Part shown: positions 1 through 42,306 of the stretch, piece after piece
Numbering within the stretch: the stretch's first letter is position 1
Layout of the letters: each line of letters starts with the position of its first letter
Origin: a virus
Lineage: Duplodnaviria; Heunggongvirae; Uroviricota; Caudoviricetes
Virus record (IMG/VR): IMGVR_UViG_2617271049_000012
Direction: 5' to 3' (one strand)
Length of the DNA stretch: 42,306 nt
Notes under the pieces: model-generated
The model's input: the letters and a program-made list of their open reading frames with translations, nothing else
Told to the model about the DNA's origin: nothing
The model's database searches: none
Program-made: the position numbers and the translations under genes

Positions 1-9018: not shown

Positions 9019-10906
9019 TGCAGCCGGTGCGATAGCAACAGGGCTTGTATCTCTCAATATTCCGGTACCACTGACGACAGTTCAGTGGGCTGATCAGCAT
9101 TATTATCTGCCAAAAGAGTCTTCATATACTCCCGGGCAATGGGAAACACTGCCGTTTCAGGTTGCCATCATGAACAGCATGGGGAATGACCGGATCCGCA
9201 CCGTTAATCTGATTAAATCGGCGCGTGTTGGTTACACCAAAATGCTGTTGGGGGTGGAGGCTTATTTTATTGAACACAAATCCCGTAACAGCCTGCTTTT
9301 TCAGCCGACAGATTCTGCGGCAGAAGATTTTATGAAATCCCATGTCGAACCAACGATAAGAGACGTTCCTGTATTACTGGAGCTGGCTCCGTGGTTTGGC
9401 AGAAAACATCGGGACAACACGCTTACCCTGAAACGTTTCTCCTCCGGTGTGGGATTCTGGTGTCTGGGCGGAGCTGCTGCCAAAAACTACCGTGAAAAAT
9501 CTGTGGATGTGGTCTGCTATGACGAACTCTCCTCGTTTGAACCGGATGTGGAAAAAGAAGGTTCACCAACTCTGCTTGGCGATAAGCGTATCGAAGGTTC
9601 GGTATGGCCTAAATCCATACGCGGCTCAACGCCCAAAATTAAAGGTTTTTGCCAGATTGAAAAAGCCGCGAACGAATCTGCACATTTTATGCGGTTTTAT
9701 GTGCCATGCCCTCATTGTGGTGAAGCCCAGTATCTGAAGTTTGGCGATGATGCGACAACCTTTGGCCTGAAGTGGGAGAAGGGCAAGCCGGAGACGGTGT
9801 ATTACCTGTGTGAACATAATGGCTGCGTGATCCGTCAGTCGGAACTTGACCAGACCGACGGGCGGTGGATTTGTGACAATACCGGGATGTGGACGCGTGA
9901 CGGTCTGACATTTTACAGCGCCGGTGATGAGGAAATCCCGCCACCGCGCTCAATCTCGTACCACATCTGGACGGCATACAGCCCGTTCACCACCTGGGTA
10001 CAGATTGTTTATGACTGGCTTGATGCACTGAAGGATCCGAATGGCGTCAAGACGTTCATTAACACCACGCTGGGGGAGCCTTATGAAGAGGCTGTGGCAG
10101 AAAAACTGAGCTTTGAGTTATTGCTGGAAAAAGTCTGCCACTATGATGCGCAGGTTCCCCTGCGGGTGGTTTACCTGACCGCAGGGATCGACTCTCAGAA
10201 AAACCGTTATGAGATTTATGTCTGGGGCTGGGCTCCTGGCGAAGAAGCTTTTCTGATTGACAAGCAGATCATCATGGGGAGACCGGAAGATGAGGACACC
10301 CTTAAACGCGTTGATGCCGTGATCCGGAAAAAATACCGTCATGCAGATGGCACTGAAATTTCCATTTCCCGCGTCTGCTGGGATACCGGTGGTATTGACC
10401 AGGACATTGTGTATCAGCGATCCAGAAAACACGGCACTTTTTTTGTGCTCCCCATCAAAGGGGCGTCGGTGTACGGCAAGCCGGTGATCACCATGCCAAA
10501 AAAGCGAAACCAGCGTGGGGTGTTTTTGTGTGAGGTGGGTTCCGATACCGTCAAGGAAATGCTGTATGCGCGTTTTGCCCTGCCGGTGGTATCTGCCAGT
10601 GAAGTCGCACCGTATACCTTCCGTTTTCCGGATAACCCGGACATTTTTTCTGATGTTGAAGCTAAACAACTCGTGGCAGAAGAGCTGGTTGAAAAAGTTG
10701 TGAACGGGCGGGTGAAACTCCAGTGGGATGCCAGAAAACGGCGTAATGAAGCTCTGGACTGTCTGGTGTATGCCTATGCAGCGCTGCGCATTTCCGTTCA
10801 GCGGTGGCAACTGGATCTGGATGCACTGGCCCGCGCCAGAAGAGATGAACAGGACGACGATGAAATGACTATTGAAGAAATCGCGGCTGCTCTGAGTGGA
10901 GGATAA
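8990..10906 (+). CDS. A: Terminase large subunit A
   Basis: About 639 aa, colinear with lambda gpA (HYYLPKES...WETLPFQ.AIMN.MG.D.IR.VN..KSARVGY.KMLLGV.AYFIEHK...VACPHCGE.QYLKFGD...). Confidence 0.95.
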
Positions 10907-10909
10907 GTG

Positions 10910-11119
10910 ATGATTTATACGCATGAAATGCTATGCGATGCCCGCCGGGCGTTACATGAACTGATGATCGGACGTGCTGTGGTTTCCGTCAGCAAGGACG
11001 GGCGTCAGGTTCAGTATTCGCGGGCGACAATTGGTGAACTGCGTCAGTATATTGAAGAGCTGGAAAGTGCGCTGGGTGTATCCGGACGGCGTCGTGGCCC
11101 GGCAGGAGTGGGGCTGTGA
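10910..11119 (+). CDS. W: Head-tail joining protein W
   Basis: About 69 aa; similar to lambda gpW (...AR.ALH.LM.G...V.V.KDGR.V.......L..YI.ELE.....RRRGPAG). Confidence 0.8.
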   Translation: MIYTHEMLCDARRALHELMIGRAVVSVSKDGRQVQYSRATIGELRQYIEELESALGVSGRRRGPAGVGL

Positions 11120-11928
11120 ACGGGGAACTGGTGGATATTCATGGGCAGCCTTTACGGCAAGGCATGGGATATTCTGGTGGTGGTTCCGGGTTCGGTGGGC
11201 AAATGGCAGAATGGCTGCCTGCACCGGAAAGTGCCGACGTGGCGCTCTTACCTTCCATTCATCTGGGTAACGCCCGCGCGGATGAGCTGGTCCGTAACAA
11301 CGGTATTGCATCGAATGCAGTGGAAATTCATAAGGATCATATTGTCGGGCACATGTTTCGTCTGAGTTACCGTCCCAACTGGCGCTGGCTGGGGATGTCG
11401 GAAGCAGATTCACATGCTTTTATTGAAGATGTTGAGGCGGCGTGGATGGAATACTGCGATCCGGTGTTTGGTACGATGGATGTGGAAGGGCGTCGTTCGT
11501 TTACCGAATTCATTCGTGAAGGGGTGGGGGTCCATACGTTTAACGGTGAAATTTTTGTCCAGCCCGTATGGGATGCGGAATCCACGTCATTATTCCGGAC
11601 GAAATTCAAAACCATCAGCCCGAAGCGTGTCAGTACACCCGGTTATGGTACCGGCGATCGTTTTATGCGTGCCGGGGTGGAAATAAACCGACACGGAAAA
11701 GCGCTGGCCTACCATGTTCAGGATGATGACTGGCCCGGCTACGGTGTCAGTAAATGGACACGAATTACGGCAACACTGCCTTCCGGACGACCGGGAATGA
11801 TCCATGTGTTTCAGCCACAGGAAGACGGGCAGACCCGCGGGGCCAACCAGTTTTATTCTGTAATGGAGCGTCTCAAGATGCTCGACACACTGCAGGCCAC
11901 GCAACTGCAGTCGGCGGTGGTTCGCGCC
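11116..11928 (+). CDS. B: Portal protein B, 5' portion (about 271 codons); gene interrupted by mobile element insertion
   Basis: Colinear with lambda gpB N-terminal half up to ...TQLQSAVVRA; after the junction the frame runs into 18 unrelated codons and a stop (ORF end 11982). Confidence 0.85.
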
Positions 11929-11930
11929 AT
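11924..11930. repeat. attL core (GCGCCAT), left copy of direct repeat
   Basis: Identical 7-mer at the right junction (22729..22735); flanking bases TTATG versus GTATG. Confidence 0.6.
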
Positions 11931-12059
11931 TTATGTCTATTATCTCCCCGTAGTTGTCGCCACCATTCATCAACTCCACTAAAACCCTTGATATGTCTGG
12001 AATGTCGTTTTTTGTATTTATGATGACCGTTCATTACCTTTCGTGTTTTTCGCGGTTTT

Positions 12060-12112
12060 GTGTATTGCAATGTGTATTGCAAGTTGGCGTTTGGATGGGG
12101 TGTGTATTGCAA
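12060..12112. repeat. Three direct copies of GTGTATTGCAA near attL, upstream of int (candidate arm-type or regulator binding sites)
   Basis: Copies at 12060-12070, 12072-12082 and 12102-12112; related copies near attR (22633..22654). Confidence 0.55.
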
Positions 12113-12131
12113 ATTGACGTGTAGGCTACAT

Positions 12132-13373
12132 ATGGCTATCGAGAATAAACTGACTGACAAACTTCTGAAAAGTCTTGCAGGTAAGCCGCAGGACAGACAA
12201 AAAATCATGGCTGATGGGCGGGGGCTATCTGTTCGTGTAAGCGTGGTTGGGGGAATTAGTTTCGTTTTTTACTATCGTATTGGCGGCAGGGATGCCCCTC
12301 CGGTATGGCTGACCCTTGGGCGTTATCCTGATATGTCTCTGGCAGCCGCCAGGAGATTACGCGACCAGTGCCGTGAATGGCTGGCGGAAAATCTGGATCC
12401 TCGCAGACAAATAAAACTTGTAGCTGAAAAAAACATGCGCCCTGTAACTGTAAGGGATGCGGTGCTTTACTGGTACGATAATCACGCCAGGACAGCCAGA
12501 AAGCAGCATGAGTATTTAATAAAAAGATTTGAAAAGCATATTTTTCCATATATCGGAGATATGGCTATAGAACAGTGCAAATTGCATACCTGGCTTACTG
12601 TATTTGACAGAATTAAAAAAAATGCTCCTGTTATGTCTGGTGCTATTTTTCTTGATATTAAACAGGCGTTACGTTTTTGCCGTATCAGGCAATACATTAG
12701 TTGCGATCCATTCGGTGATATTAACGTTAGTTATGTTGGACGTTCAGCAGGCATAAGGGATCGTGTTCTGAGTATTAATGAAGCCGCTGACGTATGGTCT
12801 TATGCCTATGGCAACAATTTACTTACCCTTTCATCAATACATAACCGAAGAATTATGGTTATCTGCCTGGTGTTTGGTTGCCGTCAGCAGGAGGCGCGGT
12901 TATCCACTTGGGAAGAATGGGATTTAAAAAACTGGATTTGGACAGTTCCAAAAGAGCACAGCAAGAACGGCGAGGTTATTGTAAGACCAGTCCCTGATGG
13001 AATAAAACAATGGGTTATTAATCTTTATGCGGAAACAAAGCACCGGGATTGTGTTATCGGTAGATCACTGAAGCGAGCGACAATAACAGGAGCAGCAAGC
13101 CGGATATGTAGGCGGCTAGGGCATGATGTAAATGGTCTGTGGTGCATACATGATTTCAGGCGTACATTTTCAACAATGCTTAACGATATGGGTGCCGATC
13201 CTTATATTGTAGAGCTTCTGCTTGGTCATAAAGTTAAAGGTGTGGCGGGTGTTTATAATAAAAGCAAGCATGTAAAGAAAAAACTTGAGGTTCTTAATAT
13301 GTGGGTTAATTACCTTAACACGATAGCCGGATTTAATAATAACGTTATTGAACTGAGTAAAGAGGTTGTTTGA
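12132..13373 (+). CDS. int: Tyrosine integrase, P4-type
   Basis: N-terminal P4-integrase-like region (LTDKLLKSL...KIMADGRGLSVRVSVVGGISFVFYYRIGGRD...WLTLGRYPDMSLAAARR) and C-terminal catalytic region (HDFRRTFSTMLNDMG...ELLLGHKV..VAGVYNKS); adjacent to attL. Confidence 0.9.
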   Translation: MAIENKLTDKLLKSLAGKPQDRQKIMADGRGLSVRVSVVGGISFVFYYRIGGRDAPPVWLTLGRYPDMSLAAARRLRDQCREWLAENLDPRRQIKLVAEKNMRPVTVRDAVLYWYDNHARTARKQHEYLIKRFEKHIFPYIGDMAIEQCKLHTWLTVFDRIKKNAPVMSGAIFLDIKQALRFCRIRQYISCDPFGDINVSYVGRSAGIRDRVLSINEAADVWSYAYGNNLLTLSSIHNRRIMVICLVFGCRQQEARLSTWEEWDLKNWIWTVPKEHSKNGEVIVRPVPDGIKQWVINLYAETKHRDCVIGRSLKRATITGAASRICRRLGHDVNGLWCIHDFRRTFSTMLNDMGADPYIVELLLGHKVKGVAGVYNKSKHVKKKLEVLNMWVNYLNTIAGFNNNVIELSKEVV

Positions 13374-13374
13374 T

Positions 13375-13632
13375 ATGTCAGTTTATTCACTTGTTGATGA
13401 AAAAGATTTTACTGCAATGCCGGATATTGATCGTGTCATTCGTGAAAAAGAATGCGTGGCACTTACTACGCTGGCAAATTCAACACGCTGGAAACTGGAA
13501 AAGACAGGTAAGTTCCCAAAACGTATTAAGATTGGTGAACGTGCCGCTGGCTATCGTCTCTCGGAGATTCAGGCGTGGATCCGTGGCGATTGGCACCCAG
13601 GATGGAAACCGGAAAAAACAAAACAGCAATAA
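13375..13632 (+). CDS. alpA: AlpA-family transcriptional regulator/excisionase
   Basis: Small HTH protein with AlpA-like motif (TGKFPKRIKIGERAAGYRLSEIQAWI); overlaps the int stop. Confidence 0.8.
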   Translation: MSVYSLVDEKDFTAMPDIDRVIREKECVALTTLANSTRWKLEKTGKFPKRIKIGERAAGYRLSEIQAWIRGDWHPGWKPEKTKQQ

Positions 13633-13648
13633 CCAGGAGATAAACACA

Positions 13649-13673
13649 GCCCCGCTCAATGCGGGGTTTTTTG
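13649..13673 (+). terminator. Rho-independent terminator
   Basis: CCCCGC-TCAAT-GCGGGG hairpin followed by TTTTTTG. Confidence 0.6.
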
Positions 13674-13691
13674 TATGTGAGGTAAAAAGCG

Positions 13692-14270
13692 ATGAATAAA
13701 AATATTGCCGTGACGGGCAAAGGTGACGCTCGTCTAGTGAAAAAATTCTGTGATATTCGTGATCTGGTCGTTCTGCGCTTTGATGGTGTGAACGTTCGCG
13801 TGGTGTATCTGAACGGCGATCCGTGGTTTGTTGCAGTTGACGTGTGCGCTGCGCTGGAAATTGTTGATCACAAGGTTGCGTTACGCCGTCTCGATGATGA
13901 TGAAAAGGGGGAGTGTTTAATACCCACCCTTGGCGGAAATCAAACAATGCGAACTGTATGCGAGTCAGGTTTCTACAAACTAATAGCCCGTAGCCGCAAA
14001 GCAACGACGCCTGGCACGTTCGCCCATCGTTTCAGTAACTGGGTATTCAGAAATGTGATACCGGGTATCAGAAAAACGGGGGCTTATGGTATCCCGTGGG
14101 GCGCATTACAGGATTTTTCCCGCCGTAAAGAGCAATATCAGATAAGTGCCAGCGAGAAGGGGAGGGAGCTACAGGCATGTAAGCGCAAAAAGCGTGAGCT
14201 GGAGGAAGAAGAAAAAAGGCTGATACGTGAATATCAGCCTGAGTTTTACTTTGGTGAGCGTATTCAGTAA
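13692..14270 (+). CDS. BRO-N domain protein (antirepressor-like)
   Basis: N-terminal Bro-N pattern (LRFDGVNVRVVYLNGDPWFVAVDVCAALEI...ESGFYKLIARSRKA); charged coiled-coil C-terminus. Confidence 0.75.
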   Translation: MNKNIAVTGKGDARLVKKFCDIRDLVVLRFDGVNVRVVYLNGDPWFVAVDVCAALEIVDHKVALRRLDDDEKGECLIPTLGGNQTMRTVCESGFYKLIARSRKATTPGTFAHRFSNWVFRNVIPGIRKTGAYGIPWGALQDFSRRKEQYQISASEKGRELQACKRKKRELEEEEKRLIREYQPEFYFGERIQ

Positions 14271-14552
14271 CCACTCGCAGTGCTGATTATACGGTACATC
14301 GTGTTAACCGGGAAGCTACCCACCAGCAAGGCAAAATCTTCTGCTAAAAAATGATATATGGTCAGCCGTCCGGAAAGCATGAAATTTTACAAAAATGGAA
14401 AATGAAGATTTTTATTGTGCTGGTGGGTAAAAACAAAAAGCGCCCCGTTGCCGGAGCGCCTTTGTGAACAATTAACCTACTGCGCAAAAAATGAATCTGA
14501 GCAGTGGGATTATATCAACCGTGTGACGAAGCGCCACAATTGCCGGATAACA

Positions 14553-14583
14553 GGCAAAACAAAGGCCACCCGCTACGGTGGCC
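14553..14583 (-). terminator. Rho-independent terminator for the minus-strand small-gene pair
   Basis: GGCCACC-CGCTAC-GGTGGCC hairpin with an A run on the + strand upstream (a U run on the minus-strand transcript). Confidence 0.5.
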
Positions 14584-14686
14584 CTTCAACACAAGCTACA
14601 CGTTATCCCCAACGCATGAGCATCACCAACAATGCCACATTTGCGGCTAGTGGGCAATGTGATCAGTGTGCTGGCTTGCTGGTGGG

Positions 14687-14884
14687 CTATTCCTGCTCTT
14701 TAGCATCGCCATGCTGCGATGTTTTCCAGGTATGCGATCCCATTTTTGTGCGCCTGTACTCTTTAAGGAACTTCTCAAGGACAAACGCACATGGTGCGAA
14801 TCTTTCCTGTTCTTGTTCGCTTACCGCGTTTTTGCGTTGTTTTTTCCTGGATGAGGATAATTTCTTTAATGATTTGTCAGTCAT
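14687..14884 (-). CDS. Small basic protein, paralog of the adjacent ribbon-helix-helix-like repressor
   Basis: 65-aa ORF between the RHH gene and a minus-strand terminator; shares ...SEQEQ...F.....FVLE... and the C-terminal AKEQE with 14942..15139. Confidence 0.4.
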   Translation of the reverse strand: MTDKSLKKLSSSRKKQRKNAVSEQEQERFAPCAFVLEKFLKEYRRTKMGSHTWKTSQHGDAKEQE

Positions 14885-14941
14885 CGTAGATACCTGTAAC
14901 CCAGTGCGCCACAGTTCACCGCACCACAGCGCTGGTGATGG

Positions 14942-15139
14942 TTACTCCTGCTCTTTGGCCTTCCGGCGCTGTTCATATTTTAATTTGCGTCCACAGGCAT
15001 CTAAGACCCATGCGGAAAAATTAGCACTAGGATTAGTTAATTTTTCTTGTTCAACACTGGCATCAATCCCATCTATAAGCTCGTGCGGGAATCGAATGTT
15101 TTTCTTTGCTGATTTGTTGTTTGTGTTTCCGCTAGACAT
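14942..15139 (-). CDS. Putative ribbon-helix-helix (Arc/Mnt-like) repressor
   Basis: 65 aa; N-terminal beta-strand-like KNIRFPHELIDGID; GAGGTG RBS 7 nt upstream of ATG; palindromic operators immediately upstream. Confidence 0.5.
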   Translation of the reverse strand: MSSGNTNNKSAKKNIRFPHELIDGIDASVEQEKLTNPSANFSAWVLDACGRKLKYEQRRKAKEQE

Positions 15140-15165
15140 TGGTACACCTCATTTAAATGGATTTG

Positions 15166-15246
15166 ATGGGCGCACACAATACAGCAAAAAAAGTGAGAAG
15201 TTAAGTATTGACATGTGCGCACACATAATTTTAATCTGTGCGCACA
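15166..15246. promoter_or_regulatory. Divergent control region with three palindromic operators TGTGCGCACA (one imperfect) overlapping a TTGACA -35 element
   Basis: Sites at 15168-15178 (GGGCGCACACA, imperfect), 15214-15223 and 15237-15246 (perfect 10-bp palindromes); TTGACA at 15208-15213. Confidence 0.65.
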
Positions 15247-15344
15247 GTTTGGGTTGCATTGCTCAAATTAAGCAACGCCCCGCAGTGCTCGCAACACATG
15301 CAGGGCGTCTAACCACCAACGATAGCAATAGTATCGAGGTAGCT

Positions 15345-15548
15345 ATGTTAAATCATACCACACACCCGCAAGGGCGGGACTCGCACAACCTGAATAAATA
15401 CATCTGGCGTTTTATCGCCCTGAGCACGGCACAGCCGCGCGTGATTACCATTGAGGCCACCAGCGAACAGGAAGCACGCCAGCAATCCCCGGCTGGCTGC
15501 GTGATGGTATTCGCCGCTCGTATTCGTCAGGAGGTGCGCCATGATTAA
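15345..15548 (+). CDS. Small satellite protein, possibly Icd-like (weak recollection only)
   Basis: First + strand ORF downstream of the operator region (MLNHTTHPQ...YIWRFIALSTAQPRVITIEATSEQEARQQ...); lies inside a spurious 377-aa track ORF. Confidence 0.4.
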   Translation: MLNHTTHPQGRDSHNLNKYIWRFIALSTAQPRVITIEATSEQEARQQSPAGCVMVFAARIRQEVRHD

Positions 15549-15753
15549 CCTGTCACTTACCGACCTTAACCGCATTCAGTTTCGTGAGAAATTTACCGGG
15601 CAGCTACTGGTCAATGTGGATAAAGGTCGCGTGGTGTGTAATTACCACCTGCCAGATGAAGCCATTGTCGCAACAAGGGAATCATTACAGGAACTCGCAG
15701 AACGTGCCGGAATGATTAACGCGAATATTCAGGGGGTGAGACATGTGCAATAA
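15541..15753 (+). CDS. Hypothetical small protein (70 aa)
   Basis: ATG overlapping upstream stop (ATGA); part of a tightly packed + strand operon. Confidence 0.45.
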   Translation: MINLSLTDLNRIQFREKFTGQLLVNVDKGRVVCNYHLPDEAIVATRESLQELAERAGMINANIQGVRHVQ

Positions 15754-15982
15754 CCCACGTCCGGACGCAGCCGCCGAAGCCATCAAAACGCTGATGCACG
15801 CGCTGATTGATATTTCATGCACGGCAGCAATCGCAGAAAAATACATTACCAGAGAGACGGAATATACAGGGGAAATAATCCCCCATTCGCTGGCCTACGC
15901 ACAGCTTACCGCTGATATGGCACTGAATGAGGCCAGGGCTATCCTGATTGCTGATTGTGAAAATGGGGGGGGTTATGCGTGA
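15743..15982 (+). CDS. Hypothetical small protein (79 aa)
   Basis: Overlapping-start operon member; no domain recognised. Confidence 0.4.
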   Translation: MCNNPRPDAAAEAIKTLMHALIDISCTAAIAEKYITRETEYTGEIIPHSLAYAQLTADMALNEARAILIADCENGGGYA

Positions 15983-16208
15983 TGATCGTTTTAATGCCCT
16001 GAAACAGGAATTTGATGGCGCACCGGAAGATACAGATATTGCGCTGTTATGTGTTGCTGACATGGTAAAAGCTGCATGTTTTTTACTGGAAACCGCCGAA
16101 CATTCAGGAACGGGTAGCGATATTCTCAATATTGCGTCGGACTATGCGGAATATGTGGCAGAGACGCGTTACAGAAGTAAATTCCCGGAGGGGGTGAGCC
16201 ATGCATGA
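15948..16208 (+). CDS. Hypothetical small acidic protein (start ambiguous: 15948, 15963 or 15975)
   Basis: Operon member; GGGGG RBS-like tract before ATG 15975. Confidence 0.4.
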   Translation: MLIVKMGGVMRDDRFNALKQEFDGAPEDTDIALLCVADMVKAACFLLETAEHSGTGSDILNIASDYAEYVAETRYRSKFPEGVSHA

Positions 16209-16434
16209 TATTTACAATGACACAGTAGACCATGCATACAGCGCACTTGCTTACAGTGAAAACATGCTTGAAATATTGCGCTTATGGCTTGAAACGCTTG
16301 GCGATAATGAAAGAGATAAACGCAACAGCAATATTGCAACAGCATTAATAACGCTTCTTGAGCCTGTAATAAATGAACTGCAAGAAATAGACATCTTGCA
16401 CGACAGATATAAAGAGCCACACACCGGAGAATAA
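16201..16434 (+). CDS. Hypothetical small protein (77 aa)
   Basis: ATG overlapping previous stop; operon member. Confidence 0.4.
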   Translation: MHDIYNDTVDHAYSALAYSENMLEILRLWLETLGDNERDKRNSNIATALITLLEPVINELQEIDILHDRYKEPHTGE

Positions 16435-16439
16435 AAACC

Positions 16440-16739
16440 ATGAAAAAGAAAAATTCTGGCTTTACTGCCAGCGGCCCCGCTCGGCCTGAAATCCGCCCCG
16501 GCGATATTTTCCGGGATAACTACGGCGGCACGGTAACGATTAAAAGTATTGCCGGACGGTGCGTTACTTACCGCCGTGATGGGTACAGCTACGACTGCGT
16601 GATGCCTGTTTATCAGTTCCGGCGTGATTTTTCTCTGGAACAGGCCGCACCACACAAACAGCCCACCAGCAACGCAAAGGCACGGGCGAACATTCAGAAA
16701 ATGAAAAACATGATTAACGCATTCAGGGGTAAAAAATGA
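16440..16739 (+). CDS. Hypothetical small basic protein (99 aa)
   Basis: Operon member directly upstream of rep; stop overlaps the rep start. Confidence 0.4.
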   Translation: MKKKNSGFTASGPARPEIRPGDIFRDNYGGTVTIKSIAGRCVTYRRDGYSYDCVMPVYQFRRDFSLEQAAPHKQPTSNAKARANIQKMKNMINAFRGKK

Positions 16740-18151
16740 AACTGGCACCGAACTTAAAAAAACAGCCGCACGACAAAATGACCGAAGTCATTATTTTTGC
16801 GGGTAGTGATGCCTGGGCGCACGCGAAACAATGGCAGGAGCAGGACGGGCGACTTGCTGGCGACAATGTTCCGCCTGTATGGCTTGGAGACAACCAGCTT
16901 GACGAACTGGCAGACCTGAAAATCATCGATGATGGTCGCTATTGTGTCCGGCTGTACAAGGCAGGCCACATCAAGCCGTCAAATATTAATGCCATCGGGC
17001 AAAAGCTGGCGGCGGCAGGTGTACGGGATGCGAATTATTACCCTGAGGGAATGCACAGCCAGAAGCTGGAGAACTGGCACGACTACCTGCAACGGATCCG
17101 CGAACAGACAGAGCGCGGGGAAATACTTACTGACGAGCAATACAGCCAGCGAAAAACCACGCTACCAATGAGCATTGGATCTGCAGGGTACGACACACAG
17201 CTTGATTATGTCGTTAAGGGCGTGATTCCGGCTAATTCATTGTGCAGCACATACGGCTCGAGCGGTTCCTATAAATCGTTCCTCGCGTGTTCCTGGGCGT
17301 GTCATGTTGCCACGGGTCGCCACTGGGGAGGCCGCAGGGTGGCGCATGGTTCGGTGATGTATGTCGTCGGTGAAGGGGGGATAGGTGTCCCCCGTCGTAT
17401 CAAGGCATGGGAAATCGTTAATGATGAACGGGTGGAAAATCTGTACCTGGTAAACCGCCCGATTTTTCCGGCAGTCCCGCTTGATGTCGATGAAATGGTC
17501 ATCGCTTCCCGCCAGGTTGAACGGGAAACGGGTAAACCGGTACGCATGATTATTCTGGATACGCTGGCGCGTTGCTTTGGCGGTAATGATGAAAATGACG
17601 CGCGGGATATGGGGGCGTTTATCCGTGGATGTGACGAACTGAAACGACGCACAGGGGCCACGGTGCTGGTGGTTCACCATTCCGGCAAGGATGAAACAAA
17701 GGGGGCGCGTGGTTCCAGTGCATTTCGTGCATCTCTGGACGCTGAATACCGTATTCGCCGTGAAGGTGCGGACAGTGAAGCCCTGGTTATCTCCTGCACC
17801 AAAATGAAGGACGCGGAGGAACTGAAAGAGGCTGCATATGATTTACGCGTGGTGGAGCTTTTTACCGACACTGACGGGGAGTTAATCACGTCGCTGGTGG
17901 TTGTGGATAAGCCGCGCCCACCTGTTGAACTGGAGCGCATCGAGGAGGCCGGGAACAAGACGGAGAATCATGCCGCGCTATGGCAGTGCATCAGAACGCG
18001 AACAGCACACGGGGAGGCGTGCACTATCGCCCTTCTCCGCGACGATATGAAAAAGCTGGGGTATGAAATGAAAAACTTCCGGCGCTGGCTGTACAAGCTG
18101 GAAAGCGACGGCGTAATCGCTATTGACGGTGATTATGTGCGCCCACTGTAA
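16736..18151 (+). CDS. Replication initiator/helicase (RepA-like RecA-fold ATPase with N-terminal extension)
   Basis: Walker A-like YGSSGSYKSF and Walker B-like RMIILDTLARCFGG; iteron array immediately downstream. Confidence 0.7.
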   Translation: MKLAPNLKKQPHDKMTEVIIFAGSDAWAHAKQWQEQDGRLAGDNVPPVWLGDNQLDELADLKIIDDGRYCVRLYKAGHIKPSNINAIGQKLAAAGVRDANYYPEGMHSQKLENWHDYLQRIREQTERGEILTDEQYSQRKTTLPMSIGSAGYDTQLDYVVKGVIPANSLCSTYGSSGSYKSFLACSWACHVATGRHWGGRRVAHGSVMYVVGEGGIGVPRRIKAWEIVNDERVENLYLVNRPIFPAVPLDVDEMVIASRQVERETGKPVRMIILDTLARCFGGNDENDARDMGAFIRGCDELKRRTGATVLVVHHSGKDETKGARGSSAFRASLDAEYRIRREGADSEALVISCTKMKDAEELKEAAYDLRVVELFTDTDGELITSLVVVDKPRPPVELERIEEAGNKTENHAALWQCIRTRTAHGEACTIALLRDDMKKLGYEMKNFRRWLYKLESDGVIAIDGDYVRPL

Positions 18152-18353
18152 AAAGTGAGGAGCAAAAGTGAGGATAGCGGGTAATTTAACAAAAAATCAG
18201 CGCTACTCCTCACTTTCTCACCTGTATATAGGTCAAAAAGTGAGGAATAAAAAATACATTGCAAAACAACGCATTACAGAAGAAAAAAAACAGGTGAGGA
18301 GCAGGACGGGAATAACAAAAAGTGAGGAATAAAAGTGAGTAGAGGTGAGGAAT
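18150..18353. repeat. Iteron array (about 8 copies of AAAGTGAGGA in both orientations): putative satellite replication origin
   Basis: Copies at about 18153, 18165, 18207 (inverted), 18236, 18291, 18318, 18331 and 18343, within AT-rich DNA 3' of rep. Confidence 0.7.
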
Positions 18354-18603
18354 GACCAGAAAAACCAGAGATAAGACAGCACCAAAATATCGCGCATTAG
18401 ACATGACAGAGCACGCCTTAAAGGTGGCAATCAGAACAATAGACCGCCATGCCGGAGAAGGATACGCAAAAGCACATCCAGAACTGATACGCGCATTCAT
18501 GACCACAGCGGCGGCAAACTTTGCCACGCTGACAGAACGGGAGATTGCCGAAGCGGAACAGGTGACAACCATCAACGTTAAAAACGGAGAGCATACAGCA
18601 TGA
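18352..18603 (+). CDS. Hypothetical protein (83 aa)
   Basis: ATG right after the iterons; stop overlaps the ssb start. Confidence 0.4.
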   Translation: MTRKTRDKTAPKYRALDMTEHALKVAIRTIDRHAGEGYAKAHPELIRAFMTTAAANFATLTEREIAEAEQVTTINVKNGEHTA

Positions 18604-19022
18604 CAGCACAGATAGCGGCTTACGGGCGGCTGGTGGCTGACCCGCAGTTAAAGACCACCAGCAAAGGGACACAAATGGCGATGGCGAGTATGGCGGTTCC
18701 CCTTCCGTGCAGCCAGGCAGATGACGGAACGGCGACGATGTGGTTATCCGTCCTGGCGTTTGGCAGGCAGGCCGACGCACTGGCAAAGCACCACAAAGGC
18801 GAACTGGTGAGCGTGGCGGGTAACATGCAGGTAAGCCAGTGGACAGGCCAGAACGGCGAAACGCGGCAGGGCTGGCAGGTTATCGCAGACAGCGTAATCA
18901 GTGCCAGAACGGCGCGACCGGGCGGCAAAAAAGGCCAGCAGGGCCAGGCTACTGACGCACTGAACAGGGCAAAACAACAGGCGGGAAATGATGATCCGTA
19001 CGGGGATAACATACCGTTTTAA
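18600..19022 (+). CDS. ssb: Single-stranded DNA-binding protein (SSB-like)
   Basis: OB-fold-like core, Gly/Gln-rich linker and acidic C-terminal tip (DDPYGDNIPF) resembling the SSB DDDIPF tail. Confidence 0.7.
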   Translation: MTAQIAAYGRLVADPQLKTTSKGTQMAMASMAVPLPCSQADDGTATMWLSVLAFGRQADALAKHHKGELVSVAGNMQVSQWTGQNGETRQGWQVIADSVISARTARPGGKKGQQGQATDALNRAKQQAGNDDPYGDNIPF

Positions 19023-19035
19023 GCAACGAGTGACA

Positions 19036-19063
19036 GAAGCCGGGATTTTTCCCGGCTTTTTTG
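19036..19063 (+). terminator. Rho-independent terminator after ssb
   Basis: AGCCGGG-ATTTTT-CCCGGCT followed by TTTTTTG; a second hairpin (19076-19100) with an upstream A run could terminate minus-strand transcription. Confidence 0.6.
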
Positions 19064-19196
19064 TGCGCAAAAAAAATCCCCCGGGATGAGGTTCCGGGGG
19101 ATTTCACGCCGCTAACGTGATTAGCGCTGAATGACTCTGTGGTACAAGGAGTAAAACCACGGCATCATGATTTCATGATTTGCAACAACAGTCAAT

Positions 19197-19219
19197 ATCA
19201 TTGCAAAAAATGCAATGAT
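19197..19219. promoter_or_regulatory. Perfect palindrome ATCATTGCA-AAAAA-TGCAATGAT upstream of the satellite capsid operon (candidate activator/operator site)
   Basis: 9-bp inverted arms around a 5-bp A spacer; shares the ATTGCAA core with the repeats at both island ends; preceded by direct repeats CATGATTT. Confidence 0.5.
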
Positions 19220-19280
19220 GATTAAAATCATGAATGACTTTTCGTTATGTTTATTTTTTAGTCAAAGAGGAATCTCATTT

Positions 19281-19487
19281 ATGGGAACACAGAAGCCGGG
19301 CGGTGTATCCGTGTACATCAGCCCCGATATTATCGCCGCACTTAATGCGCGCTTTGAGGAGAACGCAGAGGCAGGAAAAAAAATCGGCCTTGATCCGTTG
19401 TGCCTGGTGAAGCCGTCAGTCGGCTGGATGGTACGCAGCCATTTACGCGCTGCGCTTGGTATGAATCAGCCTCATGGGGGTGAGTAA
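19281..19487 (+). CDS. Hypothetical small protein preceding the capsid gene
   Basis: ATG with AAGAGGAA RBS; stop overlaps the capsid ATG (TAATG). Confidence 0.4.
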   Translation: MGTQKPGGVSVYISPDIIAALNARFEENAEAGKKIGLDPLCLVKPSVGWMVRSHLRAALGMNQPHGGE

Positions 19488-20542
19488 TGACAGCGCCGCA
19501 ACTGGTAAGCACACCAACGCTACTGAAAAATATCGGGCGCGAAGATGTGCCGGAATTTAAATTTAATCCACTCTTTACTACGTTGTTCTTTCCGAACGTC
19601 GCTACTTTCAGCACCAGAGATATTGCACTTGATACGCTGGATATTGAAAACGTGGTCATGAGTCCGTTTTGTTCTCCAATGTCAGGCAGCCAGGTTATGC
19701 GTGACAAAGGTTTCACAACGAACACGTTCACGCCGGGTTATATGAAGCCCAAACACGTTATTGATCCCACCAAAACAATCATGCGCATGCCTGGAGAACA
19801 GATCGGCAATGGTCAGTCTTCCCCGGCACTACGCCGCGTAAAAATGGTTCACGACAGCCAGAAAAAACAGCTTGCTGCCATCAAAGCGCGTGTTGAATGG
19901 CTGGCGGTCAATGCCATCACAACAGGCCGTAACGTTATTGAGGGCGAAGGCATTGAGCGTTATGAAATTGACTGGGGATTACCCGAAACCAATCATATTA
20001 CGCAGGCTGGCGGGAAAGAATGGTCAAAACAGGATGCCGAAACGTTTGATCCGATAAGCGACATTGAGGCTTACGCTGATTTTTCCGAAGGTACGGTAAA
20101 TATTATCGTCATAGGTGGCGAAGCCTGGCGTATTTTGCGCTCGTTCCGTCGATTCCGCGAACTAATGGACACGCGTCGCGGTTCAAACTCGTCACTTGAA
20201 CTTGCGCTAAAAGATTTGGGCGGCGTTGTCAGCTTCAAGGGGTATCTCGGTGATGTGGCGATCGTGGTTTATTCCGGTCGTTATGACGACGAAAACGGGC
20301 AGCAGCAATATTTCCTGAAACAAAACATGATGGTTTTCGGCAATACCGAAAATAAAGGCCTTGTTGCTTATGGTGCCATCATGGATCAGGACGCGGCACG
20401 CGAGGGATTTTCTGAGGGGATGTACTACCCGAAAAATTATATCGTACCGGGCGATCCGGCGATTGAATACGTGCAGACGCACAGCGCCCCGCAGCCAGTA
20501 CCCGTGGATATTGGTCGCTTTGTTACCGTCGAAGTGAAATAA
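19487..20542 (+). CDS. Major capsid protein, lambda gpE-like (satellite-encoded paralog)
   Basis: 351 aa colinear with lambda gpE (F.F.PLF...FF.....PGY.KPKH...NITQAGG.EWSK.D..TFDP..D.EAY......NII...WR.LRSF..F.E..DTRRGSNS.LE.A.KDLG..VS.KGY.GDVAIVVYSGRY...). Diverged from the host-phage E at 25544..26572. Confidence 0.9.
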   Translation: MTAPQLVSTPTLLKNIGREDVPEFKFNPLFTTLFFPNVATFSTRDIALDTLDIENVVMSPFCSPMSGSQVMRDKGFTTNTFTPGYMKPKHVIDPTKTIMRMPGEQIGNGQSSPALRRVKMVHDSQKKQLAAIKARVEWLAVNAITTGRNVIEGEGIERYEIDWGLPETNHITQAGGKEWSKQDAETFDPISDIEAYADFSEGTVNIIVIGGEAWRILRSFRRFRELMDTRRGSNSSLELALKDLGGVVSFKGYLGDVAIVVYSGRYDDENGQQQYFLKQNMMVFGNTENKGLVAYGAIMDQDAAREGFSEGMYYPKNYIVPGDPAIEYVQTHSAPQPVPVDIGRFVTVEVK

Positions 20543-20552
20543 AGGGGATCGT

Positions 20553-20882
20553 ATGCCAACACCTTACACGCAATTCCTTTCCGGCACGCAGGAACTGGTC
20601 AGCACGCTGGCCTGTTTTGCCAGTGCCGGAGAAATTAAAGCGAGAACTCCGCTGATGCAGAACGGCGCGGGCCTGATGGTTGAGTGGGACGGTACACCCG
20701 GTAAGGCGGTGTATCTGACCATATCGGACATTAACACGGCCACAAAAAACCGCGCACAGGTTTATAAGTGCGGGGTTTTTAATATCGATGAAATTAACTG
20801 GCCTGATACAGCGGACACGTTCGAGAAAAAAGTGTCGGCTTTTGTTGGTTCCGGTATTTCCGTGCAGCCTTTAGGGCAATAA
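20553..20882 (+). CDS. Head decoration protein, lambda gpD-like (satellite-encoded)
   Basis: 109 aa; gpD-like motifs (TPLM......WDGT.G.AV.......YK.G.F....WPD.A.....AF.G..IS) directly after the capsid gene. Confidence 0.65.
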   Translation: MPTPYTQFLSGTQELVSTLACFASAGEIKARTPLMQNGAGLMVEWDGTPGKAVYLTISDINTATKNRAQVYKCGVFNIDEINWPDTADTFEKKVSAFVGSGISVQPLGQ

Positions 20883-20896
20883 TTTTGTGGTGATTT

Positions 20897-21322
20897 ATGA
20901 CTGAGAAAGCAAATTCAACCAGAGCATTGATCATGGCACTGCCTGAGGCGCAGAAATACCCGACGCTTGCGGAAAATCTCGCAAATAATGGCGCATCACT
21001 GACAGAAGCCCGAACGGTGCTTACTGCAAAGGCTGAGAGTGATAAACAGCGCATAGAGGGTATCAAGGCGTTACCGCTGGCATCAAAATACCCTGAGTTC
21101 ACCAGTAAGCTGATTGAGTGTGGTTCTGAAGTAATGACAGTAACCTATGCACAAACGTTACTGGCTGCCGTGGATGCCCAGGCAATGATGCAGGAAAAGA
21201 AAACGGCTTTTCTGTTTGAAGCGTACATGGAAAAGCACAGCCCGAAATGTGTTGGGCCAGCAGCCGGTGATGGCAACGCCGGACTGACCGAAGATGAAAA
21301 GCTGTTGCTGTCTGTTAAGTAA
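20897..21322 (+). CDS. Putative scaffold protein (Nu3-like) with ALPEA/ALPLA repeat motifs
   Basis: Two repeats (ALPEAQKYPTLAENLANNGASLTEARTVL / ALPLASKYPEFTSKLIECGSEVMTVTYAQTLLAAVD) resembling the ALPEAKGREQLA..LAEQPGMTVEQAKTLLAAAP repeats in the host-phage C/Nu3. Confidence 0.5.
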   Translation: MTEKANSTRALIMALPEAQKYPTLAENLANNGASLTEARTVLTAKAESDKQRIEGIKALPLASKYPEFTSKLIECGSEVMTVTYAQTLLAAVDAQAMMQEKKTAFLFEAYMEKHSPKCVGPAAGDGNAGLTEDEKLLLSVK

Positions 21323-21336
21323 CTGAAATGAACGTT

Positions 21337-21368
21337 CGCGAGGCTGGCAAGGTCTCGCGATTTTTTTT
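21337..21368 (+). terminator. Rho-independent terminator
   Basis: TCGCGAG-loop-CTCGCGA followed by TTTTTTTT. Confidence 0.6.
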
Positions 21369-21394
21369 GTATCCGGAACGGTGGTGATCGCCCC

Positions 21395-21480
21395 AATTTT
21401 CACGGGTCCTTTCCAGAATCAGAAACACCGCGGGGCGGCAGACGCGCAAAAACGCGCTATTTATGAAAATTTTTCAGGAA
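21395..21480 (+). other. Satellite cos site (cosQ/cosN-like) mimicking the host-phage cos
   Basis: CACGGGTCCTTTCC...CGCGGGGCGGCAGACGCGC...CGCTATTTATGAAAATTTTTCAGG parallels the host cos at 8250..8330; directly upstream of the satellite terS. Confidence 0.75.
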
Positions 21481-21620
21481 AAAGCATGTCGGTACTTCTC
21501 GCGCATAACTGTTTGTTTTTATTAAAATCAACCACCAGGAACATACGACATCATAAAGCCCAAAAATCCTGTTTTTTTGGCGTTTCATGTCGGAACTGGT
21601 TTTTGATAAGGAATTGATAG

Positions 21621-22223
21621 ATGAATGTTAATAAAAATAATCTTGCGAAGATTTTTGGCGTCGATCCGCGCACGATTGAACGATGGCAAACGCAAGGGCT
21701 TCCCCATGTATCTGGTGGGGGTAAAGGTGTGGAGGTGACTTTCGACTCTGCGCAGGTGATCGAATGGTATGCACAGAGGGAGAAGGACATCGAAAACGAA
21801 AAACTCCGCAGGGAACTTGATGATTTACGTGCCGATGGTGAATCAGATTTACAGCCAGGCACAACAGAATACGAACGCTATCGCCTCACCAAAGCACAGG
21901 CGGACGGGCAGGAGCTAAAGAACACCAAGGAGACAGGGGAAGTTATCGATACTGAGTTCGTGCTCTATGCGCTTCGTGGGCTGGCGAGCCAGATTTCTTC
22001 GATCATGGATAGTTTACCGCTCACAATGCAAAGGCAGTTCCCCGCGATGACTCAGACAATGATCGAGGGACTGAGGAAGGAAACAGCACGGGCCTGTAAT
22101 GCGTGCGCTAAAACTGCCGATAACCTGCCCCGCATTCTGGAAGACTACCTGATGGAAACAACCGGAAACGTGCCGGAGAAATTACGGCAACAGAAAGGTG
22201 AGTGGCAGCCGCGCAATTATTGA
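21621..22223 (+). CDS. Terminase small subunit, Nu1-like (satellite-encoded paralog)
   Basis: N-terminal region near-colinear with the host Nu1 ([79 protein letters not shown]); C-terminal part diverged and longer (200 aa). Confidence 0.85.
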   Translation: MNVNKNNLAKIFGVDPRTIERWQTQGLPHVSGGGKGVEVTFDSAQVIEWYAQREKDIENEKLRRELDDLRADGESDLQPGTTEYERYRLTKAQADGQELKNTKETGEVIDTEFVLYALRGLASQISSIMDSLPLTMQRQFPAMTQTMIEGLRKETARACNACAKTADNLPRILEDYLMETTGNVPEKLRQQKGEWQPRNY

Positions 22224-22233
22224 ACAAAACTGA

Positions 22234-22296
22234 GAAAGGATCTGATAACGTCATTTTTGGCCCAAAATGACCACTGTCAGATCCTTTCTTTTTTTG
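22234..22296 (+). terminator. Long-stem terminator after the satellite terS
   Basis: AGAAAGGATCTGA...TCAGATCCTTTCT inverted repeat followed by TTTTTTT. Confidence 0.55.
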
Positions 22297-22470
22297 ATGA
22301 TTTTACCATTAAACAATGAGTTACAGAGAAGAAGAACGGATCTGACTTTTCCCGAAAAATTTTCATAAACAGTTAAGAATTGCGCGTATGGCTACCCCCG
22401 GTGTTTTATTTTCCAGGAAGGACCCGCCACAATTACGGCATTGTTTTCCATCACCACGGAGGCCATGACA

Positions 22471-22656
22471 ATGACCGAAGCCGAAATGCTCAAAATGATT
22501 CGCCGCGTTACCGGATCCAGCAAGACAGCAGGCAAACAGGAGACCACGCAGCCGGACAGCGTGATAGCCGAAAATTACGCGCGTGTGGTGGCTGAGGTGA
22601 TGCGCCGTGACGGTATTCACAAGCAACAATTTGCGTATTGCAATGTGTATTGCTAA
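22471..22656 (+). CDS. Hypothetical small protein at the right end of the island
   Basis: GGAGG RBS 9 nt upstream of ATG 22471; 3' end runs through the GTATTGCAA repeats near attR. Confidence 0.3.
   Translation: MTEAEMLKMIRRVTGSSKTAGKQETTQPDSVIAENYARVVAEVMRRDGIHKQQFAYCNVYC
22633..22654. repeat. Two direct copies of (G/T)CGTATTGCAA / GTGTATTGC near attR
   Basis: Same motif and orientation as the three copies near attL. Confidence 0.55.
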
Positions 22657-22728
22657 CCCTCCAAACGGGTGAAATATGCAAACATAACATATTGTTTTGT
22701 CTTTTTATTTTTTCGTATCTTTTCATAA

Positions 22729-22735
22729 GCGCCAT
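22729..22735. repeat. attR core (GCGCCAT), right copy of direct repeat
   Basis: Identical to 11924..11930; its last base pair is the first base of the portal codon ATG (M) that resumes the reading frame. Confidence 0.6.
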
Positions 22736-23492
22736 GTATGCCGCCACGATTGAATCCACACTGGATTCGGAAAAAGCGTTTGAATATATCGCCGGGGTGG
22801 GAGATGGAGGTAAAAATCCCCTGAACACCATCATGAAAGGCTACGCGCGTTATTACGCCACCAATACGGTAAAACTGGGAGGGGTCCGTATTCCGCATCT
22901 TTACCCGGGAGATTCACTGAATCTGCAGACAGCCCAGAATGCGGATAATGGTTTTTCTGAACTGGAAAAGGCGCTGTTACGTTACATTGCTGCCGGACTG
23001 GGTGTGTCGTATGAGCAGCTTTCCCGGGATTATTCACAGGTCAGTTATTCCAGTGCCAGGGCATCCGCCAATGAGTCGTGGCGGTATTTTATGGGAAAAC
23101 GAAAATTTGTGGCCAGTCGCCTGGCGTCACAGATGTTTGCCTGCTGGCTGGAGGAAGCCCTTATTCGTGGTGTGATCCGTCCGCCGAAATCCCGTTTCTC
23201 ATTCTGGGAGGCCCGTTCCGGGTGGTGCCGTGCCGAGTGGATTGGTGCCGGTCGTATGGCGATTGATGGCCTTAAGGAAGTGCAGGAAGCGGTGATGCGC
23301 ATTGAAGGCGGCCTGAGTACATACGAGAAAGAGCTGGCCCTGATGGGGGATGACTATCAGGAGATTTTCCGCCAGCAGCTACGGGAAACTCAGGAGCGAC
23401 AGGCTGCCGGTCTTCCGCGTCCGGTCTGGATAAAGGACGCGTTTCAACAGCAGATCCGACAGACAACGGGAGAAAAAGGCGATGCGCTGTAA
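22734..23492 (+). CDS. B: Portal protein B, 3' portion (about 252 codons)
   Basis: MYAATIES...DSLNLQTAQ..DNG.S..E..LLRYIAAGLGVSYEQLSR.Y.Q.SYS.ARASANESW.YFMG.RKFVAS...WIG.GRMAIDGLKEVQEAVM.IE.GLSTYEKE colinear with the lambda gpB C-terminal half; joins in frame to 11928. Confidence 0.85.
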   Translation: MYAATIESTLDSEKAFEYIAGVGDGGKNPLNTIMKGYARYYATNTVKLGGVRIPHLYPGDSLNLQTAQNADNGFSELEKALLRYIAAGLGVSYEQLSRDYSQVSYSSARASANESWRYFMGKRKFVASRLASQMFACWLEEALIRGVIRPPKSRFSFWEARSGWCRAEWIGAGRMAIDGLKEVQEAVMRIEGGLSTYEKELALMGDDYQEIFRQQLRETQERQAAGLPRPVWIKDAFQQQIRQTTGEKGDAL

Positions 23493-25098
23493 TTTATCAC
23501 ATATTGCCGCGATGGCATTTAATGAGCCGCTTTTACTGGAACCCGCCTATGCGCGGGTTTTCTTTTGCGCACTGGGTAAGGAGATGGGGGCGGGCAGCCT
23601 TGCCGTTCCGCAGCAGGCCGTTCAGCTTGATGCCGATGGTATGCAGCTGGCGGTTACCGATTATATGACTGGTGGTCCGCGTCCGGTAAAGAGTTACCAG
23701 GTGAAAAATGGTATTGCCATTCTGCCGGTGAGCGGCACGCTGGTACATAAAATGGGTACCCTGCGGCCATATTCCGGTATGACCGGTTATGACGGTCTGA
23801 CTGCCCGTCTTAAGTCAGCGGTGAACGACCCGGATGTACGCGGCATTTTACTGGATATCGACAGTCCGGGTGGTCAGGCTGCCGGGGCGTTTGACTGTGC
23901 TGACATGATTTACCGTCTGCGGGAACAGAAGCCCGTGTGGGCGCTGTGTAATGACATGGCCTGTTCAGCCGCCATGTTGCTGGCGGCGGCCTGTACGCGT
24001 CGGCTGGTCACGCAGACGGCAAAAATTGGTTCGATTGGTGTGATGATGGCGCACACCAGTTACGAGAAACAACTGGCACAGGAAGGCGTGGATATCACGC
24101 TGATTTACTCCGGGCAGCACAAGGTTGACGGCAACAGTATTCAGGCGTTGCCGACAGGTGTGCGTGCGGATTTTCAGCGCCGTATTGATGAGGCCCGCCG
24201 GATGTTTGTCGACAAGGTGGCGCTTTATACGGGGCTGAGTTCAGAGGCGGTGATGAATACCGAGGCTGCCGTTTATGACGGTCAGGCAGGCATTGATACA
24301 GGCCTGGCTGATCAACTGATTAATGCTGCAGATGCCGTTGATGTAATGGTTTCTGCTCTGAACGACTCTGTTACACAGGAGAATACGATGACAACAAAAA
24401 ATCTCACCGTTGCTGAAGCGGTGTCCCGGGAAAATCAGCGCGTGATGGGGATCCTGAATTGTCAGGAGGCGAAAGGACGCGAAAAACTGGCGCAGATGCT
24501 GGCAGGTCAGCAGGGAATGTCAGTTGAGCAGGCAAAAACATTACTGGCGGCAGCACCGGTTGCCGGTACTGACAGCACAGGCGATCAGATTATGGCACTT
24601 CCGGAAGCAAAAGGGCGTGAACAACTGGCACGGACGCTGGCTGAACAGCCGGGAATGACGGTGGAGCAGGCGAAAACGTTACTGGCAGCGGCACCGGTTT
24701 CCGGTGCGGCAAGTACCGGCGAGCAGATTATGGCACTTCCGGAAGCAAAAGGGCGTGAACAACTCGCACAGGCGCTGGCTGAACAGCCGGGAATGACGGT
24801 GGAACAGGCGAAAATGCTACTGGTAGCGGCACCGGCAACCGGTACGGCAAGTACCGGCGATCAAATTATTGCGTTGCCGGAAGCAAAAGGACGCGAAAAA
24901 CTGGCACAGGCGCTGGCTGAACAACCTGGAATGACAGTGGAGCAGGCGAAAACGCTGCTGGCAGCTGCGCCATCAGTATCGCAACCGTCACAGGTAACAC
25001 TTTTTGAGCGCTTCATGGCACAGCATGCCGCCAGTGCCGTTTCCGGTGGCGGAACTGCCGGGAACGGGGAAGAAGAACTGCTGATGAGTATGCCGTAA
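23482..25098 (+). CDS. C: Head protein C (S49-family prohead protease) with embedded Nu3-like scaffold region
   Basis: Colinear with lambda gpC (HIA.MAFNEPL.LEPAYARVFFCAL...PVSGTLV......PYSGMTGY.G...RL..A..DP.V.GILLD.D.PGG...GAFDCAD.I.R.R...PVWAL.NDM.CSA..LLA.A..RRLVTQTA..GSIGVMMAH); C-terminal tandem repeats. Confidence 0.9.
   Translation: MRCNLSHIAAMAFNEPLLLEPAYARVFFCALGKEMGAGSLAVPQQAVQLDADGMQLAVTDYMTGGPRPVKSYQVKNGIAILPVSGTLVHKMGTLRPYSGMTGYDGLTARLKSAVNDPDVRGILLDIDSPGGQAAGAFDCADMIYRLREQKPVWALCNDMACSAAMLLAAACTRRLVTQTAKIGSIGVMMAHTSYEKQLAQEGVDITLIYSGQHKVDGNSIQALPTGVRADFQRRIDEARRMFVDKVALYTGLSSEAVMNTEAAVYDGQAGIDTGLADQLINAADAVDVMVSALNDSVTQENTMTTKNLTVAEAVSRENQRVMGILNCQEAKGREKLAQMLAGQQGMSVEQAKTLLAAAPVAGTDSTGDQIMALPEAKGREQLARTLAEQPGMTVEQAKTLLAAAPVSGAASTGEQIMALPEAKGREQLAQALAEQPGMTVEQAKMLLVAAPATGTASTGDQIIALPEAKGREKLAQALAEQPGMTVEQAKTLLAAAPSVSQPSQVTLFERFMAQHAASAVSGGGTAGNGEEELLMSMP
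24451..24990 (+). repeat. Four tandem 138-bp (46-aa) in-frame repeats within the C/Nu3 coding region
   Basis: Period confirmed by ATTATGGCACTTCCGGAAGCAAAAGG at 24589 and 24727 and ATTATTGCGTTGCCGGAAGCAAAAGG at 24865; protein repeat IMALPEAKGREQLA..LAEQPGMTVEQAKTLLAAAP..G..STG.Q. Confidence 0.85.
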
Positions 25099-25138
25099 GC
25101 GGGGATCCGTGATTCAGATAAATCAGGAGACTGAGAAA

Positions 25139-25474
25139 ATGATTAAAACCACCACAGAAAAGCGCGCGGACGGGCGCATTTTTGCCGGAAGCGATCCGGT
25201 ATATACCGCAACAGGTACCAGTGGTATCAGTGTTGCCACGCCTTCACTGACGCCACTGATGCTGGATGACGCCAGCGGAAAACTGGTGGCATGGGATGGT
25301 CAGAAAGCCGGAACGGCTGTGGGGGTGCTGGTACTGGCGCTGGCCGGGACCGAGCCCACACTGACGTACTACAAAAGCGGTACGTTTGCCACCGAATCGC
25401 TGGTCTGGCCGGATTCGGTGGATGCGGTGAAAAAAGCCAACGCGTTTGTGGGAAGTGCCATCAGCCACGCCTGA
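25139..25474 (+). CDS. D: Head decoration protein D
   Basis: AGGAGA RBS; gpD-like (TPLMLDDASGKLVAWDG...AVGVLVLA.....TLTYYKSGTF..E.LVWPD........AFVGSAIS). Confidence 0.85.
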   Translation: MIKTTTEKRADGRIFAGSDPVYTATGTSGISVATPSLTPLMLDDASGKLVAWDGQKAGTAVGVLVLALAGTEPTLTYYKSGTFATESLVWPDSVDAVKKANAFVGSAISHA

Positions 25475-25498
25475 TGGTGAAGTGATTAACTGAAAAAA

Positions 25499-25527
25499 CG
25501 GGTCGTGATGCGGCCCGTTTGTGTTTT
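25499..25527 (+). terminator. Possible attenuator hairpin between D and E
   Basis: CGGGTCG-TGATG-CGGCCCG (one G-U pair) followed by TTTGTGTTTTT; weak. Confidence 0.3.
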
Positions 25528-25543
25528 TAAAGGAAAGTCAATT

Positions 25544-26572
25544 ATGGGGTTATTTACCACGCGTCAGTTGCTCGGCTACACCGAGCAGAAAGTGAAATTC
25601 CGTGCGCTGTTTCTGGAGCTGTTTTTTCGTCGTACGGTCACTTTCCATACTCAGGAAGTGATGCTGGATAAAATCACCGGAAAAACACCGGTTGCGGCAT
25701 ATGTGTCTCCGGTTGTGTCAGGTAAGGTACTGCGCAGTCGTGGTGGTGAAACCCGCGTGTTACGCCCCGGCTATGTTAAACCAAAACACCGGCTGGATTA
25801 TCAGCAGGCGGTGGAGCGTCTTCCGGGGGAAGATCCGGCCCGTCTTAATGACCCGGCCTACCGTCGCCTGCGTATTCTGACTGACAACCTGAAACAGGAA
25901 GAACAGGCGATTGTGCAGGTGGAAGAAATGCAGGCGGTCAGCGCTGTTCTGCAGGGTAAGTACACCATGAGCGGTGAACAGTTTGAGACGGTGGAAGTGG
26001 ATTTTGGACGTTCTGCCGCCAATAACATTACGCAGGCAGGGGGACGCGAATGGTCAAAACAGAATGCTGACACCTTTGATCCGACGCATGATCTGGATGC
26101 GTACTGCGATTTTGCTTCCGGTACCATCAATATTGCGATTATGGACGGTACTGTCTGGCGTATGCTGAACGGTTTTAAACTGTTTCGTGAAAAACTGGAT
26201 ACCCGCCGTGGCTCAAAATCTGAACTGGAAACCGCGCTGAAAGATCTGGGGTCCGTGGTTTCTTTTAAAGGTTATTACGGTGATCTGGCCATCATGGTGG
26301 CGAAAACAACGTATGTTGATGAAAACGGGGATGAGCAGCGTTATCTGCCGGAAGGCACACTGATTCTTGGAAACACTCAGGTGGAGGGTGTCCGTTGTTA
26401 TGGCGCAATCCAGGATAACCAGGCGCTGAGTGAAGGGATCACCTCTGCAATTCGTTATCCGAAACACTGGTTAGAGGTGGGGGACCCGGGGTGCGAATAT
26501 ACCATGACGCAGTCTGCGCCGTTGATGGTGTTGCCGGATCCGGACGCGTTTGTGGTAGTTCAGGTGAAATAA
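25544..26572 (+). CDS. E: Major capsid protein E
   Basis: Colinear with lambda gpE (...YVSP.VSG.V.RSRGG......PGYVKPKH.........RL..EDP..L.DPAYRR.RI...N...EE.AI.QVEEMQAVSAVL.GKYTM.GE.F..VEVD.GRS...NITQ.GG.EWSK...). Confidence 0.95.
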   Translation: MGLFTTRQLLGYTEQKVKFRALFLELFFRRTVTFHTQEVMLDKITGKTPVAAYVSPVVSGKVLRSRGGETRVLRPGYVKPKHRLDYQQAVERLPGEDPARLNDPAYRRLRILTDNLKQEEQAIVQVEEMQAVSAVLQGKYTMSGEQFETVEVDFGRSAANNITQAGGREWSKQNADTFDPTHDLDAYCDFASGTINIAIMDGTVWRMLNGFKLFREKLDTRRGSKSELETALKDLGSVVSFKGYYGDLAIMVAKTTYVDENGDEQRYLPEGTLILGNTQVEGVRCYGAIQDNQALSEGITSAIRYPKHWLEVGDPGCEYTMTQSAPLMVLPDPDAFVVVQVK

Positions 26573-26577
26573 GGTCA

Positions 26578-26600
26578 GGCGGGATATTCCCGCCTTTTTC
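26578..26600 (+). terminator. Rho-independent terminator after E
   Basis: GGCGGGA-TATT-CCCGCC followed by TTTTT. Confidence 0.55.
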
Positions 26601-26622
26601 TTTATCGCACAGGAGAGATGTG

Positions 26623-27003
26623 ATGACAAAAGAAGAAATAACAGCGCGTCTTCAGGAGCTGGCGGCAGTACTCGGGCGCGATGCCGATATTTCAGGCTCT
26701 AAAGCTGATCTTGAACAACGTCTGGCGGAGTGGGAAGAAGAATTAAGTGATGGTTCAGACGGCCTGTATAAGGATGATGAAGAACCACAACAAAAAAACG
26801 AAACACGATCCGAACGTGGGGAGAGTGAGAACCGAAATTCTGTGGATATGGTCATGGTCAAAGCTGTGGTGATGTTACATGTCAATGCACTCCACGCCAC
26901 ACGGGATAACCCCGTGGCATTTGTACGTCCGGGAGAAGTGTTTCGTGTATCTGCCGTGGTGGCAGCCAGCATGGTAGAAAGTGGCCTCGTGAAAATGTGT
27001 TGA
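26623..27003 (+). CDS. FI: DNA packaging protein FI
   Basis: MTK.E..ARL..L...L.RD....G.K..L..R.AE..EEL.D........ ...LH..ALHATRD.PVAFV.PG..FRVSA.VAA.M.E.GL, colinear with lambda FI. Confidence 0.85.
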   Translation: MTKEEITARLQELAAVLGRDADISGSKADLEQRLAEWEEELSDGSDGLYKDDEEPQQKNETRSERGESENRNSVDMVMVKAVVMLHVNALHATRDNPVAFVRPGEVFRVSAVVAASMVESGLVKMC

Positions 27004-27016
27004 ATGTGGGGGAAAG

Positions 27017-27391
27017 GTGGCAGATTTCGATAATCCGTTTGATGCCGCCGTCGCCATGGCTGACGAGGTCATTCTTTGTCATATGGGGATTACGGCGGTA
27101 ATTACGTCCGGTCAGCTTGAAGGAAAAACACTCAGGGGTGTTTTTGATGATCCTGAAAAAATTTCGTTCGTTGCCGGAGGAGTACGGTTTGAAGATTCTT
27201 CACCGTCTTTGTTTGTGAAAACAGCAGATATTACGGGACTGCGCCGTCTGGATACGCTGGAGGTTGGTGGGGATCTTTTTCGGGTGGATCGCATTACTCA
27301 GGACGACGGGGGATGCTGTTATATCCGCCTGCAACGGTGTGACAGTTCCCGGGGTGATATCAGTACGGGGCGATATTATGAAAGGTCTTGA
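27017..27391 (+). CDS. FII: Head-tail joining protein FII
   Basis: MADFDN.FDAA.A.ADE.I...MG..A.ITSG...G...RGVFDDPE.IS....GVR.E.SSPSLFV.T......RR.DTL..G......DR...DDGG, colinear with lambda FII. Confidence 0.85.
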   Translation: MADFDNPFDAAVAMADEVILCHMGITAVITSGQLEGKTLRGVFDDPEKISFVAGGVRFEDSSPSLFVKTADITGLRRLDTLEVGGDLFRVDRITQDDGGCCYIRLQRCDSSRGDISTGRYYERS

Positions 27392-27968
27392 AAACGCCAT
27401 CCGTAATCTGGACATCCTTGATACCCGTATGGTGCCACAGGCCAGCGCCTGGGCAATAAATCGTGTGGCACAGAAAGCCATTTCTCAGGCTACCCGACAG
27501 GTTGCCCGCGATACCGTAGCCGGTGATAACCAGATGAAGGGGATCCCCCTGAAACTGGTCAGGGGGCGCGTCAGGATGCTGAGTGCCAGCCCTTCCGGAA
27601 AAATGTATGCCAGGATCCGCATTAACCGTGGCAACCTTCCCGCCATCAAACTGAACACAACGCGACGGCGTGCCGGTGACGGGCTGAGGGTGGGGAAATA
27701 TTTTTTCCGTGGCGCGTTTATCCGGCAACTGGCGAATGGTCGCTGGCATGTTCTGAGACGTCTTCCTGAAGCGCGTTTCGCAACAGGGCGCGACCATCAG
27801 GGCAGACCGAAAAAAAATCGTCTACCTGTGGAGGTTGTGAAAATCCCGCTGGCCGGAGCGCTGACTCAGGCATTTGAGGATGCCCGTAAAAGCGTCATTG
27901 ATAACGAGATGCCGAAACAGCTGGGGTATGCCCTGAAACACCAACTGAGGTTATATCTGACCCGATGA
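27378..27968 (+). CDS. Z: Tail protein Z
   Basis: MKGLENAIRNL...INRVA..AISQ...QVAR.T...........IKL...R........KGG......RGAFI.QL.NGRWHV..R........VVKIP.A..LT.AF......I....PK.LGYAL.HQLR. Confidence 0.85.
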   Translation: MKGLENAIRNLDILDTRMVPQASAWAINRVAQKAISQATRQVARDTVAGDNQMKGIPLKLVRGRVRMLSASPSGKMYARIRINRGNLPAIKLNTTRRRAGDGLRVGKYFFRGAFIRQLANGRWHVLRRLPEARFATGRDHQGRPKKNRLPVEVVKIPLAGALTQAFEDARKSVIDNEMPKQLGYALKHQLRLYLTR

Positions 27969-28366
27969 ACCGACACACACAAATTCGTCAGGCCGTATTG
28001 TCGCGCCTGAAAACGACGTGCGGGGAGAAGACCGTCCTGTTTGACGGCCTTCCTGCCTTTATTGATGCGCAGGAGCTGCCTGCCGTGGCGGTGTGGCTGA
28101 GTGATGCACAGTACACCGGAAAAATGACGGATGAGGATGACTGGCTGGCAGTTCTGCATGTCGCCGTCTTTATCCGCGCACAGGCACCGGATTCTGATCT
28201 GGATACGTGGATGGACAACATTATTTACCCGGCACTGGAGGATATTCCGGCGCTTTACGGCCTTATCGATACCATGATCCCACGGGGATTTAACTATCAG
28301 CGTGATAACGATATGGCAACATGGGCGATGGCGGAAATCACGTATCAAATCACATATACAAATTAA
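27965..28366 (+). CDS. U: Tail terminator protein U
   Basis: Colinear with lambda gpU (...FDG.PA.......PAVAV.L..A.YTG...D.D.W.A.LH..VF..AQ.PDS.LD.WM...IYP...DIPAL..LI.....GF.Y.RD.D...W....TY.ITY). Confidence 0.85.
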   Translation: MNRHTQIRQAVLSRLKTTCGEKTVLFDGLPAFIDAQELPAVAVWLSDAQYTGKMTDEDDWLAVLHVAVFIRAQAPDSDLDTWMDNIIYPALEDIPALYGLIDTMIPRGFNYQRDNDMATWAMAEITYQITYTN

Positions 28367-28376
28367 GGGGTGGGAA

Positions 28377-29117
28377 ATGACGACACCGAATCCACTTGAA
28401 AAAATGAAAGGGGCGGGGACGACGTTCTGGATGTATACCGGCAAGGGCGACGCATTTGCGAATCCTTTGTCAGATACGGACTGGCTGCGCCTCGCGATGG
28501 TGAAGGATCTGCAGCCGGGGGAAATGACTGCAGATGCGGAAGATGACGATTATCTCGATGATGAAAATGCTGACTGGAAAACGACAACTCAGGGGCAAAA
28601 ATCTGTTGGTGATACATCCGCGACGCTGGCCTGGCGTCCGGGTGACAGCGGACAGAAAAAACTGATTCAGTTGTTTGATTCCGGTGAAGTTCGTGCATTC
28701 CGCATTAAATACCCTAACGGTACCGTTGATGTGTTCCGCGGCTGGCTGAGTTCGCTGGGTAAAACCATTACGTCAAAAGATGTGATGACCCGTACGGTTA
28801 AAATCAGCGGTGTGGGGCGTCCGTATCTGGCTGAGGAGGGGACTGAAATTGTGGGGGTGACCGGGCTGACAGTAATGCCGGTTTCCGCCAGTGTCAGAGT
28901 GGGGGCAACGACGACGCTGACATTCAGCACAGTACCGGAAGATGCTTCTGATAAAACGGTGAGCGTGGCGTCATCATCTCCTGATATCGCCACGGTTACG
29001 CTGAGTGGCATGGTGGCCACGGTGAAAGGTGTGAAAGCGGGCAGCACCTCGATTGTGGGGATGACTGCGGGTGGTGCGCAGGTTGCTGTGGCCGGTATTA
29101 CCGTTAATGGTGATTAA
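28377..29117 (+). CDS. V: Major tail protein V (with C-terminal Big_2-like domain)
   Basis: ...NP......KGAGTT.W.Y.G.GD..ANPLSD.DW.RLA.VKDL.PGE.TA...DD.YLDDE.ADW..T.QGQKS.GDTS.TLAW.PG..GQ......F..G..RA..I..PNGTVDVFRGW.SS.GK..T.K.V.TRTVK...VGRP, colinear with lambda gpV. Confidence 0.9.
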   Translation: MTTPNPLEKMKGAGTTFWMYTGKGDAFANPLSDTDWLRLAMVKDLQPGEMTADAEDDDYLDDENADWKTTTQGQKSVGDTSATLAWRPGDSGQKKLIQLFDSGEVRAFRIKYPNGTVDVFRGWLSSLGKTITSKDVMTRTVKISGVGRPYLAEEGTEIVGVTGLTVMPVSASVRVGATTTLTFSTVPEDASDKTVSVASSSPDIATVTLSGMVATVKGVKAGSTSIVGMTAGGAQVAVAGITVNGD

Positions 29118-29135
29118 CCTGGCAGTCTGTTTTTT

Positions 29136-29160
29136 ACCCCGGTATGCCGGGGTTTTTTGT
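29136..29160 (+). terminator. Rho-independent terminator after V
   Basis: CCCCGG-TATG-CCGGGG followed by TTTTTTG. Confidence 0.6.
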
Positions 29161-29173
29161 TTACGGAGGGGAC

Positions 29174-29563
29174 ATGTTTCTGAAACAGGACACATTTAAC
29201 TACGGTAATCAGTCTGTGGTACTGACAGAATTATCCGGACTTCAGCGGGTGGAGTATCTGGCGTTTGTCCAGAAACGGACAGCTGAGTTTGACGCCCTGG
29301 ATGATGCCATGCCGGTGGCGGATCGTCAGATTGAATTTCTGCGTATGGGGATGGATATCAATGCCTGGCTGGTTTCCCGGTCAATGTGGAATACGGACCC
29401 GTCACAGGATGTGGATGCGCTGAATGAGGATGTAAAAAACACCTGGTCTTATGACGCGCTTGGCGACGGGGGCAGTCTGGTTTTATCCCTGAGTGGTATG
29501 CCGGTCTCCACCGGTGATGTTCAGAACGGTGAACAGGTTCCCCTGACACCGGAAAAGTCCTGA
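29174..29563 (+). CDS. G: Tail assembly chaperone G
   Basis: MFLK...F......V.L.ELS.LQR.E.LA..., gpG-like, in the lambda position between V and T/H. Confidence 0.8.
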   Translation: MFLKQDTFNYGNQSVVLTELSGLQRVEYLAFVQKRTAEFDALDDAMPVADRQIEFLRMGMDINAWLVSRSMWNTDPSQDVDALNEDVKNTWSYDALGDGGSLVLSLSGMPVSTGDVQNGEQVPLTPEKS

Positions 29564-29886
29564 CGCGGGAGATGCAGTTTGTGATGCAGCTTGCCCGTGA
29601 GTTCCGGCGGGCAGACTGGCGGCGGATGTTATCAGAAATGTCAGCGTCAGAACTGGGCGAATGGGGGGATTTCTTCCGGAAGCAGAGTTTCGGGGATATC
29701 TGGCTGGATGCACAGATTTCCACACTGAAGTCGCTGATGGTTCAGATGGTGTCCGGTGAACGTATTCCGGCGGATGATTTCAGTCTGGTTACGGATGACA
29801 GGGTGATCCCTGAACGCACGGATGAAGAGCTGATGCATCTGGGGGAAGGTATATCGGGAGGAATGAGATTTGGACCAGATTGCTGA
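29548..29886 (+). CDS. T: Tail assembly protein T, expressed as a G-T fusion by programmed -1 frameshift
   Basis: ORF in the -1 frame relative to G, overlapping the G 3' end and ending at the H start; the conserved G/GT arrangement of lambda-like tails. Confidence 0.65.
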   Translation, partial: TGKVLTREMQFVMQLAREFRRADWRRMLSEMSASELGEWGDFFRKQSFGDIWLDAQISTLKSLMVQMVSGERIPADDFSLVTDDRVIPERTDEELMHLGEGISGGMRFGPDC

Positions 29887-32800
29887 CCTTGTCATTGATT
29901 TAAGCATTGATACCGCCGATTTTAAAGAGCAGCTTCCGCGTGTAAAAAATCTGCTGAATGGTACAGCAAGGGAGGCGGAGCGGGCCGAAGCCCGTATGAA
30001 ACGGTTTGAGGAAAGTCAGAAACAGGCTGCCAGCGCGACGGTGATACAGACTCAGGCCGTGGTGAAGCATGCGCAGGGGCATGTTTCGCTGGCGGAAGAT
30101 GTGGAAAGGGCGCGCCTGCGGATGGAGGCCCTGAGTCGTCAGATGCGGGAGGAGCAGGTTCAGGCGGCTGCGCTGGCTGCGGCGCAGGATAAGATGGCTG
30201 CCGCATTTTATCGTCAGATCGACAGCGTAAAACAGGCCAGTGCGGGGCTGCAGGAGTTACAGCGTATTCAGCAGCAGATCCGACAGGCCAGAAACAGTGG
30301 CGGGATTGCTCAGCAGGATTATCTGGCCCTGATTTCTGAGGTGACAGCGAAAACCCGCGTTCTGACACAGGCAGAGGAAACGGCCACCCGCCAGAAAACC
30401 GCATTTATTCGTCAGCTGAAAGAACAGACAAGTCGCCAGAAAATGACCACGACGGAACTGCTTCGGGCAAAGGCGGCACAACTTGGGTGCAGCAGTGCCG
30501 CGGAGGTGTACATCCGTAAAATGGAGAAAGCCGGAAACACCACACATTCGCTGGGACTGAAAAGTGCGGCAGCCCGTCGGGAGCTGGGGGTCATGATTGG
30601 TGAGCTGGCGCGAGGTAATTTCGGTGCGCTTCGTGGCTCCGGGATCACCCTGGCTAACCGTGCCGGCTGGATTGATAAATTAATGACTCCGAAAGGCCTG
30701 GCGGTGGGGGGAGTTATCGGAGGGATCACTGCTGCGGTTATTGGTCTGGGTAAAGCCTGGATGGAGGGGCAGGAAGAAGGCGAAGCCTTTAACCGGCAGC
30801 TTGAGCTCACCGGACACTATGCCGGTGTGACAGCCGGGCAGTTGTGGGCGCTCAGTAAAAATCTTTCCGGTAATGGCATCACGCAACATGCCATGGCGGG
30901 GTCACTGGCGCAGGTAGTGGGGAGCGGTGCATTTCACGGTAACGATATTGGTATGGTGGCGAAAGCTGCCGCACAGATGGAACGCTCGGTAGGGCAGTCT
31001 GTCAGTGACACCATCAGTCAGTTTAAACGGCTGAAGGATGATCCGGTCAGTGCTGCGAAGGCGCTGGATGATGAACTGCATTTTCTGACAGCCACCCAGC
31101 TTGAACAGATCCGTGTGCTCGGAGAGCAGGGGCGCACCAGTGACGCAGCCCGGATAGCCATGTCTGCACTGGCAGAGGAAACCGGTAAACGTACGTCGGA
31201 TATTGATAATAACCTCAATGCGCTGGGCAGTACGCTGCAAACCTTGTCTGACTGGTGGAAGCAGTTCTGGGATGCGGCCATGAACATTGGTCGGGAAGAT
31301 TCCCTTGATGCGCAGATTGCGTCGCTGCAGGAAAAAATTCAGCGGGCGAAGAAATTTCCGTGGACTAAGGCGTCCACCACGGGGGAATACGATCAGCAAC
31401 AACTGGATGCGCTGCAAGAGCGAAAACGCCAGCAGGATTTGCAGGATGCAAAAGAGCAGGCTGAGCGAAATTATCAGGAGCAGCAGAAACGCCGGAATGC
31501 TGAAAATGCCGCGCTGAACCGGATGAACGAAACGGAAGCAGCACGACATCAGCGTGAAATTGCGCGTATTAATGCCATGCAGTACGCCGATCAGGCGGTC
31601 AGGGACGCAGCGATACAGCGTGAAAATGAACGTTACGAAAAAGCCATTAAGAAAAAAACGCCTGCCACCCGTAATGATGAGGCCACCCGGCTATTACTGC
31701 AGTACAGCCAGCAACAGGCGCAGGTGGAGGGACAGATTGCCGCCGCCAGACAGTCAGCGGGCATGGCTACTGAAAGGATGACAGAAGCGCATAAACAGCT
31801 TCTGGCCCTTCAGCAGCGTATCAGCGATTTAGCCGGTAAAAAACTGACAGCAGATGAAAAAAGTGTACTGGCTCACAAGGATGAGCTGATTCAGGCACTG
31901 ACGCTGCTGGATGCAAAACAGCAGGAGCTGCAGAAGCAGACTGCCCTCAATGACCTGAAGAAAAAGACCATTCAGCTGACCAGTCAACTGGCTGAGGAAG
32001 AGCGCGCACAGCGTCAGCAACACGATCTGGACGTTGCCATGGCAGGAATGGGCGATCAGCAACGGCAGCGGTACCAGTCGCAGTTGCGTCTACGACAGCA
32101 GTACCAGCAACAGCTGGAGCAACTTGAACGGGACAGTAAGCAGAAAGGCTCGTATGGTTCTGACGCATACCGGAAGGCTGAACAGACGCTGACAGACAGT
32201 CTGAACCGGAAACTGAATGAGAATCGCCGCTACTGGCAACAGATGGATGCTGCGCAGGGGGAGTGGAGAAACGGTACAAAACGCGCGTTCATGAATTTTA
32301 CTGCCGACGCGGATAATGCTGCCGGGACTGCAGAACAGATGTTTATGTCTGCTTTCAGTAGTATGGGAAATGGTCTGGCAACTTTTGTTACCACCGGCAA
32401 ACTCAATTTCAAATCTTTCACCTCATCTGTGCTGTCAGATATGGCAAAAATTCTGGCGCAGGCAACCATGATGAAGGCTGTCAAAGGGATTGGCAGTGTG
32501 ATGGGGTTTGATTTCGGTGATGTGAAAACCAATGCAGAAGGTGGTGTTTATCAGTCTGCTGATTTGAGTCGCTACAGTGGCACGGTGGTTAACCGTCCGA
32601 CGTTTTTTGCTTTTGCAAAAGGCGCGGGGGTGATGGGTGAAGCGGGGCCTGAGGCTATCCTGCCCTTGCGCAGGGGGGCTGACGGTAAGCTGGGTGTTGT
32701 GGCAGCGACCTGTGGTTCGGGGATGGTGATGTTTGCGCCGCAGTACAACATCGAGATCAATAATGATGGCCAGAACGGACAGATTGGGCCGGAAGTCATG

Positions 32801-32893
32801 CAGGCGGTTTACAACCTGGGGAAAAGGGCTGCAGAAGATTTTATGCAACAACAGTCCCGTGATGGCGGGCAGTTAAGCGGAGTATACCGGTGA
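29870..32893 (+). CDS. H: Tail tape measure protein H (1007 aa)
   Basis: N-terminus (DLV.DLS.D.A.F.EQ) and C-terminus (...NNDGQNGQIGP...AVY...K.A.......RDGG..SG) match lambda gpH; long coiled-coil-like central region; TTG start directly after an in-frame TGA. Confidence 0.9.
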   Translation: MDQIADLVIDLSIDTADFKEQLPRVKNLLNGTAREAERAEARMKRFEESQKQAASATVIQTQAVVKHAQGHVSLAEDVERARLRMEALSRQMREEQVQAAALAAAQDKMAAAFYRQIDSVKQASAGLQELQRIQQQIRQARNSGGIAQQDYLALISEVTAKTRVLTQAEETATRQKTAFIRQLKEQTSRQKMTTTELLRAKAAQLGCSSAAEVYIRKMEKAGNTTHSLGLKSAAARRELGVMIGELARGNFGALRGSGITLANRAGWIDKLMTPKGLAVGGVIGGITAAVIGLGKAWMEGQEEGEAFNRQLELTGHYAGVTAGQLWALSKNLSGNGITQHAMAGSLAQVVGSGAFHGNDIGMVAKAAAQMERSVGQSVSDTISQFKRLKDDPVSAAKALDDELHFLTATQLEQIRVLGEQGRTSDAARIAMSALAEETGKRTSDIDNNLNALGSTLQTLSDWWKQFWDAAMNIGREDSLDAQIASLQEKIQRAKKFPWTKASTTGEYDQQQLDALQERKRQQDLQDAKEQAERNYQEQQKRRNAENAALNRMNETEAARHQREIARINAMQYADQAVRDAAIQRENERYEKAIKKKTPATRNDEATRLLLQYSQQQAQVEGQIAAARQSAGMATERMTEAHKQLLALQQRISDLAGKKLTADEKSVLAHKDELIQALTLLDAKQQELQKQTALNDLKKKTIQLTSQLAEEERAQRQQHDLDVAMAGMGDQQRQRYQSQLRLRQQYQQQLEQLERDSKQKGSYGSDAYRKAEQTLTDSLNRKLNENRRYWQQMDAAQGEWRNGTKRAFMNFTADADNAAGTAEQMFMSAFSSMGNGLATFVTTGKLNFKSFTSSVLSDMAKILAQATMMKAVKGIGSVMGFDFGDVKTNAEGGVYQSADLSRYSGTVVNRPTFFAFAKGAGVMGEAGPEAILPLRRGADGKLGVVAATCGSGMVMFAPQYNIEINNDGQNGQIGPEVMQAVYNLGKRAAEDFMQQQSRDGGQLSGVYR

Positions 32894-33222
32894 TGGAGAT
32901 ATTTAGCTGGAAAGTCCGTCCGGATATGAAGGTGGATTCAGAGCCCAAAGTGGTGACAGTTAAACTGGGTGATGGTTATGAACAGCGTCGTCCGGCGGGA
33001 CTGAATCCTCTGTTGCCAACGTACAGTGTCACGATCCGTGTCCGTAAAGGGGAGCATCAGGCGCTGGAAGCGTTTCTGGCCCGGCACGGTGGGGTCAGGG
33101 CGTTTCAGTGGACACCGCCTTATGGCTGGACACCTGTCCGGGTGGTCTGCTGTAAATGGTCGTCCAGTGTGGGGGCGCTGTGGGTCACGGTAACCGCAAA
33201 TTTTGAACAGGTCGTGGTATGA
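32893..33222 (+). CDS. M: Minor tail protein M
   Basis: ...F.WKV.P.M.V.S.P.V..V..GDGY.QR.PAGLN..L.TYSVT..V...E...LE.FL..HGG...F.WTPPY.W....V.C.KWSS.V..L.V...A.FEQVV, colinear with lambda gpM. Confidence 0.9.
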   Translation: MEIFSWKVRPDMKVDSEPKVVTVKLGDGYEQRRPAGLNPLLPTYSVTIRVRKGEHQALEAFLARHGGVRAFQWTPPYGWTPVRVVCCKWSSSVGALWVTVTANFEQVVV

Positions 33223-33231
33223 GGAGGACGG

Positions 33232-33930
33232 ATGCAGGATATCCGGCAGGAAACACTGAATGAATGTACCCGTACGGAGCAGTCTGCCAGCCTGGTACTC
33301 TGGGAAATTGATCTGACAGAGATTGGCGGGGAGCGTTATTTTTTCAGTAATGAGCCTAACGAGAAGGGGGAGGCCGTCACCTGGCAGGGCCGGAAATATG
33401 AGGTGTATCCTGTTCAGGGAGCAGGGTTTGAAATGAAAGGCAAGGGAAGCAGCGCCCGCCCCACCCTGACGGTGTCCAACCTGTACGGGATGGTTACCGG
33501 GATGGTGGAGGATTTACAGAGTCTGGCTGGCGGAACGGTGATCCGGCGTAAGGTTTACGCCCGTTTTCTGGATGCGGTGAATTTTACTAACGGAAACAGT
33601 GAAACCGATCCGGAACAGGAGGTGATCAGTTACTGGCGTATTGAACAGTGCAGCGACCTGACGGCGGTGACGGCAACGTTTGTTCTGGCCTCGCCAGCGG
33701 AGACAGACGGTGCGGTTTTCCCGGGACGTACCATGCTGGCCAACACCTGTACCTGGACCTATCGCGGTGATGAGTGCGGTTATCACGGTCCGGCTGTCGC
33801 GGATGAATATGACCAGCCGACGTCTGATATCACGAAGGATAAATGCAGTAAATGCCTGAGTGGCTGTAAGTCACGTCATAACGTCGGTAACTTTGGCGGT
33901 TTCCTTTCCATCAATAAACTTTCGCAGTAA
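33232..33930 (+). CDS. L: Minor tail protein L
   Basis: Near-identical from recollection to lambda gpL (MQDIRQETLNECTR.EQSAS.VLWEIDLTE.GGERYFF.NE.NEKGE.VTWQGR.Y...KCSKCLSGCK.R.NVGNFGGFLSINKLSQ). Confidence 0.95.
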   Translation: MQDIRQETLNECTRTEQSASLVLWEIDLTEIGGERYFFSNEPNEKGEAVTWQGRKYEVYPVQGAGFEMKGKGSSARPTLTVSNLYGMVTGMVEDLQSLAGGTVIRRKVYARFLDAVNFTNGNSETDPEQEVISYWRIEQCSDLTAVTATFVLASPAETDGAVFPGRTMLANTCTWTYRGDECGYHGPAVADEYDQPTSDITKDKCSKCLSGCKSRHNVGNFGGFLSINKLSQ

Positions 33931-33934
33931 ATCC

Positions 33935-34678
33935 ATGACAGAGACTGAATCAGTGATTCTGGCGCACGCCCGGCGATGTGCGCCAGCGGAGTCGTGCGGC
34001 TTCGTGGTGAGAACGCCGGAGGGGGAAAGGTATCTTCCCTGCGTGAATATCTCCGGTACTCCGGAGGCGTGTTTCCGGATGGTACCGGAAGACTGGCTGC
34101 GGGCACAAATACAGGGCGAGGTGGTGGCGCTGGTCCACAGCCATCCCGGTGGTCTGCCCTGGCTGAGTGAAGCCGACCGTCAGCTGCAGGTACAGAGTGA
34201 TTTGCCGTGGTGGCTGGTCTGTCGGGGGGCTCTCCATAAATTCCGCTGCGTGCCACATCTGACCGGAAGGCGCTTTGATCACGGGGTGACGGACTGTTAC
34301 ACGCTGTTCCGGGACGCTTATCATCTGGCAGGAATTGAGATACCGGATTTTCATCGTGAGGATGACTGGTGGCGTAACGGTCAGAATCTTTACCTGGACA
34401 ACATGGCAGATACAGGCTTTTACCCGGTCACCCTGTCAGCGGCGCAGCCGGGCGATGTGTTGCTGTGCTGCTTTGGTTCATCGGTGCCGAATCATGCCGC
34501 CATTTACTGTGGTGACGGCGAGCTGCTGCACCATATTCCTGAACAACTGAGTAAACGAGAGAGGTATACAGAAAAATGGCAGCGACGCACACACTCCCTC
34601 TGGCGGCACCGGGCATGGCACGCCTCTGTCTTTACGGGGATTTGCAACGATTTGGCCGCCGCATCGACCTTCGTGTGA
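33935..34678 (+). CDS. K: Tail assembly protein K
   Basis: gpK-like (...CG.VV.T.......PCVNI...P...F...P.DW.......GE.VA.VHSHP...); the ORF extends about 100 nt into I, so the true 3' end is uncertain. Confidence 0.8.
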   Translation: MTETESVILAHARRCAPAESCGFVVRTPEGERYLPCVNISGTPEACFRMVPEDWLRAQIQGEVVALVHSHPGGLPWLSEADRQLQVQSDLPWWLVCRGALHKFRCVPHLTGRRFDHGVTDCYTLFRDAYHLAGIEIPDFHREDDWWRNGQNLYLDNMADTGFYPVTLSAAQPGDVLLCCFGSSVPNHAAIYCGDGELLHHIPEQLSKRERYTEKWQRRTHSLWRHRAWHASVFTGICNDLAAASTFV

Positions 34679-35223
34679 AAACGGGGGCTGAAGCCATCCG
34701 GGCGCTGGCCACACAACTTCCGTCGTTTCGTCAGAAACTGAGTGACGGCTGGTATCAGGTACGTATTGCCGGGCGGGATGTCAGCGAGTCCGGGGTAACG
34801 GCACAGCTCCATGAGCCGTTACCGGACGGTGCGGTGATCCACATTGTTCCCCGGCTTGCCGGTGCAAAGCATGGCGGAATTTTTCAGACCATCCTGGGGG
34901 CTGTGGTTGTTGCGGTAGCCTGGTGGAACCCCGCGGGCTGGCTGGGTGCGGCAGCACTTACGGGGATGTATGCCGCCGGGGCCAGTATGATCCTCGGCGG
35001 GATAGCGCAGATGCTGACACCGGCCATCAAAACGCCGTCCATGGAGTCCGCGGATAACGGCAAACAGAACACCTTTTTTTCCTCGCTGGATAATATGATC
35101 GCCCAGGGGAATCCGTTACCGGTACTGTATGGTGAGATGCGAGTGGGGTCGCGTGTGATTTCACAGAGTATCAGTACTGCTGATGAGGGTGATGGTGGTC
35201 AGGTTGTGGTGATTGGTCGCTGA
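34576..35223 (+). CDS. I: Tail assembly protein I
   Basis: Near-identical from recollection to lambda gpI (MAATHTLPLA.PGMAR.CLYGDLQRFGRRIDLRVKTGAEAIRALATQLP.FRQKLSDGWYQVRIAGRDVS.SG.TAQLHE.LPDGAVIHIVPR.AGAK...). Confidence 0.95.
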   Translation: MAATHTLPLAAPGMARLCLYGDLQRFGRRIDLRVKTGAEAIRALATQLPSFRQKLSDGWYQVRIAGRDVSESGVTAQLHEPLPDGAVIHIVPRLAGAKHGGIFQTILGAVVVAVAWWNPAGWLGAAALTGMYAAGASMILGGIAQMLTPAIKTPSMESADNGKQNTFFSSLDNMIAQGNPLPVLYGEMRVGSRVISQSISTADEGDGGQVVVIGR

Positions 35224-35241
35224 TGTAAAACGTTTTATGTG

Positions 35242-35268
35242 AAACCGCCTGCGGGCGGTTTTGTTGTT
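35242..35268 (+). terminator. Hairpin/terminator between I and J
   Basis: AACCGCC-TGC-GGGCGGTT followed by a T-rich tract. Confidence 0.45.
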
Positions 35269-35283
35269 AATGGAGCCAGATAA

Positions 35284-38200
35284 ATGGGTAAAGGTGGCAG
35301 CAAGGGGCACACTCCTCGCGAAGCGAAAGATAACCTGAAATCCACGCAGTTACTGAGCGTGATTGATGCGATCAGTGAAGGGCCGATTGAAGGTCCGGTG
35401 GATGGATTAAAAAGCGTGCTGCTGAACAGTACGCCGGTGCTGGACAGTGAGGGGAATACCAATATATCCGGCGTCACGGTGGTGTTCCGGGCAGGTGAGC
35501 AGGAGCAGACACCGCCGGAGGGATTTGAATCCTCCGGCTCCGAGACGGTGCTGGGTACGGAAGTGAAGTACGACACGCCGATTACCCGGACCATCACGTC
35601 TGCAAACATCGACCGTCTGCGTTTTACCTTCGGTGTGCAGGCACTGGTGGAAACCACCTCAAAGGGTGACAGGAATCCGTCGGAAGTCCGTCTGCTGGTT
35701 CAGATACAGCGTAATGGTGGCTGGGTGACGGAAAAAGACATCACCATTAAGGGCAAAACCACCTCGCAGTATCTGGCCTCGGTGGTGGTGGGTAACCTGC
35801 CGCCGCGCCCGTTTAATATCCGGATGCGCAGAATGACGCCGGACAGCACTACAGACCAGCTGCAGAACAAAACGCTCTGGTCGTCATACACCGAAATCAT
35901 CGATGTGAAACAGGGCTACCCGAACACGGCACTGGTCGGTGTACAGGTGGACTCGGAGCAGTTCGGCAGCCAGCAGGTGAGCCGTAATTATCATCTTCGC
36001 GGGCGCATTCTGCAGGTGCCGTCGAACTATAACCCGCAGACGCGGCAATACAGCGGTATCTGGGACGGAACGTTTAAGCCAGCATACAGCAACAACATGG
36101 CCTGGTGTCTGTGGGATATGCTGACCCATCCGCGCTACGGCATGGGGAAACGTCTTGGTGCGGCGGATGTGGATAAATGGGCGCTGTATGTCATCGGCCA
36201 GTACTGCGACCAGTCAGTGCCGGACGGCTTTGGCGGCACGGAGCCGCGCATCACCTGTAATGCGTACCTGACCACACAGCGTAAGGCGTGGGATGTGCTC
36301 AGCGATTTCTGCTCGGCGATGCGCTGTATGCCGGTATGGAACGGGCAGACGCTGACGTTCGTGCAGGACCGACCGTCGGATAAGGCGTGGACCTATAACC
36401 GCAGTAATGTGGTGATGCCGGATGATGGCGCGCCGTTCCGCTACAGCTTCAGCGCCCTGAAGGACCGCCATAATGCCGTTGAGGTGAACTGGATTGACCC
36501 GAACAACGGCTGGGAGACGGCGACAGAGCTTGTTGAAGATACGCAGGCCATTGCCCGTTACGGTCGTAATGTTACGAAGATGGATGCCTTTGGCTGTACC
36601 AGCCGGGGGCAGGCACACCGTGCCGGGCTGTGGCTGATTAAAACAGAACTGTTGGAAACGCAGACCGTGGATTTCAGCGTCGGCGCAGAAGGGCTTCGCC
36701 ATGTACCGGGCGATGTTATTGAAATCTGCGATGATGACTATGCCGGTATCAGCACCGGTGGTCGTGTGCTGGCGGTGAACAGCCAGACCCGGACGCTGAC
36801 GCTCGACCGTGAAATCACGCTGCCATCCTCCGGTACCACGCTGATAAGCCTGGTTGACGGAAGTGGCAATCCGGTCAGCGTGGAGGTCCAGTCCGTCACC
36901 GACGGCGTGAAGGTAAAAGTGAGCCGTGTTCCTGACGGTGTTGCTGAATACAGCGTATGGGGGCTGAAGCTGCCGACGCTGCGCCAGCGTCTGTTCCGCT
37001 GCGTGAGTATCCGTGAGAACGATGACGGCACGTATGCCATCACCGCCGTGCAGCATGTACCGGAAAAAGAGGCCATCGTGGATAACGGGGCGCACTTTGA
37101 CGGCGACCAGAGCGGCACGGTGAATGGTGTCACGCCGCCAGCGGTGCTGCACCTGACTGCCGAAGTCACCGCAGACAGCGGGGAGTATCAGGTACTGGCC
37201 CGCTGGGACACGCCGAAGGTGGTGAAGGGCGTGAGCTTCCTGCTTCGTCTGACCGTGGCAGCGGATGACGGCAGTGAGCGGCTGGTCAGCACGGCCCGGA
37301 CGACGGAAACCACATACCGCTTCACGCAACTGGCGCTGGGGAACTACAGGCTGACAGTCCGGGCGGTAAATGCGTGGGGGCAGCAGGGCGATCCGGCGTC
37401 GGTATCGTTCCGGATTGCCGCACCGGCAGCACCGTCGAGGATTGAGCTGACGCCGGGCTATTTTCAGATAACCGCCACGCCGCATCTTGCCGTTTATGAC
37501 CCGACGGTACAGTTTGAGTTCTGGTTCTCGGAAAAGCAGATTGCGGATATCAGACAGGTTGAAACCAGCGCGCGTTATCTTGGTACGGCGCTGTACTGGA
37601 TAGCCGCCAGTATCAATATCAAACCGGGCCATGATTATTACTTTTATATCCGCAGTGTGAACACCGTTGGCAAATCGGCATTCGTGGAGGCCGTCGGTCG
37701 GGCGAGCGATGATGCGGAAGGTTACCTGGATTTTTTCAAAGGCAAGATAACCGAATCCCATCTCGGCAAGGAGCTGCTGGAAAAAGTCGAGCTGACGGAG
37801 GATAACGCCAGCAGACTGGAGGAGTTTTCGAAAGAGTGGAAGGACGCCAACGATAAGTGGAATGCCATGTGGGCTGTCAAAATTGAGCAGACCAGAGACG
37901 GCAAACATTATGTCGCGGGTATTGGCCTCAGCATGGAGGACACGGAGGAAGGCAAACTGAGCCAGTTTCTGGTTGCCGCCAATCGTATCGCATTTATTGA
38001 CCCGGCAAACGGGGATGAAACGCCGATGTTTGTGGCGCAGGGCAACCAGATATTCATGAACGACGTGTTCCTGAAGCGCCTGACGGCCCCCACCATTACC
38101 AGCGGCGGCAATCCTCCGGCCTTTTCCCTGACACCGGACGGAAAGCTGACCGCTAAAAATGCGGATATCAGTGGCAGTGTGAATGCGAACTCCGGGACGC

Positions 38201-38682
38201 TCAGTAATGTGACGATAGCTGAAAACTGTACGATAAACGGTACGCTGAGGGCGGAAAAAATCGTCGGGGACATTGTAAAGGCGGCGAGCGCGCCTTTTCC
38301 GCGCCAGCGTGAAAGCAGTGTGGACTGGCCGTCAGGTACCCGTACTGTCACCGTGACCGATGACCATCCTTTTGATCGCCAGATAGTGGTGCTTCCGCTG
38401 ACGTTTCGCGGAAGTAAGCGTACTGTCAGCGGCAGGACAACGTATTCGATGTGTTATCTGAAAGTACTGATGAACGGTGCGGTGATTTATGATGGCGCGG
38501 CGAACGAGGCGGTACAGGTGTTCTCCCGTATTGTTGACATGCCAGCGGGTCGGGGAAACGTGATCCTGACGTTCACGCTTACGTCCACACGGCATTCGGC
38601 AGATATTCCGCCGGATACGTTTGCCAGCGATGTGCAGGTTATGGTGATTAAGAAACAGGCGCTGGGCATCAGCGTGGTCTGA
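35284..38682 (+). CDS. J: Tail tip/host specificity protein J (1132 aa)
   Basis: Same length as lambda gpJ and colinear ([54 protein letters not shown]...). Confidence 0.95.
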
Positions 38683-38743
38683 GTGTGTTACAGAGGTTCG
38701 TCCGGGAACGGGCGTTTTATTATAAAACAGTGAGAGGTGAACG

Positions 38744-39364
38744 ATGCGTAATGTGTGTATTGCCGTTGCTGTCTTTGCCGCACTTGCGGTGACAGTCACT
38801 CCGGCCCGTGCGGAAGGTGGACATGGTACGTTTACGGTGGGCTATTTTCAGGTGAAACCGGGTACATTGCCGTCGTTGTCGGGTGGGGATACCGGTGTGA
38901 GTCATCTGAAAGGGATTAACGTGAAGTACCGTTATGAGCTGACGGACAGTGTGGGGGTGATGGCTTCCCTGGGGTTCGCCGCGTCGAAAAAGAGCAGCAC
39001 AGTGATGACCGGGGAGGATACGTTTCACTATGAGAGCCTGCGTGGACGTTATGTGAGCGTGATGGCCGGACCGGTTTTACAAATCAGTAAGCAGGTCAGT
39101 GCGTACGCCATGGCCGGAGTGGCTCACAGTCGGTGGTCCGGCAGTACAAGGGATTACCGTAAGACGGAAATCACTCCCGGGTATATGAAAGAGACGACCA
39201 CCGCCAGGGACGAAAGTGCAATGCGGCATACCTCAGTGGCGTGGAGTGCAGGTATACAGATTAATCCGGCAGCGTCCGTCGTTGTTGATATTGCTTATGA
39301 AGGCTCCGGCAGTGGCGACTGGCGTACTGACGGATTCATCGTTGGGGTCGGTTATAAATTCTGA
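38744..39364 (+). CDS. lom: Outer membrane protein Lom (Ail/Lom family)
   Basis: 206 aa with signal peptide; matches lambda Lom along its length. Confidence 0.9.
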   Translation: MRNVCIAVAVFAALAVTVTPARAEGGHGTFTVGYFQVKPGTLPSLSGGDTGVSHLKGINVKYRYELTDSVGVMASLGFAASKKSSTVMTGEDTFHYESLRGRYVSVMAGPVLQISKQVSAYAMAGVAHSRWSGSTRDYRKTEITPGYMKETTTARDESAMRHTSVAWSAGIQINPAASVVVDIAYEGSGSGDWRTDGFIVGVGYKF

Positions 39365-39390
39365 TTAGCCAGGTAACACAGTGTTATGAC

Positions 39391-39418
39391 AGCCCGCCGG
39401 AACCGGTGGGCTTTTTTG
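39391..39418 (+). terminator. Rho-independent terminator after lom
   Basis: AGCCCGCCGG-AA-CCGGTGGGCT followed by TTTTTTG. Confidence 0.6.
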
Positions 39419-39428
39419 TGGGGTGAAT

Positions 39429-41753
39429 ATGGCAGTAAAGATTTCAGGAGTCCTGAAAGACGGCACAGGAAAACCGGTACAGAACTGCACCATTCAGCTG
39501 AAAGCCAGACGTAACAGCACCACGGTGGTGGTGAACACGCTGGCCTCAGAAAATCCGGATGAAGCCGGTCGTTACAGCATGGACGTTGAGTACGGTCAGT
39601 ACAGCGTCATTCTGTTGGTGGAAGGATTCCCGCCGTCACATGCCGGGACCATCACCGTGTATGAAGATTCTCAACCCGGTACGCTGAATGATTTTCTCGG
39701 TGCCATGACGGAGGATGATGCCCGTCCGGAGGCACTGCGCCGTTTTGAACTAATGGTGGAAGAGGTGGCGCGTAACGCGTCCGTGGTGGCACAGAGTACG
39801 GCAGACGCGAAGAAATCAGCCGGCGATGCCAGTGCATCAGCTGCTCAGGTCGCGGCCCTTGTGACTGATGCAACTGACTCAGCACGCGCCGCCAGCACGT
39901 CCGCCGGACAGGCTGCATCGTCAGCTCAGGAAGCGTCCTCCGGCGCAGAAGCGGCATCAGCAAAGGCCACTGAAGCGGAAAAAAGTGCCGCAGCCGCAGA
40001 GTCCTCAAAAAACGCGGCGGCCACCAGTGCCGGTGCGGCGAAAACGTCAGAAACGAATGCTGCAGCGTCACAACAATCAGCCGCCACGTCTGCCTCCACC
40101 GCGGCCACGAAAGCGTCAGAGGCCGCCACTTCAGCACGAGATGCGGTGGCCTCAAAAGAGGCAGCAAAATCATCAGAAACGAACGCATCATCAAGTGCCA
40201 GTCGTGCAGCTTCCTCGGCAACGGCGGCAGAAAATTCTGCCAGGGCGGCAAAAACGTCCGAGACGAATGCCAGGTCATCTGAAACAGTAGCGGAACGGAG
40301 CGCCTCTGCCGCGGCAGACGCAAAAACAGCGGCGGCGGGGAGTGCGTCAACGGCATCCACGAAGGCGACAGAGGCTGCGGGAAGTGCGGTATCAGCATCG
40401 CAGAGCAAAAGTGCGGCAGAAGCGGCGGCAATACGTGCAGAAAATTCGGCAAAACGTGCAGAAGATATAGCTTCAGCTGTCGCGCTTGAGGATGCGGACA
40501 CAACGAGAAAGGGGATAGTGCAGCTCAGCAGTGCAACCAACAGCACGTCTGAAACGCTTGCTGCAACGCCAAAGGCGGTTAAGGTGGTAATGGATGAAAC
40601 GAACAGAAAAGCCCCACTGGACAGTCCGGCACTGACCGGAACGCCAACAGCACCAACCGCGCTCAGGGGAACAAACAATACCCAGATTGCGAACACCGCT
40701 TTTGTACTGGCCGCGATTGCAGATGTTATCGACGCGTCACCTGACGCACTGAATACGCTGAATGAACTGGCCGCAGCGCTCGGGAATGATCCAGATTTTT
40801 CTACCACCATGACTAACGCGCTTGCGGGTAAACAACCGAAGAATGCGACACTGACGGCGCTGGCAGGGCTTTCCACGGCGAAAAATAAATTACCGTATTT
40901 TACGGAAAATGATGCCGCCAGCCTGACTGAACTGACTCAAGTTGGCAGGGATATTCTGGCAAAAAATTCCGTTGCAGATGTTCTTGAATACCTTGGGGCC
41001 GGAGAGAATTCGGCCTTTCCGGCAGGTGCGCCGATCCCGTGGCCATCAGATATCGTTCCGTTTGGCTACGTCCTGATGCAGGGGCAGGCGTTTGACAAAT
41101 CAGCCTACCCAAAACTTGCTGTCGCGTATCCATCGGGTGTGCTTCCTGATATGCGAGGCTGGACAATCAAGGGGAAACCCGCCAGCGGTCGTGCTGTATT
41201 GTCTCAGGAACAGGATGGAATTAAGTCGCACACCCACAGTGCCAGTGCATCCGGTACGGATTTGGGGACGAAAACCACATCGTCGTTTGATTACGGGACG
41301 AAAACAACAGGCAGTTTCGATTACGGCACCAAATCGACGAATAACACGGGGGCTCATGCTCACAGTCTGAGCGGTTCAACAGGGGCCGCGGGTGCTCATG
41401 CCCACACAAGTGGTTTAAGGATGAACAGTTCTGGCTGGAGTCAGTATGGAACAGCAACCATTACAGGAAGTTTATCCACAGTTAAAGGAACCAACACACA
41501 GGGTATTGCTTATTTATCGAAAACGGACAGTCAGGGCAACCACAGTCACTCATTGTCCGGTACAGCCGTGAGTGCCGGTGCACATGCGCATACAGTTGGT
41601 ATTGGTGCGCACCAGCATCCGGTTGTTATCGGTGCTCATGCCCATTCTTTCAGTATTGGTTCACACGGACACACCATCACCGTTAACGCTGCTGGTAACG
41701 CGGAAAACACCGTCAAAAACATCGCATTTAACTATATTGTGAGGCTTGCATAA
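39429..41753 (+). CDS. stf: Side tail fibre protein Stf (full length)
   Basis: Essentially identical from recollection to lambda Stf ([37 protein letters not shown]...), including the Ala/Ser-rich repeat region and the C-terminal His-rich GAHAH repeats. Confidence 0.95.
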
Positions 41754-42306
41754 TGGCATTCAGAATGAGTGAACAACCACGGACCATAAAAATTTATAAT
41801 CTGCTGGCCGGAACTAATGAATTTATTGGTGAAGGTGACGCATATATTCCGCCTCATACCGGTCTGCCTGCAAACAGTACCGATATTGCACCGCCAGATA
41901 TTCCGGCTGGCTTTGTGGCTGTTTTCAACAGTGATGAGGCATCGTGGCATCTCGTTGAAGACCATCGGGGTAAAACCGTCTATGACGTGGCTTCCGGCGA
42001 CGCGTTATTTATTTCTGAACCCGGTCCGTTACCGGAAAATGTTACCTGGTTATCGCCGGGAGGGGAATATCAGAAGTGGAACGGCACAGCCTGGGTGAAG
42101 GATACGGAAGCAGAANNNNNNNNNNAAGCCTGATGCAGGTAGCTAGTGAGCATATTGCGCCGCTTCAGGATGCTGCAGATCTGGAAATTGCAACGGAGGA
42201 AGAAACCTCGTTGCTGGAAGCCTGGAAGAAGTATCGGGTATTGCTGAACCGTGTTGATACATCAACTGCACCTGATATTGAGTGGCCGACTTCACCTGCA
42301 GAGTAA
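41753..42306 (+). CDS. tfa: Tail fibre assembly protein Tfa (interrupted by a 9-nt N run at 42116..42124)
   Basis: [51 protein letters not shown]... matches lambda Tfa; the frame differs on either side of the N run, so the gap is not length-true; TAA at the window end. Confidence 0.85.

Follow-up and report, generated by a model that had tools for sequence, protein, structure and literature searches.

The split portal gene

The viral DNA considered here (IMGVR_UViG_2617271049_000012; 42,306 nucleotides, referred to below as the window) raises the question of why the portal gene of a lambdoid prophage should lie in two pieces far apart in the late operon, and what the DNA between them is. The late region of this prophage, which we call the helper, runs from 2964 to 42133 on the + strand (PHROG annotation), in the same orientation as the insert. 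Its order is Q antiterminator, lysis genes, cos, Nu1, A, W, the split B, C/Nu3, D, E, head-completion genes, and tail genes extending beyond J, and the late operon appears complete. The insertion falls between W and C, in a portal gene B of the lambda family. The N-terminal part of B (11116..11928, + strand) comprises 813 nt, codons 1-271, ending ...TQLQSAVVRA. The C-terminal part (22734..23492, + strand) starts MYAATIES and has 759 nt, made up of 252 codons and a stop. In its interrupted state, the N-terminal ORF continues for 17 codons into the insert, to a stop at 11982.

A preliminary description of this locus proposed that the gene had been split in frame, with GCGCCAT at both junctions. 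Both copies of this 7-bp core are indeed found, on the + strand, at 11924..11930 (attL) and 22729..22735 (attR); this identity block is the presumed crossover region. A conceptual splice of 11928 to 22734 is in frame and gives an ORF of 523 aa, which matches Pfam Phage_portal_2 with an E of 7.9e-95 (residues 27-393 on profile positions 2-353 of 354) and is 62% identical to lambda gpB over 509 residues. The splice is colinear with gpB and the junction itself is free of gaps, but the alignment as a whole, which had been expected to be gapless, contains two single-residue gaps. Core-to-core recombination in silico produces an intact portal gene, with the predicted restored attB ...GTGGTTCGCGCCATGTATGCCGCC..., and a circular satellite with the predicted attP junction ...TTTTCATAAGCGCCATTTATGTCTATT..., which lies between two doubled arm motifs.

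By itself, the 7-bp repeat is weak evidence; decisive support comes from the contiguous empty site in other genomes. When a 600-nt conceptual empty site was compared with 5426 complete E. coli genomes, it was contiguous in 105 of them (at 99% identity or more in 18 of the 105), and at all of these sites the portal is annotated as a single gene. The same portal-to-integrase junction, with related integrases, is present in 61 complete genomes. Two of these, L001 and L002, were inspected in detail, and in both the annotation divides the portal into two pseudogene halves that flank an int-alpA-BroN-RepA-SSB-MCP-decoration-TerS island. Cores vary by element (GCGCCAT, AGGCGAT and AAGCCAT), each being the same in its own attL and attR and fitting its own portal codons, and the arm-motif spacing is the same across elements with differing cores. 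Empty sites, recurrence at the same codon, co-varying cores and conserved arm-site geometry together bear out the proposal of site-specific integration of a satellite in the portal gene. The physical coupling of satellite and helper that had been envisaged is seen in the position of the element, in frame within the portal gene of its lambdoid helper.

Identity of the inserted element

The preliminary description took this arrangement to be undescribed. It is, however, already known, to the same site and junction sequences: 491 helper-embedded PICIs (HE-PICIs), distributed over 14 sites in cognates of lambda late genes, have been reported (Tommasini, Mageeney and Williams 2023, NAR Genom Bioinform 5:lqad036, PMC10111431), and that publication lists a site B:Phage_portal_2:241 with the identity block 'gcgccat'. 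In the published data, the attL (163 nt) of Eco10760/Eco13983.B_Phage_portal_2_241 is exactly our 11867-12029, and the attR (154 nt) is exactly 22677-22830. The insert is very probably an HE-PICI of site group B:Phage_portal_2:241, co-oriented with the late operon of its lambdoid helper. Several features by which HE-PICIs are recognized are found in it: integration in a late gene inside a prophage, int, alpA and replication genes oriented as the interrupted late gene, a doubled arm motif in two co-oriented copies, and, through the exact attL and attR matches to the published strings, a listed site and identity block. It also follows the four-zone PICI plan, with int and alpA, a Bro-N dynamic zone, a replication zone, and a late zone with helper-type late genes.

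Listed B:241 members such as Eco10760.11, Eco13983.11 and Eco14386.11 share with the present element the gene, codon, 7-bp block, attL and attR, as well as the arm motif and its spacing, the ~10.8 kb size class, the orientation and the four-zone plan. They measure 10,824-10,826 bp against 10,812 bp here, core to core, and the present element is a near-identical variant. GenBank HG977190.1 matches our sequence exactly over 7.2 kb; it was not found among the accessible supplement entries of PMC10111431.

Integrase and attachment arms

The satellite body occupies 11931..22728 (+ strand), which amounts to 10,798 bp, or 10,805 bp including one core copy. Its assigned genes are on the + strand except for two small ORFs, and the whole helper late operon is likewise on the + strand. 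The P4-type integrase noted earlier at the start of the insert is a tyrosine integrase of 413 aa (12132..13373, + strand, with its ATG at 12132), carrying the Pfam domains Arm-DNA-bind_3, Phage_int_M and Phage_integrase. The mechanical ORF of this gene begins at a GTG, at 12060. The protein is 89% identical to another B:241 integrase, from the portal site, and its full-length identity to the integrase of the HE-PICI 11capE is 53%; the exact protein is present in 188 blocks of the public collection.

HE-PICIs are diagnosed by a doubled motif, tgTGTATTGCantgTGTATTGCa, in two co-oriented copies located 81 +/- 2 bp upstream and 132 +/- 2 bp downstream of the attP centre, and the doubled TGTATTGC motif is reported to be absent from other PICIs (PMC10111431). 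In the present element, the P' arm copy (tgTGTATTGCaatgTGTATTGCaa, 12059..12082, + strand) starts at exactly +132 bp relative to the attP centre, and an extra single TGTATTGC is found at 12103-12110. The P arm copy (tgCGTATTGCaatgTGTATTGCta, 22632..22655, + strand) is co-oriented with it and occupies positions -100 to -77 relative to the attP centre, its second core ending at -79; the spacing of this motif is equal in L001 and L002. The downstream motif is at exactly the published distance, and the upstream one agrees approximately, the reference point for the '81' being unstated in the paper (PMC10111431).

Gene content of the satellite

An AlpA-type excisionase/regulator of 85 aa (13375..13632, + strand; Pfam Phage_AlpA, E 3.8e-15; phrog_2790), which is a gene call in the identical locus L012, lies next to the integrase gene. 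The dynamic zone opens with an anti-repressor-like Bro-N domain protein (13692..14270, + strand; Pfam Bro-N, E 5.8e-16; phrog_2593, E 1.2e-78). The two small ORFs on the - strand (14687-14884 and 14942-15139) are each of 65 aa and each called as a gene in L012, where the second has a precomputed Pfam match to DUF3950. A small repressor-like protein, also a gene call in that locus, is encoded at 15345..15548 (+ strand; phrog_6196 'transcriptional repressor', E 7e-56); in the long mechanical ORF at 14415-15548, the family match is confined to the C-terminal ~90 residues (286-376, phrog_6196). A run of small + strand ORFs then spans 15541..16739. Four of these (15541-15753, 15743-15982, 15975-16208 and 16201-16434) gave no family match, and the last (16440-16739) encodes a DUF4222 protein (Pfam, E 4.3e-24). 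Icd-like proteins are annotated in the corresponding stretch of L001 and L002, but not on the present island.

The replication zone carries a RepA-family replicative helicase (16736..18151, + strand; Pfam AAA_25, E 5e-44; full-length match to phrog_2850), whose lower-ranked PHROG matches are helicase-primase families. Directly 3' of this gene, at 18149..18363, there are at least seven AAAGTGAGGA iterons in both orientations. The array is probably the origin of replication; the ori of PICIs is found downstream of pri (PMC10111431). A single-stranded DNA-binding protein is encoded at 18600..19022 (+ strand; Pfam SSB, E 4e-16). No Rfam-known immunity RNA was found within the island.

The late zone, entirely on the + strand, carries captured genes of helper late type. 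A satellite-encoded major capsid protein of the lambda gpE family (19487..20542; Pfam Phage_cap_E, E 3.4e-46; phrog_29) is 46% identical to the helper E (25505-26572), and a head decoration protein of the gpD family (20553..20882; Pfam HDPD, E 8.7e-8; phrog_49) is 41% identical to the helper D. The product of 20897..21322 (phrog_1999, with phrog_53 on the C-terminal part) is a candidate Nu3-like scaffold, with 36% identity to residues 409-535 of the helper C/Nu3 (BLASTP E 2.8e-11). It is followed by a cos region (21427..21620), with the cosN-equivalent GGGCGGCAGACG at 21433-21444 and then GCTATTTATGAAAATTTTT. Compared with the cos region of the helper (8276-8520), it shows 74% identity over 246 nt, and the left end of lambda, GGGCGGCGACCTCGCGGGTTTTCGCTATTTATGAAAATTTT, can be aligned with both. 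A small terminase of the Nu1 family (21621..22223; Pfam Phage_Nu1, E 7.4e-68; phrog_57) is 57% identical to the helper Nu1 (8452-9018). The late set consists of capsid, decoration, Nu3-like and Nu1 proteins, and portal, protease and connector families had no match among the scanned island ORFs. The satellite is without genes for portal, protease, large terminase, head completion or tail.

Relation to other satellites

The founding HE-PICI, 11capE/50icd of E. coli NRG857c (site E:Phage_cap_E:80), is the sole one with experimental data on excision and replication (PMC10111431). In common with the present element, 11capE has int-alpA, an Icd-like/DUF4222 run, a replication protein, SSB, a major capsid protein and a decoration protein, in addition to the related integrase. 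However, its target is the capsid gene E with a 10-bp block, as compared with the portal gene and a 7-bp core here, and its replication protein is of the primase type rather than a RepA helicase. It also carries HEPN/DUF262 cargo and no annotated Nu1, whereas Nu1 is present in our element.

Gram-negative PICIs such as EcCICFT073, reportedly the subject of Fillol-Salom et al. 2018, resemble the present element in size, in the int-alpA-replication-late order, in having a lambdoid cos helper, and in the island cos. Classical PICIs, however, use chromosomal att sites away from the helper and interact with it only in trans, whereas the present element resides inside its helper. In a model E. coli PICI, capsid genes are reported to be dispensable for transfer (cited in PMC10111431).

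Two other satellite types were considered and rejected. The cf-PICIs (Alqurainy et al., bioRxiv 10.1101/2022.09.08.507074) also have their own major capsid protein and small terminase, but they encode the whole head, portal and head-tail connectors included, so that the helper supplies tails alone, whereas the present island interrupts the helper portal. Portal and connector are the markers by which SatelliteFinder divides cf-PICI from PICI, and these, like protease, are the families without a match among the scanned island ORFs. The element is not P4-like either, as its helper is lambdoid rather than P2-type and its replication protein is RepA/AAA_25, not the alpha primase-helicase that belongs with sid/psu/delta to the P4 core genes. 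The Sid, Psu and Delta families gave no match among the scanned island ORFs, and the sole likeness to P4-like satellites is the P4/PICI-type domain set of the integrase (Arm-DNA-bind_3 plus Phage_integrase).

Proposed mechanism

The satellite would have been integrated by its own tyrosine integrase at the GCGCCAT core inside the helper portal gene. By analogy with 11capE/50icd, SOS induction would lead the helper and satellite composite to excise and replicate as one unit, so that the satellite would be copied passively. Q-dependent late transcription of the helper would then run into the satellite int-alpA, and integrase and AlpA would excise the satellite, helper portal synthesis and prohead nucleation becoming possible only afterwards. 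For 11capE, the published order of events is composite excision, replication, and then satellite excision at 2 h (PMC10111431). By the same analogy, excision of the present satellite would restore portal gene B and delay helper head assembly.

As the satellite has its own cos, a Nu1-type small terminase and E, D and Nu3 paralogues, without portal or large terminase, it is likely to use the helper terminase. Most likely it recruits the large terminase of the helper to the satellite cos, and its DNA is packaged in heads built on the restored helper portal. These heads could be shells of satellite proteins, or they could be of helper size, each with about four genome copies inside. The outcome would be a built-in delay, a likely lower helper yield, and guaranteed co-inheritance of both elements.

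The choice of the portal gene may itself be functional, since the satellite's shell-and-specificity module (Nu3-, E-, D- and Nu1-like genes and cos) is without exactly portal, protease and large terminase. Portal would be withheld until the satellite shell proteins and TerS have accumulated, and the first portals would then seed satellite-type, possibly smaller, shells. This is a speculative suggestion, and on balance we doubt it. If true, it would represent cis-acting timing of capsid takeover, unlike the trans-acting Sid, CpmAB and Rpp strategies. Delayed late-gene expression is discussed in the published paper, but shell composition is not (PMC10111431).

Alternative explanations

A satellite that integrated once could since have become stranded, leaving a defective and immobile prophage remnant in which the insertion merely inactivates the phage. 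In keeping with this, no virions or plaques were recovered from 11capE/50icd, the only HE-PICI/helper pair tested (PMC10111431), and the window covers the helper late region, the early part of the helper, with its immunity, integration and replication regions, lying outside it. Decay is under way in some composites, at least in L001, where the helper capsid gene is also disrupted, by IS621. In the present composite, however, all examined satellite and helper late ORFs are intact, as are both cores and both arm motifs, and an identical attL recurs in many independent assemblies. The search for the island at other loci, suggested in the preliminary description, located a copy in cstA, a secondary site, in CP057879.1; the integrase of this copy is identical, and the genome also holds a portal-embedded copy. 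This argues for recent movement, and on such sequence comparison the element is evidently mobile in nature. We regard a fossil as unlikely.

Restoring an interrupted gene by excision is the logic of phage regulatory switches, and the element could have been domesticated as such a switch, serving host or phage by gating head production, with no transmissible satellite involved. Excision of a prophage from Listeria comK restores the host gene in this way (active lysogeny). There, as here, excision restores the interrupted ORF and so sets the timing of the gene's expression, but in active lysogeny a bacterial gene is interrupted by a prophage, whereas here a phage structural gene is interrupted by the phage's own satellite. 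In favour of a switch, no HE-PICI is known to have been transferred (PMC10111431). The element nevertheless retains the full PICI kit for replicating autonomously and for packaging: a helicase together with an iteron ori, SSB, cos, Nu1 and capsid genes. Elements of the portal-site group are found in more than one helper lineage, the helpers themselves occupy different chromosomal sites, and off-target copies exist. Together these fit a mobile satellite, and we consider a domesticated switch very improbable.

An assembly chimera, or a phage family whose portal is normally encoded by two genes, can be dismissed in view of the same junctions in the 61 complete genomes and many independent assemblies, the contiguous portal in 105 genomes, the colinearity of the splice with lambda gpB across a gap-free junction, and the precise excision of a sister element confirmed by published deep sequencing (PMC10111431).

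Implications

As an HE-PICI at the portal site, the present element only adds a further example to a site group already catalogued and brings no conceptual change; in practice it is useful as a caution to annotators. Helper-embedded satellites are virus parasites wired in cis into the structural operon of their helper, an embedding that guarantees that they are inherited with the helper, replicated passively and transcribed late, and that gates an essential helper gene. They are therefore relevant to satellite-helper conflict, to gene transfer in E. coli, and to the calling of prophages as 'defective' where the portal is annotated as two pseudogenes.

Portal gene B and its reconstruction

Portal gene B of the lambdoid helper prophage is split in frame by an island at 11931–22728, with the heptamer GCGCCAT at both junctions (its two copies in the window lie at 11924–11930 and 22729–22735). 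The preliminary description had claimed this arrangement, and it is borne out throughout by the coordinates, the conceptual splice, the Pfam match and the alignment to lambda gpB. The open reading frame at 11116–11982 holds portal codons 1–271, after which come 17 unrelated codons before the stop, and the portal frame restarts at 22734 (MYAATIES...) and runs to 23492. Joining 11928 to 22734 in frame gives a conceptual product of 523 aa, which matches Pfam Phage_portal_2 with an E-value of 7.9e-95 and is 62% identical to lambda gpB over 509 aligned residues, without a gap where the halves meet (...QLQSAVVRA followed by MYAATIES..., opposite lambda ...QLQSAIVKAMYAATIES...). A crossover anywhere within the repeat yields the identical spliced portal. 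The predicted junction sequences are TTTTCATAAGCGCCATTTATGTCTATT for the satellite attP and GTGGTTCGCGCCATGTATGCCGCC for the restored portal attB.

A 7-bp repeat by itself may be due to chance, but the empty site is genuine in other genomes. The preliminary description had proposed looking for it in related prophages. Of 5426 complete E. coli genomes, 105 hold a 600-nt spliced query uninterrupted (18 at 99% identity or more), every time within one annotated portal gene. A match spanning the portal-to-integrase junction is found in 61 complete genomes, and diverged relatives occupy the identical portal codon in other lambdoid prophages. In two such composites, L001 (NZ_CP031134) and L002 (NZ_CP166879), the portal appears as two pseudogene halves flanking the same kind of island. 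The 7-bp cores of the window, L001 and L002 differ (GCGCCAT, AGGCGAT and AAGCCAT, respectively), and in each composite attL and attR carry the same core, which tracks that composite's own portal codons, R-A-M or K-A-M. The helper of L001 (NZ_CP031134.1) is probably defective, since IS621, an IS110-family element, additionally interrupts its major capsid gene E (locus 18869–21173).

Among complete RefSeq E. coli genomes no exact copy of the island was found at 80% coverage or more; exact copies are present in GenBank assemblies. The public collection lists the exact integrase protein in 188 of its blocks, and attL is the same as in the window in six of the seven loci with this integrase that were examined. 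One of these loci (GenBank HG977190.1) is identical to window 9132–16373 across 7,242 bp, and that assembly, or a clone of it, is the probable origin of the window.

A catalogued helper-embedded PICI

The preliminary description considered a satellite lodged in its helper's portal gene to be undescribed; it was in fact published in 2023 by Tommasini, Mageeney and Williams as the helper-embedded PICI (HE-PICI), including the portal site group B:Phage_portal_2:241 (B:241) with its 'gcgccat' core, and with att strings that match exactly (PMC10111431). The founding member, 11capE, is integrated in capsid gene E of the lambdoid helper 50icd in E. coli NRG857c (PMC10111431). The 491 HE-PICIs catalogued in the paper occupy 14 sites, spread over nine late genes that are cognates of lambda genes; 97% are in A, B, C or E, and three portal sites are named, B:Phage_portal_2:38, :227 and :241 (PMC10111431). 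In its table, B:241 members such as Eco14386.11, Eco13983.11 and Eco10760.11 have the identity block 'gcgccat' and lengths of 10,824–10,826 bp, and the helper composite of Eco14386.11 is Eco14386.58, 58 kb, at potB (PMC10111431). The attL and attR given for Eco10760 and Eco13983 are exact window substrings, of 163 nt (11867–12029) and 154 nt (22677–22830), respectively.

The diagnostic attP feature of the class, two co-oriented copies of tgTGTATTGCantgTGTATTGCa, one lying upstream of the centre, at 81 ± 2 bp, the other downstream, at 132 ± 2 bp (PMC10111431), is also found in the window. A doubled TGTATTGC motif lies on both arms, at distances that L001 and L002 share with the window; in the window, the distance from the core centre to the start of the downstream one is exactly 132 bp, and the upstream one lies 100–77 bp from the centre. 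A third, single TGTATTGC half-site at 12103–12110, about 20 bp past the doubled P'-arm motif and just ahead of the integrase start codon, could be an extra arm site or an autoregulatory site.

The integrase is 53% identical to that of 11capE over its full length, and the gene order follows the four HE-PICI zones: integration, Bro-N dynamic, replication and late. With site, core, att sequences, attP motif and gene order as in the paper, the element belongs to a class already described and catalogued, and nothing in it falls outside the 2023 description. Our additions are small: the late-zone cos/Nu1/Nu3-like annotation of the subgroup, the iteron origin, and a secondary-site copy in cstA. A literature search for later experimental studies on HE-PICIs gave just citing reviews and surveys. 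The absence of portal, protease and connector genes from the island rules out a capsid-forming PICI; a P4-like satellite was rejected as well, the helper being lambdoid and the search for sid, psu or delta genes having found none. The window contains no tRNA that might serve as target.

Gene content of the island

The 10.8-kb insert has a G+C content of about 0.44–0.48, against 0.54–0.56 in the flanks, and its main genes all lie on the plus strand, matching the surrounding late operon. The first gene encodes a tyrosine integrase that contains an Arm-DNA-bind_3 domain (12132–13373, +); next come AlpA (13375–13632, +), a Bro-N protein (13692–14270, +), small regulators and unknowns that include two minus-strand ORFs, a DUF4222 protein (+) and a RepA/AAA_25 helicase (16736–18151, +). 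Directly 3' of the helicase gene, at 18149–18363, AAAGTGAGGA iterons of either orientation are densely clustered, with a 23-nt near-palindrome (18204–18249) among them; this is probably the satellite replication origin. An SSB gene separates it from the late module. In the dynamic zone, Rfam gave no P4/C4-type immunity RNA at the gathering threshold, and matches at E ≤ 1 were at chance level.

A mechanically called ORF of 377 aa in this zone (14415–15548, +) matches a family, the small repressor phrog_6196, only in its last ~90 residues; the identical public locus has two minus-strand 65-aa ORFs and a 67-aa plus-strand gene called there instead, and the long ORF is unlikely to be a real gene. 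Among copies sharing the integrase, the sequence here varies, which fits the 'dynamic zone' of the paper.

The late module holds paralogues of helper genes and a cos region. Its major capsid protein, of the gpE family, shares 46% identity with helper E, its gpD-family decoration protein 41% with helper D, its Nu3-like protein 36% with the C-terminal part of helper C/Nu3, and its Nu1-family small terminase 57% with helper Nu1. No portal, protease, large terminase, head-completion, tail or lysis genes were found in the island. Its cos region is 74% identical to the helper's over 246 nt, and both can be aligned with the lambda left end (satellite, 21427–21620, GGGCGGCAGACG; helper, 8276–8520, GGGCGGCAGCGG; lambda, GGGCGGCGACCT). 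A conserved GCTATTTATGAAAATTTT comes next in both satellite and helper, and the two part company in the cosB-like stretch ahead of their respective Nu1 genes, a divergence that fits separate TerS specificities.

The helper late region

The flanks form a seemingly complete lambdoid late region, with Q, lysis genes, cos, Nu1, A, W, the split B, C/Nu3, D, E, FII, U, H, J and more. Between a Q-like antiterminator (2964–3359) and an anti-repressor gene (3633–4121), gathering-level Rfam matches to c4-a1b1, isrK and C4 antisense RNA at 3387–3582 (+) mark an isrK/C4-type control module that belongs to the helper, not the satellite. An IS009 RNA (42096–42266, +; 163 bits against a gathering score of 117) lies just after the last listed plus-strand ORF (41753–42133), downstream of the tail genes and near the window end. 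A lone minus-strand ORF of 136 aa (7310–7720), in a stretch of G+C 0.37 between the lysis genes and cos, matches phrog_413, labelled 'head protein'; in L001 its counterpart carries the annotation DUF1398. The ORF has the look of a moron, a cargo gene of the helper.

Predicted excision and fate of the satellite

A satellite copy with the identical integrase also lies inside cstA, a secondary chromosomal site, truncating the CstA ORF (CP057879.1, 3699345–3706586; also CP057888.1). Its attL core is TCCCCAT, as opposed to GCGCCAT in the portal copy, and CP057879.1 carries a portal-embedded copy besides. This looks like off-target integration of the sort the paper reports for other site groups; the cstA event itself was not found in the available parts of the paper's supplements.

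At the sequence level, recombining the two cores restores the portal gene and leaves the satellite as a circle whose attP is canonical for HE-PICIs. For 11capE only, it has been reported that mitomycin C causes the whole composite to excise precisely and replicate, with the satellite leaving at about 2 h; satellite excision affected 42–98% of composites, and neither virions nor plaques were recovered (PMC10111431). In the window composite, the satellite would be copied passively within the helper until late helper transcription reads through into int-alpA, and AlpA and integrase would then drive its excision. Portal synthesis, and therefore helper prohead nucleation, would be delayed until then. 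Packaging would start at the satellite's own cos, with its Nu1 paralogue recruiting helper gpA, and its DNA would enter heads built on helper portal. The E, D and Nu3 paralogues may form a distinct (smaller) shell or be dispensable; according to the paper, one model PICI could do without its capsid genes, and a model PICI of E. coli is packaged in the form of concatemers as long as a phage genome (PMC10111431). Four 10.8-kb copies amount to 43 kb.

That the arrangement is instead a fossil that no longer excises seems to us quite improbable: the published test yielded no virions and some composites are decaying, as the IS621 in the L001 helper shows, but the ORFs and att elements of the window are intact, and the off-target cstA copy occurs in a genome that also has a portal-embedded one. 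Still less probable is a domesticated regulatory switch, given the full replication and packaging kit; the likeness to phage regulatory switches is one of logic alone. An assembly chimera or a naturally split portal is ruled out by the empty sites, the recurrent occupied junctions and the gap-free gpB alignment at the joint.

There is a slim chance that the satellite targets the portal to let its shell proteins and TerS build up ahead of prohead nucleation. In that case the insertion would act in cis, through timing, as a route to capsid takeover.

Follow-up and report, generated by a model that had tools for sequence, protein, structure and literature searches.

The closest described relatives of the element analyzed here are the Gram-negative PICI prototype EcCICFT073 (Fillol-Salom et al. 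2018, PMC6092414; 2019, PMC6739421) and the helper-embedded PICIs (HE-PICIs) of the B:Phage_portal_2:241 site group (Tommasini, Mageeney & Williams 2023, NAR Genom Bioinform, PMC10111431). In EcCICFT073, Rpp reprogrammes the helper TerS, and an ori 3′ of the rep gene is the arrangement described for PICIs. Tommasini et al. reported helper late-gene clusters captured into PICI late zones, and suggested that embedded satellites capture neighbouring genes. For another HE-PICI, published induction ran from composite excision through replication to satellite excision, while virions could not be recovered from the single HE-PICI helper tested.

Within the window, the whole 42,306-nucleotide stretch of DNA that was analyzed, a 10,805-bp insert (11931..22735) with the 7-bp core GCGCCAT at either end lies in a lambdoid prophage whose portal gene is split, with no replacement portal inside the insert. 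This 10.8-kb insert is a genuine phage satellite and brings along capsid, decoration, scaffold-like and small-terminase genes of its own. Very probably, it is a classical Gram-negative PICI of the EcCICFT073 type, with an integrase directed at the lambda-type portal gene in the prophage that serves as its helper. The junctions comprise the following features:

11116..11930, plus strand: 5′ portion of the satellite-split helper portal gene (lambda B type)
11924..11930, plus strand: attL core GCGCCAT, a 7-mer repeated at attR
12059..12081, plus strand: doubled arm-type motif TGTGTATTGCAATGTGTATTGCA (attP right arm), with a third half-site at 12101-12110
22632..22653, plus strand: doubled arm-type motif (attP left arm), its end lying some 79 bp short of the centre of the attR core
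22729..22735, plus strand: attR core GCGCCAT, the 7-mer repeated at attL
22736..23492, plus strand: 3′ part of the helper portal gene, in frame (523 aa) when joined to 11116..11930

Removal of 11931..22735 yields an in-frame 523-aa portal (Pfam Phage_portal_2, 7.9e-95), and the integration point falls at codon ~241 in terms of the Phage_portal_2 profile, equivalent to codon 272 or so in the 523-aa portal. The attL flanks were identical to the attL printed for Eco10760.11/Eco13983.11 B_Phage_portal_2_241 (PMC10111431 Supp File 3), and the attR flanks likewise agreed fully with the attR that the catalogue gives for these two; entries with identical att flanks are Eco10760.11, Eco13983.11 and Eco8720.11 B_Phage_portal_2_241, with the identity block gcgccat and a length of ~10.82 kb. 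The right-arm motif lies 132 bp past the attL core centre, the spacing published for HE-PICIs, and the doubled TGTATTGC arm motif of published HE-PICIs is also present in the window element. An earlier, sequence-only reading had placed this repertoire outside the known satellite families; this was contradicted both by the junctions, which match attL and attR in the PMC10111431 supplement letter for letter, and by EcCICFT073, which has the same late block, standard for classical E. coli PICIs. On the evidence of its att sites and late genes, the element belongs to an already catalogued family, the helper-embedded PICIs related to EcCICFT073.

Genes were identified from Pfam and PHROG profile searches, BLASTP against helper proteins, and PDB matches. 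The satellite, oriented like the helper late operon, falls into four zones (int/alpA, Bro, replication, late). Besides int, AlpA and Bro-N, it encodes a helicase of the RepA type with its iterons, SSB, the E-like, D-like and Nu3-like proteins and a Nu1-like TerS, and it carries a complete cos. Coordinates and gene calls from the sequence-only reading stood, with Pfam/PHROG support for int, AlpA, Bro-N, RepA-type, SSB, E, D and Nu1, and the PICI-like order that it had proposed (int-alpA-bro-rep-ori-late) was confirmed; of its "repressor with operators", the part supported is a 67-aa ORF (15345-15548) that matches phrog_6196. Outside the late zone, we recognized the following:

12132..13373, plus strand: tyrosine integrase (Pfam Arm-DNA-bind_3 1e-18, Phage_integrase 5.7e-14; phrog_1)
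13375..13632, plus strand: AlpA, an excisionase/regulator of 85 aa (Pfam Phage_AlpA 3.8e-15)
13692..14270, plus strand: Bro-N domain protein, anti-repressor-like (Pfam Bro-N 5.8e-16; phrog_2593 1.2e-78)
14687..15139, minus strand: two divergent 65-aa genes, 14687-14884 and 14942-15139 (phrog_21027, phrog_949)
15345..15548, plus strand: 67-aa repressor-like protein (phrog_6196 "transcriptional repressor")
15541..16739, plus strand: operon of five small genes in PHROG families of unknown function, the last DUF4222 (Pfam 4e-24)
16736..18151, plus strand: RepA-family helicase, replication initiator (Pfam AAA_25 5e-44; phrog_2850 2e-248)
18150..18331, plus strand: four iterons AAAAAGTGAGGA(G/A)(C/T)A, probable ori (repeat families D2/D3)
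18352..19022, plus strand: block shared by an 83-aa protein (phrog_1231) and SSB
18600-19022, plus strand: SSB (Pfam SSB 4e-16)
22471..22656, plus strand: 61-aa right-end gene (phrog_1561), its 3′ end overlapping the arm motif

The identical integrase protein was found in 188 blocks of the collection, mostly within portal genes, among them those of other genomes. The calls for the 85-aa AlpA and 67-aa repressor-like genes were borrowed from sibling loci and from L014, respectively, and the phrog_6196 match (7e-56) is to the C-terminal part of ORF 14415-15548. The product of 14942-15139 is DUF3950 / YlcI-YnfO-like (Pfam DUF3950), and terminator-like hairpins lie on the minus strand downstream of the two divergent genes. 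The iterons stand directly 3′ of repA, and block 18150-18331 is probably the ori. By eye, we judged the 61-aa right-end protein and its 93-aa counterpart in EcCICFT073 to be homologous. The remaining small ORFs matched solely regulators or families without known function.

The late zone holds the head genes, cos and the small terminase:

19281..19487, plus strand: 68-aa protein (phrog_3255), preceding the capsid gene in the PICIs compared
19487..20542, plus strand: E-like major capsid protein (Pfam Phage_cap_E 3.4e-46)
20553..20882, plus strand: gpD-like head decoration protein (Pfam HDPD, lambda gpD family, 8.7e-8; phrog_49 1.4e-18)
20897..21322, plus strand: Nu3-like scaffold-domain protein, 141 aa (C-terminal end of phrog_53, 1.4e-8)
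21336..21368, plus strand: terminator-like hairpin then T8, after the head module
21400..21610 (about), plus strand: cos, collinear without gaps with the helper cos (about 8245-8470)
about 21404, plus strand: cosQ GGGTCCTTTCC, part of cos
21433-21448, plus strand: cosN GGGGCGGCAGACGCGC, part of cos
downstream part of cos, plus strand: cosB, with R3 ATGTCGGTACTTCTCG and R2/R1-like sites
21621..22223, plus strand: Nu1-like small terminase subunit, TerS (Pfam Phage_Nu1 7.4e-68)

When all helper late proteins were used as tblastn queries, matches within the element were limited to Nu1, E and the scaffold portion of C, and no match was seen for TerL, portal, a protease domain or any tail protein, in agreement with the absences noted in the sequence-only reading. 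Its further claim that the head genes are diverged paralogs of those of the host prophage also held (identities of 45.6% for E, 40.5% for D, 35.6% for C/Nu3 and 57.4% for Nu1), and the likeness of the E-, D- and scaffold-like ORFs to head proteins was borne out by the Phage_cap_E, phrog_49 and phrog_53 matches listed above. The E-like protein matched PDB 3BQW (1.6e-151), the crystal structure of a close homolog, and lambda gpE (7VI9, 2.8e-89); it was 64% identical to CFT073 c1499, and its highest identity among 50,697 phage records was 46.6%. The D-like protein matched gpD (1C5E, 5e-9) and was 49% identical to CFT073 c1500, while the 68-aa protein was 63% identical to its EcCICFT073 counterpart and 100% to that of L001. 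The Nu3-like ORF, for which there was no Pfam match and no PDB relative, aligned by BLASTP with helper gpC residues 409-535 (E 3e-11) and is made up of two gpC-type 46-aa repeats together with the C-terminal tail of gpC; phrog_53 is annotated as protease/scaffold. Values of dN/dS were 0.06-0.07 for E, 0.13-0.16 for D and 0.17 for terS (purifying selection). The satellite head order is E-D-Nu3, with the scaffold last and no protease, compared with C-D-E in the helper.

The satellite/helper cos alignment takes in cosQ GGGTCCTT, cosN GGGGCGGCAG and the R3/R2/R1-like TGTCGG sites. The satellite TerS resembles the N-terminal part of lambda TerS in PDB 6HN7 (1e-37); its HTH is nearly the same as that of helper Nu1, but its C-terminal third is strongly unlike it and resembles PhiR5_1 Nu1; this phage and the helper differ in the N-terminus of gpA. 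In lambda Nu1, the C-terminal third is the TerL-binding region. Because this third differs and is PhiR5_1-like, productive pairing of the satellite TerS with the helper TerL is not assured. Identical TerS proteins occurred only in the portal-embedded context. Sibling elements were identical through cosN and diverged from cosB onward, and siblings with the identical integrase carried cosB′ plus rpp in place of cosB plus terS; from these alignments, we read the cosB-terS segment as a swappable cassette.

We propose that upon helper induction the composite would excise and replicate, and that helper late (Q-antiterminated) transcription of Nu1-A-W-B′ would run on into the satellite. Int and AlpA would then excise the satellite, a functional portal gene being restored only at this point, and the satellite would replicate from its own ori. 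Its TerS would bind the satellite cosB and pass cosN to the helper TerL (gpA) for cos-to-cos packaging into heads that would depend on the helper for portal, protease, head completion proteins and tails. The analogy of EcCICFT073 makes helper-sized heads most likely, each holding some 4 copies of the genome (4 x 10.8 = 43 kb). As our best guess, the conserved accessory head module formed by the E/D/Nu3-like trio would assemble together with the helper's head proteins on the helper portal, or supplement them; transfer is unlikely to depend on it.

Alternatively, the satellite could build shells, probably smaller ones, from its own E-, D- and Nu3-like proteins on the helper portal, as a "semi-capsid-forming" PICI between classical and cf-PICIs with size redirection like that of SaPIbov5 Ccm or P4 Sid. 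This would fit a complete shell set (capsid, scaffold-like, cement) in one conserved block under strong purifying selection, an E lineage distinct from all phage capsid proteins in the 50,697 records, the small capsids formed by PmCI172, which has a capsid homolog, and scaling arithmetic by which 10.8 kb fits a T=3 lambda-scaled head once or a T=4 head twice; moreover, the Nu3-like C-terminal tail resembles the helper gpC tail, and the helper protease could therefore plausibly be recruited. We nevertheless consider it unlikely: in EcCICFT073, with a homologous block, all packaged DNA was phage-sized, and deletion of c1499 or c1500 left transfer and interference unchanged (Fillol-Salom et al., PMC6092414, PMC6739421); EcCICFT073 with a cat insertion in c1499 still transferred (1e5 per ml); and, according to the cf-PICI paper (bioRxiv 10.1101/2022.09.08.507074), classical PICIs of E. 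coli use large capsids.

That the module is conserved yet dispensable for EcCICFT073 transfer would also suit defence or interference cargo, the E-like and Nu3-like proteins acting as decoy or poison subunits that disturb how the helper, or unrelated lambdoid phages, assemble their capsids; 45% identity to helper E is near enough for co-assembly, and interference functions are common among satellites. We find this quite improbable, since deletion of c1499 or c1500 did not relieve EcCICFT073 interference with lambda, which was later assigned to Rpp, and any target phage would be hypothetical. Finally, recent capture of the head and terS genes from the resident helper, possibly as decaying passengers, follows the late-gene capture proposed for elongated PICIs and documented by Tommasini et al. 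(PMC10111431), but is most improbable given only 36-57% identity to helper genes versus 64% (E) and 49% (D) to a distant PICI, E identity of at most 46.6% to any phage record, intact ORFs throughout with dN/dS of 0.06-0.2, and a different gene order lacking the protease. As these comparisons indicate, the capsid module has long belonged to satellites, evolves under purifying selection and was not captured recently from the helper.

Among known satellites, those of the P4 type share small size, cos packaging by the helper terminase, an AlpA-like regulator and Bro-network genes with the window element, but have a P2-type rather than a lambda-type helper; the window head genes are E/D/Nu3 paralogs, and Pfam and PHROG searches found no Sid, Psu, Delta or alpha-primase homologs in the element. 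The pac SaPIs with their own TerS (SaPI1/SaPIbov1 type), whose small terminase recruits the helper TerL, and SaPIbov5 Ccm, a satellite-encoded capsid paralog, are functional analogies: SaPIs are Gram-positive and without sequence relationship, TerS-bearing SaPIs package by headful, no Ppi/CpmAB homologs were seen in the window element, and Ccm size redirection has been demonstrated, whereas such a role of the E-like protein would be hypothetical. The cf-PICIs (EcCIEDL933; Alqurainy et al. 2023; bioRxiv 10.1101/2022.09.08.507074) likewise combine a PICI-type int/alpA/rep backbone with their own capsid and small terminase, but add portal, protease, head-tail connectors, HNH and TerL, all of which the window element lacks; because they encode these themselves, cf-PICIs take only tails from the helper.

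EcCICFT073 shares int-alpA, a replication module whose ori lies 3′, lambda-type cosQ/cosN, a right-end gene judged homologous and, gene for gene, the late block (the 68-aa protein, the 351-aa c1499, c1500 and cos), along with a 137-aa Nu3-like protein of 30% identity. It differs in its integrase and att site, in sitting in the chromosome rather than inside its helper, and in what follows cosN, where EcCICFT073 has a non-lambda cosB and the 144-aa Rpp and the window element has a cosB of lambda type and an entire Nu1-like TerS; in the literature, we found no experiment on the window element or on any Nu1-TerS-type E. coli PICI. With the B:Phage_portal_2:241 HE-PICIs (PMC10111431), the window element shares attL, attR and the 7-bp gcgccat block, the arm motif and its spacing, orientation in the helper late operon and the four-zone order, with a length of 10,812 bp (one core copy counted) versus about 10,825 bp; we found no structural difference in att sites, size, arm motifs, orientation or zone order. 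As this family is already catalogued, the gene set represents no new kind of satellite and is ordinary for helper-embedded PICIs.

The ORF listing of the window showed that the late operon of the helper, the lambdoid prophage that surrounds the satellite, is interrupted within its portal gene:

8470-9018, + strand, Nu1
8987-10906, + strand, large terminase subunit (TerL/gpA)
10907-11119, + strand, gpW
up to 11982, + strand, 5′ part of the portal ORF, which stops here and is followed by about 10.8 kb of foreign genes
from 22736, + strand, remainder of the portal gene, then gpC, gpD, gpE and the tail genes to J
23482-25098, + strand, gpC protease/scaffold

We found a GCGCCAT 7-mer at 11924-11930 and again at 22729-22735, flanking the insert, and removal of 11931..22735 yielded an in-frame 523-aa protein with an end-to-end match to Pfam Phage_portal_2 (7.9e-95). 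The portal gene is cut at 11930/22736 and the element is 10,805 bp long, with a G+C content of 48.2% vs 52.1% for the remaining window. The window has no tRNA gene. All main satellite genes share the + strand with the helper late operon. A doubled motif (TGTGTATTGCAATGTGTATTGCA) at 12059-12081 begins 132 bp beyond the attL core centre, and a near-copy of it at 22632-22653 stops approximately 79 bp ahead of the attR core centre. The right-end gene (22471-22656) encodes 61 aa here vs 93 aa in EcCICFT073, the prototype Gram-negative PICI (sequence taken from NC_004431.1). Since the last codons of this ORF (…AYCNVYC) are arm-type integrase motif, the attP arm overlaps and truncates it.

These ends identified the element. 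The integrase clade of helper-embedded PICIs (HE-PICIs) targets 14 prophage late-gene sites, among them lambda-B-type portal genes, and the elements carry a doubled tgTGTATTGCantgTGTATTGCa motif ~81 bp upstream and ~132 bp downstream of the attP centre (Tommasini et al., 2023; PMC10111431). In the window, this motif is present in both arms at the published spacing, and the split portal gene, its in-frame restoration on deletion and the co-orientation of the insert are those of an HE-PICI. Moreover, window positions 11880-12029 and 22680-22800 agree letter for letter with the attL and attR printed for Eco10760.11, Eco13983.11 and Eco8720.11, three E. coli elements of ~10.82 kb listed under “B_Phage_portal_2_241” with the identity block gcgccat (PMC10111431, including its supplement), and the att site fits the published site group B:Phage_portal_2:241. 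From the identical att sites and the identical integrase in other portal-embedded copies, we infer that the satellite integrase falls within the HE-PICI clade. The element is an already catalogued HE-PICI, of a kind that has been well described.

Pfam and PHROG scans of the satellite revealed an integrase, AlpA, Bro-N, a divergent pair of small genes, a 67-aa repressor-like gene and another five small genes, followed by an AAA_25/RepA helicase with four iterons behind it (18150-18331), and then an 83-aa protein, SSB and a 68-aa protein. A 377-aa + strand ORF at 14415-15548 was set aside as an open-frame artefact, only the last ~67-90 codons (15345-15548) of which match the repressor family; it overlaps two minus-strand genes. 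Strong minus-strand terminator-like hairpins occur within 14270-15340, at 14436-14463 and 14561-14586. No Rfam family reached gathering score in the window, and a C4/isrK-type immunity RNA was absent from the Bro zone at E ≤ 0.1.

The head module lies next. Its capsid protein (19487-20542) matched Phage_cap_E (3.4e-46, profile positions 14-328 of 329) and, in the PDB, lambda gpE (7VI9, 2.8e-89); an even better match was 3BQW, a “putative capsid protein of prophage” (351 aa, 1.6e-151), which is 64% identical to it. The decoration protein (20553-20882) belongs to the gpD family (HDPD 8.7e-8, phrog_49 1.4e-18, PDB 1C5E 5e-9). Beyond the module, the small terminase covered profile positions 1-162 of 164 of Phage_Nu1 (7.4e-68) and matched the N-terminal structures of lambda Nu1 in the PDB. 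The 141-aa Nu3-like protein (20897-21322) had no Pfam match, and a PDB sequence search returned no relative of it; to our knowledge, no Nu3 structure exists for comparison. This protein matched the C-terminal end of phrog_53 (protease/scaffold family), aligned to residues 409-535 of helper gpC, within its C-terminal domain only (35.6% identity, E 3e-11), and consists of two gpC-type 46-aa repeats plus the gpC C-terminal tail, which together link it with the Nu3-equivalent (scaffold) domain of gpC. Helper gpC (538 aa) itself contains, at 24465-24965, 3.6 tandem copies of the 138-nt (46-aa) repeat (IMALPEAKGREQLA...MTVEQAKTLLAAAP), which separate the S49 protease domain from the C-terminal tail. 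With 3.6 repeats in gpC vs two in the satellite protein, the scaffold-like domain is expanded in the helper.

When every helper late protein was compared with the element by tblastn, matches were confined to Nu1, E and the scaffold portion of C, and A, B, the protease portion of C and FII-J gave none; Pfam and PHROG scans of the element likewise found no portal, protease, connector, TerL or HNH match. The sequence-only reading had proposed a satellite with its own capsid, decoration and scaffold-like proteins, cos and terS, and the Pfam, PHROG, PDB, gpC and cos alignments bear this out: E, D and Nu1 are significant to the Phage_cap_E, gpD and Nu1 families, and the Nu3-like protein to the gpC C-terminal domain only. 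Its further claim, that portal, protease, TerL and tails are missing, holds on the tblastn result.

We then considered where the head module came from. Recent capture of helper genes is rejected on the identity values: the module's proteins are 36-46% identical to those of the resident helper, the E-like protein shares 64% identity with its counterpart in a distant PICI (EcCICFT073), and among 50,697 phage genomes none exceeded 46.6% identity to the satellite E-like protein. A decaying remnant is rejected on the intact ORFs and on dN/dS, which was 0.06-0.07 for E, 0.13-0.16 for D and 0.17 for terS, as computed on L001, L002, L003 and L010 only (L004-L009 and L011 left out) of the related loci from other genomes. 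Judging from these comparisons, the head module represents a satellite lineage and is not a recent capture.

The satellite cos (21400-21610) could be aligned gap-free, from cosQ through cosN to cosB, with the helper cos that precedes Nu1. Shared by both are cosQ GGGTCCTT, cosN GGGGCGGCAG, the segment CTATTTATGAAAATTTTTC, R3 TGTCGGTACTTCTCG and the R2/R1-like CGACAT/CATGTCGGA, and the R sites of the satellite cosB have the helper's TGTCGG core. We found an identical 413-aa integrase in 188 collection blocks. Up to and including cosQ and cosN, these siblings hardly differ from the window; they split from it exactly after ...GCGCTATTTATG and return to identity at ~22380, so that window 21477-22380 stands against 19400-20330 of the sibling locus L004 (locus numbering). 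This span comprises, in the window, a lambda-type cosB followed by a 200-aa Nu1-like TerS and, in the siblings, an unrelated cosB and a gene for a 146-aa Rpp-like protein that shares 83% identity with the 144-aa protein at the Rpp position of EcCICFT073; RppA has 144 residues, and RppB is ~83% identical to it. Rpp-type redirection, with rpp downstream of cos and a non-helper cosB, does not describe the window, where the slot holds the Nu1-like TerS. The satellite TerS and the 146-aa sibling protein showed no similarity in BLASTP, and we accordingly do not claim homology of the two cassette genes. Both cassette types are also found at tRNA-Pro, while the exact TerS allele of the window is rare (~6 contigs, each in the same embedded context). 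On these alignments, cosB plus terS is a discrete cassette and the packaging slot is modular. Being otherwise identical, the terS and rpp elements form a clean natural pair in which two ways to hijack a lambda-type terminase can be compared.

The helix-turn-helix of the satellite TerS is near-identical to that of helper Nu1, while its C-terminal third is unlike it. The PICI-borne TerS proteins compared include one from L003, another portal-embedded PICI:

window 21621-22223, satellite TerS
L003 13749-14291 (locus numbering), TerS with an unrelated N-terminal DNA-binding domain

The C-terminal third to half of PICI TerS (motif DYLMETxGNVPxKL) is conserved even with the unrelated N-terminal domain, which suggests that it may serve as a satellite-specific partner-binding domain. 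In L003, the Nu3-like slot (13164-13547) is occupied by an unrelated helix-turn-helix-annotated gene (16% identity), so not every head block has the Nu3-like gene in third place.

A match to some portion of the element was present in 1,998 of 5,426 complete E. coli genomes, and 21 genomes carried the window's E-D-Nu3 allele (≥90% nucleotide identity). A deposited phage is ruled out, as megablast of the phage collection gave no whole-element match. Relatives were located in prophages (L001, L003) or at tRNA-Pro (L010, L011). In L001 (NZ_CP049201.1 2852899-2873862), a head module 99.7-100% identical to that of the window is accompanied by a different integrase within another prophage, between two hypothetical genes that follow a head-tail joining gene; two more short hypothetical ORFs and then P2-like baseplate genes lie beyond. 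This position may represent a further prophage late-region target site. In L009 (CP057879.1 3692345-3713586), the same element, with identical integrase, occupies a chromosomal site and not a portal gene, adjoining a 65-aa Sel_put-family gene, with an ahpC/ahpF-dsbC-like cluster several kb upstream; this genome also carries a portal-embedded copy (L008). Off-target integration, which has been reported for HE-PICIs, probably accounts for L009.

Drawing on the published HE-PICI induction experiment and on lambda packaging biology, we propose a life cycle in which the composite of helper and satellite would excise and replicate, and late transcription from the helper would run on into the co-oriented satellite. 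Int and AlpA would excise the satellite, restoring the portal gene, and its DNA would be copied from its own RepA/iteron origin. Satellite TerS, bound to its own cosB, would recruit helper gpA to cut cosN, and packaging would proceed with the portal, protease, completion proteins and tails of the helper. Heads of helper size, each with about four copies of the genome, are probable by analogy with EcCICFT073. Least secure is the pairing of TerS with TerL, because the divergent TerS C-terminus resembles Nu1 of phage PhiR5_1 (67% identity), and the N-terminus of PhiR5_1 gpA differs from that of helper gpA.

The sequence-only reading had proposed that the trio of head proteins remodels capsids. 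This is possible but disfavoured, as the EcCICFT073 data speak against it: deletion of c1499 or c1500, named as capsid and head-decoration homologs, left lambda interference and transfer unchanged, and the packaged DNA was all phage-sized (Fillol-Salom et al., 2018; PMC6092414). We consider it improbable that the trio builds satellite-specific shells on the helper portal, with cosB plus terS and cosB′ plus rpp as interchangeable means to capture helper TerL; the portal would then be on hand only once the satellite leaves the portal gene, and such elements would form a “half-way” class of capsid-forming PICI. The module has posed a functional puzzle since 2018, being under strong purifying selection, yet deletable without phenotype in the sole system tested.

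Turning to known satellites, P4-like elements carry Sid, Psu, Delta, an alpha primase/helicase and a P2-type cos, a set that the element does not share: no ORF had a PHROG or Pfam match to Sid, Psu, Delta or the alpha primase/helicase. Capsid-forming PICIs (cf-PICIs) differ in encoding a portal, head maturation protease, head-tail connectors, TerL and HNH, and the element, which lacks portal, protease, connectors and TerL, therefore falls outside their definition. With EcCICFT073-type PICIs it shares a size within ~10-15 kb, a left-end int pointing inward with alpA adjoining, a replication initiator with the origin immediately 3′, the lack of tail and lysis genes, and a cos related to that of a lambdoid helper. 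EcCICFT073 also has the same late block, namely the 68-aa protein (63% identity), the 351-aa capsid c1499 (64%), decoration c1500 (49%) and a 137-aa Nu3-like protein (30%); a lambda-type cosQ/cosN comes next, along with a homologous right-end gene. Together with the att match to the catalogued HE-PICIs, this late block overturns the view that the repertoire is unlike known satellite families. The identification mainly clears away a false lead, in that a “partial head” set is what E. coli-type PICIs normally carry.

Follow-up and report, generated by a model that had tools for sequence, protein, structure and literature searches.

The window, a stretch of 42,306 nucleotides, contains a PICI satellite of about 10.8 kb (11931-22735) embedded in a lambda-like helper prophage, of which the portal gene is split at the 7-bp core GCGCCAT into an N-half (11116-11930) and a C-half (from 22729), so the satellite context assumed in an earlier note on this DNA is real. 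The rejoined portal halves read ...LQSAVVRA-MYAATIES..., presumably matching lambda gpB. The doubled TGTATTGC motif is present as GTGTATTGCAATGTGTATTGC at 22633-22653, about 80 bp from the core 22729-22735, with a second copy at 12060-12080, about 133 bp from the core 11924-11930. The satellite also encodes its own MCP (46% identical to the helper MCP), a decoration protein and TerS, and all of its genes except the RHH (ribbon-helix-helix) operon lie on the plus strand, co-oriented with the helper late genes. These features agree well with the HE-PICIs described by Tommasini, Mageeney and Williams (2023; PMC10111431), which share the co-oriented insertion into a late gene of lambda type (portal, B), the doubled TGTATTGC flanking the attP centre at distances of 81 +/- 2 bp (upstream) and 132 +/- 2 bp (downstream), and the order Integration (int and AlpA), Bro, Replication, Late with a Bro-N gene in a dynamic slot. 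By these hallmarks the element is a helper-embedded PICI (HE-PICI), with a predicted dependence on its helper. The segment 13692-16739 lies between the integration and regulation genes and the replication gene, the place that the earlier note had given it, and is already known as the 'Bro zone' of Gram-negative PICIs (PMC10111431). It probably represents an accessory and early-control zone made up of three units. The gene order int-alpA-[variable]-RHH(-)-icd-small ORFs-replicase is kept in 91 loci from about 8 genera, and portions of the zone were found in 1865 of 5426 complete E. coli genomes. The features are listed in Table 1.

Table 1. Genes and predicted sites of the satellite zone and its borders (positions in the window).
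Feature	Position	Strand	Remarks
attL core GCGCCAT, 7 bp	11924-11930	+	partner is attR core 22729-22735
Satellite tyrosine integrase	12132-13373	+	40-43% identical to annotated tyrosine recombinase loci
AlpA-family regulator/excisionase	13366-13632	+	PF05930, E 3.8e-15
Intrinsic terminator, 8-bp GC stem and T6	13648-13668	+	between alpA and Bro-N
Bro-N domain protein, 192 aa	13692-14270	+	PF02498, E 5.8e-16
Non-coding stretch	14271-14686		two minus-strand terminators and three Chi sites
Leftward operon gene 2, 65 aa	14687-14884	-	phrog_21027, motif ERFAPCAF.LEKFLKEY
Divergent regulator, 65 aa	14942-15139	-	DUF3950 / YlcI-YnfO family, predicted ribbon-helix-helix
Switch region	15168-15247		O3, -35, O1, -10, O2
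O3 half-site GGGCGCACACA	15168-15178		in front of the regulator's own gene
-35 TTGACA	15208-15213		rightward promoter
O1 TGTGCGCACA	15214-15223		within the 16-nt promoter spacer
-10 TTTAAT	15230-15235		rightward promoter
O2 CTGTGCGCACAG	15236-15247		about +1 of the rightward promoter
Predicted SymR-like cis-antisense RNA, ~76 nt	15270-15346	-	covers icd-like ribosome-binding site
ORF1, Icd-like, 67 aa, pI 9.3	15345-15548	+	NF033153, 69.8 bits vs 25
ORF2, 70 aa	15541-15753	+	phrog_340; 25/91 loci
ORF3, 79 aa, acidic, pI 4.6, reads helical	15743-15982	+	phrog_5146; 53/91 loci
ORF4, 77 aa, acidic	15975-16208	+	phrog_24341; 29/91 loci
ORF5, 77 aa, acidic, net charge -10	16201-16434	+	phrog_2196; 39/91 loci
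ORF6, DUF4222, 99 aa, pI 10.3	16440-16739	+	PF13973, E 4e-24; 80/91 loci
RepA-family helicase	16736-18151	+	distal, largest gene of the small-ORF operon
Candidate iteron origin AAAGTGAGGA, at least 8 copies	18150-18350		downstream of RepA

The Bro-N domain (residues 34-124) scores 59.3 bits with PF02498 against a gathering cut-off of 25.6, and the protein matches phrog_2593 over 1-192 of its 255 positions; the 192-198-aa form is kept in 15 loci, with a dN/dS of 0.27. The C-terminal part of about 65 aa is charged, coiled-coil-like and domain-free, and no antirepressor effector domain of the ANT, KilA-C or P22_AR_C type was found there in Pfam at E up to 0.1. Since the SD and ATG follow the alpA terminator within 24 nt, leaving no space for a promoter, the protein would be made only by terminator read-through, possibly from Q-modified helper late transcription entering via the split portal gene. 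We infer that the gene is cargo in a variable slot, the dynamic slot of the 'Bro zone' (PMC10111431).

Two conserved genes and two terminators, all on the minus strand, lie in the span 14271-15344 together with operators, a promoter and a structured leader, and a 377-aa ORF (14415-15548) that overlaps the leftward genes, operators, promoter and leader was rejected as an artefact. The leftward operon ends at the minus-strand terminators 14463-14436 and 14586-14561, and Chi sites, strongly over-represented in this section of the element, lie at 14320, 14419 and 14678. The phrog_21027 gene was found in 52 of the 91 loci (dN/dS 0.21). The DUF3950/YlcI HMM matches of the divergent regulator exceed their cut-offs, and its AF2 core (pLDDT 85-90) has the strand-helix-helix order of the RHH fold; DUF3950 is its sole Pfam match, with no RHH Pfam family above threshold, and other alleles of the regulator give sub-threshold matches to Arc, HicB, RHH_1 and DUF6290. 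We propose from this predicted fold that the product may be the repressor of the rightward operon.

Three copies of the allele-specific palindrome TGTGCGCACA surround the TTGACA promoter, as expected of repeated operators for an RHH repressor that overlap the promoter under control, and the decamer is absent elsewhere in the 42 kb. Allele-specific repeats occupy equivalent positions in 82 of 85 loci, fixed relative to TTGAC(A/G). These 85 loci fall into 24 regulator clusters, and a repeated 8-mer is shared by 249 of 283 locus pairs from the same cluster versus 44 of 3287 pairs from different clusters. At one locus, L014, int, alpA and Bro-N are 100% identical to those of the window; its regulator is 35% identical and its repeats differ (GTGGGCCACAC). 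The operator GTGCAAGTCAC is common to distinct regulator clusters that share the strand motif QKTAR[IV]PL. The concordance between regulator and operator could in part reflect plain linkage of neighbouring DNA. A consensus promoter scan of 13300-16800 gave no sigma-70 site, and the proposed -10 TTTAAT fails the A2 rule of that scan.

The leader is found upstream of the icd-like gene in 90 of 91 loci. Among 66 distinct leaders, 96.3% of the cells are paired, with compensatory changes at 8 of 13 pairs, and the covariation of 0.220 compares with 0.044 for shuffled alignments (0 of 500 reach 0.220) and at most 0.053 for slid controls. When read on the plus strand, the pairs comprise 826 Watson-Crick cells, no G.U and 31 A.C/C.A cells at 8 different pairs, and therefore 857 of 858 cells are standard pairs on the minus strand. 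This retention of base pairs on the minus strand only points to an antisense RNA of about 76 nt; the folding energy of the minus-strand RNA is -38.7 kcal/mol (z -5.8). Its predicted promoter has a -10 TGgTATGAT at 15360 to 15352, with no -35 and a start near 15345, and in the predicted RNA the anti-SD is covered by a 5' hairpin, while the 3' end is formed by a terminator hairpin (15308 to 15275) followed by UGCUUAAUUU.

In a search of 66 kb, Rfam SymR matches the minus strand of homologous leaders over the whole model with 36.7 and 36.1 bits (E 0.003-0.004); further leaders score 24.4 and 24.2 bits on that strand, and all are below the RF01809 gathering score of 61 bits. SymR was not reported for the leader of the window, which is below every Rfam threshold, and for this reason the antisense RNA is deduced through the homologous leaders. 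In the reverse direction, a covariance model built from satellite leaders only found the K-12 symR locus as the sole match in 10 kb (24.1 bits, E 6e-4). In the alignment, ATCATA of the window (minus strand TATGAT) falls on the experimentally defined symR -10 (PMC1891008), and the layout is that of SymR, opposite the 5' UTR and start codon and with the -10 in the first codons of the target ORF. By these alignments the leader is homologous to E. coli symE/SymR, and the predicted antisense RNA would cover the ribosome-binding site of the icd-like gene.

The span 15345-16739 consists of six ORFs in the same direction, joined by 8-11-nt start/stop overlaps and one 5-nt gap; ORF6 and RepA share a 4-nt ATGA overlap, and each operon junction carries a GGAGG-type SD. 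For ORF4 the ATG at 15975 is the most likely start in place of a TTG at 15948, and the ORF stands as a gene of its own and is not one half of a frameshifted gene. In comparisons with relatives the small ORFs, like Bro-N, show purifying selection (dN/dS 0.18-0.46). Together with the PF02498 match and the recurrence in related elements, this establishes Bro-N and the six small ORFs as genuine genes. The earlier note had named lack of conservation in related elements as grounds for dropping its proposal; Bro-N and the small ORFs are kept there, and that objection therefore falls. Its description of the ORFs as having no recognised domains is wrong for two of the six, ORF1 (Icd-like) and ORF6 (DUF4222), and all six match PHROG families. 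ORF1 aligns with P1 Icd by hhalign at a probability of 96.2% (E 2e-9), and plain tblastn of ORF1 against the phage collection failed to reach P1; by this profile comparison ORF1 is a true homologue of P1 Icd, with division inhibition as its predicted activity. It is the leader cistron of the operon. ORF2-5 form an accessory cargo of mosaic distribution, found in 27-58% of relatives; of these, ORF3-5 are three consecutive proteins with pI values near 4.55 and net charges between -6 and -10. ORF6 combines an SH3/Tudor-like barrel with a basic C-terminal helix. Among 50,697 phage records, tblastn gave no match for DUF4222 and one for Icd-like, in a 16.5-kb satellite-like record. The genes of the zone thus appear largely satellite-specific.

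The earlier note regarded Bro-N and the six ORFs as the most likely sites of anti-phage or helper-manipulating activity, and we consider it unlikely that one of them is a dedicated effector of this kind. Bro-N could repress helper capsid genes like PLE CapR while the satellite supplies its own capsid, decoration protein and TerS, or the acidic proteins could block helper assembly; a PLE Bro-network protein does repress a helper capsid promoter (PMC10111431), and the satellite-specific look of the genes, the mosaic distribution of ORF2-5 and dN/dS values of 0.29-0.46, more relaxed than the 0.17 of RepA, would suit such a role. However, the ten proteins gave no match in PADLOC-DB v2 at E up to 0.01, Pfam and NCBIfam gave no defence match, and the published immune hotspots of PICIs are at the 5' end, the 3' end and the region adjoining pri (PMC11364771). 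Bro-N has no effector or antirepressor C-terminal domain. The ORFs belong to an operon that is predicted to be repressed and is coupled to the replicase, and, as this operon is apparently doubly shut off at rest, they cannot give constitutive defence. The small-ORF content also fails to follow the type of integrase or helper: L014 shares both int and the ORFs with the window, but L051 and L076, with int about 90% identical, carry only ORF3 and DUF4222. None of the homologies found speaks for an anti-phage or helper-interference role; the sole functional homology, to P1 Icd, indicates inhibition of host cell division and a leader-cistron role instead. Helper sensing, if it occurs here, operates more plausibly via the RHH/operator/antisense switch or helper late read-through. 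It is very doubtful that the acidic ORF3-5 are entry-phase anti-defence factors (DNA mimics, anti-restriction), expressed zygotically in a cell without RHH repressor, in the manner of leading-region genes on conjugative plasmids. Their acidity, a repressor-controlled promoter that would fire on entering a naive cell, and the Chi enrichment, which suggests RecBCD pressure, are in line with this, but their charge density is modest and they have no homology to ArdA, Ocr, Gam or another such family.

For the leader, a somewhat less remote alternative is that the Icd-like gene and antisense RNA are mainly a type I toxin-antitoxin-like module for addiction or abortive infection and not for gating of the operon, in which, as in symER, the toxin mRNA would be stable and the antisense RNA labile; we hold this to be possible, at odds well short of even. 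In symE/SymR, the homologous cassette, the RNA restrains a toxic protein (PMC1891008), and P1 Icd inhibits cell division according to the annotation of the P1 record. In the satellite, however, the cassette stands behind a promoter with proposed repressor control at the head of a seven-gene coupled operon ending in the replicase, and the homologous P1 icd is a translational gate for ant. We rate it as highly improbable that the leader hairpins, with no antisense transcript involved, work in the sense mRNA, whether in attenuation, in processing or as an immunity RNA of the C4/CI type with precedents in P4 and P1. C4/isrK-type RNAs are reported in some PICI Bro zones (PMC10111431), and the R1162 leader model (RF00043) gives a weak plus-strand match, including CUAACCACCAA, of 18.5 bits against a gathering score of 55. 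However, C4/isrK (RF01695, RF01394) gave no match in the window at E up to 10, the plus strand of the aligned leaders has the A.C and no G.U cells, the large hairpin is followed by a U-run on the minus strand in most loci and by none on the plus strand, and the complementarity between hairpin loop and ribosome-binding site, read from the leader sequences, is inconsistent between alleles.

The operator-antisense arrangement resembles several known systems. Like Stl (Rpr) of SaPIs and PICIs, the regulator is small and divergent, separates the int side from the replication operon, and exists in many alleles with element-specific specificity; unlike the larger HTH protein Stl, the satellite regulators are 59-101-aa predicted RHH proteins, and in Gram-negative PICIs the known trigger is activation by AlpA. 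Plasmid copy control, as in pMV158 (CopG/RNAII) and IncQ R1162 (ctRNA), relies on the same dual logic of RHH repressor and countertranscript. The satellite is similar in the proposed combination of a transcriptional RHH repressor with an antisense RNA over the ribosome-binding site of the first gene of a replication operon, and it shares with R1162, in which the ctRNA lies upstream of the RepA helicase, a RepA-family helicase and the weak leader match, whereas gene order and small ORFs differ. With P1 immI (C4 RNA-icd-ant1/ant2) it shares a homologous Icd first cistron and, as proposed for the satellite, a small RNA directed at the ribosome-binding site of that cistron, downstream genes dependent on icd translation and a repressor-controlled promoter; the P1 RNA, however, is a processed sense RNA acting on a2/b2 and the predicted RNA of the satellite is encoded in cis on the opposite strand, the repressor is C1 in P1 and a proposed RHH protein here, and the downstream genes encode the antirepressor in P1 and small proteins plus a replicative helicase here. 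With symE/SymR (Kawano et al. 2007, PMC1891008; RF01809) it shares a homologous 5' UTR and antisense cassette with a GC hairpin, a CUAA(C/U)CAC motif, an SD hairpin, a -10 in the first codons and an RNA of about 77 nt that overlaps the SD and start codon (predicted in the satellite). Satellite leaders differ in scoring below the Rfam gathering threshold, in protecting an icd-like gene and not the AbrB-fold SymE, in a promoter under proposed RHH control versus LexA, and in heading a long operon. The HE-PICI description (PMC10111431) does not include the DUF3950 RHH gene, the allele-specific operators, the SymR-like leader, Icd or DUF4222.

Our preferred reading, which we hold with somewhat better than even confidence, is an immunity-type switch between the leftward RHH operon and the rightward early operon, in which the six ORFs are the promoter-proximal genes of the replication operon, kept under repression and gated like icd in P1 immI. 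The RHH protein would bind the three TGTGCGCACA operators in the promoter spacer, at +1 and ahead of its own gene, thereby repressing the early operon and autoregulating. Because overexpression of AlpA, the demonstrated activator in the model Gram-negative PICI EcCICFT073, is alone sufficient to induce the island (PMC6092414), the RHH repressor may be secondary or overridden. A constitutive ~76-nt SymR-like RNA, starting from the -10 inside the first icd-like codons, would pair with the first cistron across its SD and start region. Since overlaps of 4-11 nt link the small genes and RepA into one chain, blocked icd-like translation should silence all of it, in parallel to P1, where the record annotation states that C4 RNA blocks the icd ribosome-binding site and that ant expression needs icd. 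Upon derepression the operon would deliver an Icd-type division inhibitor, variable small acidic proteins, a DUF4222 adaptor and the RepA helicase, and replication would then begin at the downstream iterons. The most informative feature of this zone is the overlooked switch of proposed small repressor, operators and predicted antisense RNA that lies beside Bro-N and the small genes.

The region from Bro-N to the sixth small ORF is better explained as accessory cargo together with a control switch for the early operon than as a set of helper-interference or defence genes. The proposed switch would consist of a small ribbon-helix-helix (RHH) repressor with allele-specific operators, together with a SymR-like antisense RNA that gates the Icd leader cistron. 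This architecture as a whole we regard as probable; our confidence is higher for the antisense RNA, as predicted from comparative sequence data, whereas what each small protein does is proposed with less confidence.

The portal gene of the lambda-like helper prophage is split by an insert of about 10.8 kb (see Table), with a 7-bp repeat, GCGCCAT, at both junctions; the two halves joined in silico read ...LQSAVVRA/MYAATIES..., which we take to be a match to lambda gpB. The copies of the doubled motif GTGTATTGCAATGTGTATTGC are separated from the core by some 133 and 80 bp, and such a spacing has been published as diagnostic of helper-embedded PICIs (PMC10111431). Four PICI zones, Integration, Bro, Replication and Late, have already been defined, and the zone studied here has been named as the dynamic 'Bro zone' (PMC10111431). 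Among 5426 complete E. coli genomes, 1865 contained parts of the region, mosaic in every case. Close relatives of the satellite were found in E. coli SA53-3 (L001), between the head-tail joining and baseplate genes of a prophage late region, and in E. coli 042 (L092), inside the terminase large-subunit gene of an HK97-like prophage and with a DUF927 primase in place of RepA.

Features of the window and of related loci, with dN/dS determined pairwise against homologues in 94 fetched loci
Feature	Position	dN/dS	Remark
Helper TerS	8452-9018
Helper TerL	8987-10906
Helper W	10907-11119
Helper portal, N-terminal half	ends 11930
Helper portal, C-terminal half	restarts 22729
Helper tail genes	onward to 42 kb
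Satellite insert			integrase, AlpA, Bro-N, two leftward small genes, six rightward small genes, RepA-family helicase, SSB, major capsid protein, decoration protein, TerS
Doubled GTGTATTGCAATGTGTATTGC	12060-12080, 22633-22653
Intrinsic terminator	13648-13668		between alpA and Bro-N
Bro-N	13692-14270	0.27	192 aa
15-nt inverted repeats	14319-14333, 14672-14686
Partner p21027	14687-14884 (-)
RHH regulator	14942-15139 (-)		DUF3950/YlcI type, predicted
TGTGCGCACA half-site	15168-15178		in front of regulator gene
Predicted promoter	TTGACA at 15208		TTGACA-16 nt-TTTAAT
TGTGCGCACA copies	15214, 15237		in 205-bp intergenic region; first fills the promoter spacer, second over about +1
Predicted antisense RNA	about 15345 to 15270 (-)		~76 nt
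ATCATA	15352-15357		aligned with symR -10 box
Six small ORFs	15345-16739
ORF1, Icd-like		0.18
ORF2, phrog_340		0.46
ORF3, phrog_5146		0.29
ORF4, phrog_24341		0.33
ORF5, phrog_2196		0.31
ORF6, DUF4222		0.41
RepA		0.17
AAAGTGAGGA array	18150-18350		just 3' of RepA
Near-palindromic AAAGTGAGGA copy	18204-18249		23 nt
Satellite capsid protein, decoration protein and TerS	19487-22223
int-alpA RNA (RF02996)	L003 3117-3185, L004 2618-2686, L011 3264-3329		related loci
int-alpA slot proteins	L002 3616-4611, L017 1319-2248, L058 1221-2024		related loci

Bro-N and the six small ORFs are translated genes. The Bro-N domain scored well above threshold, and each small ORF is preceded by a GGAGG-type Shine-Dalgarno (SD) sequence, overlaps its neighbour by 8-11 nt (the exceptions being one 5-nt gap and an ATGA overlap into RepA), shows a dN/dS of 0.18-0.46 and is kept in related loci. 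The earlier note was thus right in taking them as real genes, but its statement that the six have no recognised domains was inaccurate: ORF1 is Icd-like, ORF6 carries DUF4222 and all six were assigned to PHROG families. The homology between ORF1 and P1 Icd is genuine (hhalign probability 96%, E 2e-9). Among the 91 related loci used for gene content, DUF4222 was found in 80 and RepA in 81, and each of the four middle ORFs (ORF2-5) in just 25-53. ORF3-5 encode small acidic proteins (pI about 4.55) and ORF2 a neutral one, and none of the four gave informative homology in Pfam, PHROG, NCBIfam and PADLOC searches. By tblastn against 50,697 phage records, DUF4222 gave no match and the Icd-like protein matched a single 16.5-kb satellite-like record. 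Despite this null result DUF4222 is not strictly confined to satellites, because a lambdoid prophage of E. coli CFT073 has a DUF4222 gene in its xis-exo region, beside the remnant of an excisionase (L094, 5192-5431).

The 154-aa family phrog_2512 spans both ORF3 and ORF4, from which came the idea that they are frameshifted halves of a single gene; this was rejected because another gene stands between them in one relative (L003), the two occur independently (53 vs 29 loci), and ORF4 starts at an ATG of its own, preceded by its own SD and with the 8-nt overlap that is usual here. Bro-N, at 192 aa against a 255-position PHROG, might likewise be a truncated pseudogene, but a form of 192-198 aa is kept in 15 loci with a dN/dS of 0.27, and this reading was also rejected. 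Of the 91 related loci, 31 have Bro-N. Its slot is variable: 15 loci carry Bro-N there, 15 carry an unrelated protein of 283 aa, and there are many singletons. The strong terminator in front of it lies 16 nt past alpA and the Bro-N SD 24 nt past the terminator, leaving no room for a promoter of its own, so that Bro-N should be expressed only by read-through or antitermination. Extending a proposal by Tommasini et al. (PMC10111431), we infer that in the embedded setting the Q-modified late transcription of the helper would supply this read-through, and would go on to cross the RHH operon in antisense and enter the early operon.

The earlier note, in taking these genes as candidates for helper sensing, helper interference or defence, had placed them correctly in a known kind of element, but its functional reading was left unsupported. 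A domain search found no antirepressor C-terminal domain in Bro-N, PADLOC found nothing among the proteins of the region, and PDB sequence searches with Bro-N, RHH, DUF4222 and Icd-like proteins gave nothing useful. For interference with the helper or redirection of packaging, the capsid protein, decoration protein and TerS of the satellite are the more obvious candidates; its lambda-type major capsid protein is 46% identical to that of the helper, and the decoration protein is also satellite-encoded. The N-terminus of the satellite TerS resembles the helper Nu1-type TerS. For this comparison the satellite genes at 19487-22223 were set against the helper spans 8452-9018 and 25595-26569. The six small ORFs, real and conserved, are best treated as early-operon cargo and not as predicted defence genes.

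For the control switch, evidence came from the two conserved minus-strand genes that lie between Bro-N and ORF1 and end at two strong minus-strand terminators. A divergent gene of 57-101 aa stands immediately upstream of icd-like in all 91 related loci. The TGTGCGCACA decamer occurs nowhere else in the 42 kb, and neither paralogues nor extra operators were found in the helper part of the window. The regulators of 85 loci fall into 24 clusters, and every cluster has a repeat of its own at constant positions; a repeated 8-mer was common to both members in 249 of 283 locus pairs of the same cluster and in 44 of 3287 pairs of different clusters. In one relative (L014), int, alpA and Bro-N are 100% identical to those of the window, but the regulator is only 35% identical and the repeats differ (GTGGGCCACAC), while unrelated regulator clusters with the same strand motif, QKTAR[IV]PL, have an operator in common. 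Such co-variation is the signature of an immunity-type repressor/operator module, in which each regulator would bind its own repeat. A Foldseek search with the RHH model found nothing.

The RHH protein (14942-14960) and its partner (14687-14700) have the same C-terminal ending, ...AKEQE, and RHH alleles with different DNA-binding parts carry one of two C-terminal tails, RRQRRKAKEQE or RGIEPKG; the shared tails could mark a joint formed by recombination or serve as a handle for an inducer or protease. The 15-nt inverted repeats, 93% complementary and including the Chi sequence, flank a terminator-bearing non-coding gap, at which PGAP calls a pseudogene in L001 and L092; this arrangement may be the scar of a recombination event or a small module that was inserted.

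The leader that follows the promoter has three elements in all loci: a hairpin rich in GC, the motif CUAACCACC and, at the SD, a small hairpin. With 19 leaders as input, a covariance model detected the leader in 90 of 91 loci, upstream of icd-like, and gave no match in 124 kb of control DNA. In the covariation set of 66 distinct sequences, 96.3% of cells were paired, with compensatory changes at 8 of 13 pairs, and the covariation score was 0.220 against 0.044 for shuffles (none of 500 reaching 0.220) and at most 0.053 for slid controls. The plus strand holds 826 Watson-Crick cells, no G.U and 31 A.C/C.A cells over 8 pairs; on the minus strand the latter turn into G.U wobbles, giving standard pairs in 857 of 858 cells. 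This strand bias indicates that the structure is maintained in a minus-strand RNA, and a sense-strand structure was rejected on this test. The Rfam SymR model gave full-length minus-strand matches in four homologous leaders (L006, L011, L009 and L004; best score 36.7 bits, E 0.003 in a 66-kb search), and a satellite-only model, run against a 10-kb K-12 segment, gave the E. coli symR locus as sole match (24.1 bits, E 6e-4). The alignment places ATCATA of the window (minus strand TATGAT, with TGg before it) on the -10 box of symR, which was inactivated experimentally by Kawano et al. (PMC1891008). Folding of the predicted RNA gives a pair of hairpins (-38.7 kcal/mol, z -5.8), and a U-rich tail comes after the second. 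The window sequence itself fell below every Rfam threshold, so the antisense RNA is predicted from homology and covariation rather than observed. An immunity RNA of the C4/CI/isrK type was rejected, with no Rfam match, and homology to the ctRNA of IncQ R1162 reached only 18.5 bits and is kept as an analogy only. According to the P1 record annotation, icd is the first cistron of immI, its ribosome-binding site is blocked by C4 RNA, and it is required for ant expression; the satellite resembles immI in having a predicted RNA over the icd ribosome-binding site, followed by a chain of overlapping cistrons that ends in a replicase. A second icd leader copy (59 bits) was found in Superficieibacter (L010, 691-782), 5 kb upstream of the first, which suggests tandem or nested satellites.

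Chi sites (GCTGGTGG) number 17 in the window against 1.7 expected from shuffles, within 14320-18662 and also 1591-5877; nine lie in the regulatory and replication part of the satellite, three of them inside the 14271-14686 gap, and none in the late genes (18663-42306). The enrichment may shield replication products against RecBCD. The array next to RepA, with at least eight AAAGTGAGGA copies in both orientations, is a candidate iteron origin of the satellite. Related satellites have the Rfam int-alpA RNA motif in the interval from int to alpA (45-63 bits, above gathering); it is absent from the window, where the two genes overlap. The same interval is a second variable slot in related loci, with diverse uncharacterised proteins of 200-330 aa, including DUF6387 and many with an HTH-like N-terminus, and may correspond to the 5' immune hotspot that has been published for PICIs.

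About one in three complete E. coli genomes contains Gram-negative PICIs. These satellites are abundant and drive gene transfer, and their sole known controller is the activator AlpA (PMC6092414). The literature searched contained no description of an RHH/operator/SymR-like switch, and none linking PICIs with RHH repressors or with SymR. We tentatively propose that Gram-negative PICIs possess an unrecognised immunity module of tiny RHH repressors, a SymR-like cis-antisense RNA and an Icd leader cistron gating the replication operon, in which DUF3950/YlcI-type and Arc-like proteins may be the master repressors with allele-specific operators. If true, the module would answer whether Gram-negative PICIs have a global repressor, an open question on which the switch bears (PMC6092414), would define satellite 'immunity types', and would suggest a common origin for the chromosomal symE/SymR cassette and that of the satellite. 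If the switch works as proposed, it would provide a directly testable circuit for satellite silence and induction and for the presence or absence of cross-regulation between co-resident satellites, and would give a role to the DUF3950/YlcI-YnfO proteins and 'Icd-like' genes annotated in thousands of genomes.

Follow-up and report, generated by a model that had tools for sequence, protein, structure and literature searches.

The island and its divergent genes

In the window (the whole 42,306-nucleotide, or 42.3-kb, stretch of DNA that was analysed), two copies of a 24-nt repeat (12057-12080 and 22630-22653), 96% identical to each other, mark the ends of a 10.6-kb island. The island splits a lambda-type portal gene such that positions 2-242 of the Pfam profile are encoded at 11116-11982 and positions 235-353 at 22638-23492; one relative is annotated with an incomplete portal gene. 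The genes of the island follow the order tyrosine integrase, AlpA, Bro-N, two small minus-strand genes, a plus-strand replication run, and captured late genes, the last encoding an E-type capsid protein, a D-type decoration protein, and a Nu1-type small terminase. The element is a helper-embedded phage-inducible chromosomal island (PICI) of site group B:Phage_portal_2:241 (PMC10111431). The helper-embedded PICIs of that study are, as here, att-bounded and split a lambda-type portal at about profile position 240, and they share with the window a four-zone organisation of int/AlpA, Bro, replication, and captured late genes. An earlier, sequence-only reading of this DNA had assigned the locus to a satellite, an assignment borne out by the position of the island within a lambdoid prophage, its integrase, its att repeats, and the split portal gene.

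In the same study, the minus-strand genes of these islands are treated as hypothetical, all non-hypothetical genes are said to be unidirectional, and the text contains neither the word "operator" nor "DUF3950" (PMC10111431). In genomic surveys, the DUF3950 gene has no label beyond hypothetical or "prophage-associated" protein (PMC10111431, PMC13612085). The genes on either side of the divergent region in the window, together with the putative terminators, are the following:

14436 to 14586, minus strand: two intrinsic-terminator-like hairpins (14586-14561 and 14463-14436) from a consensus scan, which would end the leftward operon.
14687 to 14884, minus strand: ORF2, the second gene of the leftward operon, 65 aa, with no family match and hypothetical in relatives.
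14942 to 15139, minus strand: gene for a 65-aa DUF3950 (YlcI/YnfO) protein, a predicted ribbon-helix-helix (RHH) repressor, with the ribosome-binding site GAGGTG at 15150-15145.
15345 to 19022, plus strand: early/replication operon, comprising an Icd-like gene (15345-15548), four small ORFs, DUF4222 (16440-16739), a RepA/AAA_25 helicase (16736-18151), iterons (18150-18331), an 83-aa ORF, and SSB (18600-19022).

Both divergent starts are located as first read: the minus-strand ORF begins with an ATG at 15139, the GAGGTG standing 5 nt upstream, and the plus-strand operon begins with an ATG at 15345. The description of the latter as an early/replication operon is matched by its Icd-like, DUF4222, RepA-type helicase, and SSB genes. 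The same cassette, with different operators, is found in the model island EcCICFT073 (NC_004431.1, 1380242-1381052), in which the small genes bear late-added RefSeq locus tags.

Palindromic sites and the predicted promoters beneath them

Between the two divergent starts lie three palindromic sites, treated here as candidate operators, and two predicted promoters:

15167 to 15176, no strand: operator O3, proximal to the repressor gene, TGGGCGCACA, with one mismatch.
15176 to 15204, minus strand: predicted leftward promoter P_L, with a -35 element TTAACT (15204-15199), a 17-nt spacer, and a -10 element TATTGT (15181-15176).
15208 to 15237, plus strand: predicted rightward promoter P_R, with a -35 element TTGACA (15208-15213), an 18-nt spacer, and a -10 element TAATCT (15232-15237).
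15214 to 15223, no strand: operator O2, central, a perfect 10-bp TGTGCGCACA that abuts the rightward -35 element and occupies the start of the spacer.
15236 to 15247, no strand: operator O1, distal from the repressor gene, a perfect 12-bp palindrome CTGTGCGCACAG with the core TGTGCGCACA at 15237-15246.

The exact 10-bp palindrome TGTGCGCACA occurs at 15214-15223 and 15237-15246 and has no other copy in the 42.3-kb window. Dinucleotide-preserving shuffles of the window contain a mean of 0.10 copies, and two or more copies are reached in 0 of 100. Copies with one mismatch number 5 in the window against 2.37 expected, and three of these fall inside the 81-bp stretch that holds the sites (15166-15246). 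The sequence-only reading had described two perfect palindromes and one imperfect copy. The perfect copies lie where it placed them; the imperfect copy exists, but at 15167-15176 rather than 15168-15178. Its mismatch is the same one throughout the E. coli-type loci, whereas relatives in Rahnella, Klebsiella, and Erwinia have a perfect copy at this site. The TTGACA at 15208-15213 directly adjoins the central palindrome, as had been noted.

The -35 hexamers of P_R and P_L stand on opposite strands, back to back and 3 bp apart. A simple consensus promoter scan of the window called neither promoter. P_R escaped the scan because its -10 element matches at only 3 of 6 positions, and both -10 hexamers are poor matches. 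The evidence for the two promoters comes instead from related loci, of which 52 have the standard spacing of sites. The hexamer abutting the central site reads TTGAC(A/G/C/T) in 52 of 52, and 18 bases downstream of it stands a -10-like hexamer with T at position 1 in 47, A at position 2 in 50, and T at position 6 in all 52, its last three bases overlapping the distal site. In a mirror arrangement, the leftward -10 pattern TAtnGT overlaps the proximal site and keeps T1, A2, and T6 in 52 of 52 loci, with a TT-rich -35 element 17 bases upstream. P_R and P_L are thus inferred, from this conservation across loci, to be divergent promoters. O1 and O3 each overlap a predicted -10 element at its 3′ end, O1 that of P_R, together with the expected transcription start, and O3 that of P_L. 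O3 is therefore read as a putative autoregulation site.

The exact coincidence of the palindromes with the -35 and -10 elements of a conserved promoter pair argues against the proposal that they are replication-origin or partition elements, such as iterons for an island initiator. The window contains a separate iteron array, four copies of AAAAAGTGAGGA at 18150-18331 after the helicase gene, which is where the origins of these islands are placed (PMC10111431). Identical operators occur with a RepA-type helicase in the window and with a DUF927 primase in the related locus L002, and the one-mismatch copies outside the 81-bp stretch (18136 and 19062) are at the level expected by chance. An origin or partition function is hence considered highly improbable.

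Related loci were sought in species-representative genomes, IMG/VR, and metagenomes, and 121 loci encoding relatives of the DUF3950 protein were found. De-duplication leaves 78 distinct loci in which all three sites could be placed with confidence; they come from Escherichia, Klebsiella, Serratia, Rahnella, Pectobacterium, Erwinia, Proteus, Xenorhabdus, and Enterobacter as well as metagenomes. In most of the 78, the start-to-start spacing is 23 bp from distal to central site and 46-47 bp from central to proximal site, and about 25 bp lie between the end of the proximal site and the start codon of the repressor gene in most loci. One class has a fourth site, and two natural variants (L029 and L030) have gained or lost exactly one 23-bp unit. 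The absence of the palindromes from related islands had been named at the outset as a result that would speak against the switch; the three-site layout is kept, though the sequence of the sites differs by class. At least nine classes are distinguished. The three sites of one locus change in concert, with a mean of 1.8 mismatches over 12 nt, as compared with a mean of 4.14 over 12 nt between loci whose proteins have different N-termini.

The repeats might instead act as nucleic acid, with O2 and O1 forming a hairpin or cruciform that serves as a terminator, attenuator, or recombination site. O2 and O1 are indeed mutually complementary (13 nt, 92%, with a 7-nt loop), and the single 23-bp unit gained or lost in L029 and L030 shows recombination between repeats. 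However, several classes have asymmetric sites in direct orientation, for example GGTGTGTAAACAAA twice in L003, such that hairpin potential is not kept while position and spacing are. Transcription from P_R is predicted to begin within O1, which would leave the rightward RNA without O2, and no T-run follows the O1/O2 repeats on either strand. On this evidence, a role as nucleic acid has very little probability.

The DUF3950 protein and the classes of candidate operators

The product of 14942-15139 matches Pfam DUF3950 (E 1.6e-6) and NCBIfam YlcI_YnfO_N (E 3.5e-16). Links to RHH families at the sequence level are weak. Beyond DUF3950, the only Pfam score of the window protein is one of E 0.22 to the RHH part of HicB_lk_antitox, covering the strand and first helix, and an Arc match is absent from the same search. 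Among distant relatives, CopG_antitoxin is matched by 3 of 72 (best E 4.6e-4) and RHH_5 by 1 of 72. A strand-helix-helix fold of about 45 residues is present in a predicted single-chain model of moderate confidence, and CopG-family proteins are among the top structural matches of the protein. Profile searches of solved structures returned no match, nor did a Foldseek search. Alignment with hhalign to Arc gives a probability of 3%, which is not significant; it nonetheless pairs AKKNIRFPHELIDGID with PQFNLRWPREVLDLVR in the expected register, such that positions 12, 14, and R16 align with Arc Q9, N11, and R13. A predicted RHH fold is accepted for the DUF3950 protein, and membership in the Arc/Mnt family is not claimed. 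The RHH ribbon forms only in a dimer, and the palindromic form of the sites is consistent with a symmetric dimer.

Variability of the repressor peaks at positions 5, 6, 11, 12, and 14 (entropy above 1.8 bits). Positions 12 (2.19 bits) and 14 (1.86 bits) are highly variable and co-vary with the operator core. In contrast, I15-R16-F17-P18 is invariant, and positions 7, 9, 10, 13, and 41-45 are strongly conserved. The strand of the window protein, K12-K13-N14-I15-R16-F17-P18, has the alternating pattern of an RHH strand, with hydrophobic residues facing the core and polar residues facing the DNA. Positions 12, 14, and 16 are outward-facing in an RHH strand. Residues 11-14 of the protein and the core of the central operator pair as follows:

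AKKN: TGTGCGCACA, in 27 of 27.
xYKG or TFKG: (T/C)GTTTAAACA-type, with xYKG accompanying TTTAAA cores.
ATKK: TGCGGCCACA, in 4 of 4.
AKKH, DKKA, or SRVG: TGTGCACCCA-like.
ATKG (with R4): TGTTAGGGCA or TGTTGGGGCA.
TTKG: TGCACATACA or TGTATAAACA.
QLKN: TGTGTAGACA or TGTGTATACA.
AQKK: GTGTACCCCCAC, read by eye.

In E. coli islands there is also another protein subfamily (..ARVPH..ES.GQF..), and with it the layout is the same, with the further cores GGTGTTGAACACC, GGTGTCAGCCAC, GTGTGTTTCA, and GGTGTGGCCCAC. These pairings suggest that islands exchange the operators as a unit with the DNA-reading end of the protein, in many mutually distinct specificities and in the manner of phage immunity types. 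If this model of the reading head is true, the change of residues 11-14 from AKKN to TYKG would move specificity from TGTGCGCACA to GTGTTTAAACAC.

The same comparisons bear on whether another factor binds the palindromes, be it AlpA, Bro-N, ORF2, the Icd-like protein, the replicase, a regulator of the helper, or a host protein, with the DUF3950 gene as a mere neighbour. In favour of such a binder, AlpA is the regulator shown by experiment for EcCICFT073 (PMC6092414). In L001, however, AlpA and Bro-N are 81% and 96% identical to those of the window while the repressor and the operators differ. L002 shares with the window its operators and a repressor of 100% identity, yet its AlpA is unrelated, its Bro-N is 56% identical, and a DUF927 primase replaces RepA. 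The Icd-like protein of CFT073 is 98% identical to that of the window despite different operators, and the ORF2 of L124 is 94% identical, again with different operators; ORF2 is moreover missing from loci of other genera that have identical operators. As the sequence of the sites differs within one host species and across genera, a host factor is a poor fit.

By sequence comparison, then, operator sequence tracks the DUF3950 protein only, among the island genes compared (AlpA, Bro-N, Icd-like, ORF2, and replicase). The comparisons with L001, L002, CFT073, and L124 eliminate host factors and the remaining island proteins as determinants of specificity, and binding by another factor is regarded as improbable. 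ORF2, AlpA, Bro-N, the Icd-like protein, and the replicase were dropped as site binders on this covariation evidence.

No more than 100 bp separates the operators from the 5′ end of the repressor gene, so that co-inheritance alone could account for part of the co-variation. This is made less probable by the way in which three separate sites change in concert and by the focus of the variation on predicted DNA-facing residues. The three palindromes are therefore read as probable operators of the adjacent DUF3950 protein, which would act as an RHH repressor of its own gene and of the early operon; the assignment draws on comparative sequence and on the predicted fold. An autoregulated repressor switch is what the sequence-only reading had proposed, and it gains support from some 120 related loci that keep the sites, their spacing, and the promoter positions, with a sequence that co-varies only with the N-terminal arm and strand of the DUF3950 protein.

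The predicted antisense RNA and the proposed switch

The interval between the distal operator and the Icd-like gene holds a further predicted element, which is absent from the earlier reading:

15265 to 15345, minus strand: predicted cis-antisense small RNA of about 80 nt, with approximate ends, based on covariation, fold, and a covariance model.
15352 to 15360, minus strand: predicted promoter of the antisense RNA, an extended -10 element TGGTATGAT within the opening codons of the Icd-like gene.

Two hairpins make up the predicted RNA, one at the 5′ end (complement of 15320-15336) and one serving as terminator (complement of 15275-15308), followed by a U-rich tail. The Icd-like leader, its Shine-Dalgarno sequence GAGG (15336-15339), and its ATG are all fully complementary to this RNA. 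In an alignment of 41 sequences, standard pairs occupy 96.4% of cells when the minus strand is folded as against 83.0% for the other strand, with 118 G-U cells. Compensatory changes occur in 13 of 21 pairs, and the observed covariation is reached by 0 of 500 shuffles; in slid controls, pairing drops to 35-48%. The T-rich tail is found on the minus strand only. The window RNA has a predicted fold of -38.7 kcal/mol (z = -5.8), and most relatives carry the anti-Shine-Dalgarno sequence CCUC in the loop of the 5′ hairpin. A TAnnnT hexamer stands at the place of the predicted promoter in related loci.

A covariance model built from the alignment has a single match in the window (15256-15356, minus strand, 81.8 bits). 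In 39 of 42 other sources, including EcCICFT073, it has one match beside the repressor gene and always on its strand. In Rfam, the interval 15230-15400 matches no family at E up to 10, with C4 and isrK absent; the best score, 18.5 bits for Plasmid_R1162, compares with a gathering score of 55 and lies on the other strand. Rfam gives nothing at gathering score in 15 related loci and nothing in 11500-23000 at E up to 1. The conserved RNA would form a second layer of the same switch.

In the proposed mechanism, each 10-14-bp palindrome would be bound by a dimer of the DUF3950 protein through its N-terminal ribbon of two strands, which would enter the major groove, with residues 12, 14, and 16 and the N-terminal arm reading the operator bases. 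Occupation of O2 (at the -35 element) and O1 (at the -10 element and start) would shut P_R and keep the early/replication operon off. O3 would be a weaker site on the -10 element and start of P_L, affording negative autoregulation of the repressor. The antisense RNA would mask the ribosome site of the Icd-like gene, serving as a post-transcriptional lock on leaky or read-through transcripts. Read-through counts among the possible escaping transcripts because a consensus scan for plus-strand terminators between 14270 and 15345 gave none that was convincing.

How repression might be lifted is a matter of a preferred guess, held with low confidence. Terminator-resistant transcription from upstream could cross the repressor gene in antisense, enter the operon without P_R, and oppose P_L. 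Its source might be the late operon of the helper in embedded islands or AlpA-dependent transcription in free-standing ones. Read-through is favoured because the DUF3950 protein is without a sensor domain, AlpA is sufficient in EcCICFT073 (PMC6092414), and helper late transcription is expected to run into embedded islands (PMC10111431). Induction of EcCICFT073 is described as proceeding via the activator AlpA, the expression of which suffices, with no repressor invoked (PMC6092414). Direct de-repression by the host phage, for which the sequence-only reading took the region to be the natural target, is a speculative part of that reading.

In its broadest form, the reading would take the DUF3950 RHH repressor, with three operators on two promoters and the antisense RNA, as the missing master immunity switch of Gram-negative PICIs. 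Such a switch would silence a toxic Icd-like gene and the replication operon, would come in at least a dozen exchangeable specificities, which would keep co-resident islands from repressing one another, and would be overcome by read-through (AlpA-dependent or helper late) rather than by an anti-repressor. This broadest form is offered tentatively, as a possibility that is somewhat doubtful when taken whole.

The immI region of P22 comprises the repressors Mnt and Arc, the promoters P_ant and P_mnt, and the antisense RNA sar. The window cassette resembles it in having a small RHH repressor divergent from the operon it would control, symmetric operators over back-to-back promoters (predicted here), a specificity afforded by few N-terminal beta-strand residues, and a short cis-antisense RNA (predicted here) over the ribosome site of the controlled gene. 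In contrast to the two repressors of immI, with O_mnt and O_arc, the cassette has one repressor and three operators at 23 and 47 bp. Moreover, immI controls an antirepressor in a phage, whereas the cassette would control Icd-like and replication genes in a satellite. Because a significant Arc/Mnt sequence match is lacking and the controlled genes differ, the cassette is regarded as a functional analogue of immI and not a member.

In the copy control of pMV158/pLS1, the RHH repressor CopG acts on a pseudo-symmetric element of a promoter, and the antisense RNA II acts over a translation-initiation region. The likeness here is the two-level control of a replication operon by an RHH repressor of about 45-65 aa and a small antisense RNA. 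However, CopG is encoded by the first gene of the operon that it represses, while the window repressor is divergent; the antisense target in the window is the Icd-like gene heading the operon and not the initiator as in pMV158, and the window element is integrated and helper-dependent. By analogy, the cassette may work like P22 immI and the CopG/RNA II system of pMV158, homology being demonstrated to neither.

Among satellites, the Stl/Rpr repressors of Gram-positive PICIs are likewise divergent from an excision/replication operon and occupy an equivalent map position. Like them, the window repressor would keep its island silent. A specific protein of the helper phage relieves repression by Stl/Rpr when it forms a complex with them (PMC6092414). 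The Stl/Rpr proteins are larger, whereas the window protein has 65 residues, with no visible partner-binding domain and no helper-encoded inducer known, and the activator shown for Gram-negative islands is AlpA. The difference between Gram-negative and Gram-positive islands has been called "a mystery" (PMC6092414). Immunity RNAs of the P4 CI and P1 C4 kinds are reported in some Gram-negative islands (PMC10111431), and they resemble the present case as RNA-based control beside an Icd-like gene in satellites and phages. C4 and CI are, however, processed from a sense transcript and act nearby, while the window RNA is cis-antisense with its own predicted promoter and terminator.

Literature searches on DUF3950, YlcI, YnfO, RHH proteins in PICIs, and Icd-like antisense RNA, with paywalled papers outside their scope, returned no description of the switch. 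The three palindromes are very probably the binding sites of the adjacent RHH protein, and they provide Gram-negative satellites, including EcCICFT073, with a candidate repressor switch that is undescribed in the searchable literature. The analysis proposes a concrete function for a domain of unknown function, with residue-to-base predictions, and the cassette adds an unlisted antisense RNA and a natural set of predicted orthogonal repressor-operator pairs. If confirmed, models of satellite silencing and induction would need a repressor layer beneath AlpA.

Among complete E. coli genomes, 1594 of 5426 (about 29%) match some part of 14900-15400. Most of these 1594 match only the part with the antisense RNA and the Icd-like gene, in up to six places per genome. 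In many of the E. coli matches listed, the middle of the query, with the operators and much of the repressor gene, is unaligned between conserved flanks, which is the pattern of an exchangeable immunity cassette.

Predicted operator copies and their natural variants

The number of predicted operators varies among related loci. Two IMG/VR contigs, L029 and L030, each depart from the three-site layout, upstream of position 1501, by exactly one 23-bp operator unit: in L029 this unit is duplicated, giving four sites; L030 has two, its distal site being joined to the central one by a deletion. The sequence of O3, the predicted operator proximal to the repressor gene, TGTGCGCCCA, recurs as an exact copy at 18136-18145, where the helicase gene ends and 5 bp ahead of a repeat array. 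Operator copies with one mismatch occur outside the control region in the number expected by chance. The array consists of the following element.

18150-18363, after the helicase gene and before the ORF that follows it: at least four copies of the repeat AAAAAGTGAGGA(A/G)

These repeats are probably the iterons of the island's replication origin.

The predicted antisense RNA

The start of the Icd-like gene, the first of the plus-strand operon, is faced by a conserved, predicted transcript that covers its leader, Shine-Dalgarno sequence, and ATG.

15256-15360, minus strand: predicted cis-antisense small RNA with its own predicted −10 element and terminator

Almost every related locus has this predicted RNA next to its repressor gene, and it matches no Rfam family. 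A model of an R1162-like plasmid antisense RNA aligns to 15273-15346 at a sub-threshold 18.5 bits (E 0.34; gathering score 55), on the plus strand, opposite that of the predicted RNA, and this resemblance is probably due to chance.

The cassette and its edges

The same cassette is borne by EcCICFT073, the model Gram-negative island of CFT073 (L128; NC_004431.1, 1380242-1381052), where it comprises a 59-aa YlcI/YnfO protein, ORF2, a predicted antisense RNA, and an Icd-like gene. The predicted operators of EcCICFT073, in contrast, belong to a class other than that in the window, GGTGTGGCCCAC. RefSeq locus tags for these cassette genes were added late.

In the window, the repressor gene and ORF2, the second minus-strand gene, have a common 20-nt 3′ end (14940-14959 and 14685-14704, 85% identical), and both the DUF3950 protein and the ORF2 protein terminate in ..AKEQE. 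These common ends suggest that part of one gene was duplicated or that a recombination joint lies here, at the border of the exchangeable cassette.

Insertion in the portal gene and captured late genes

A lambdoid prophage harbors the entire island, which lies within the prophage's portal gene and in the same orientation as that gene.

11116-11982 and 22638-23492: halves of the portal gene, either side of the island
12057-12080 and 22630-22653: 24-nt att repeat flanking the island
19487-22223: the island's own copies of the lambda E-type capsid, D-type decoration, and Nu1-type small terminase genes

This insertion fits the published group of helper-embedded PICIs designated B:Phage_portal_2:241. 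The island harbors no portal, protease, or large terminase gene of its own. As in the window island, capsid and decoration genes are also carried by EcCICFT073.

Follow-up and report, generated by a model that had tools for sequence, protein, structure and literature searches.

In classical iteron plasmids (pSC101, R6K, RK2) the initiator is a dedicated non-helicase protein, and the origin contains host DnaA boxes. The oriV of IncQ plasmids has iterons adjoining AT-rich DNA; a separate RepC binds these ~20-bp iterons, RepA is without a DNA-recognition domain, and RepB is the primase. The satellite P4 encodes the replicase alpha, in which a primase and a superfamily-3 helicase are combined with C-terminal origin-binding functions directed at short repeated sites, and two separated sites, ori and crr, are used. 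In the SaPIs one protein is both initiator and helicase and reads short iterons with a C-terminal winged helix; six to twelve of these follow rep directly and surround an AT-rich centre, at least two per side and in opposite directions, and loader-free loading has been proposed (PMC9371898). EcCICFT073 carries the prototype origin of Gram-negative PICIs: experiments showed plasmid maintenance to require rep and the DNA that follows it directly on the 3' side, where an AT-rich part lies between two sets of iterons (PMC6092414). For helper-embedded PICIs the replication genes have been grouped as 'Primase', SSB and DUF5906, with neither AAA_25 nor iterons mentioned in the main text; the embedded island may replicate passively as part of the helper prophage, and in the one such island studied by induction, two of three repeats showed weak or no replication of the satellite after excision (PMC10111431). 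The probable origin described below is of a kind already known and leaves the current view of PICI replication unchanged.

The whole stretch of viral DNA that was analysed (42,306 bases; the window) contains a satellite island of ~10.8 kb with all its genes in one direction, in the order int, alpA, Bro-N, DUF4222, rep, ori, orf83, ssb, major capsid, decoration gene and Nu1-like terS. The island and its genes outside the replication segment were as follows.

11937..22737, + strand: whole satellite, a helper-embedded PICI within the lambda-type portal gene of a prophage
12060-13373, + strand: int
13366-13632, + strand: alpA (AlpA, E=4e-15)
13692-14270, + strand: Bro-N gene
19487-20542, + strand: major capsid gene (Phage_cap_E)
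20553-20882, + strand: decoration gene, lambda D-like
21621-22223, + strand: Nu1-like terS

The portal gene was found in two parts, 11116-11982 (Phage_portal_2 profile positions 2-242) and 22638-23492 (positions 235-353). The island junctions corresponded to aa 258 and 253 of an intact portal protein and carried the repeated core GCGCCAT(T/G)TATG. By mapping against an intact portal gene the crossover was placed at ~11925-11936 and 22728-22739. A 24-nt direct repeat at 12057/22630 was rejected as the att core because the crossover maps elsewhere; this mapping makes it more likely that the TGTGTATTGCAA repeats serve as arm-type or regulator sites. The insertion, in the same orientation as the portal gene, agrees with the site B:Phage_portal_2:241 published for helper-embedded PICIs, and the island shows the same four zones (integration, Bro, replication and late genes) within a lambda-type late gene (PMC10111431). 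With int, alpA and rep in one direction, a length within 10-20 kb, late-gene homologues and a defined late-gene site, the element is a Gram-negative PICI that a lambdoid prophage carries in its portal gene, a configuration already published. The int, AlpA/Vis-like and Icd-like genes are features that P4 has in common with such islands (in part after the discussion in PMC6092414).

The replication segment occupies the middle of the island, and consists of rep with its flanking genes and ssb.

16440..16739, + strand: DUF4222 gene (Pfam), which overlaps the beginning of rep; its association with rep is conserved in PICIs
16736..18151, + strand: rep, encoding a 471-aa predicted initiator-helicase (Pfam AAA_25, E=5e-44)
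17921..18148, + strand: coding region of the winged helix (aa 396-471), the predicted iteron-binding module
18074..18076, + strand: Asn447 codon; the residue caps the predicted recognition helix (aa 448-457) N-terminally and is a candidate for setting iteron base 4
18352..18603, + strand: orf83, PICI-conserved (phrog_1231)
18600..19022, + strand: satellite SSB gene (Pfam SSB, E=4e-16), 140 aa, with a C-terminal ...DNIPF tail resembling that of host SSB

This segment is syntenic with that of EcCICFT073, an island of the same family, the order DUF4222, rep, ori, orf83, ssb, major capsid, decoration gene being common to both, with identities of 71% for DUF4222, 82% for orf83, 71% for SSB, 64% for the major capsid and 62% for the Rep N-domain. 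EcCICFT073 also carries an iteron array of its own at the same place (~11 copies of TCTACC/GGTAGA). Its left and right iteron sets are opposite in orientation, whereas seven of the nine copies here are direct, and the two Reps are unrelated past aa 135, with D5_N/DUF5906/Pox_D5 there and AAA_25 plus a winged helix here; the element from which all experimental rep-ori evidence derives thus has another type of helicase. Neither of the genes flanking rep is annotated as an initiator or primase. Both orf83 and DUF4222 were rejected as determinants of iteron specificity because they are conserved in EcCICFT073, where the iterons are unrelated.

Three parts of Rep could be told apart: aa 1-135 form the N-terminal domain, aa 152-320 (AAA_25) a helicase core of RecA fold resembling RepA/DnaB, and aa ~405-471 a C-terminal winged helix. 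The only PDB sequence match with E <0.01 was the RSF1010 RepA helicase (1g8y, E=0.0045), to which the core is distantly related. The Walker A residues G174-S181 and D275 were invariant, and no primase domain was recognisable in the protein. The winged-helix fold was predicted with confidence by AF2. The full-length model was poor (mean pLDDT 63, and <50 in the C-terminal half of the helicase core), so that a Foldseek search with it against the PDB, which returned weak RecA/Rad51-like matches only, was uninformative beyond the fold class. Rep is most likely a RepA/DnaB-type helicase with an origin-binding domain of its own.

The DNA between the rep stop codon (TAA, 18149-18151) and the ATG of the next ORF (18352) contained nine copies of (A)AAGTGAGGA in 18152-18351, seven direct and two inverted. 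Exact copies of AAAGTGAGGA began at 18152, 18165, 18237 and 18319 (+) and at 18207 (-), with a one-mismatch copy at 18332; the 7-nt core GTGAGGA recurred at 18294-18300 and 18345-18351, and a minus-strand GTGAGAA copy lay at 18215-18221. The elements of the array were as follows.

18152..18161, + strand: iteron 1, AAAGTGAGGA, starting 1 nt past the rep stop codon
18165..18174, + strand: iteron 2, AAAGTGAGGA, 13 bp from iteron 1
18175..18206, no strand: left spacer of 32 bp with the A/T-rich run TAATTTAACAAAAAAT; its sequence differs between lineages
18207..18216, - strand: iteron 3, AAAGTGAGGA, left arm of the inverted pair
18215..18224, - strand: iteron 4, degenerate, reading CAGGTGAGAA on the minus strand
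18225..18230, no strand: central TATATA, from which iterons 3/4 and 5 diverge; midpoint of a near-palindrome of 46 bp, where melting is predicted to begin
18237..18246, + strand: iteron 5, AAAGTGAGGA, right arm of the inverted pair
18247..18290, no strand: A/T-rich stretch ATAAAAAATACATTGCAAAACAACGCATTACAGAAGAAAAAAAA, candidate DNA unwinding region; most other lineages are A/T-rich at the same place
18291..18300, + strand: iteron 6, CAGGTGAGGA
18319..18328, + strand: iteron 7, AAAGTGAGGA
18332..18341, + strand: iteron 8, AAAGTGAGTA, one mismatch
18342..18351, + strand: iteron 9, GAGGTGAGGA, abutting the ATG of the next ORF

A preliminary description of this DNA had placed about 8 copies at 18150-18353, in AT-rich DNA right after a RepA-like gene, and its coordinates, count and composition are borne out: the GC content of the array was 0.37-0.38, compared with 0.50-0.60 in the flanking genes. 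Its statement that the repeats occur in both orientations applies to the pair at 18207-18224 only, the other seven copies being direct. Seven of the ten exact GTGAGGA matches in the window fell inside the 200-bp array, for which dinucleotide-preserving shuffles gave an expectation of ~0.02 (Poisson P ~3e-16). Outside it just three one-mismatch 10-mers were found in 42 kb, a number compatible with chance.

Four iterons lie to the left and five to the right of the TATATA centre, with an A-rich stretch between copies 5 and 6. Iterons 3/4 (minus) and 5 (plus) diverge around TATATA, and the outer-left copies 1 and 2 are oriented like the right-hand set. Within the array, the 30-mer of lowest stability begins at 18225 and ranks in the top 0.4% of the window. 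Neither a DnaA box (with up to 1 mismatch) nor GATC was present in 18101-18400; a weak IHF-like site with one mismatch (18264-18276) was judged not meaningful.

The locus thus has the position and composition of a PICI-type origin, directly 3' of rep and with short iterons in two sets flanking AT-rich DNA. A single-protein initiator-helicase with a C-terminal winged helix, iterons directly after rep and an AT-rich centre are points of likeness with the SaPIs; the Reps there, however, are described as AAA+ helicases moving 3' to 5', whereas the core here is of the RecA-fold RepA/DnaB type. No sequence relationship with the SaPI proteins was detectable, the iterons are 9-10 nt here and 5-6 nt there, and most of those here point in the same direction, the central pair alone being inverted. 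P4 is set apart by its description, since the island has one array and a RecA-fold helicase without primase. Unlike RSF1010, the island joins the helicase to its own winged helix and has iterons of 9-10 bp, which places it outside the IncQ replicons; with an AAA_25 helicase as the iteron-linked protein and no DnaA boxes it is not a classical iteron replicon either.

For comparison, 80 Rep-related loci from Enterobacterales were collected and the 250 bp after each rep were inspected. The array layout was kept directly after rep in 71 of them: two to three direct iterons come first, then TATAYA enclosed by an inverted pair, A/T-rich DNA and lastly three to four direct iterons, in slots at ~+1, +13 and sometimes +24 (direct), ~+55 (inverted), +85 (direct) and +145 to +190 (direct) past rep. 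TATAYA lay between the inverted pair at 63 of these 71 loci, compared with 2.3% of control 60-mers. Between E. coli and Xenorhabdus/Rosenbergiella, iteron positions were 62% and spacers 46% conserved, the iterons scoring higher in 24 of 25 pairs.

The core differed by lineage (GTGAGGA, GTGGGGA, GTGGGGGA and GTGCGGCA), and all copies of one array shifted together; GTGAGGA was counted at 27 loci, GTGGGGG(A) at 30, GTGCGGC(A) at 8 and GTGGGGA at 6. The type of iteron tracked the C-terminal winged helix of Rep; neither the N-terminal domain nor the helicase core showed this link. Three E. coli Reps (P0058, P0096 and P0107) with helicase cores 98-100% identical were followed by GTGAGG, GTGGGGA and GTGGG(C/A) iterons, respectively, while the Rep of the window has the same iterons as P0058 at 68% identity in the helicase core and 60% in the N-domain. 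The Xenorhabdus Reps have a primase-Toprim N-terminus, yet their iterons are GTGAGGA, and EcCICFT073 Rep, with its 62% identical N-domain, goes with unrelated iterons. Such co-variation is as expected of an initiator and its origin. In agreement with the earlier suggestion of a satellite origin, synteny with EcCICFT073, the layout kept at 71 of 80 loci and co-variation with the winged helix together make it very probable that 18152-18351 is the replication origin of a Gram-negative PICI and that the upstream gene encodes a single-polypeptide initiator-helicase.

Within the winged-helix alignment, residue 447 was the only column that predicted the variable base of the core without exception, with Asn at loci having A at base 4 (32), Ser with C (9), His with G (10) and Lys with G (28). 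Since the loci are phylogenetically related, fewer independent events underlie the agreement at 79 of 79 typed loci than this figure suggests; the clearly independent iteron switches were only a few, from the E. coli recombinants. It is tentatively suggested that residue 447 sets base 4 of GTG-N-GG (Asn=A, His/Lys=G, Ser=C), and that joint switches of residue and base could yield orthogonal replicon specificities. If such a one-residue code held, several PICIs, even in one helper prophage, could share a cell without cross-firing or competition between initiators, and the specificity of a satellite origin could be predicted from its sequence and re-engineered by a single substitution.

Initiation at the proposed origin might proceed as follows. 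Upon induction of the island, excised or not, Rep would attach to the nine (A)AAGTGAGGA iterons by its winged helix, and Asn447, where the recognition helix begins, would perhaps read the A at core position 4. Neighbouring iterons are 10-13 bp apart, about one helical turn, a spacing at which Rep molecules would tend to bind cooperatively along the same face of the double helix. The diverging pair (18207-18246) and the right-hand cluster could then place Rep oligomers on either side of the TATATA/A-rich centre; this least stable DNA of the array (18225-18290) would melt, and the helicase would load itself without DnaA. The SSB of the island would coat the unwound strands, and synthesis would probably be primed by host primase, since Rep has no recognisable primase domain. 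The island carries its own complete predicted replicon of initiator-helicase, origin and SSB, which bears on how helper-embedded satellites are amplified after induction. The array together with the SSB had previously been taken to imply autonomous replication after excision; the presence of the SSB gene is consistent with autonomous replication but is no proof of it.

The array might instead serve chiefly to control transcription or translation, as an operator of orf83, ssb and capsid to which Rep or another island regulator binds. Such a function would suit its place inside a one-directional operon, with iteron 1 touching the rep stop codon and iteron 9 abutting the orf83 ATG, and iteron-binding initiators of plasmids often regulate their own genes too. 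Against it, a scan of both strands of 18150-18353 predicted no sigma-70-like promoter or terminator-like site; iterons placed around a conserved TATAYA and A/T-rich centre directly 3' of rep are the PICI origin layout that functions in EcCICFT073; and orf83 and DUF4222 keep 71-82% identity to their counterparts in that island, which has wholly different iterons. An operator as the main function is therefore improbable, while a regulatory side-role of the array is possible.

It is still less probable that the repeats act in copy control, incompatibility or partition, as Rep-bound sites for handcuffing or segregation, with initiation elsewhere. Plasmid iterons can serve control as well as initiation, and one related locus (L087) has a second inverted pair with TATATA ~270 bp downstream. 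The present island, however, showed no second iteron cluster, its AT-rich core lies inside the array itself, and PICIs are reported to be without a plasmid state, copy-number genes or segregation genes.

The Nu1-like TerS gene and the repeated TerS-binding sites of lambda cosB (PMC6092414) would invite a reading of the repeats as packaging signal (pac or cosB-like sites for the small terminase). A cos-like region is found, however, directly upstream of the island terS (~21400-21620), 3 kb from the array, and matches the DNA immediately preceding the Nu1 gene of the resident prophage at 79% identity. The array co-varies with Rep, not TerS, and is also present in islands without terS, EcCICFT073 among them, so that packaging is a very remote explanation. 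Least credible of all is a chance or compositional artefact, a Shine-Dalgarno-like GAGG in a purine-rich leader or an RNA element: GTGAGGA does resemble a ribosome-binding site and a hairpin can form from the inverted pair (dG -10.2, z -5.3), but the enrichment is far above chance, related lineages carry non-RBS-like cores such as GTGCGGCA in the same slots, and the RNA element was rejected after an Rfam search of the array gave no family at threshold and only sub-threshold matches to eukaryotic miRNA hairpins.

With the array read as the origin, the comparison of ~80 loci adds a conserved blueprint of the origin for a widespread Rep family of Enterobacterales, together with a candidate single-residue determinant of specificity. 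Possible uses are the annotation of PICI origins, the prediction of compatibility between satellites sharing a cell, and the design of small orthogonal replicons.

When sequenced phages were searched with Rep, matches were confined to the helicase core, at <60% identity and with partial coverage. The sole match in the sequenced-phage collection that extended through the winged helix to aa 471 was a Salmonella genome contig, not a phage genome, and the rep-ori module is accordingly regarded as absent from sequenced phages. The rep-to-ssb segment of the window was matched in 1885 of 5426 complete E. coli genomes, and the same Rep family and array were found on a circular Klebsiella record of 16,971 bp.

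An iteron array fills all of 18150-18353, from the stop codon of the 471-aa Rep gene (16736-18151, +) to the start codon (ATG) of the ORF that follows (18352). Its elements are these:

18152, 18165, 18237 and 18319, + strand: exact AAAGTGAGGA
18207, - strand: exact AAAGTGAGGA
18332: AAAGTGAGTA copy
18294-18300 and 18345-18351: further copies of the 7-nt core GTGAGGA
18215-18221, - strand: GTGAGAA copy
18247-18290: A-rich stretch within the array

The preliminary description had reported about eight copies in both orientations, in AT-rich DNA right after the replicase gene. The array is real: nine copies were counted (seven direct, two inverted), beginning at the rep stop codon, with a GC content of 0.37-0.38 versus 0.50-0.60 for the flanking genes. 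Seven of the ten exact GTGAGGA copies in the 42,306 bases of the window fall within the array's 200 bp, where approximately 0.02 were expected (Poisson P about 3e-16). Neighbouring iterons follow each other at 10-13 bp, roughly a helical turn. Around a central TATATA, the diverging pair at 18207-18246 makes up a near-palindrome of 46 bp, with a predicted hairpin of dG -10.2 (z -5.3). Of all 30-mers in the array, the one beginning at 18225 is the least stable; it ranks within the top 0.4% for the window.

The 10.8 kb around the array, about 11937-22737, is a phage satellite with all genes in the same direction. It interrupts, in the same orientation, the lambda-type portal gene of the prophage at approximately codon 255:

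11116-11982: portal gene, N-terminal part
12060-13373: integrase, first satellite gene
13366-13632: AlpA (Pfam E=4e-15)
following AlpA, in order: Bro-N protein, Icd-like gene, several small ORFs, DUF4222, rep, array
following the array, in order: orf83, SSB, lambda E-like major capsid, lambda D-like decoration protein, Nu1-like small terminase
22638-23492: portal gene, C-terminal part

Mapped onto an intact portal homologue, the junctions fall at its residues 258 and 253, and the core GCGCCAT(T/G)TATG is present at both ends (about 11925-11936 and 22728-22739). This helper-embedded PICI configuration has been published, including the identical site B:Phage_portal_2:241 (PMC10111431). The helper cannot produce portal before the island is excised. 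The satellite SSB ends in ...DNIPF, resembling host SSB. The rep-to-ssb segment is 99.8% identical to that of E. coli VG35A2 and was matched in 1885 of 5426 complete E. coli genomes.

Several minor features of the window were recorded. TGTGTATTGCAA occurs 3-4 times at the int gene start (12057-12120), just within the island's left boundary; close to the right boundary there is a 24-nt copy (22630-22653). These repeats may serve as arm-type sites for the integrase or be bound by AlpA; as the crossover core they were rejected, the junctions lying at about 11925-11936 and 22728-22739. An ORF of 377 aa that starts with TTG (14415-15548), in the variable Bro zone, matches PHROG 6196, 'transcriptional repressor', over its C-terminal 90 residues and was without a match elsewhere. 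Ten consecutive N at 42116-42125, near the right end, mark a masked stretch or assembly gap.

The prototype Gram-negative PICI, EcCICFT073 of strain CFT073, has the same gene order as the satellite, with protein identities of 71% (DUF4222), 82% (orf83), 71% (SSB) and 64% (major capsid). The two Reps have only the N-terminal 134 residues in common (62%), beyond which the EcCICFT073 protein is of the D5_N/DUF5906/Pox_D5 type, and the gap after its rep holds about 11 copies of TCTACC/GGTAGA around AT-rich DNA, unlike the window repeat. Its rep-ori segment keeps a temperature-sensitive plasmid maintained, deletion of rep or ori impairs this maintenance, and the general layout is an AT-rich region between two iteron sets directly 3' of rep (Fillol-Salom et al., PMC6092414). 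The earlier satellite-origin reading is well supported: the window array is very probably the origin of a PICI replicon, with an organisation resembling that of the experimentally proven origins of EcCICFT073 and SaPIs. It differs from those origins in that its initiator would be a helicase of RecA fold (RepA/DnaB-type) to which a winged helix is fused. A replicon common to true phages was rejected, this helicase and the winged helix occurring together in no sequenced phage genome.

The only Pfam match of the window Rep was AAA_25 (aa 152-320), and the sole PDB sequence match below E 0.01 was the RSF1010 RepA helicase (E=0.0045). Walker A and Walker B residues were invariant in the Rep alignment. 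The full-length model was poor, and a fold search gave RecA/Rad51-like similarity only; the C-terminal 76 residues were predicted with confidence (pLDDT 86.8) to form three helices plus a beta hairpin. In this model the third helix (aa 448-457) is the recognition helix, and residue 447 lies at its N-cap. The alpha/beta N-terminal domain (aa 1-135; window 16736-17140) had no Pfam match, but matched N-terminal positions 84-203 of the 1064 in PHROG 864, 'DNA primase'. It is 62% identical to the domain of the otherwise unrelated EcCICFT073 Pri-Rep and behaves as a portable module; speculatively, it might contact DUF4222 or a host factor.

Eighty loci across Enterobacterales were fetched from an alignment of Rep homologues, and 350-400 bp past each rep stop codon were scanned for repeated words with no motif presupposed. 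An array followed rep in almost all loci and was typed in 71 of the 80, its slots keeping the same distances from the stop codon:

about +1, +13 and sometimes +24: direct
about +55: inverted
centre: TATAYA (63 of 71 loci versus 2.3% of control 60-mers)
+85: direct
between the +85 slot and the right-hand set: A/T-rich stretch
+145 to +190: 3-4 direct copies

The core is lineage-specific, every copy of an array being altered together (GTGAGGA in 27 loci, GTGGGGG(A) in 30, GTGCGGC(A) in 8, GTGGGGA in 6). Between E. coli and Xenorhabdus/Rosenbergiella, iteron positions were 62% identical versus 46% for spacers, and iterons were higher in 24 of 25 pairs. In the GTGGGGGA class (L051, L039, L060 and similar loci) the final rep codons AAA GTG GGG GAT TAA (...KVGD*) make an iteron, and the origin thus overlaps the 3' end of rep. 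An E. coli metagenome contig (L087, 4190-4300; Rep P0002) carries a degenerate mixed array (GTGAGTA, GTGGGGA, GTGAGGA) with a second inverted pair and TATATA about 270 bp downstream, then different cargo (ProQ, PerC); this origin may have been duplicated or recombined.

The Rep family is a mosaic of domains, with a zinc-ribbon primase and Toprim N-terminus in Xenorhabdus and Pectobacterium and distinct classes of AAA_25 helicase core. Iteron type tracks the last 75 residues regardless of N-terminus or helicase class. The helicase core is 98-100% identical among P0058, P0096 and P0107, three Reps of E. coli that differ in their C-termini; their arrays are GTGAGG, GTGGGGA and GTGGG(C/A), respectively, in the same layout, and two of these loci have a nearly identical gene downstream. 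Because of these recombinants, the link between iteron and winged helix is not merely descent of the whole element. The window Rep and P0058 have the same iterons, with identities of 68% in the helicase core, 60% in the N-domain and 94% in the recognition-helix region. Residue 447 was the sole C-terminal column that predicted base 4 of the core (GTG-N-GG) without exception: Asn with A (32 loci), Ser with C (9), His with G (10) and Lys with G (28), counts over 79 typed loci that are inflated by kinship. A conserved origin blueprint and the testable hypothesis that a single residue sets origin specificity are thereby added to what is known of PICI origins.

In the proposed mechanism the iterons would be bound by Rep via its winged helix. 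Once the DNA melts at the 30-mer from 18225 and in the A-rich stretch (18247-18290), the helicase could self-load, as proposed for SaPI Reps (PMC9371898). Primers would most likely come from host primase, since the array region has no DnaA box and no GATC and the window Rep no recognisable primase domain.

A purely operator role fits less well, as a scan of the array gave no promoter-like or terminator-like sites; the last iteron adjoins the orf83 ATG, and a regulatory side-role is possible. As a packaging site the array has a competitor in a cos-like region upstream of the island's Nu1-like terS (about 21400-21620). This region is 79% identical to the stretch just upstream of the prophage Nu1 (about 8240-8450), both hold a CGGGGCGGCAG block and the long stretch GCTATTTATGAAAATTTTTC, and it is probably the island packaging site. 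An RNA element or ribosome-binding-site repeats are disfavoured by the lack of an Rfam family match for the array and by cores in other lineages that are unlike a ribosome-binding site. Iteron binding by orf83 or DUF4222 was rejected, these proteins being 71-82% identical in EcCICFT073, where the iterons are unrelated.

Nearly the same replication/capsid module is combined with different integrases (40% and 26% identical) in E. coli VG35A2 (L001), between rcnR and thiM on the chromosome, and in E. coli PapRG-04-4 (L002), between the head and baseplate genes of a contractile-tail prophage; the integration module is exchanged independently of the replicon. CP018459.1 (L084), a circular 16,971-bp record deposited as Klebsiella pneumoniae plasmid pKp_Goe_795-4, carries int, a Rep of the same family with a GTGCGGCA array, and capsid, head-tail adaptor, terminase and tape-measure genes. 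It is a PICI-like element that encodes capsid. The record fits an episomal form, although it is not proof of one, and may be an excised replicating satellite caught by assembly. NZ_CP148328.1 (10,790 bp, E. coli) is a similar-looking case with a primase-type Rep.

Follow-up and report, generated by a model that had tools for sequence, protein, structure and literature searches.

A Nu1-family small terminase gene between convergent cos sites, a probable packaging module of a helper-embedded PICI

The 42,306-nucleotide stretch of viral DNA analysed here (the window) contains a satellite with its own cos site and its own Nu1-like small terminase but no large terminase, as a sequence-only reading of this DNA had maintained; the satellite must therefore use the large terminase of a helper. 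The explanation that we consider probable is that this cos site (cos2), the small terminase gene (terS2) and a third, inverted cos site (cos3) together package a helper-embedded phage-inducible chromosomal island (helper-embedded PICI, HE-PICI) of 10.8 kb, as its packaging module, and that cos2-terS2-cos3 is a TerS allele of the cos1-rppA-cos2 cassette. To judge from their sequences, cos2 and terS2 are real, functional-looking and for the most part already explained by known systems.

On the plus strand, the helper's small terminase, TerS1 (182 aa; 8470..9018), is 94% identical to gp1 of phage 21, and its large terminase (TerL; gpA family; 8990..10906) shares 82% identity with gp2 of phage 21 and 64% with lambda gpA, with an N-terminal TerS-binding region of the phage 21 gp2 type. 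The portal gene, also on the plus strand, is split. Its 5' part (11116..11930; Pfam Phage_portal_2 positions 2-242) ends at the attL core GCGCCAT (11924-11930), with the open frame continuing into the island to 11982, and its 3' part (Pfam positions 235-353) occupies 22729..23492 together with the attR core GCGCCAT (22729-22735). Joining 11116-11930 to 22736-23492 in silico yielded a single open portal frame of 523 codons (…VVRAMYAATIES…), and the rejoined portal is 71.5% identical to that of phage 21. By these matches, the helper is a lambdoid prophage of the phage 21 class.

The island itself (10,805 bp; 11931..22735, plus strand) is co-oriented with the portal gene, which it splits at Pfam positions ~235-242 without replacement sequence, leaving both halves incomplete. 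At its upstream end, int (12060-13373; Arm-DNA-bind_3 and Phage_integrase) and an AlpA gene (13366-13632; Phage_AlpA, 55.9 bits) read inward. Further along are Bro-N (13692-14270), DUF4222 (16440-16739), a RepA-type AAA_25 helicase (16736-18151), iterons (18150-18363), SSB (18600-19022), an E-like capsid protein (19487-20542), a D-like decoration protein (20553-20882) and a Nu3-like scaffold (a 141-aa ORF; 20897-21322), giving the zone order Integration (int/AlpA), Bro (Bro-N), Replication (DUF4222, AAA_25, SSB) and Late (capsid, decoration, scaffold-like, TerS). After the Nu3-like gene, the island ends with cos2, terS2 and cos3, in that order. The arm motif has six matches against 0.95 expected, with TGTGTATTGCA at 12059, 12071, 12101, 22632 and 22644. 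The doubled motif tgTGTATTGCantgTGTATTGCa lies at 22632-22654, 78-100 bp before the core centre at 22732, and at the other end at 12059-12081, starting 132 bp past the core centre at 11927; in the published definition for HE-PICIs, the doubled motif lies on both sides of the attP centre, ~81 bp upstream and ~132 bp downstream (PMC10111431).

Known HE-PICIs (Eco567.11capE; the B:Phage_portal_2:241 group) are likewise embedded in, and disrupt, a late gene of a prophage in the same orientation (PMC10111431), and they too have int and AlpA, the four zones and the arm motif TGTATTGC, doubled and with the published spacing (PMC10111431). The portal site found here is the B:Phage_portal_2:241 position, with the Pfam break at ~235-242 and the core at the AMYAAT codons (PMC10111431), and a related island (89% nucleotide match) occupies the same site in E. 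coli CFSAN064035. Judged by gene content and att structure, the island is an HE-PICI, integrated in the helper portal gene in the late-gene orientation. A search with the whole island gave no match in the phage collection, and none of the complete E. coli genomes contained at least 80% of it.

Two candidate interpretations of the island's late genes were discarded. We rejected an Rpp identity for the 141-aa ORF, which had no PDB sequence match; it aligns with phrog_53 at positions 500-577 and is 36% identical to residues 409-535 of the helper S49 protease/scaffold. We also dropped the claim that the capsid, decoration and scaffold homologues produce small capsids, because EcCICFT073, which has the same genes, reportedly fills phage-sized heads; moreover, lambda plaques did not return when c1499 or c1500 was deleted (PMC6092414).

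The sequence-only reading had placed two cos-like junctions in this DNA, and both were borne out. The helper site, cos1 (8253..8470, plus strand), is of the phage 21 class: its inferred cohesive end GGGCGGCAGCGG is at 8282-8293, its R3 AAGCGTGTCGGTACTT is at 8331-8346, and its R2 and R1 have nearly the phage 21 sequence. The satellite site, cos2 (21404..21620, plus strand), aligns in register with lambda, phage 21 and cos1. It comprises a cosQ, GGGTCCTTTCC, from 21404; a 12-nt cohesive end, GGGCGGCAGACG, at 21433-21444, with nick positions inferred from the alignment; a box, TTTATGAAAATTTTTC, at 21460; R3, AAGCATGTCGGTACTT, at 21482-21497; an IHF-like I1, TAACTGTTTGTTT, at ~21506-21518; an inverted R2 at ~21541-21556; and R1 at ~21584-21599. 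When compared with the phage 21 reference (OL657228), in which cosN, R3, I1, R2 and R1 are annotated, the R3, I1, inverted R2 and R1 of cos2 each aligned with the corresponding sub-site. The R motifs of cos2 are ATGTCGG in R3 and R1 and ATGTCGT in R2. From cosQ (GGGTCCTTTCC) to the inferred nick we counted 29 nt in cos2, 29 in cos1 and 30 in lambda, and the GGGCGGCAGACG of cos2 is in register with GGGCGGCGACCT, 22 nt ahead of CGCTATTTATG. The right half of its cosN (AGACG-CGCAAAAACG) resembles that of another helper type (locus L006, PapRG-04-4), not that of phage 21.

The alignment of the two cos regions and of the two TerS proteins, which the sequence-only reading had suggested as a check, revealed one continuous register with a spacing of 13,151 bp. 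An ungapped stretch of 94 nt (8276-8369 vs 21427-21520) has 84% identity, and the homology persists into the terS genes (72% for 8395-8582 vs 21546-21733, and 71% for 8614-8807 vs 21765-21958). The 23-nt box TTTATGAAAATTTTTCRGGAAAA has three copies in the window, whereas 100 shuffles gave an expectation of 0.00: at 8309 and 21460 on the plus strand and at 22347-22369 on the minus strand. Of the upstream flank said to be common to the two sites, ACGGGTCC is right for cos2, but cos1 reads GCGGGTCC. Together, these alignments show cos2, at the level of sequence, to be a complete lambda-type cos with every sub-site at canonical spacing.

Each of these sites is followed by a Nu1-like gene, as had been proposed. 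The terS2 gene (21621..22223, plus strand) encodes a 200-aa small terminase of the Nu1 family (Pfam PF07471): TerS2 matched Phage_Nu1 with 227.7 bits over profile positions 1-162 of 164, and TerS1 with 278 bits (cut-off 30 in both cases). A sequence search of the PDB matched the N-terminal part of TerS2, a phage-21-like winged-HTH DNA-binding domain, to lambda TerS residues 1-98 (6hn7_B, E = 1.1e-37) and to 1j9i (E = 5.6e-23), and returned no full-length Nu1 and no Nu1-gpA complex structure. TerS1 and TerS2 are 57% identical across 176 aa (E = 9e-77), and the identity is distributed unevenly: 72% for residues 1-68 and 84% for 69-100, vs 40% for 101-140 and 21% for 141-183. The earlier description of a conserved N-terminus and a diverged, longer C-terminus is thus correct. 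Against phage 21 gp1, too, TerS2 is 40% identical in its central part and 21% in its C-terminal part, and no gp2 homologue is adjacent.

The C-terminal half sets TerS2 apart from the helper TerS. The tails of the two proteins (LPRILEDYLMETTG... in TerS2) share 21% identity, and over the last 43 aa the figure is again 21%, vs 43% for the tail of PhiR5_1 TerS; the N-terminus of the helper TerL is of the 21 type. The relatives of TerS2 are E. coli proteins of 193-194 aa with at least 69% identity and a tail, GNVPEKLRQQKGE, that is absent from phage TerS, whereas phage and prophage TerS (181-182 aa) are at most 67% identical. The final six residues of TerS2 were gained when the usual stop codon, TGA, became TGG. 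Members of this clade lie in chromosomal PICIs (tRNA-Pro, phoQ side) or within helper prophages, never adjoining terL, and have so far been found only in E. coli PICI contexts in E. coli genomes and the protein database. Scans of GTDB species-representative genomes gave no match to the satellite-type C-half, so statements on distribution rest on the E. coli genomes and the protein database. A 99%-identical TerS of 200 aa is present on one 5-kb ENA metagenome contig, with another downstream context. At locus L001, the satellite TerS has an unrelated N-terminus and a C-half 58-70% identical to that of TerS2. In these comparisons, the C-half (the oligomerisation region, the TerL-binding tail and the GNVPEKL... 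extension) is shown to be conserved among PICI-borne TerS. TerS2 is intact and under purifying selection, with dN/dS of 0.135 and 0.171 vs relatives. Within the island, terS2 is followed not by terL but by the inverted cos and a small ORF; this absence marks TerS2 as satellite-borne, not as a non-TerS.

That third site, cos3, is complete and convergent with cos2 (22225..22428, minus strand). Its cosQ, GGGTCCTTCC, runs downwards from 22425, its inferred cohesive end, GGTAGCCATACG, is at 22396-22385 and its R3, GTCAGATCCGTTCTTC, is at ~22347-22332, all on the minus strand; I1 is present. The R2/R1 pair of cos3 corresponds to a 'hairpin', GAAAGGATCTGA...TCAGATCCTTTC, directly 3' of the terS2 stop. 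The cosB class of cos3 (AGATCC) is unlike those of cos1 and cos2. Among phages, cos3 is closest to the cos of prophage SerU-LTIIb (KU052038), at 74.6% identity over 91% of the query and with an identical R motif. We found cos3 kept in loci L002, L007, L008 and L010. This site, like the insertion into the portal gene and the allelism with cos-rpp, was absent from the sequence-only reading.

An arrangement of this kind is known from cos-type PICIs (Fillol-Salom et al. 2018, PMC6092414; 2019, PMC6739421; Murialdo & Feiss 2022, PMC9026076). EcCICFT073 shares with the island the E-like capsid gene, the D-like decoration gene, the 137-141-aa ORF, a cos, a winged-HTH packaging gene and an inverted second cos; the gene after the inverted cos has ~94 codons in the relatives, vs a 62-71-codon frame in the window. 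In EcCICFT073 (locus L020), convergent cos sites flank rppA, at 2529 on the plus strand and 3339 on the minus strand, and both are functional (PMC6092414). In this type, as here, cosQ and cosN are like those found in lambdoid helpers, and a helper gpA-type TerL is needed. The gene between the sites differs: here it encodes a full-length Nu1-family TerS (PF07471) with a C-half, not a 139-154-aa Rpp, and TerS2 matches RppC in the HTH alone (E = 0.022). Likewise, the first cos of the Rpp type is reported to lack a phage-like cosB, whereas cos2 has phage-21-class R3-I1-R2-R1. The Rpp mechanism, an obligatory heterodimer with the helper TerS, is not implied for TerS2. An island in E. coli VG35A2 (locus L009) is 99% identical over 60% of the present one and has in the same slot the same cosQ/cosN, another cosB, a 146-aa RppC homologue (E = 8.8e-34) and then an inverted cos. 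From this near-identity, we conclude that the EcCICFT073 cos1-rppA-cos2 cassette and the module are, by sequence and position, alleles, the module being the one that carries a TerS.

Among HE-PICIs, 11capE has a cos homologous to its helper's (258 bp, 90%; PMC10111431). It is described without terS (PMC10111431), whereas the present island has one, and unlike 11capE this island carries two cos sites that are convergent and differ in cosB class. The supplementary files searched of Tommasini et al. 2023 (PMC10111431) make no mention of Nu1 or of a terminase small subunit, and a Nu1-type TerS in a cos PICI is not described in the literature found by a limited search, which leaves its novelty unproven. 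Several observations weigh against our preferred explanation. 11capE, the sole HE-PICI tried experimentally, yielded no virions (PMC10111431), and many HE-PICI helpers look truncated, the present helper lying only partly within the window. The TerS2 tail is only 21% identical to the helper's, and TerS/TerL pairs of the lambda and 21 types are class-specific (PMC9026076); TerS2 might thus be unable to function with the TerL of this helper, and the proposal of the sequence-only reading that it recruits the host large terminase is uncertain.

If cos2-terS2-cos3 is the packaging module of the HE-PICI, a sequence of events can be proposed. Upon prophage induction the composite would replicate, and satellite Int and AlpA would excise the island at GCGCCAT and restore the portal gene, as in the published HE-PICI model. 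The island, judging from its gene content, would then replicate to concatemers via its RepA-type helicase gene and iteron origin. A small-terminase dimer bound to R3 and R2 across an IHF bend would place the helper gpA-type TerL for the cosN nick and rightward packaging. Since the cosB of cos2 and the helix of TerS2 are of the helper class, discrimination between satellite and helper would not come from a private cosB, and cos1 and cos2 should each be a target for TerS1, for TerS2 and for mixed dimers. The adapted part would be the C-half of TerS2, which may recruit a non-21 gpA-type TerL or compete with, or dilute, the helper TerS. With cos3, packaging could also run the other way and dispense with TerS2, if the helper has a SerU-LTIIb-class TerS.

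A different expectation arises if TerS2 binds only the satellite cosB and the helper TerS only its own, with TerS2 recruiting the helper TerL in the manner of SaPIs; this we regard as unlikely. The recognition helix PRTIERWQ(S/T)QG is present in TerS1 and TerS2 with S24T as the sole difference, helix residues 17-23 and wing residue K35 are identical, and both proteins carry E20-R21, the pair that tracks the 21 class (QN in lambda, TG in SerU-LTIIb). On the DNA side, cos1, cos2 and phage 21 all read TGTCGGTAC at bp 55-63, the core of R3, and the sole R3 difference between cos1 and cos2 (bp 54, G->A) produces CATGTCGG, which is the reading of the helper's own R2 and R1. These data do not support the proposal of the sequence-only reading that TerS2 recognises its own cosB; by sequence, the recognition class of cos2 is the helper's own phage 21 class and not a private one. 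The C-tail of TerS2, in addition, appears mismatched to the TerL-binding class of the helper. Private specificity is favoured by residue 24, T vs S, at a position that contacts R3 bp 56 in lambda (PMC9026076), and by differences in wing-flanking residues (28-29, 34 and 39) and in R2, which in cos2 (ACATACGACATCAT) has diverged from that of the helper. Through S24T, the wing residues and the diverged R2, partial discrimination could still arise, a point against our preferred explanation. Private specificity also fits other loci: in L002 and L006 the helper has an unrelated cosB (CTTCCGGTTTT) and a TerS with an unrelated DNA-binding domain and a TerS2-like C-tail, and in L001 the satellite has a TerS with a DNA-binding domain of its own, and its cosB differs from that of the lambda-type helper. 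As summarised in PMC6739421, the pac-type SaPI TerS_S (Ubeda et al. 2007) is a satellite TerS paired with the helper TerL, which TerS2 would resemble if it binds the helper TerL. However, TerS_S belongs to an unrelated TerS family of headful pac systems in Gram-positive siphoviruses, and SaPIs have a private pac site and Ppi, whereas the present system is cos-type with a cosB class common to satellite and helper.

A tail apparently mismatched to the helper TerL is also what would be expected if TerS2 mainly did the job of Rpp or Ppi, occupying 21-class cosB or forming heterodimers with the helper TerS through the conserved interface of the DNA-binding domain; complexes bearing a non-cognate TerL-binding tail would then depress helper packaging. 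TerS2 sits in the rpp slot of near-identical islands, and TerS1 and TerS2 hardly differ at the residues of the TerS dimer interface (11-13, 43, 47 and 51; PMC9026076). Yet TerL would then have no route to cos2 besides the helper TerS, pure inhibition at a shared cosB would harm the satellite as well, and purifying selection on a full-length C-half points to a positive role, for instance in binding TerL; we hold such interference to be improbable. Still less credible to us is that cos2 and terS2 have no present role and are by-products of lambdoid late-gene capture or of a decayed second prophage. HE-PICIs and PICIs do capture helper late genes (PMC10111431), the terS2 stop is mutated to add 6 aa, and in E. 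coli TUM9812 terS has been deleted between the two cos sites. The gene is, however, conserved (dN/dS 0.14-0.17) in a discrete clade of constant length across many E. coli PICIs; all cos sub-sites are kept at canonical spacing; and the island contains no tail, portal or terL genes and has precise att sites. The nearest TerS in the phage collection is only 67% identical, so the gene is no recent capture from this helper.

A wider interpretation, which we offer tentatively as possible but doubtful, is that cos-terS-cos is a modular multi-helper cassette with a swappable DNA-binding domain and a constant C-half, and that the TerS allele is the ancestral or alternative state, with Rpp derived from it in that slot. 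The cos pair considered there consists of a 21-class site and a SerU-LTIIb-class site (AGATCC R sites), convergent and both complete. If the cassette is modular, lambdoid helpers from at least two to three terminase classes could package the island, and could do so in either direction, which bears on questions left open by Fillol-Salom et al. Both HE-PICIs (2023) and the Rpp-based redirection of lambda-type packaging by cos-type PICIs (2018-2019) were already known, and the headline is not new. What is new is a comparison set of near-identical islands with either a Nu1-family TerS or Rpp in one slot between convergent cos sites, with cosB classes assignable to known phage types. This set makes testable the origin of Rpp, the reason for two cos sites and which part of TerS sets the large-terminase partner. 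In addition, the combination of a shared cosB class with an unlike TerL-binding tail is a counter-example to equating a satellite TerS with a private packaging site.

The sequence-only reading had further predicted that two cos sites in the integrated state could cause truncated packaging unless the satellite excised. We confirmed that cos1 and cos2 are co-oriented and 13.15 kb apart, but the risk was overstated, because the portal gene is split until excision and because, with full-size heads, lambda-type terminase reportedly passes over cos sites that lie close together (PMC6092414). Lastly, we rejected the hairpin past the terS2 stop as a transcription terminator, as it is the inverted R2/R1 pair of cos3. 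A consensus scan did identify an intrinsic-terminator-like hairpin followed by T8 between the Nu3-like gene and cos2 (21336..21370, plus strand).

The window is the late region of a lambdoid prophage (the helper), with genes in the order endolysin, a DUF1398 gene, cos1 (8253-8470, plus strand), TerS, TerL, W, a split portal gene, S49 protease/scaffold, D, E and tail genes. The helper TerS (TerS1, 8470-9018) is of the Nu1 type and adjoins a gpA-type TerL (8990-10906). The helper is a relative of phage 21: TerS1 is 94% identical to phage 21 gp1, and TerL shares 82% identity with gp2 and has a gp2-type N-terminus. Its portal gene lies in two pieces (11116-11982, Pfam positions 2-242; 22638-23492, Pfam positions 235-353), broken at AMYAAT codons by an island of 10,805 bp, with the att core GCGCCAT at 11924-11930 and 22729-22735. 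Joining the flanks at this core in silico gave a single open portal frame of 523 codons (…VVRAMYAATIES…) with 71.5% identity to the portal of phage 21.

Helper-embedded PICIs (HE-PICIs) lie inside prophage late genes in the same orientation, at 14 sites, three of them in the portal gene (Tommasini, Mageeney and Williams 2023, PMC10111431). Their attP centre is flanked by a doubled arm motif, tgTGTATTGCantgTGTATTGCa, about 81 bp away on the upstream side and 132 bp away on the downstream side, and their gene content is divided into Integration, Bro, Replication and Late zones (PMC10111431). Since each of these features (late-gene site, orientation, arm motif and zones) was found in the island, we conclude that it is an HE-PICI. 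The arm motif occurs at 22632-22654 and 12059-12081, with 12059 lying 132 bp past the core centre (six matches versus 0.95 expected). E. coli CFSAN064035 has a related island at this portal site, with the two portal halves annotated as pseudogenes in RefSeq. The island begins with a tyrosine integrase, AlpA and a Bro-N protein, followed by DUF4222, an AAA_25 RepA-type helicase, iterons and SSB. It further encodes an E-like capsid protein (46% identity to helper E) and a D-like decoration protein (41% to helper D). Between the latter's gene and cos2 lies an ORF for a Nu3-like scaffold homologue of 141 aa (20897-21322), which is 36% identical to residues 409-535, in the C-terminal Nu3/scaffold part of the helper S49 protease/scaffold (E = 2.8e-11), and matches phrog_53 positions 500-577. 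Next come cos2 and terS2. Diverged versions of E, D, Nu3 and Nu1 are thus present in the island, which lacks portal, protease and TerL genes. Four copies of AAAAAGTGAGGA(G/A) lie at 18150-18363, immediately downstream of the RepA-type helicase gene, the reported location of PICI replication origins. In the Bro zone, a 377-aa ORF (14415-15548) has no Pfam match, and its C-terminal 90 residues are similar to PHROG families annotated 'transcriptional repressor' (phrog_6196, E = 7e-56).

A sequence-only reading had claimed a second cos-like junction followed by a Nu1-like gene, and we found both to be present as cos2 (21404-21620, plus strand) and terS2 (21621-22223): 8200-8480 aligns with 21370-21640. 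In the repeat finder, 8276-8369 and 21427-21520 are 84% identical over 94 nt, and two more repeat blocks span both terS genes with the register unchanged at 13,151 bp. Alignment of TerS1 with TerS2 gave 57% identity over 176 residues (E = 9e-77); both match Pfam Phage_Nu1 in a profile search, and TerS2 also aligns to the solved 1-98 fragment of lambda TerS with E = 1.1e-37. A 23-nt box, TTTATGAAAATTTTTCRGGAAAA, has three copies in the window versus 0.00 expected from shuffles; two are the cos sites named in that reading, and the third (22347-22369, minus strand) was absent from it. The cos2-terS2 feature is real and, judged by its sequence, looks functional; its kind is already known, as a PICI/HE-PICI packaging module. 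The HE-PICI 11capE has 258 bp at 90% in common with its helper's cos and is reported to lack terS (PMC10111431), whereas the island in the window has terS2.

An alignment starting at the inferred left nick compared seven cos regions: those of lambda, phage 21, PhiR5_1 and SerU-LTIIb, together with cos1, cos2 and 22208-22396 in reverse complement. Each of them has cosN, a TTTATGAAAATTTT box, R3 at bp 50-65, an I1 core (TAACT…TTGTTT), an inverted R2, and R1. By R motif, the phage 21 cosB class (ATGTCGG) holds phage 21, cos1 and cos2, with PhiR5_1 as a near variant; the SerU-LTIIb class (AGATCC) holds SerU-LTIIb and cos3, a third site in the window; and the lambda class (GTTTCC) holds lambda. TerS recognition helices follow these classes: that of phage 21 gp1 is identical to that of TerS1, the TerS2 helix departs from the TerS1 one only by S24T, lambda Nu1 has IRTIQNWQEQG and SerU-LTIIb TerS has VRTITGWQSQG. 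R3 bp 55-63 read TGTCGGTAC in cos1, cos2 and phage 21, and the sole R3 difference between cos1 and cos2, G to A at bp 54, turns the cos2 R3 into CATGTCGG, which both R2 and R1 of the helper also read. The suggestion that the satellite recognizes a private cosB therefore fails for this pair. Instead, the R3 match and the tracking of cosB class by the recognition helix indicate that cos2 and TerS2 share the specificity class of the helper.

Compared with the helper TerS, TerS2 is 72% identical over residues 1-68, 84% over 69-100, 40% over 101-140 and 21% over 141-183, and its tail (…NLPRILEDYLMETTGNVPEKLRQQKGE) is like those of PhiR5_1, the PapRG-04-4 composite and the lambda type (LP.LL.EY…), unlike the 21 type. 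In a collection of 5.8 billion proteins, relatives with at least 69% identity are 193-194 aa long, all source-named ones being from E. coli; matches of 67% or less are mostly 181-182-aa TerS proteins of E. coli and other Enterobacteriaceae. The best TerS in the phage collection is 67% identical. The genomic contexts examined for the TerS2 clade were all PICIs: at tRNA-Pro, on the phoQ side (the EcCICFT073 site), or helper-embedded, in a prophage with a lambdoid head and contractile tail. In the CFSAN064035 satellite, the N-terminal domain of TerS is unrelated and cosB is the satellite's own, yet the TerS C-terminal half is 58-70% identical to that of TerS2. The identity pattern, the PICI-only contexts and this last match point to the C-terminal half as the conserved satellite-associated part of TerS2; in lambda Nu1, oligomerisation and gpA binding map to the C-terminal region (PMC9026076). 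The TerS DNA-binding domain and cosB appear to be exchangeable modules. The CFSAN064035 unit (14561-15278 of its locus) lies in a portal-site HE-PICI with a lambda-class helper, and has cosQ/cosN near-identical to the helper's and a different cosB. Against two relatives, terS2 dN/dS was 0.135 and 0.171. At 22199-22223, the TGA stop of relatives is TGG, adding six residues (WQPRNY) for a total of 200 aa; a 99% identical 200-aa form heads a 212-sequence cluster from ENA metagenome assemblies.

An origin of Rpp, the small packaging-redirection protein of cos-type PICIs, from TerS was suggested by Fillol-Salom et al. The island of E. coli VG35A2, 99% identical to the window island across 60% of length, holds in this slot cosQ/cosN as in cos2, a different cosB, a 146-aa protein matching RppC (E = 8.8e-34) and an inverted second cos. 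In EcCICFT073 the genes and sites run capsid, decoration protein, 137-aa ORF, cos (plus), rppA (144 aa), cos (minus), 93-aa ORF. From the shared slot and this gene order, we infer that TerS2 is a positional allele of Rpp. Both EcCICFT073 cos sites are reported functional (PMC6092414), the EcCICFT073 cos1 is reported to be RppA-dependent, and the original papers reported phage cosB absent from both. Downstream of cosN, the second (NC_004431.1, locus 3190-3340, minus strand) has an inverted pair, CATGTCCGGTT / AACCGGACATG, that looks like phage-type R sites.

The third site, cos3 (22225-22428, minus strand), is complete, starts just past the terS2 stop and is inverted relative to cos1 and cos2. 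It comprises cosQ, cosN, I1 and three AGATCC R sites; its cosN is of the GGT…ACG|CGCAA type, as in the PapRG-04-4 helper, and among phage-collection sequences cos3 is best matched by the cos of prophage SerU-LTIIb. Four other loci keep cos3 adjoining terS. Because cos3 faces cos2, terminase starting there would package leftwards, and because the TerS2 helix lies outside the cos3 class, use of cos3 would call for a helper whose TerS matches it. In the chromosomal PICIs of STEC308 (NZ_CP091020.1, 15500-19100) and TUM9812 (11950-12600), the inter-cos segment is reversed relative to int and the replication genes; TUM9812 has terS deleted between inverted cos sites, and STEC308 has an additional DUF1441-type TerS-like gene. 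These two loci suggest inversion or recombination between convergent cos sites. The modest new elements are the TerS-for-Rpp allelism, the swapping of DNA-binding domains on a constant C-terminal half, and two convergent cos sites assigned to different phage cosB classes, none of which was found in the searched open-access literature.

The window holds a complete helper-class cos, an intact, selected PICI-associated TerS and no terL in the island, and an intact portal gene can be restored only by island excision. Upon induction, the island would excise and restore the portal gene, the published HE-PICI course, measured for 11capE (PMC10111431). The excised island would replicate from its own origin, and its concatemers would be cut at cos2 and packaged by helper TerL. 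As cosB is shared, helper TerS is probably able to serve cos2, and TerS2 to bind cos1. Lambda and 21 TerS-TerL pairs are class-specific (PMC9026076), and TerS2 may or may not bind the 21-type TerL of this helper. The TerS2 C-terminal half may allow pairing with more kinds of TerL; such a reading fits PapRG-04-4, where the helper DNA-binding domain and cosB are unrelated to those of TerS2 and the C-tail is similar. Alternatively, TerS2 may compete with helper TerS. Truncated packaging of the unexcised composite had also been raised as a possibility. Its geometry holds, with cos1 and cos2 co-oriented 13,151 bp apart, but the consequence is doubtful, since unexcised copies have no intact portal gene to supply and lambda-type terminase reportedly bypasses closely spaced cos sites as long as a full-size head is not yet filled (PMC6092414). 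Initiation at cos2 on the unexcised composite is possible, with product genomes lacking Nu1-A-W.

A strong terminator-like hairpin with T8 (21336-21370) separates the scaffold-like gene from cos2. Expression of terS2 from upstream would need read-through, for example by Q-antiterminated late transcription running into the embedded island, or else terS2 would need its own promoter.

Follow-up and report, generated by a model that had tools for sequence, protein, structure and literature searches.

The window analysed here is a stretch of 42,306 nucleotides from a tailed virus (Caudoviricetes; IMG/VR record IMGVR_UViG_2617271049_000012). It contains a homologue of the lambda C gene, in which an S49 prohead protease is fused to a scaffold region carrying four tandem protein repeats, and, on its 5' side, a small scaffold gene that belongs to a satellite. 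The features concerned are as follows.

23482..25098, plus strand: gpC-homologue gene, S49 prohead protease fused to the scaffold region, 538 aa (open reading frame with Pfam and PHROG matches; named 'S49 family peptidase' in orthologous complete genomes)
24377..24381, plus strand: Shine-Dalgarno AGGAG, 6 nt 5' of an internal in-frame ATG (read from the sequence)
24388..25098, plus strand: inferred nested Nu3-like scaffolding protein, 236 aa, with an N-terminal helix, four units and a C-terminal tail (start predicted from the Shine-Dalgarno and ATG and from homology with phage 21 gene 6)
24439..24576, plus strand: repeat unit 1 (RVMGILNCQEAKGREKLAQMLAGQQGMSVEQAKTLLAAAPVAGTDS), which has diverged most and corresponds to the one unit of lambda; it is matched best by unit 1 of other arrays (92%)
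24577..24714, plus strand: repeat unit 2, with a dS of 0.15 to unit 3
24715..24852, plus strand: repeat unit 3; a one-unit deletion allele (PapRG-04-4, P0004) has its breakpoint where units 2 and 3 join
24853..24990, plus strand: repeat unit 4; AF2 with a 50-sequence alignment predicts three short helices, pLDDT 90-94 over residues 1-40
24991..25095, plus strand: C-terminal tail (QVTLFERFMAQHAASAVSGGGTAGNGEEELLMSMP), a pattern common to phage 21 and the satellite scaffold
20897..21322, plus strand: satellite-encoded, putative Nu3-like scaffold, 141 aa, no protease domain, two diverged units and the conserved tail (BLASTP, PHROG and unit profile)

The assignment of the gene to lambda C/Nu3, made in the first-pass annotation, is confirmed by its domain content and by its location between portal and D/E homologues. 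The protein matches Pfam Peptidase_S49 (PF01343) at aa 146-290 with E=2.4e-33, which exceeds the curated cut-off, and PHROG 53 (head maturation protease) with E=1.4e-218. Near-invariant Ser and Lys columns are present in an alignment of 57 sequences. The C-terminal part of the portal (22638-23492) overlaps the start of the gene, and the D homologue (25109-25474) and the E homologue (25505-26572) follow on its 3' side; an intact prophage of strain EC11 has the same portal, protease/scaffold, D, E order. The internal AGGAG occupies a position homologous to the ribosome-binding site annotated for gene 6 of phage 21, and lambda C has an AGGAGG-ATG at the homologous place, while the RefSeq start of lambda nu3 is a different ATG, with no Shine-Dalgarno. 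As the array lies 3' of this strong internal ribosome-binding site, it is predicted to be present in both the full-length protease and the nested Nu3-like scaffold.

The array consists of four in-frame 138-bp units at positions 24439-24990, and translation in the frame of ORF 23482-25098 gives four units of 46 aa. Four in-frame 138-bp repeats had been noticed at 24451-24990, which is the same array in the same frame, and Tandem Repeats Finder, the translation and codon shuffles all bear this out. Tandem Repeats Finder reports a period of 138 nt over 24465-24965 (3.6 copies, 84% matches, no indels, score 652), and a repeat search returned three 234-nt copies at a spacing of exactly 138 nt. In-frame self-identity is highest at a lag of 138, with 84.7% over 366 nt; 100 codon shuffles of the gene gave no more than 40%. 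Over the full 138 nt, units 2 and 3 have 91% nucleotide identity, unit 4 has 74-75% to units 2-3 (84-85% over the first 114 nt), and unit 1 has 59-69% to the other units.

A unit profile was searched against 1.84 billion proteins, and 379 representative clusters were matched. Among the best 150 of these clusters there are 57 long proteins, of which 56 have a single unit and 54 have Peptidase_S49, with a median of 48 aa from the end of the unit to the C-terminus. Across these 150 diverse representative clusters, a single unit some 48 residues before the C-terminus is the usual arrangement, and multi-unit arrays are limited to one enterobacterial lineage. The 120 closest homologues have mostly three (n=74) or four units (n=40); five units were found in three proteins, and two units and one unit in one protein each. 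Large protein clusters dominated by four-unit alleles have 826, 470 and 153 member sequences, and in the array lineage about 1,500 member sequences with four units stand against about 200 with three, counts that reflect sequencing bias. In complete genomes, almost every close relative has four units, and the four-unit allele is absent from the deposited phage genomes in the collection searched. Across hundreds of phage lineages, no other element in the scaffold part of S49 protease-scaffold proteins is as conserved as this module.

Gain and loss of units by unequal recombination is visible among the alleles. The 492-aa alleles P0004 and PapRG-04-4 contain a unit 2/unit 3 chimera, P0001/P0003 contain a perfect duplicate unit, and P0044 and P0059 have larger duplications. 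In strain PapRG-04-4 exactly one unit is deleted, and its major capsid protein has 0/342 differences from that of the four-unit prophages; judging from these intact, selected prophage ORFs, three- and four-unit alleles appear to be tolerated with an identical capsid protein. Between paralogous units, dN/dS is 0.2-0.5 with dS reaching 1.7, and the orthologous array has a dN/dS of 0.15, compared with 0.06 for the protease part. Every unit is under purifying selection (dN/dS 0.15-0.5). The first-pass annotation had described a fourfold repeat expansion where lambda has a single related segment. The numbers stand, as the array has four units and lambda one, but a fresh one-to-four expansion does not: the three-unit array is old, since phage 21 (the 'Tri boxes' discussed below), Gifsy-1-like prophages of Salmonella and relatives in Klebsiella all have it, their units being positional orthologues, and within the window array only the unit 2/unit 3 duplication is recent.

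Each 46-aa unit is composed of a 37-aa core, predicted to form three helices, followed by a linker of about nine residues rich in Gly, Ser, Thr and Ala. Given an alignment, AlphaFold models every unit as a small module of three helices, with pLDDT of 90-94. Single-sequence AF2 of the whole 236-aa scaffold part was poor (pLDDT 54) and was used solely for the helix/linker pattern; it gives paired helices for each unit with low-confidence linkers between them, suggesting that the linkers are disordered. In the tail, AF2 predicts one helix, LFERFMAQHA, with pLDDT of about 70, and the remainder as disordered. The linkers were considered as possible sites of protease cleavage, on the model of the Ala|Gly site that follows from the mat_peptide of the lambda portal. 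No Pfam family covers the module, and no structure of it has been solved. When the PDB was searched by sequence, neither the 236-aa scaffold part nor the unit profile had a match below E=0.3; all matches in a fold comparison of the predicted unit were below significance, and no similarity in sequence or fold was found to the helix-turn-helix coat-binding domain of the P22 gp8 type.

The satellite protein at 20897..21322 had been said to carry two related units, and the alignment to the unit is significant: its two units match a profile built from prophage units only with E=3.4e-5 and 8.1e-4. Compared with the scaffold part of the prophage protein, BLASTP gives E=4e-12 and 36% identity over 138 aa, a match that includes the tail LFE.(F/Y)M..H...(L)L(M/L)S. 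PHROG 1999 is matched with E=1.1e-11, and the C-terminal part of PHROG 53 with E=1.4e-8. From these matches we take the 141-aa protein to be a true Nu3 homologue. In its units, EAQKYP and LASKYP replace EAKGRE, so that the near-invariant EAxGRE is absent from both; among the 150 representative clusters, KYP is found in the satellite protein alone. The satellite also has capsid and decoration genes of its own, whose products are only 46% and 41% identical to those of the prophage, and because of this it need not act on the capsid protein of the helper. Related satellites were found in prophages with one-, three- and four-unit scaffolds (three anecdotal cases compared), and one related satellite is without any scaffold gene.

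Taken with the mechanism proposed here, the array probably represents one of several copy numbers of a protein module that is conserved in the scaffold part of lambda-family S49 prohead protease/scaffold genes. Unequal homologous recombination between the copies adds, removes and homogenises units. The module itself may be a protein-binding domain through which scaffold/protease molecules associate with one another and/or with the portal or the capsid shell. Extra units would then give higher valency on a flexible string rather than an altered capsid geometry, and the exposed linkers could offer the protease access when the scaffold is dismantled.

Several other explanations were weighed against this reading. 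Tandem repeats are a classic source of assembly errors, and the array could have been expanded or collapsed in the assembly of the source genome. However, about 40 complete genomes are listed with a 1617-bp gene of equal length: about 17 complete E. coli genomes have the same four-unit gene at an identity of at least about 99%, and more than 20 further ones have a gene of identical length at 90-93%. In the genome of strain EC11 the array region was followed base by base. In addition, the units differ by 9-41% of their nucleotides, which makes the copies distinct enough for unambiguous assembly, and the full array is merely 552 bp. An artefact is very unlikely, to the point of being negligible, and the four-unit repeat is neither chance nor an assembly product. 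A role at the DNA or RNA level (protein-binding sites, a recombination hotspot or a structured RNA) instead of protein modules is highly improbable. The CPT annotation of phage 21 has CII-like motifs in the corresponding region, but between units the synonymous sites are near saturation (dS 0.9-1.7) while the protein is conserved, and minus-strand ORFs reach at most 51 aa. Scans of both strands of the array region gave no promoter-like sites and no Rfam match near threshold, and a terminator scan of both strands gave matches at chance level, all outside the array. The extra units might also be filler with no function, having arisen in a disordered region through replication slippage or unequal crossing-over and being tolerated since the scaffold is discarded after assembly. 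The variation in copy number from one to five with no visible effect on neighbouring genes, and a wider family that mostly has one unit, are consistent with such neutral expansion. The selection data argue against it, as all paralogous unit pairs have a dN/dS of 0.2-0.5 even at a dS of 0.9-1.7 and the orthologous array one of 0.15. Moreover, the extra units of three-unit arrays are retained as positional orthologues in Escherichia, Salmonella and Klebsiella prophages, and structure prediction gives a folded unit rather than a disordered one. Neutrality is in our judgement distinctly unlikely.

The satellite brings in the remaining alternatives. According to the first-pass annotation, unit number could tune head assembly and the units could be the interface for which the satellite scaffold competes. 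Such competition would resemble that of SaPI1 CpmB. The proposal is unlikely, although the satellite protein is a true homologue with two units and the conserved tail, SaPI1 CpmB is a precedent for a satellite scaffold sharing a motif with the scaffold of its helper, and the dominance of the four-unit allele (about 1,500 vs about 200 for three) is compatible with a preferred number. Against tuning stands the one-unit deletion in PapRG-04-4, since the capsid protein is identical with three or four units. Against competition stand the related satellites residing in one-, three- and four-unit prophages, the one with no scaffold gene, the satellite's own capsid protein, and the replacement of the near-invariant G-R-E motif in its units. 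These findings do not disprove competition, but no evidence from the sequences compared favours it. Finally, unit number could be an adaptive, rapidly switching character, in which the valency of the module alters the contact of the procapsid core with portal, protease or capsid proteins, and hence the vulnerability to PICI satellites with a degenerate two-unit scaffold copy, or to host sensors of head proteins; the loss of EAxGRE in the satellite would then be a specificity switch. We regard this scenario as quite improbable.

A variable number of conserved modules is the reading that we prefer. The repeat, conspicuous in a prophage gene that is common in E. coli, is real and under selection rather than an error of assembly, and it is now tied to the old, unexplained 'Tri boxes' of phage 21, with the unit defined as a confidently predicted small three-helix module. 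The natural alleles of one to five units, some beside an identical capsid protein, are a ready set of constructs for the binding partner of the module in lambda-type procapsid assembly. No new kind of system is revealed, copy number is linked to neither capsid type nor satellite in the data compared, and the practical value is modest.

Comparison with known systems places the array as follows. In size and topology the predicted unit resembles the domains of staphylococcal protein A, UBA/CUE domains and RuvA domain III, with sub-significant matches; staphylococcal protein A is also like the array in having modules strung on flexible linkers. For the satellite protein, the closest precedent is SaPI1 CpmB, likewise small and helical with a C-terminal motif in common with the helper scaffold. 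CpmB reportedly shares the C-terminal capsid-binding motif of the 80alpha scaffold and competes with that scaffold for the capsid protein. There is, however, no sequence relationship between the two, and the satellite here encodes its own capsid and decoration proteins.

In lambda gpC/Nu3, as is predicted for the gene in the window, an S49 protease comes together with a nested scaffold; a single homologous unit (GILNCEEAHGREEQARVLAETPGMTVKTARRILAAAP, E=8.4e-17) precedes the tail. The single related segment noted for lambda in the first-pass annotation was recovered by the unit profile. In lambda the unit follows a long low-complexity spacer in a protein of 439 aa, compared with 538 aa here. 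Interactions of lambda Nu3 with Nu3, C, B and E have been compiled, and the Nu3-E two-hybrid interaction is reported without being mapped to the unit (PMC3224144). The Gifsy-1-type gpC homologues of Salmonella (497-508 aa) have three-unit arrays whose units are positionally orthologous to those of phage 21. They differ from the window gene in copy number, in their older and more diverged units, and in sequence (about 58% protein identity).

The nearest counterpart is found in genes 5/6 of phage 21 (M81255; also OL657228), which are the same gene in the same head-operon position, with a nested start and ribosome-binding site like those predicted in the window, and with a similar C-terminal tail pattern. 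DNA identity to the window gene is 73% overall. An HMM of the window units matches phage 21 at aa 320-357, 370-406 and 417-452 (E=2.8e-21, 1.1e-14 and 1.6e-12), and these coordinates coincide with the M81255 features Tri1 box, Tri box and Tri3 box. In that GenBank annotation, which dates from the 1990s, the Tri boxes of gene 6 are recorded as 'function unknown'. The feature table is the sole source for them, as nothing was found in the open-access literature on repeats in Nu3-type scaffolds or on the 'Tri box'. By homology, the module in the window is the Tri box module, and the repeat is not new. Phage 21 has three mutually diverged units (about 57% identity within such arrays), whereas the four units of the window include three, units 2-4, with a likeness of about 89%. 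Because the window has four units, its relatives two to five, lambda one and phage 21 three, unit number is a variable and not a defining character of these genes.

The repeat array lies in an ORF of 538 amino acids (aa) in the head operon. An S49 peptidase domain occupies residues 146-290 (Pfam, E=2.4e-33), the full-length protein hits PHROG 53 ("head maturation protease") in four separate stretches (E=1.4e-218), and the neighbouring genes encode the portal and the homologues of lambda D and E. These features identify the ORF as a lambdoid prophage's gpC homologue, in agreement with the first-pass annotation, which had placed it in C/Nu3. The features are as follows.

22638-23492, C-terminal part of the lambda-family portal gene, 5' neighbour of the gpC homologue
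23482-25098, + strand, gpC-homologue ORF
24439, 24577, 24715 and 24853, + strand, starts of the four 46-aa units in the gene's frame, from translation
25109-25474, homologue of lambda decoration protein D, 3' neighbour of the gpC homologue
25505-26572, homologue of lambda major capsid protein E, 3' of the D homologue

Tandem Repeats Finder detected a 138-nt period at 24465-24965 (3.6 copies, 84% matches, no indels, score 652), and a repeat search of the window returned 234-nt copies at an exact spacing of 138 nt. At lag 138 the sequence is 84.7% identical to itself over 366 nt, against a maximum of 40% in 100 codon shuffles; together with the translation, these results bear out the proposed four in-frame 138-bp repeats. 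Each unit has a core of 37 aa, with the pattern (Q/G)I(M/L)ALPEAKGRE.LA..LAEQPGMTVEQAK.LLAAAP, followed by a linker of about nine residues rich in Gly, Ser, Thr and Ala.

The array is not an assembly artefact. About 17 complete E. coli genomes, most of them from bovine isolates, carry a gene of the same length (1617 bp) with an identity of approximately 99% or higher, and more than 20 additional complete genomes carry one with 90-93% identity. The units in the window differ from one another by 9-41% of nucleotides and therefore assemble unambiguously. The prophage of E. coli EC11 follows the window collinearly throughout (99% identity), and its portal gene is uninterrupted; an IS3 element inserted upstream of the EC11 terminase genes (L004, the EC11 locus, 7948-9110) is absent from the window. 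The 538-aa form also stands at the head of protein-database clusters with 826, 470 and 153 member sequences.

Unit number is naturally polymorphic, from one to five, as counted over the 120 closest database homologues.

Units per protein among the closest homologues
Five units: 3 proteins, 568-657 aa
Four units: 40 proteins, mostly E. coli, 538 aa
Three units: 74 proteins, mostly Salmonella, 497-508 aa
Two units: 1 protein, 449 aa
One unit: 1 protein, a lambda-type unit within a chimeric 743-aa protein

The unit profile matched 379 clusters (E up to 0.001) among 1.84 billion representative proteins. The best 150 of these clusters include 57 proteins of at least 380 aa, and 56 of these carry just one unit, the only array being in the cluster that represents the phage 21/window lineage; Peptidase_S49 is found in 54 of the 57, and the median distance from unit end to C-terminus is 48 residues. 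Therefore, one unit plus a tail, the C-terminal stretch after the last unit, is the ancestral architecture of the S49 protease-scaffold. Judged from this sampling of proteins, arrays are derived and confined to one enterobacterial lineage. In several entries (P0043, P0046, P0113 and P0117), the N-terminal part of gpC and its units are joined to an unrelated C-terminus, for example tail-fibre-like His/Gly repeats or a baseplate V annotation, with breakpoints directly after the last unit; these entries are probably prophage rearrangements or misassemblies.

In the three-unit arrays of phage 21 and its Salmonella and Klebsiella relatives, units are 73-86% identical to the unit at the same position elsewhere and 51-65% to their own neighbours, which makes the triplication an old event that has been kept. 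In the window lineage, on the other hand, units 2-4 resemble one another at about 89%, and the units that they match best in other arrays do not stand at the same positions, which indicates recent duplication, loss and conversion. In the 492-aa allele (P0004, 196 members, and also E. coli strain PapRG-04-4), exactly 46 aa are deleted and the unit left behind is a chimera of units 2 and 3; P0001 and P0003 contain a perfect duplicate unit, and P0044 and P0059, of the phage 21 lineage, contain larger internal duplications. Comparison of allele sequences thus shows unit number changing through unequal recombination, and the window array is a tidy example of modular repeat evolution within a scaffolding protein.

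Nei-Gojobori estimates gave a dS of 0.15 between units 2 and 3 and of 0.9-1.7 for all remaining paralogous pairs, with dN/dS of 0.2-0.5 in all pairs. For the orthologous array (window versus strain E41) dN/dS is 0.15, and for the protease part 0.06. Thus, each unit is constrained as protein by purifying selection. A role of the repeats at the DNA or RNA level is argued against by the near-saturated synonymous sites; promoter, terminator and Rfam scans of both strands of the repeat region gave no signal that stood out.

A Shine-Dalgarno sequence, AGGAG (24377-24381, + strand), precedes the in-frame ATG at 24388 by 6 nt. By homology, the pair corresponds to the ribosome-binding site and start annotated for gene 6 of phage 21, and to an AGGAGG-ATG in lambda C. 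Initiation at 24388, if it occurs, would give a 236-aa Nu3-type scaffolding protein that carries all four units between an N-terminal helix and the tail of 35 residues. The RefSeq start of lambda nu3 (833-1438 of L001, the lambda NC_001416 locus; 201 aa) is an ATG that has no Shine-Dalgarno sequence; the ATG preceded by AGGAGG, at residue 309 of C, lies 70 codons downstream of it and is the one that lines up with the annotated start of phage 21 gene 6 and the internal start in the window. The RefSeq start may warrant a check against protein data.

When AF2 was given the 236-aa scaffold part as a single sequence, the model was poor overall (pLDDT 54); four times it repeats a pattern of paired helices followed by a low-confidence linker. 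When unit 4 plus the tail was modelled with an alignment of 50 diverse single-unit relatives, the first 40 residues reached pLDDT 90-94 and showed three short helices; in the tail, a single helix (LFERFMAQHA) was predicted with medium confidence, and the end was disordered. The near-invariant positions are a hydrophobic core and E-A-x-G-R, where the first two helices meet. The hexapeptide EAKGRE occurs in 83 of 159 units, and G-R is kept in most other variants. The unit is thus a conserved, selected module with a predicted fold, and the array points to a small, widely conserved, uncharacterised domain.

The portal gene of the window is split by a satellite, with these features.

11116-11982, N-terminal part of the portal gene (C-terminal part, 22638-23492)
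11924-22740, PICI-type satellite of about 10.8 kb
11924-11935, core repeat GCGCCATTTATG
22729-22740, core repeat GCGCCATGTATG
20927-21034 and 21059-21172, units of the satellite scaffold

Its genes encode an integrase (int), RepA-type helicase, SSB, E-like capsid, D-like decoration protein, 141-aa Nu3-like scaffold (20897-21322) and Nu1-like small terminase (TerS), with no portal, protease or large terminase among them, a layout that agrees with the core layout of proteobacterial PICIs (PMC10085698). As EC11 carries the same prophage with an intact portal gene, precise excision would restore the gene. Of 5426 complete E. coli genomes, 1998 contain some match to the satellite DNA; in many other genomes the satellite is far from the phage.

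The first-pass annotation had seen two related units in the satellite scaffold and proposed that repeat number could be the interface for which this protein competes. The homology holds: the protein aligns with the prophage scaffold part (BLASTP, E=4e-12) through two units and the conserved tail, and by this alignment is a genuine Nu3 homologue. Competition, however, finds no support in the available evidence, and three observations weaken the idea. The head proteins of the satellite are only 36-57% identical to those of the prophage, and both satellite units (EAQKYP and LASKYP) have K-Y-P for the G-R-E of EAxGRE in most other family units. Among the best 150 of the 379 clusters, KYP occurs only in that of the satellite scaffold (P0130), and it may mark altered binding or cleavage specificity. 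Furthermore, related satellites reside in the morphogenesis regions of prophages with other unit numbers: in E. coli CFSAN064035 (L007, 4173-16173) one with a similar integrase, and an HTH protein in place of the scaffold gene, splits the portal gene of a one-unit lambda-type prophage, and in PapRG-04-4 (L005, 21074-31082) one with a different integrase lies between head-completion and baseplate-type tail genes of a three-unit prophage. The functional interpretation of the repeats given in the first-pass annotation is not supported.

We infer that the unit is a protein-binding module. It is located in the part common to the protease and the predicted nested scaffold, and is the only scaffold-part element conserved across the family, the tail varying by lineage. 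For lambda Nu3, interactions with itself, C, portal B and E have been reported (compiled in PMC3224144). Three-unit and four-unit alleles are both found beside an identical major capsid protein (no differences in 342 residues among the window, EC11 and PapRG-04-4). In the most economical model, scaffold molecules would associate with one another or with the protease through the unit, or the unit would contact some other conserved head component. Lineage-specific contacts would then fall to the tail, and added units would increase valency along a flexible string with geometry unchanged. Our confidence is high for the identity of the module and its evolutionary dynamics, and low to moderate for the binding model.

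Three other short imperfect tandem repeats (40416-40465, 41265-41333 and 41576-41645; periods of 21, 30 and 27 nt; 2.3-2.6 copies) fall within a large ORF at 39423-41753, downstream of the J-like tail tip gene. This ORF probably encodes a side tail fibre with peptide repeats.

Lambda and phage 21 proteins were searched with a profile made from the four window units. Lambda gpC has one unit (aa 363-399, E=8.4e-17), in line with the single related segment named in the first-pass annotation, and phage 21 gp5/gp6 has three (aa 320-357, 370-406 and 417-452; E=2.8e-21 to 1.6e-12). Exactly these three stretches are annotated in GenBank M81255 ("Bacteriophage 21 head gene operon") as repeat_region "Tri1 box", "Tri box" and "Tri3 box", with the remark "function unknown; putative". 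The four-unit allele was found in no deposited phage genome of the collection searched; the nearest deposited phages differ from the window in having three units (phage-21-like phages and Gifsy-1) or one (lambda, N15, phi80 and HK225). The window array is a four-copy member of a repeat family annotated ever since the phage 21 head operon was sequenced, rather than a new kind of system.
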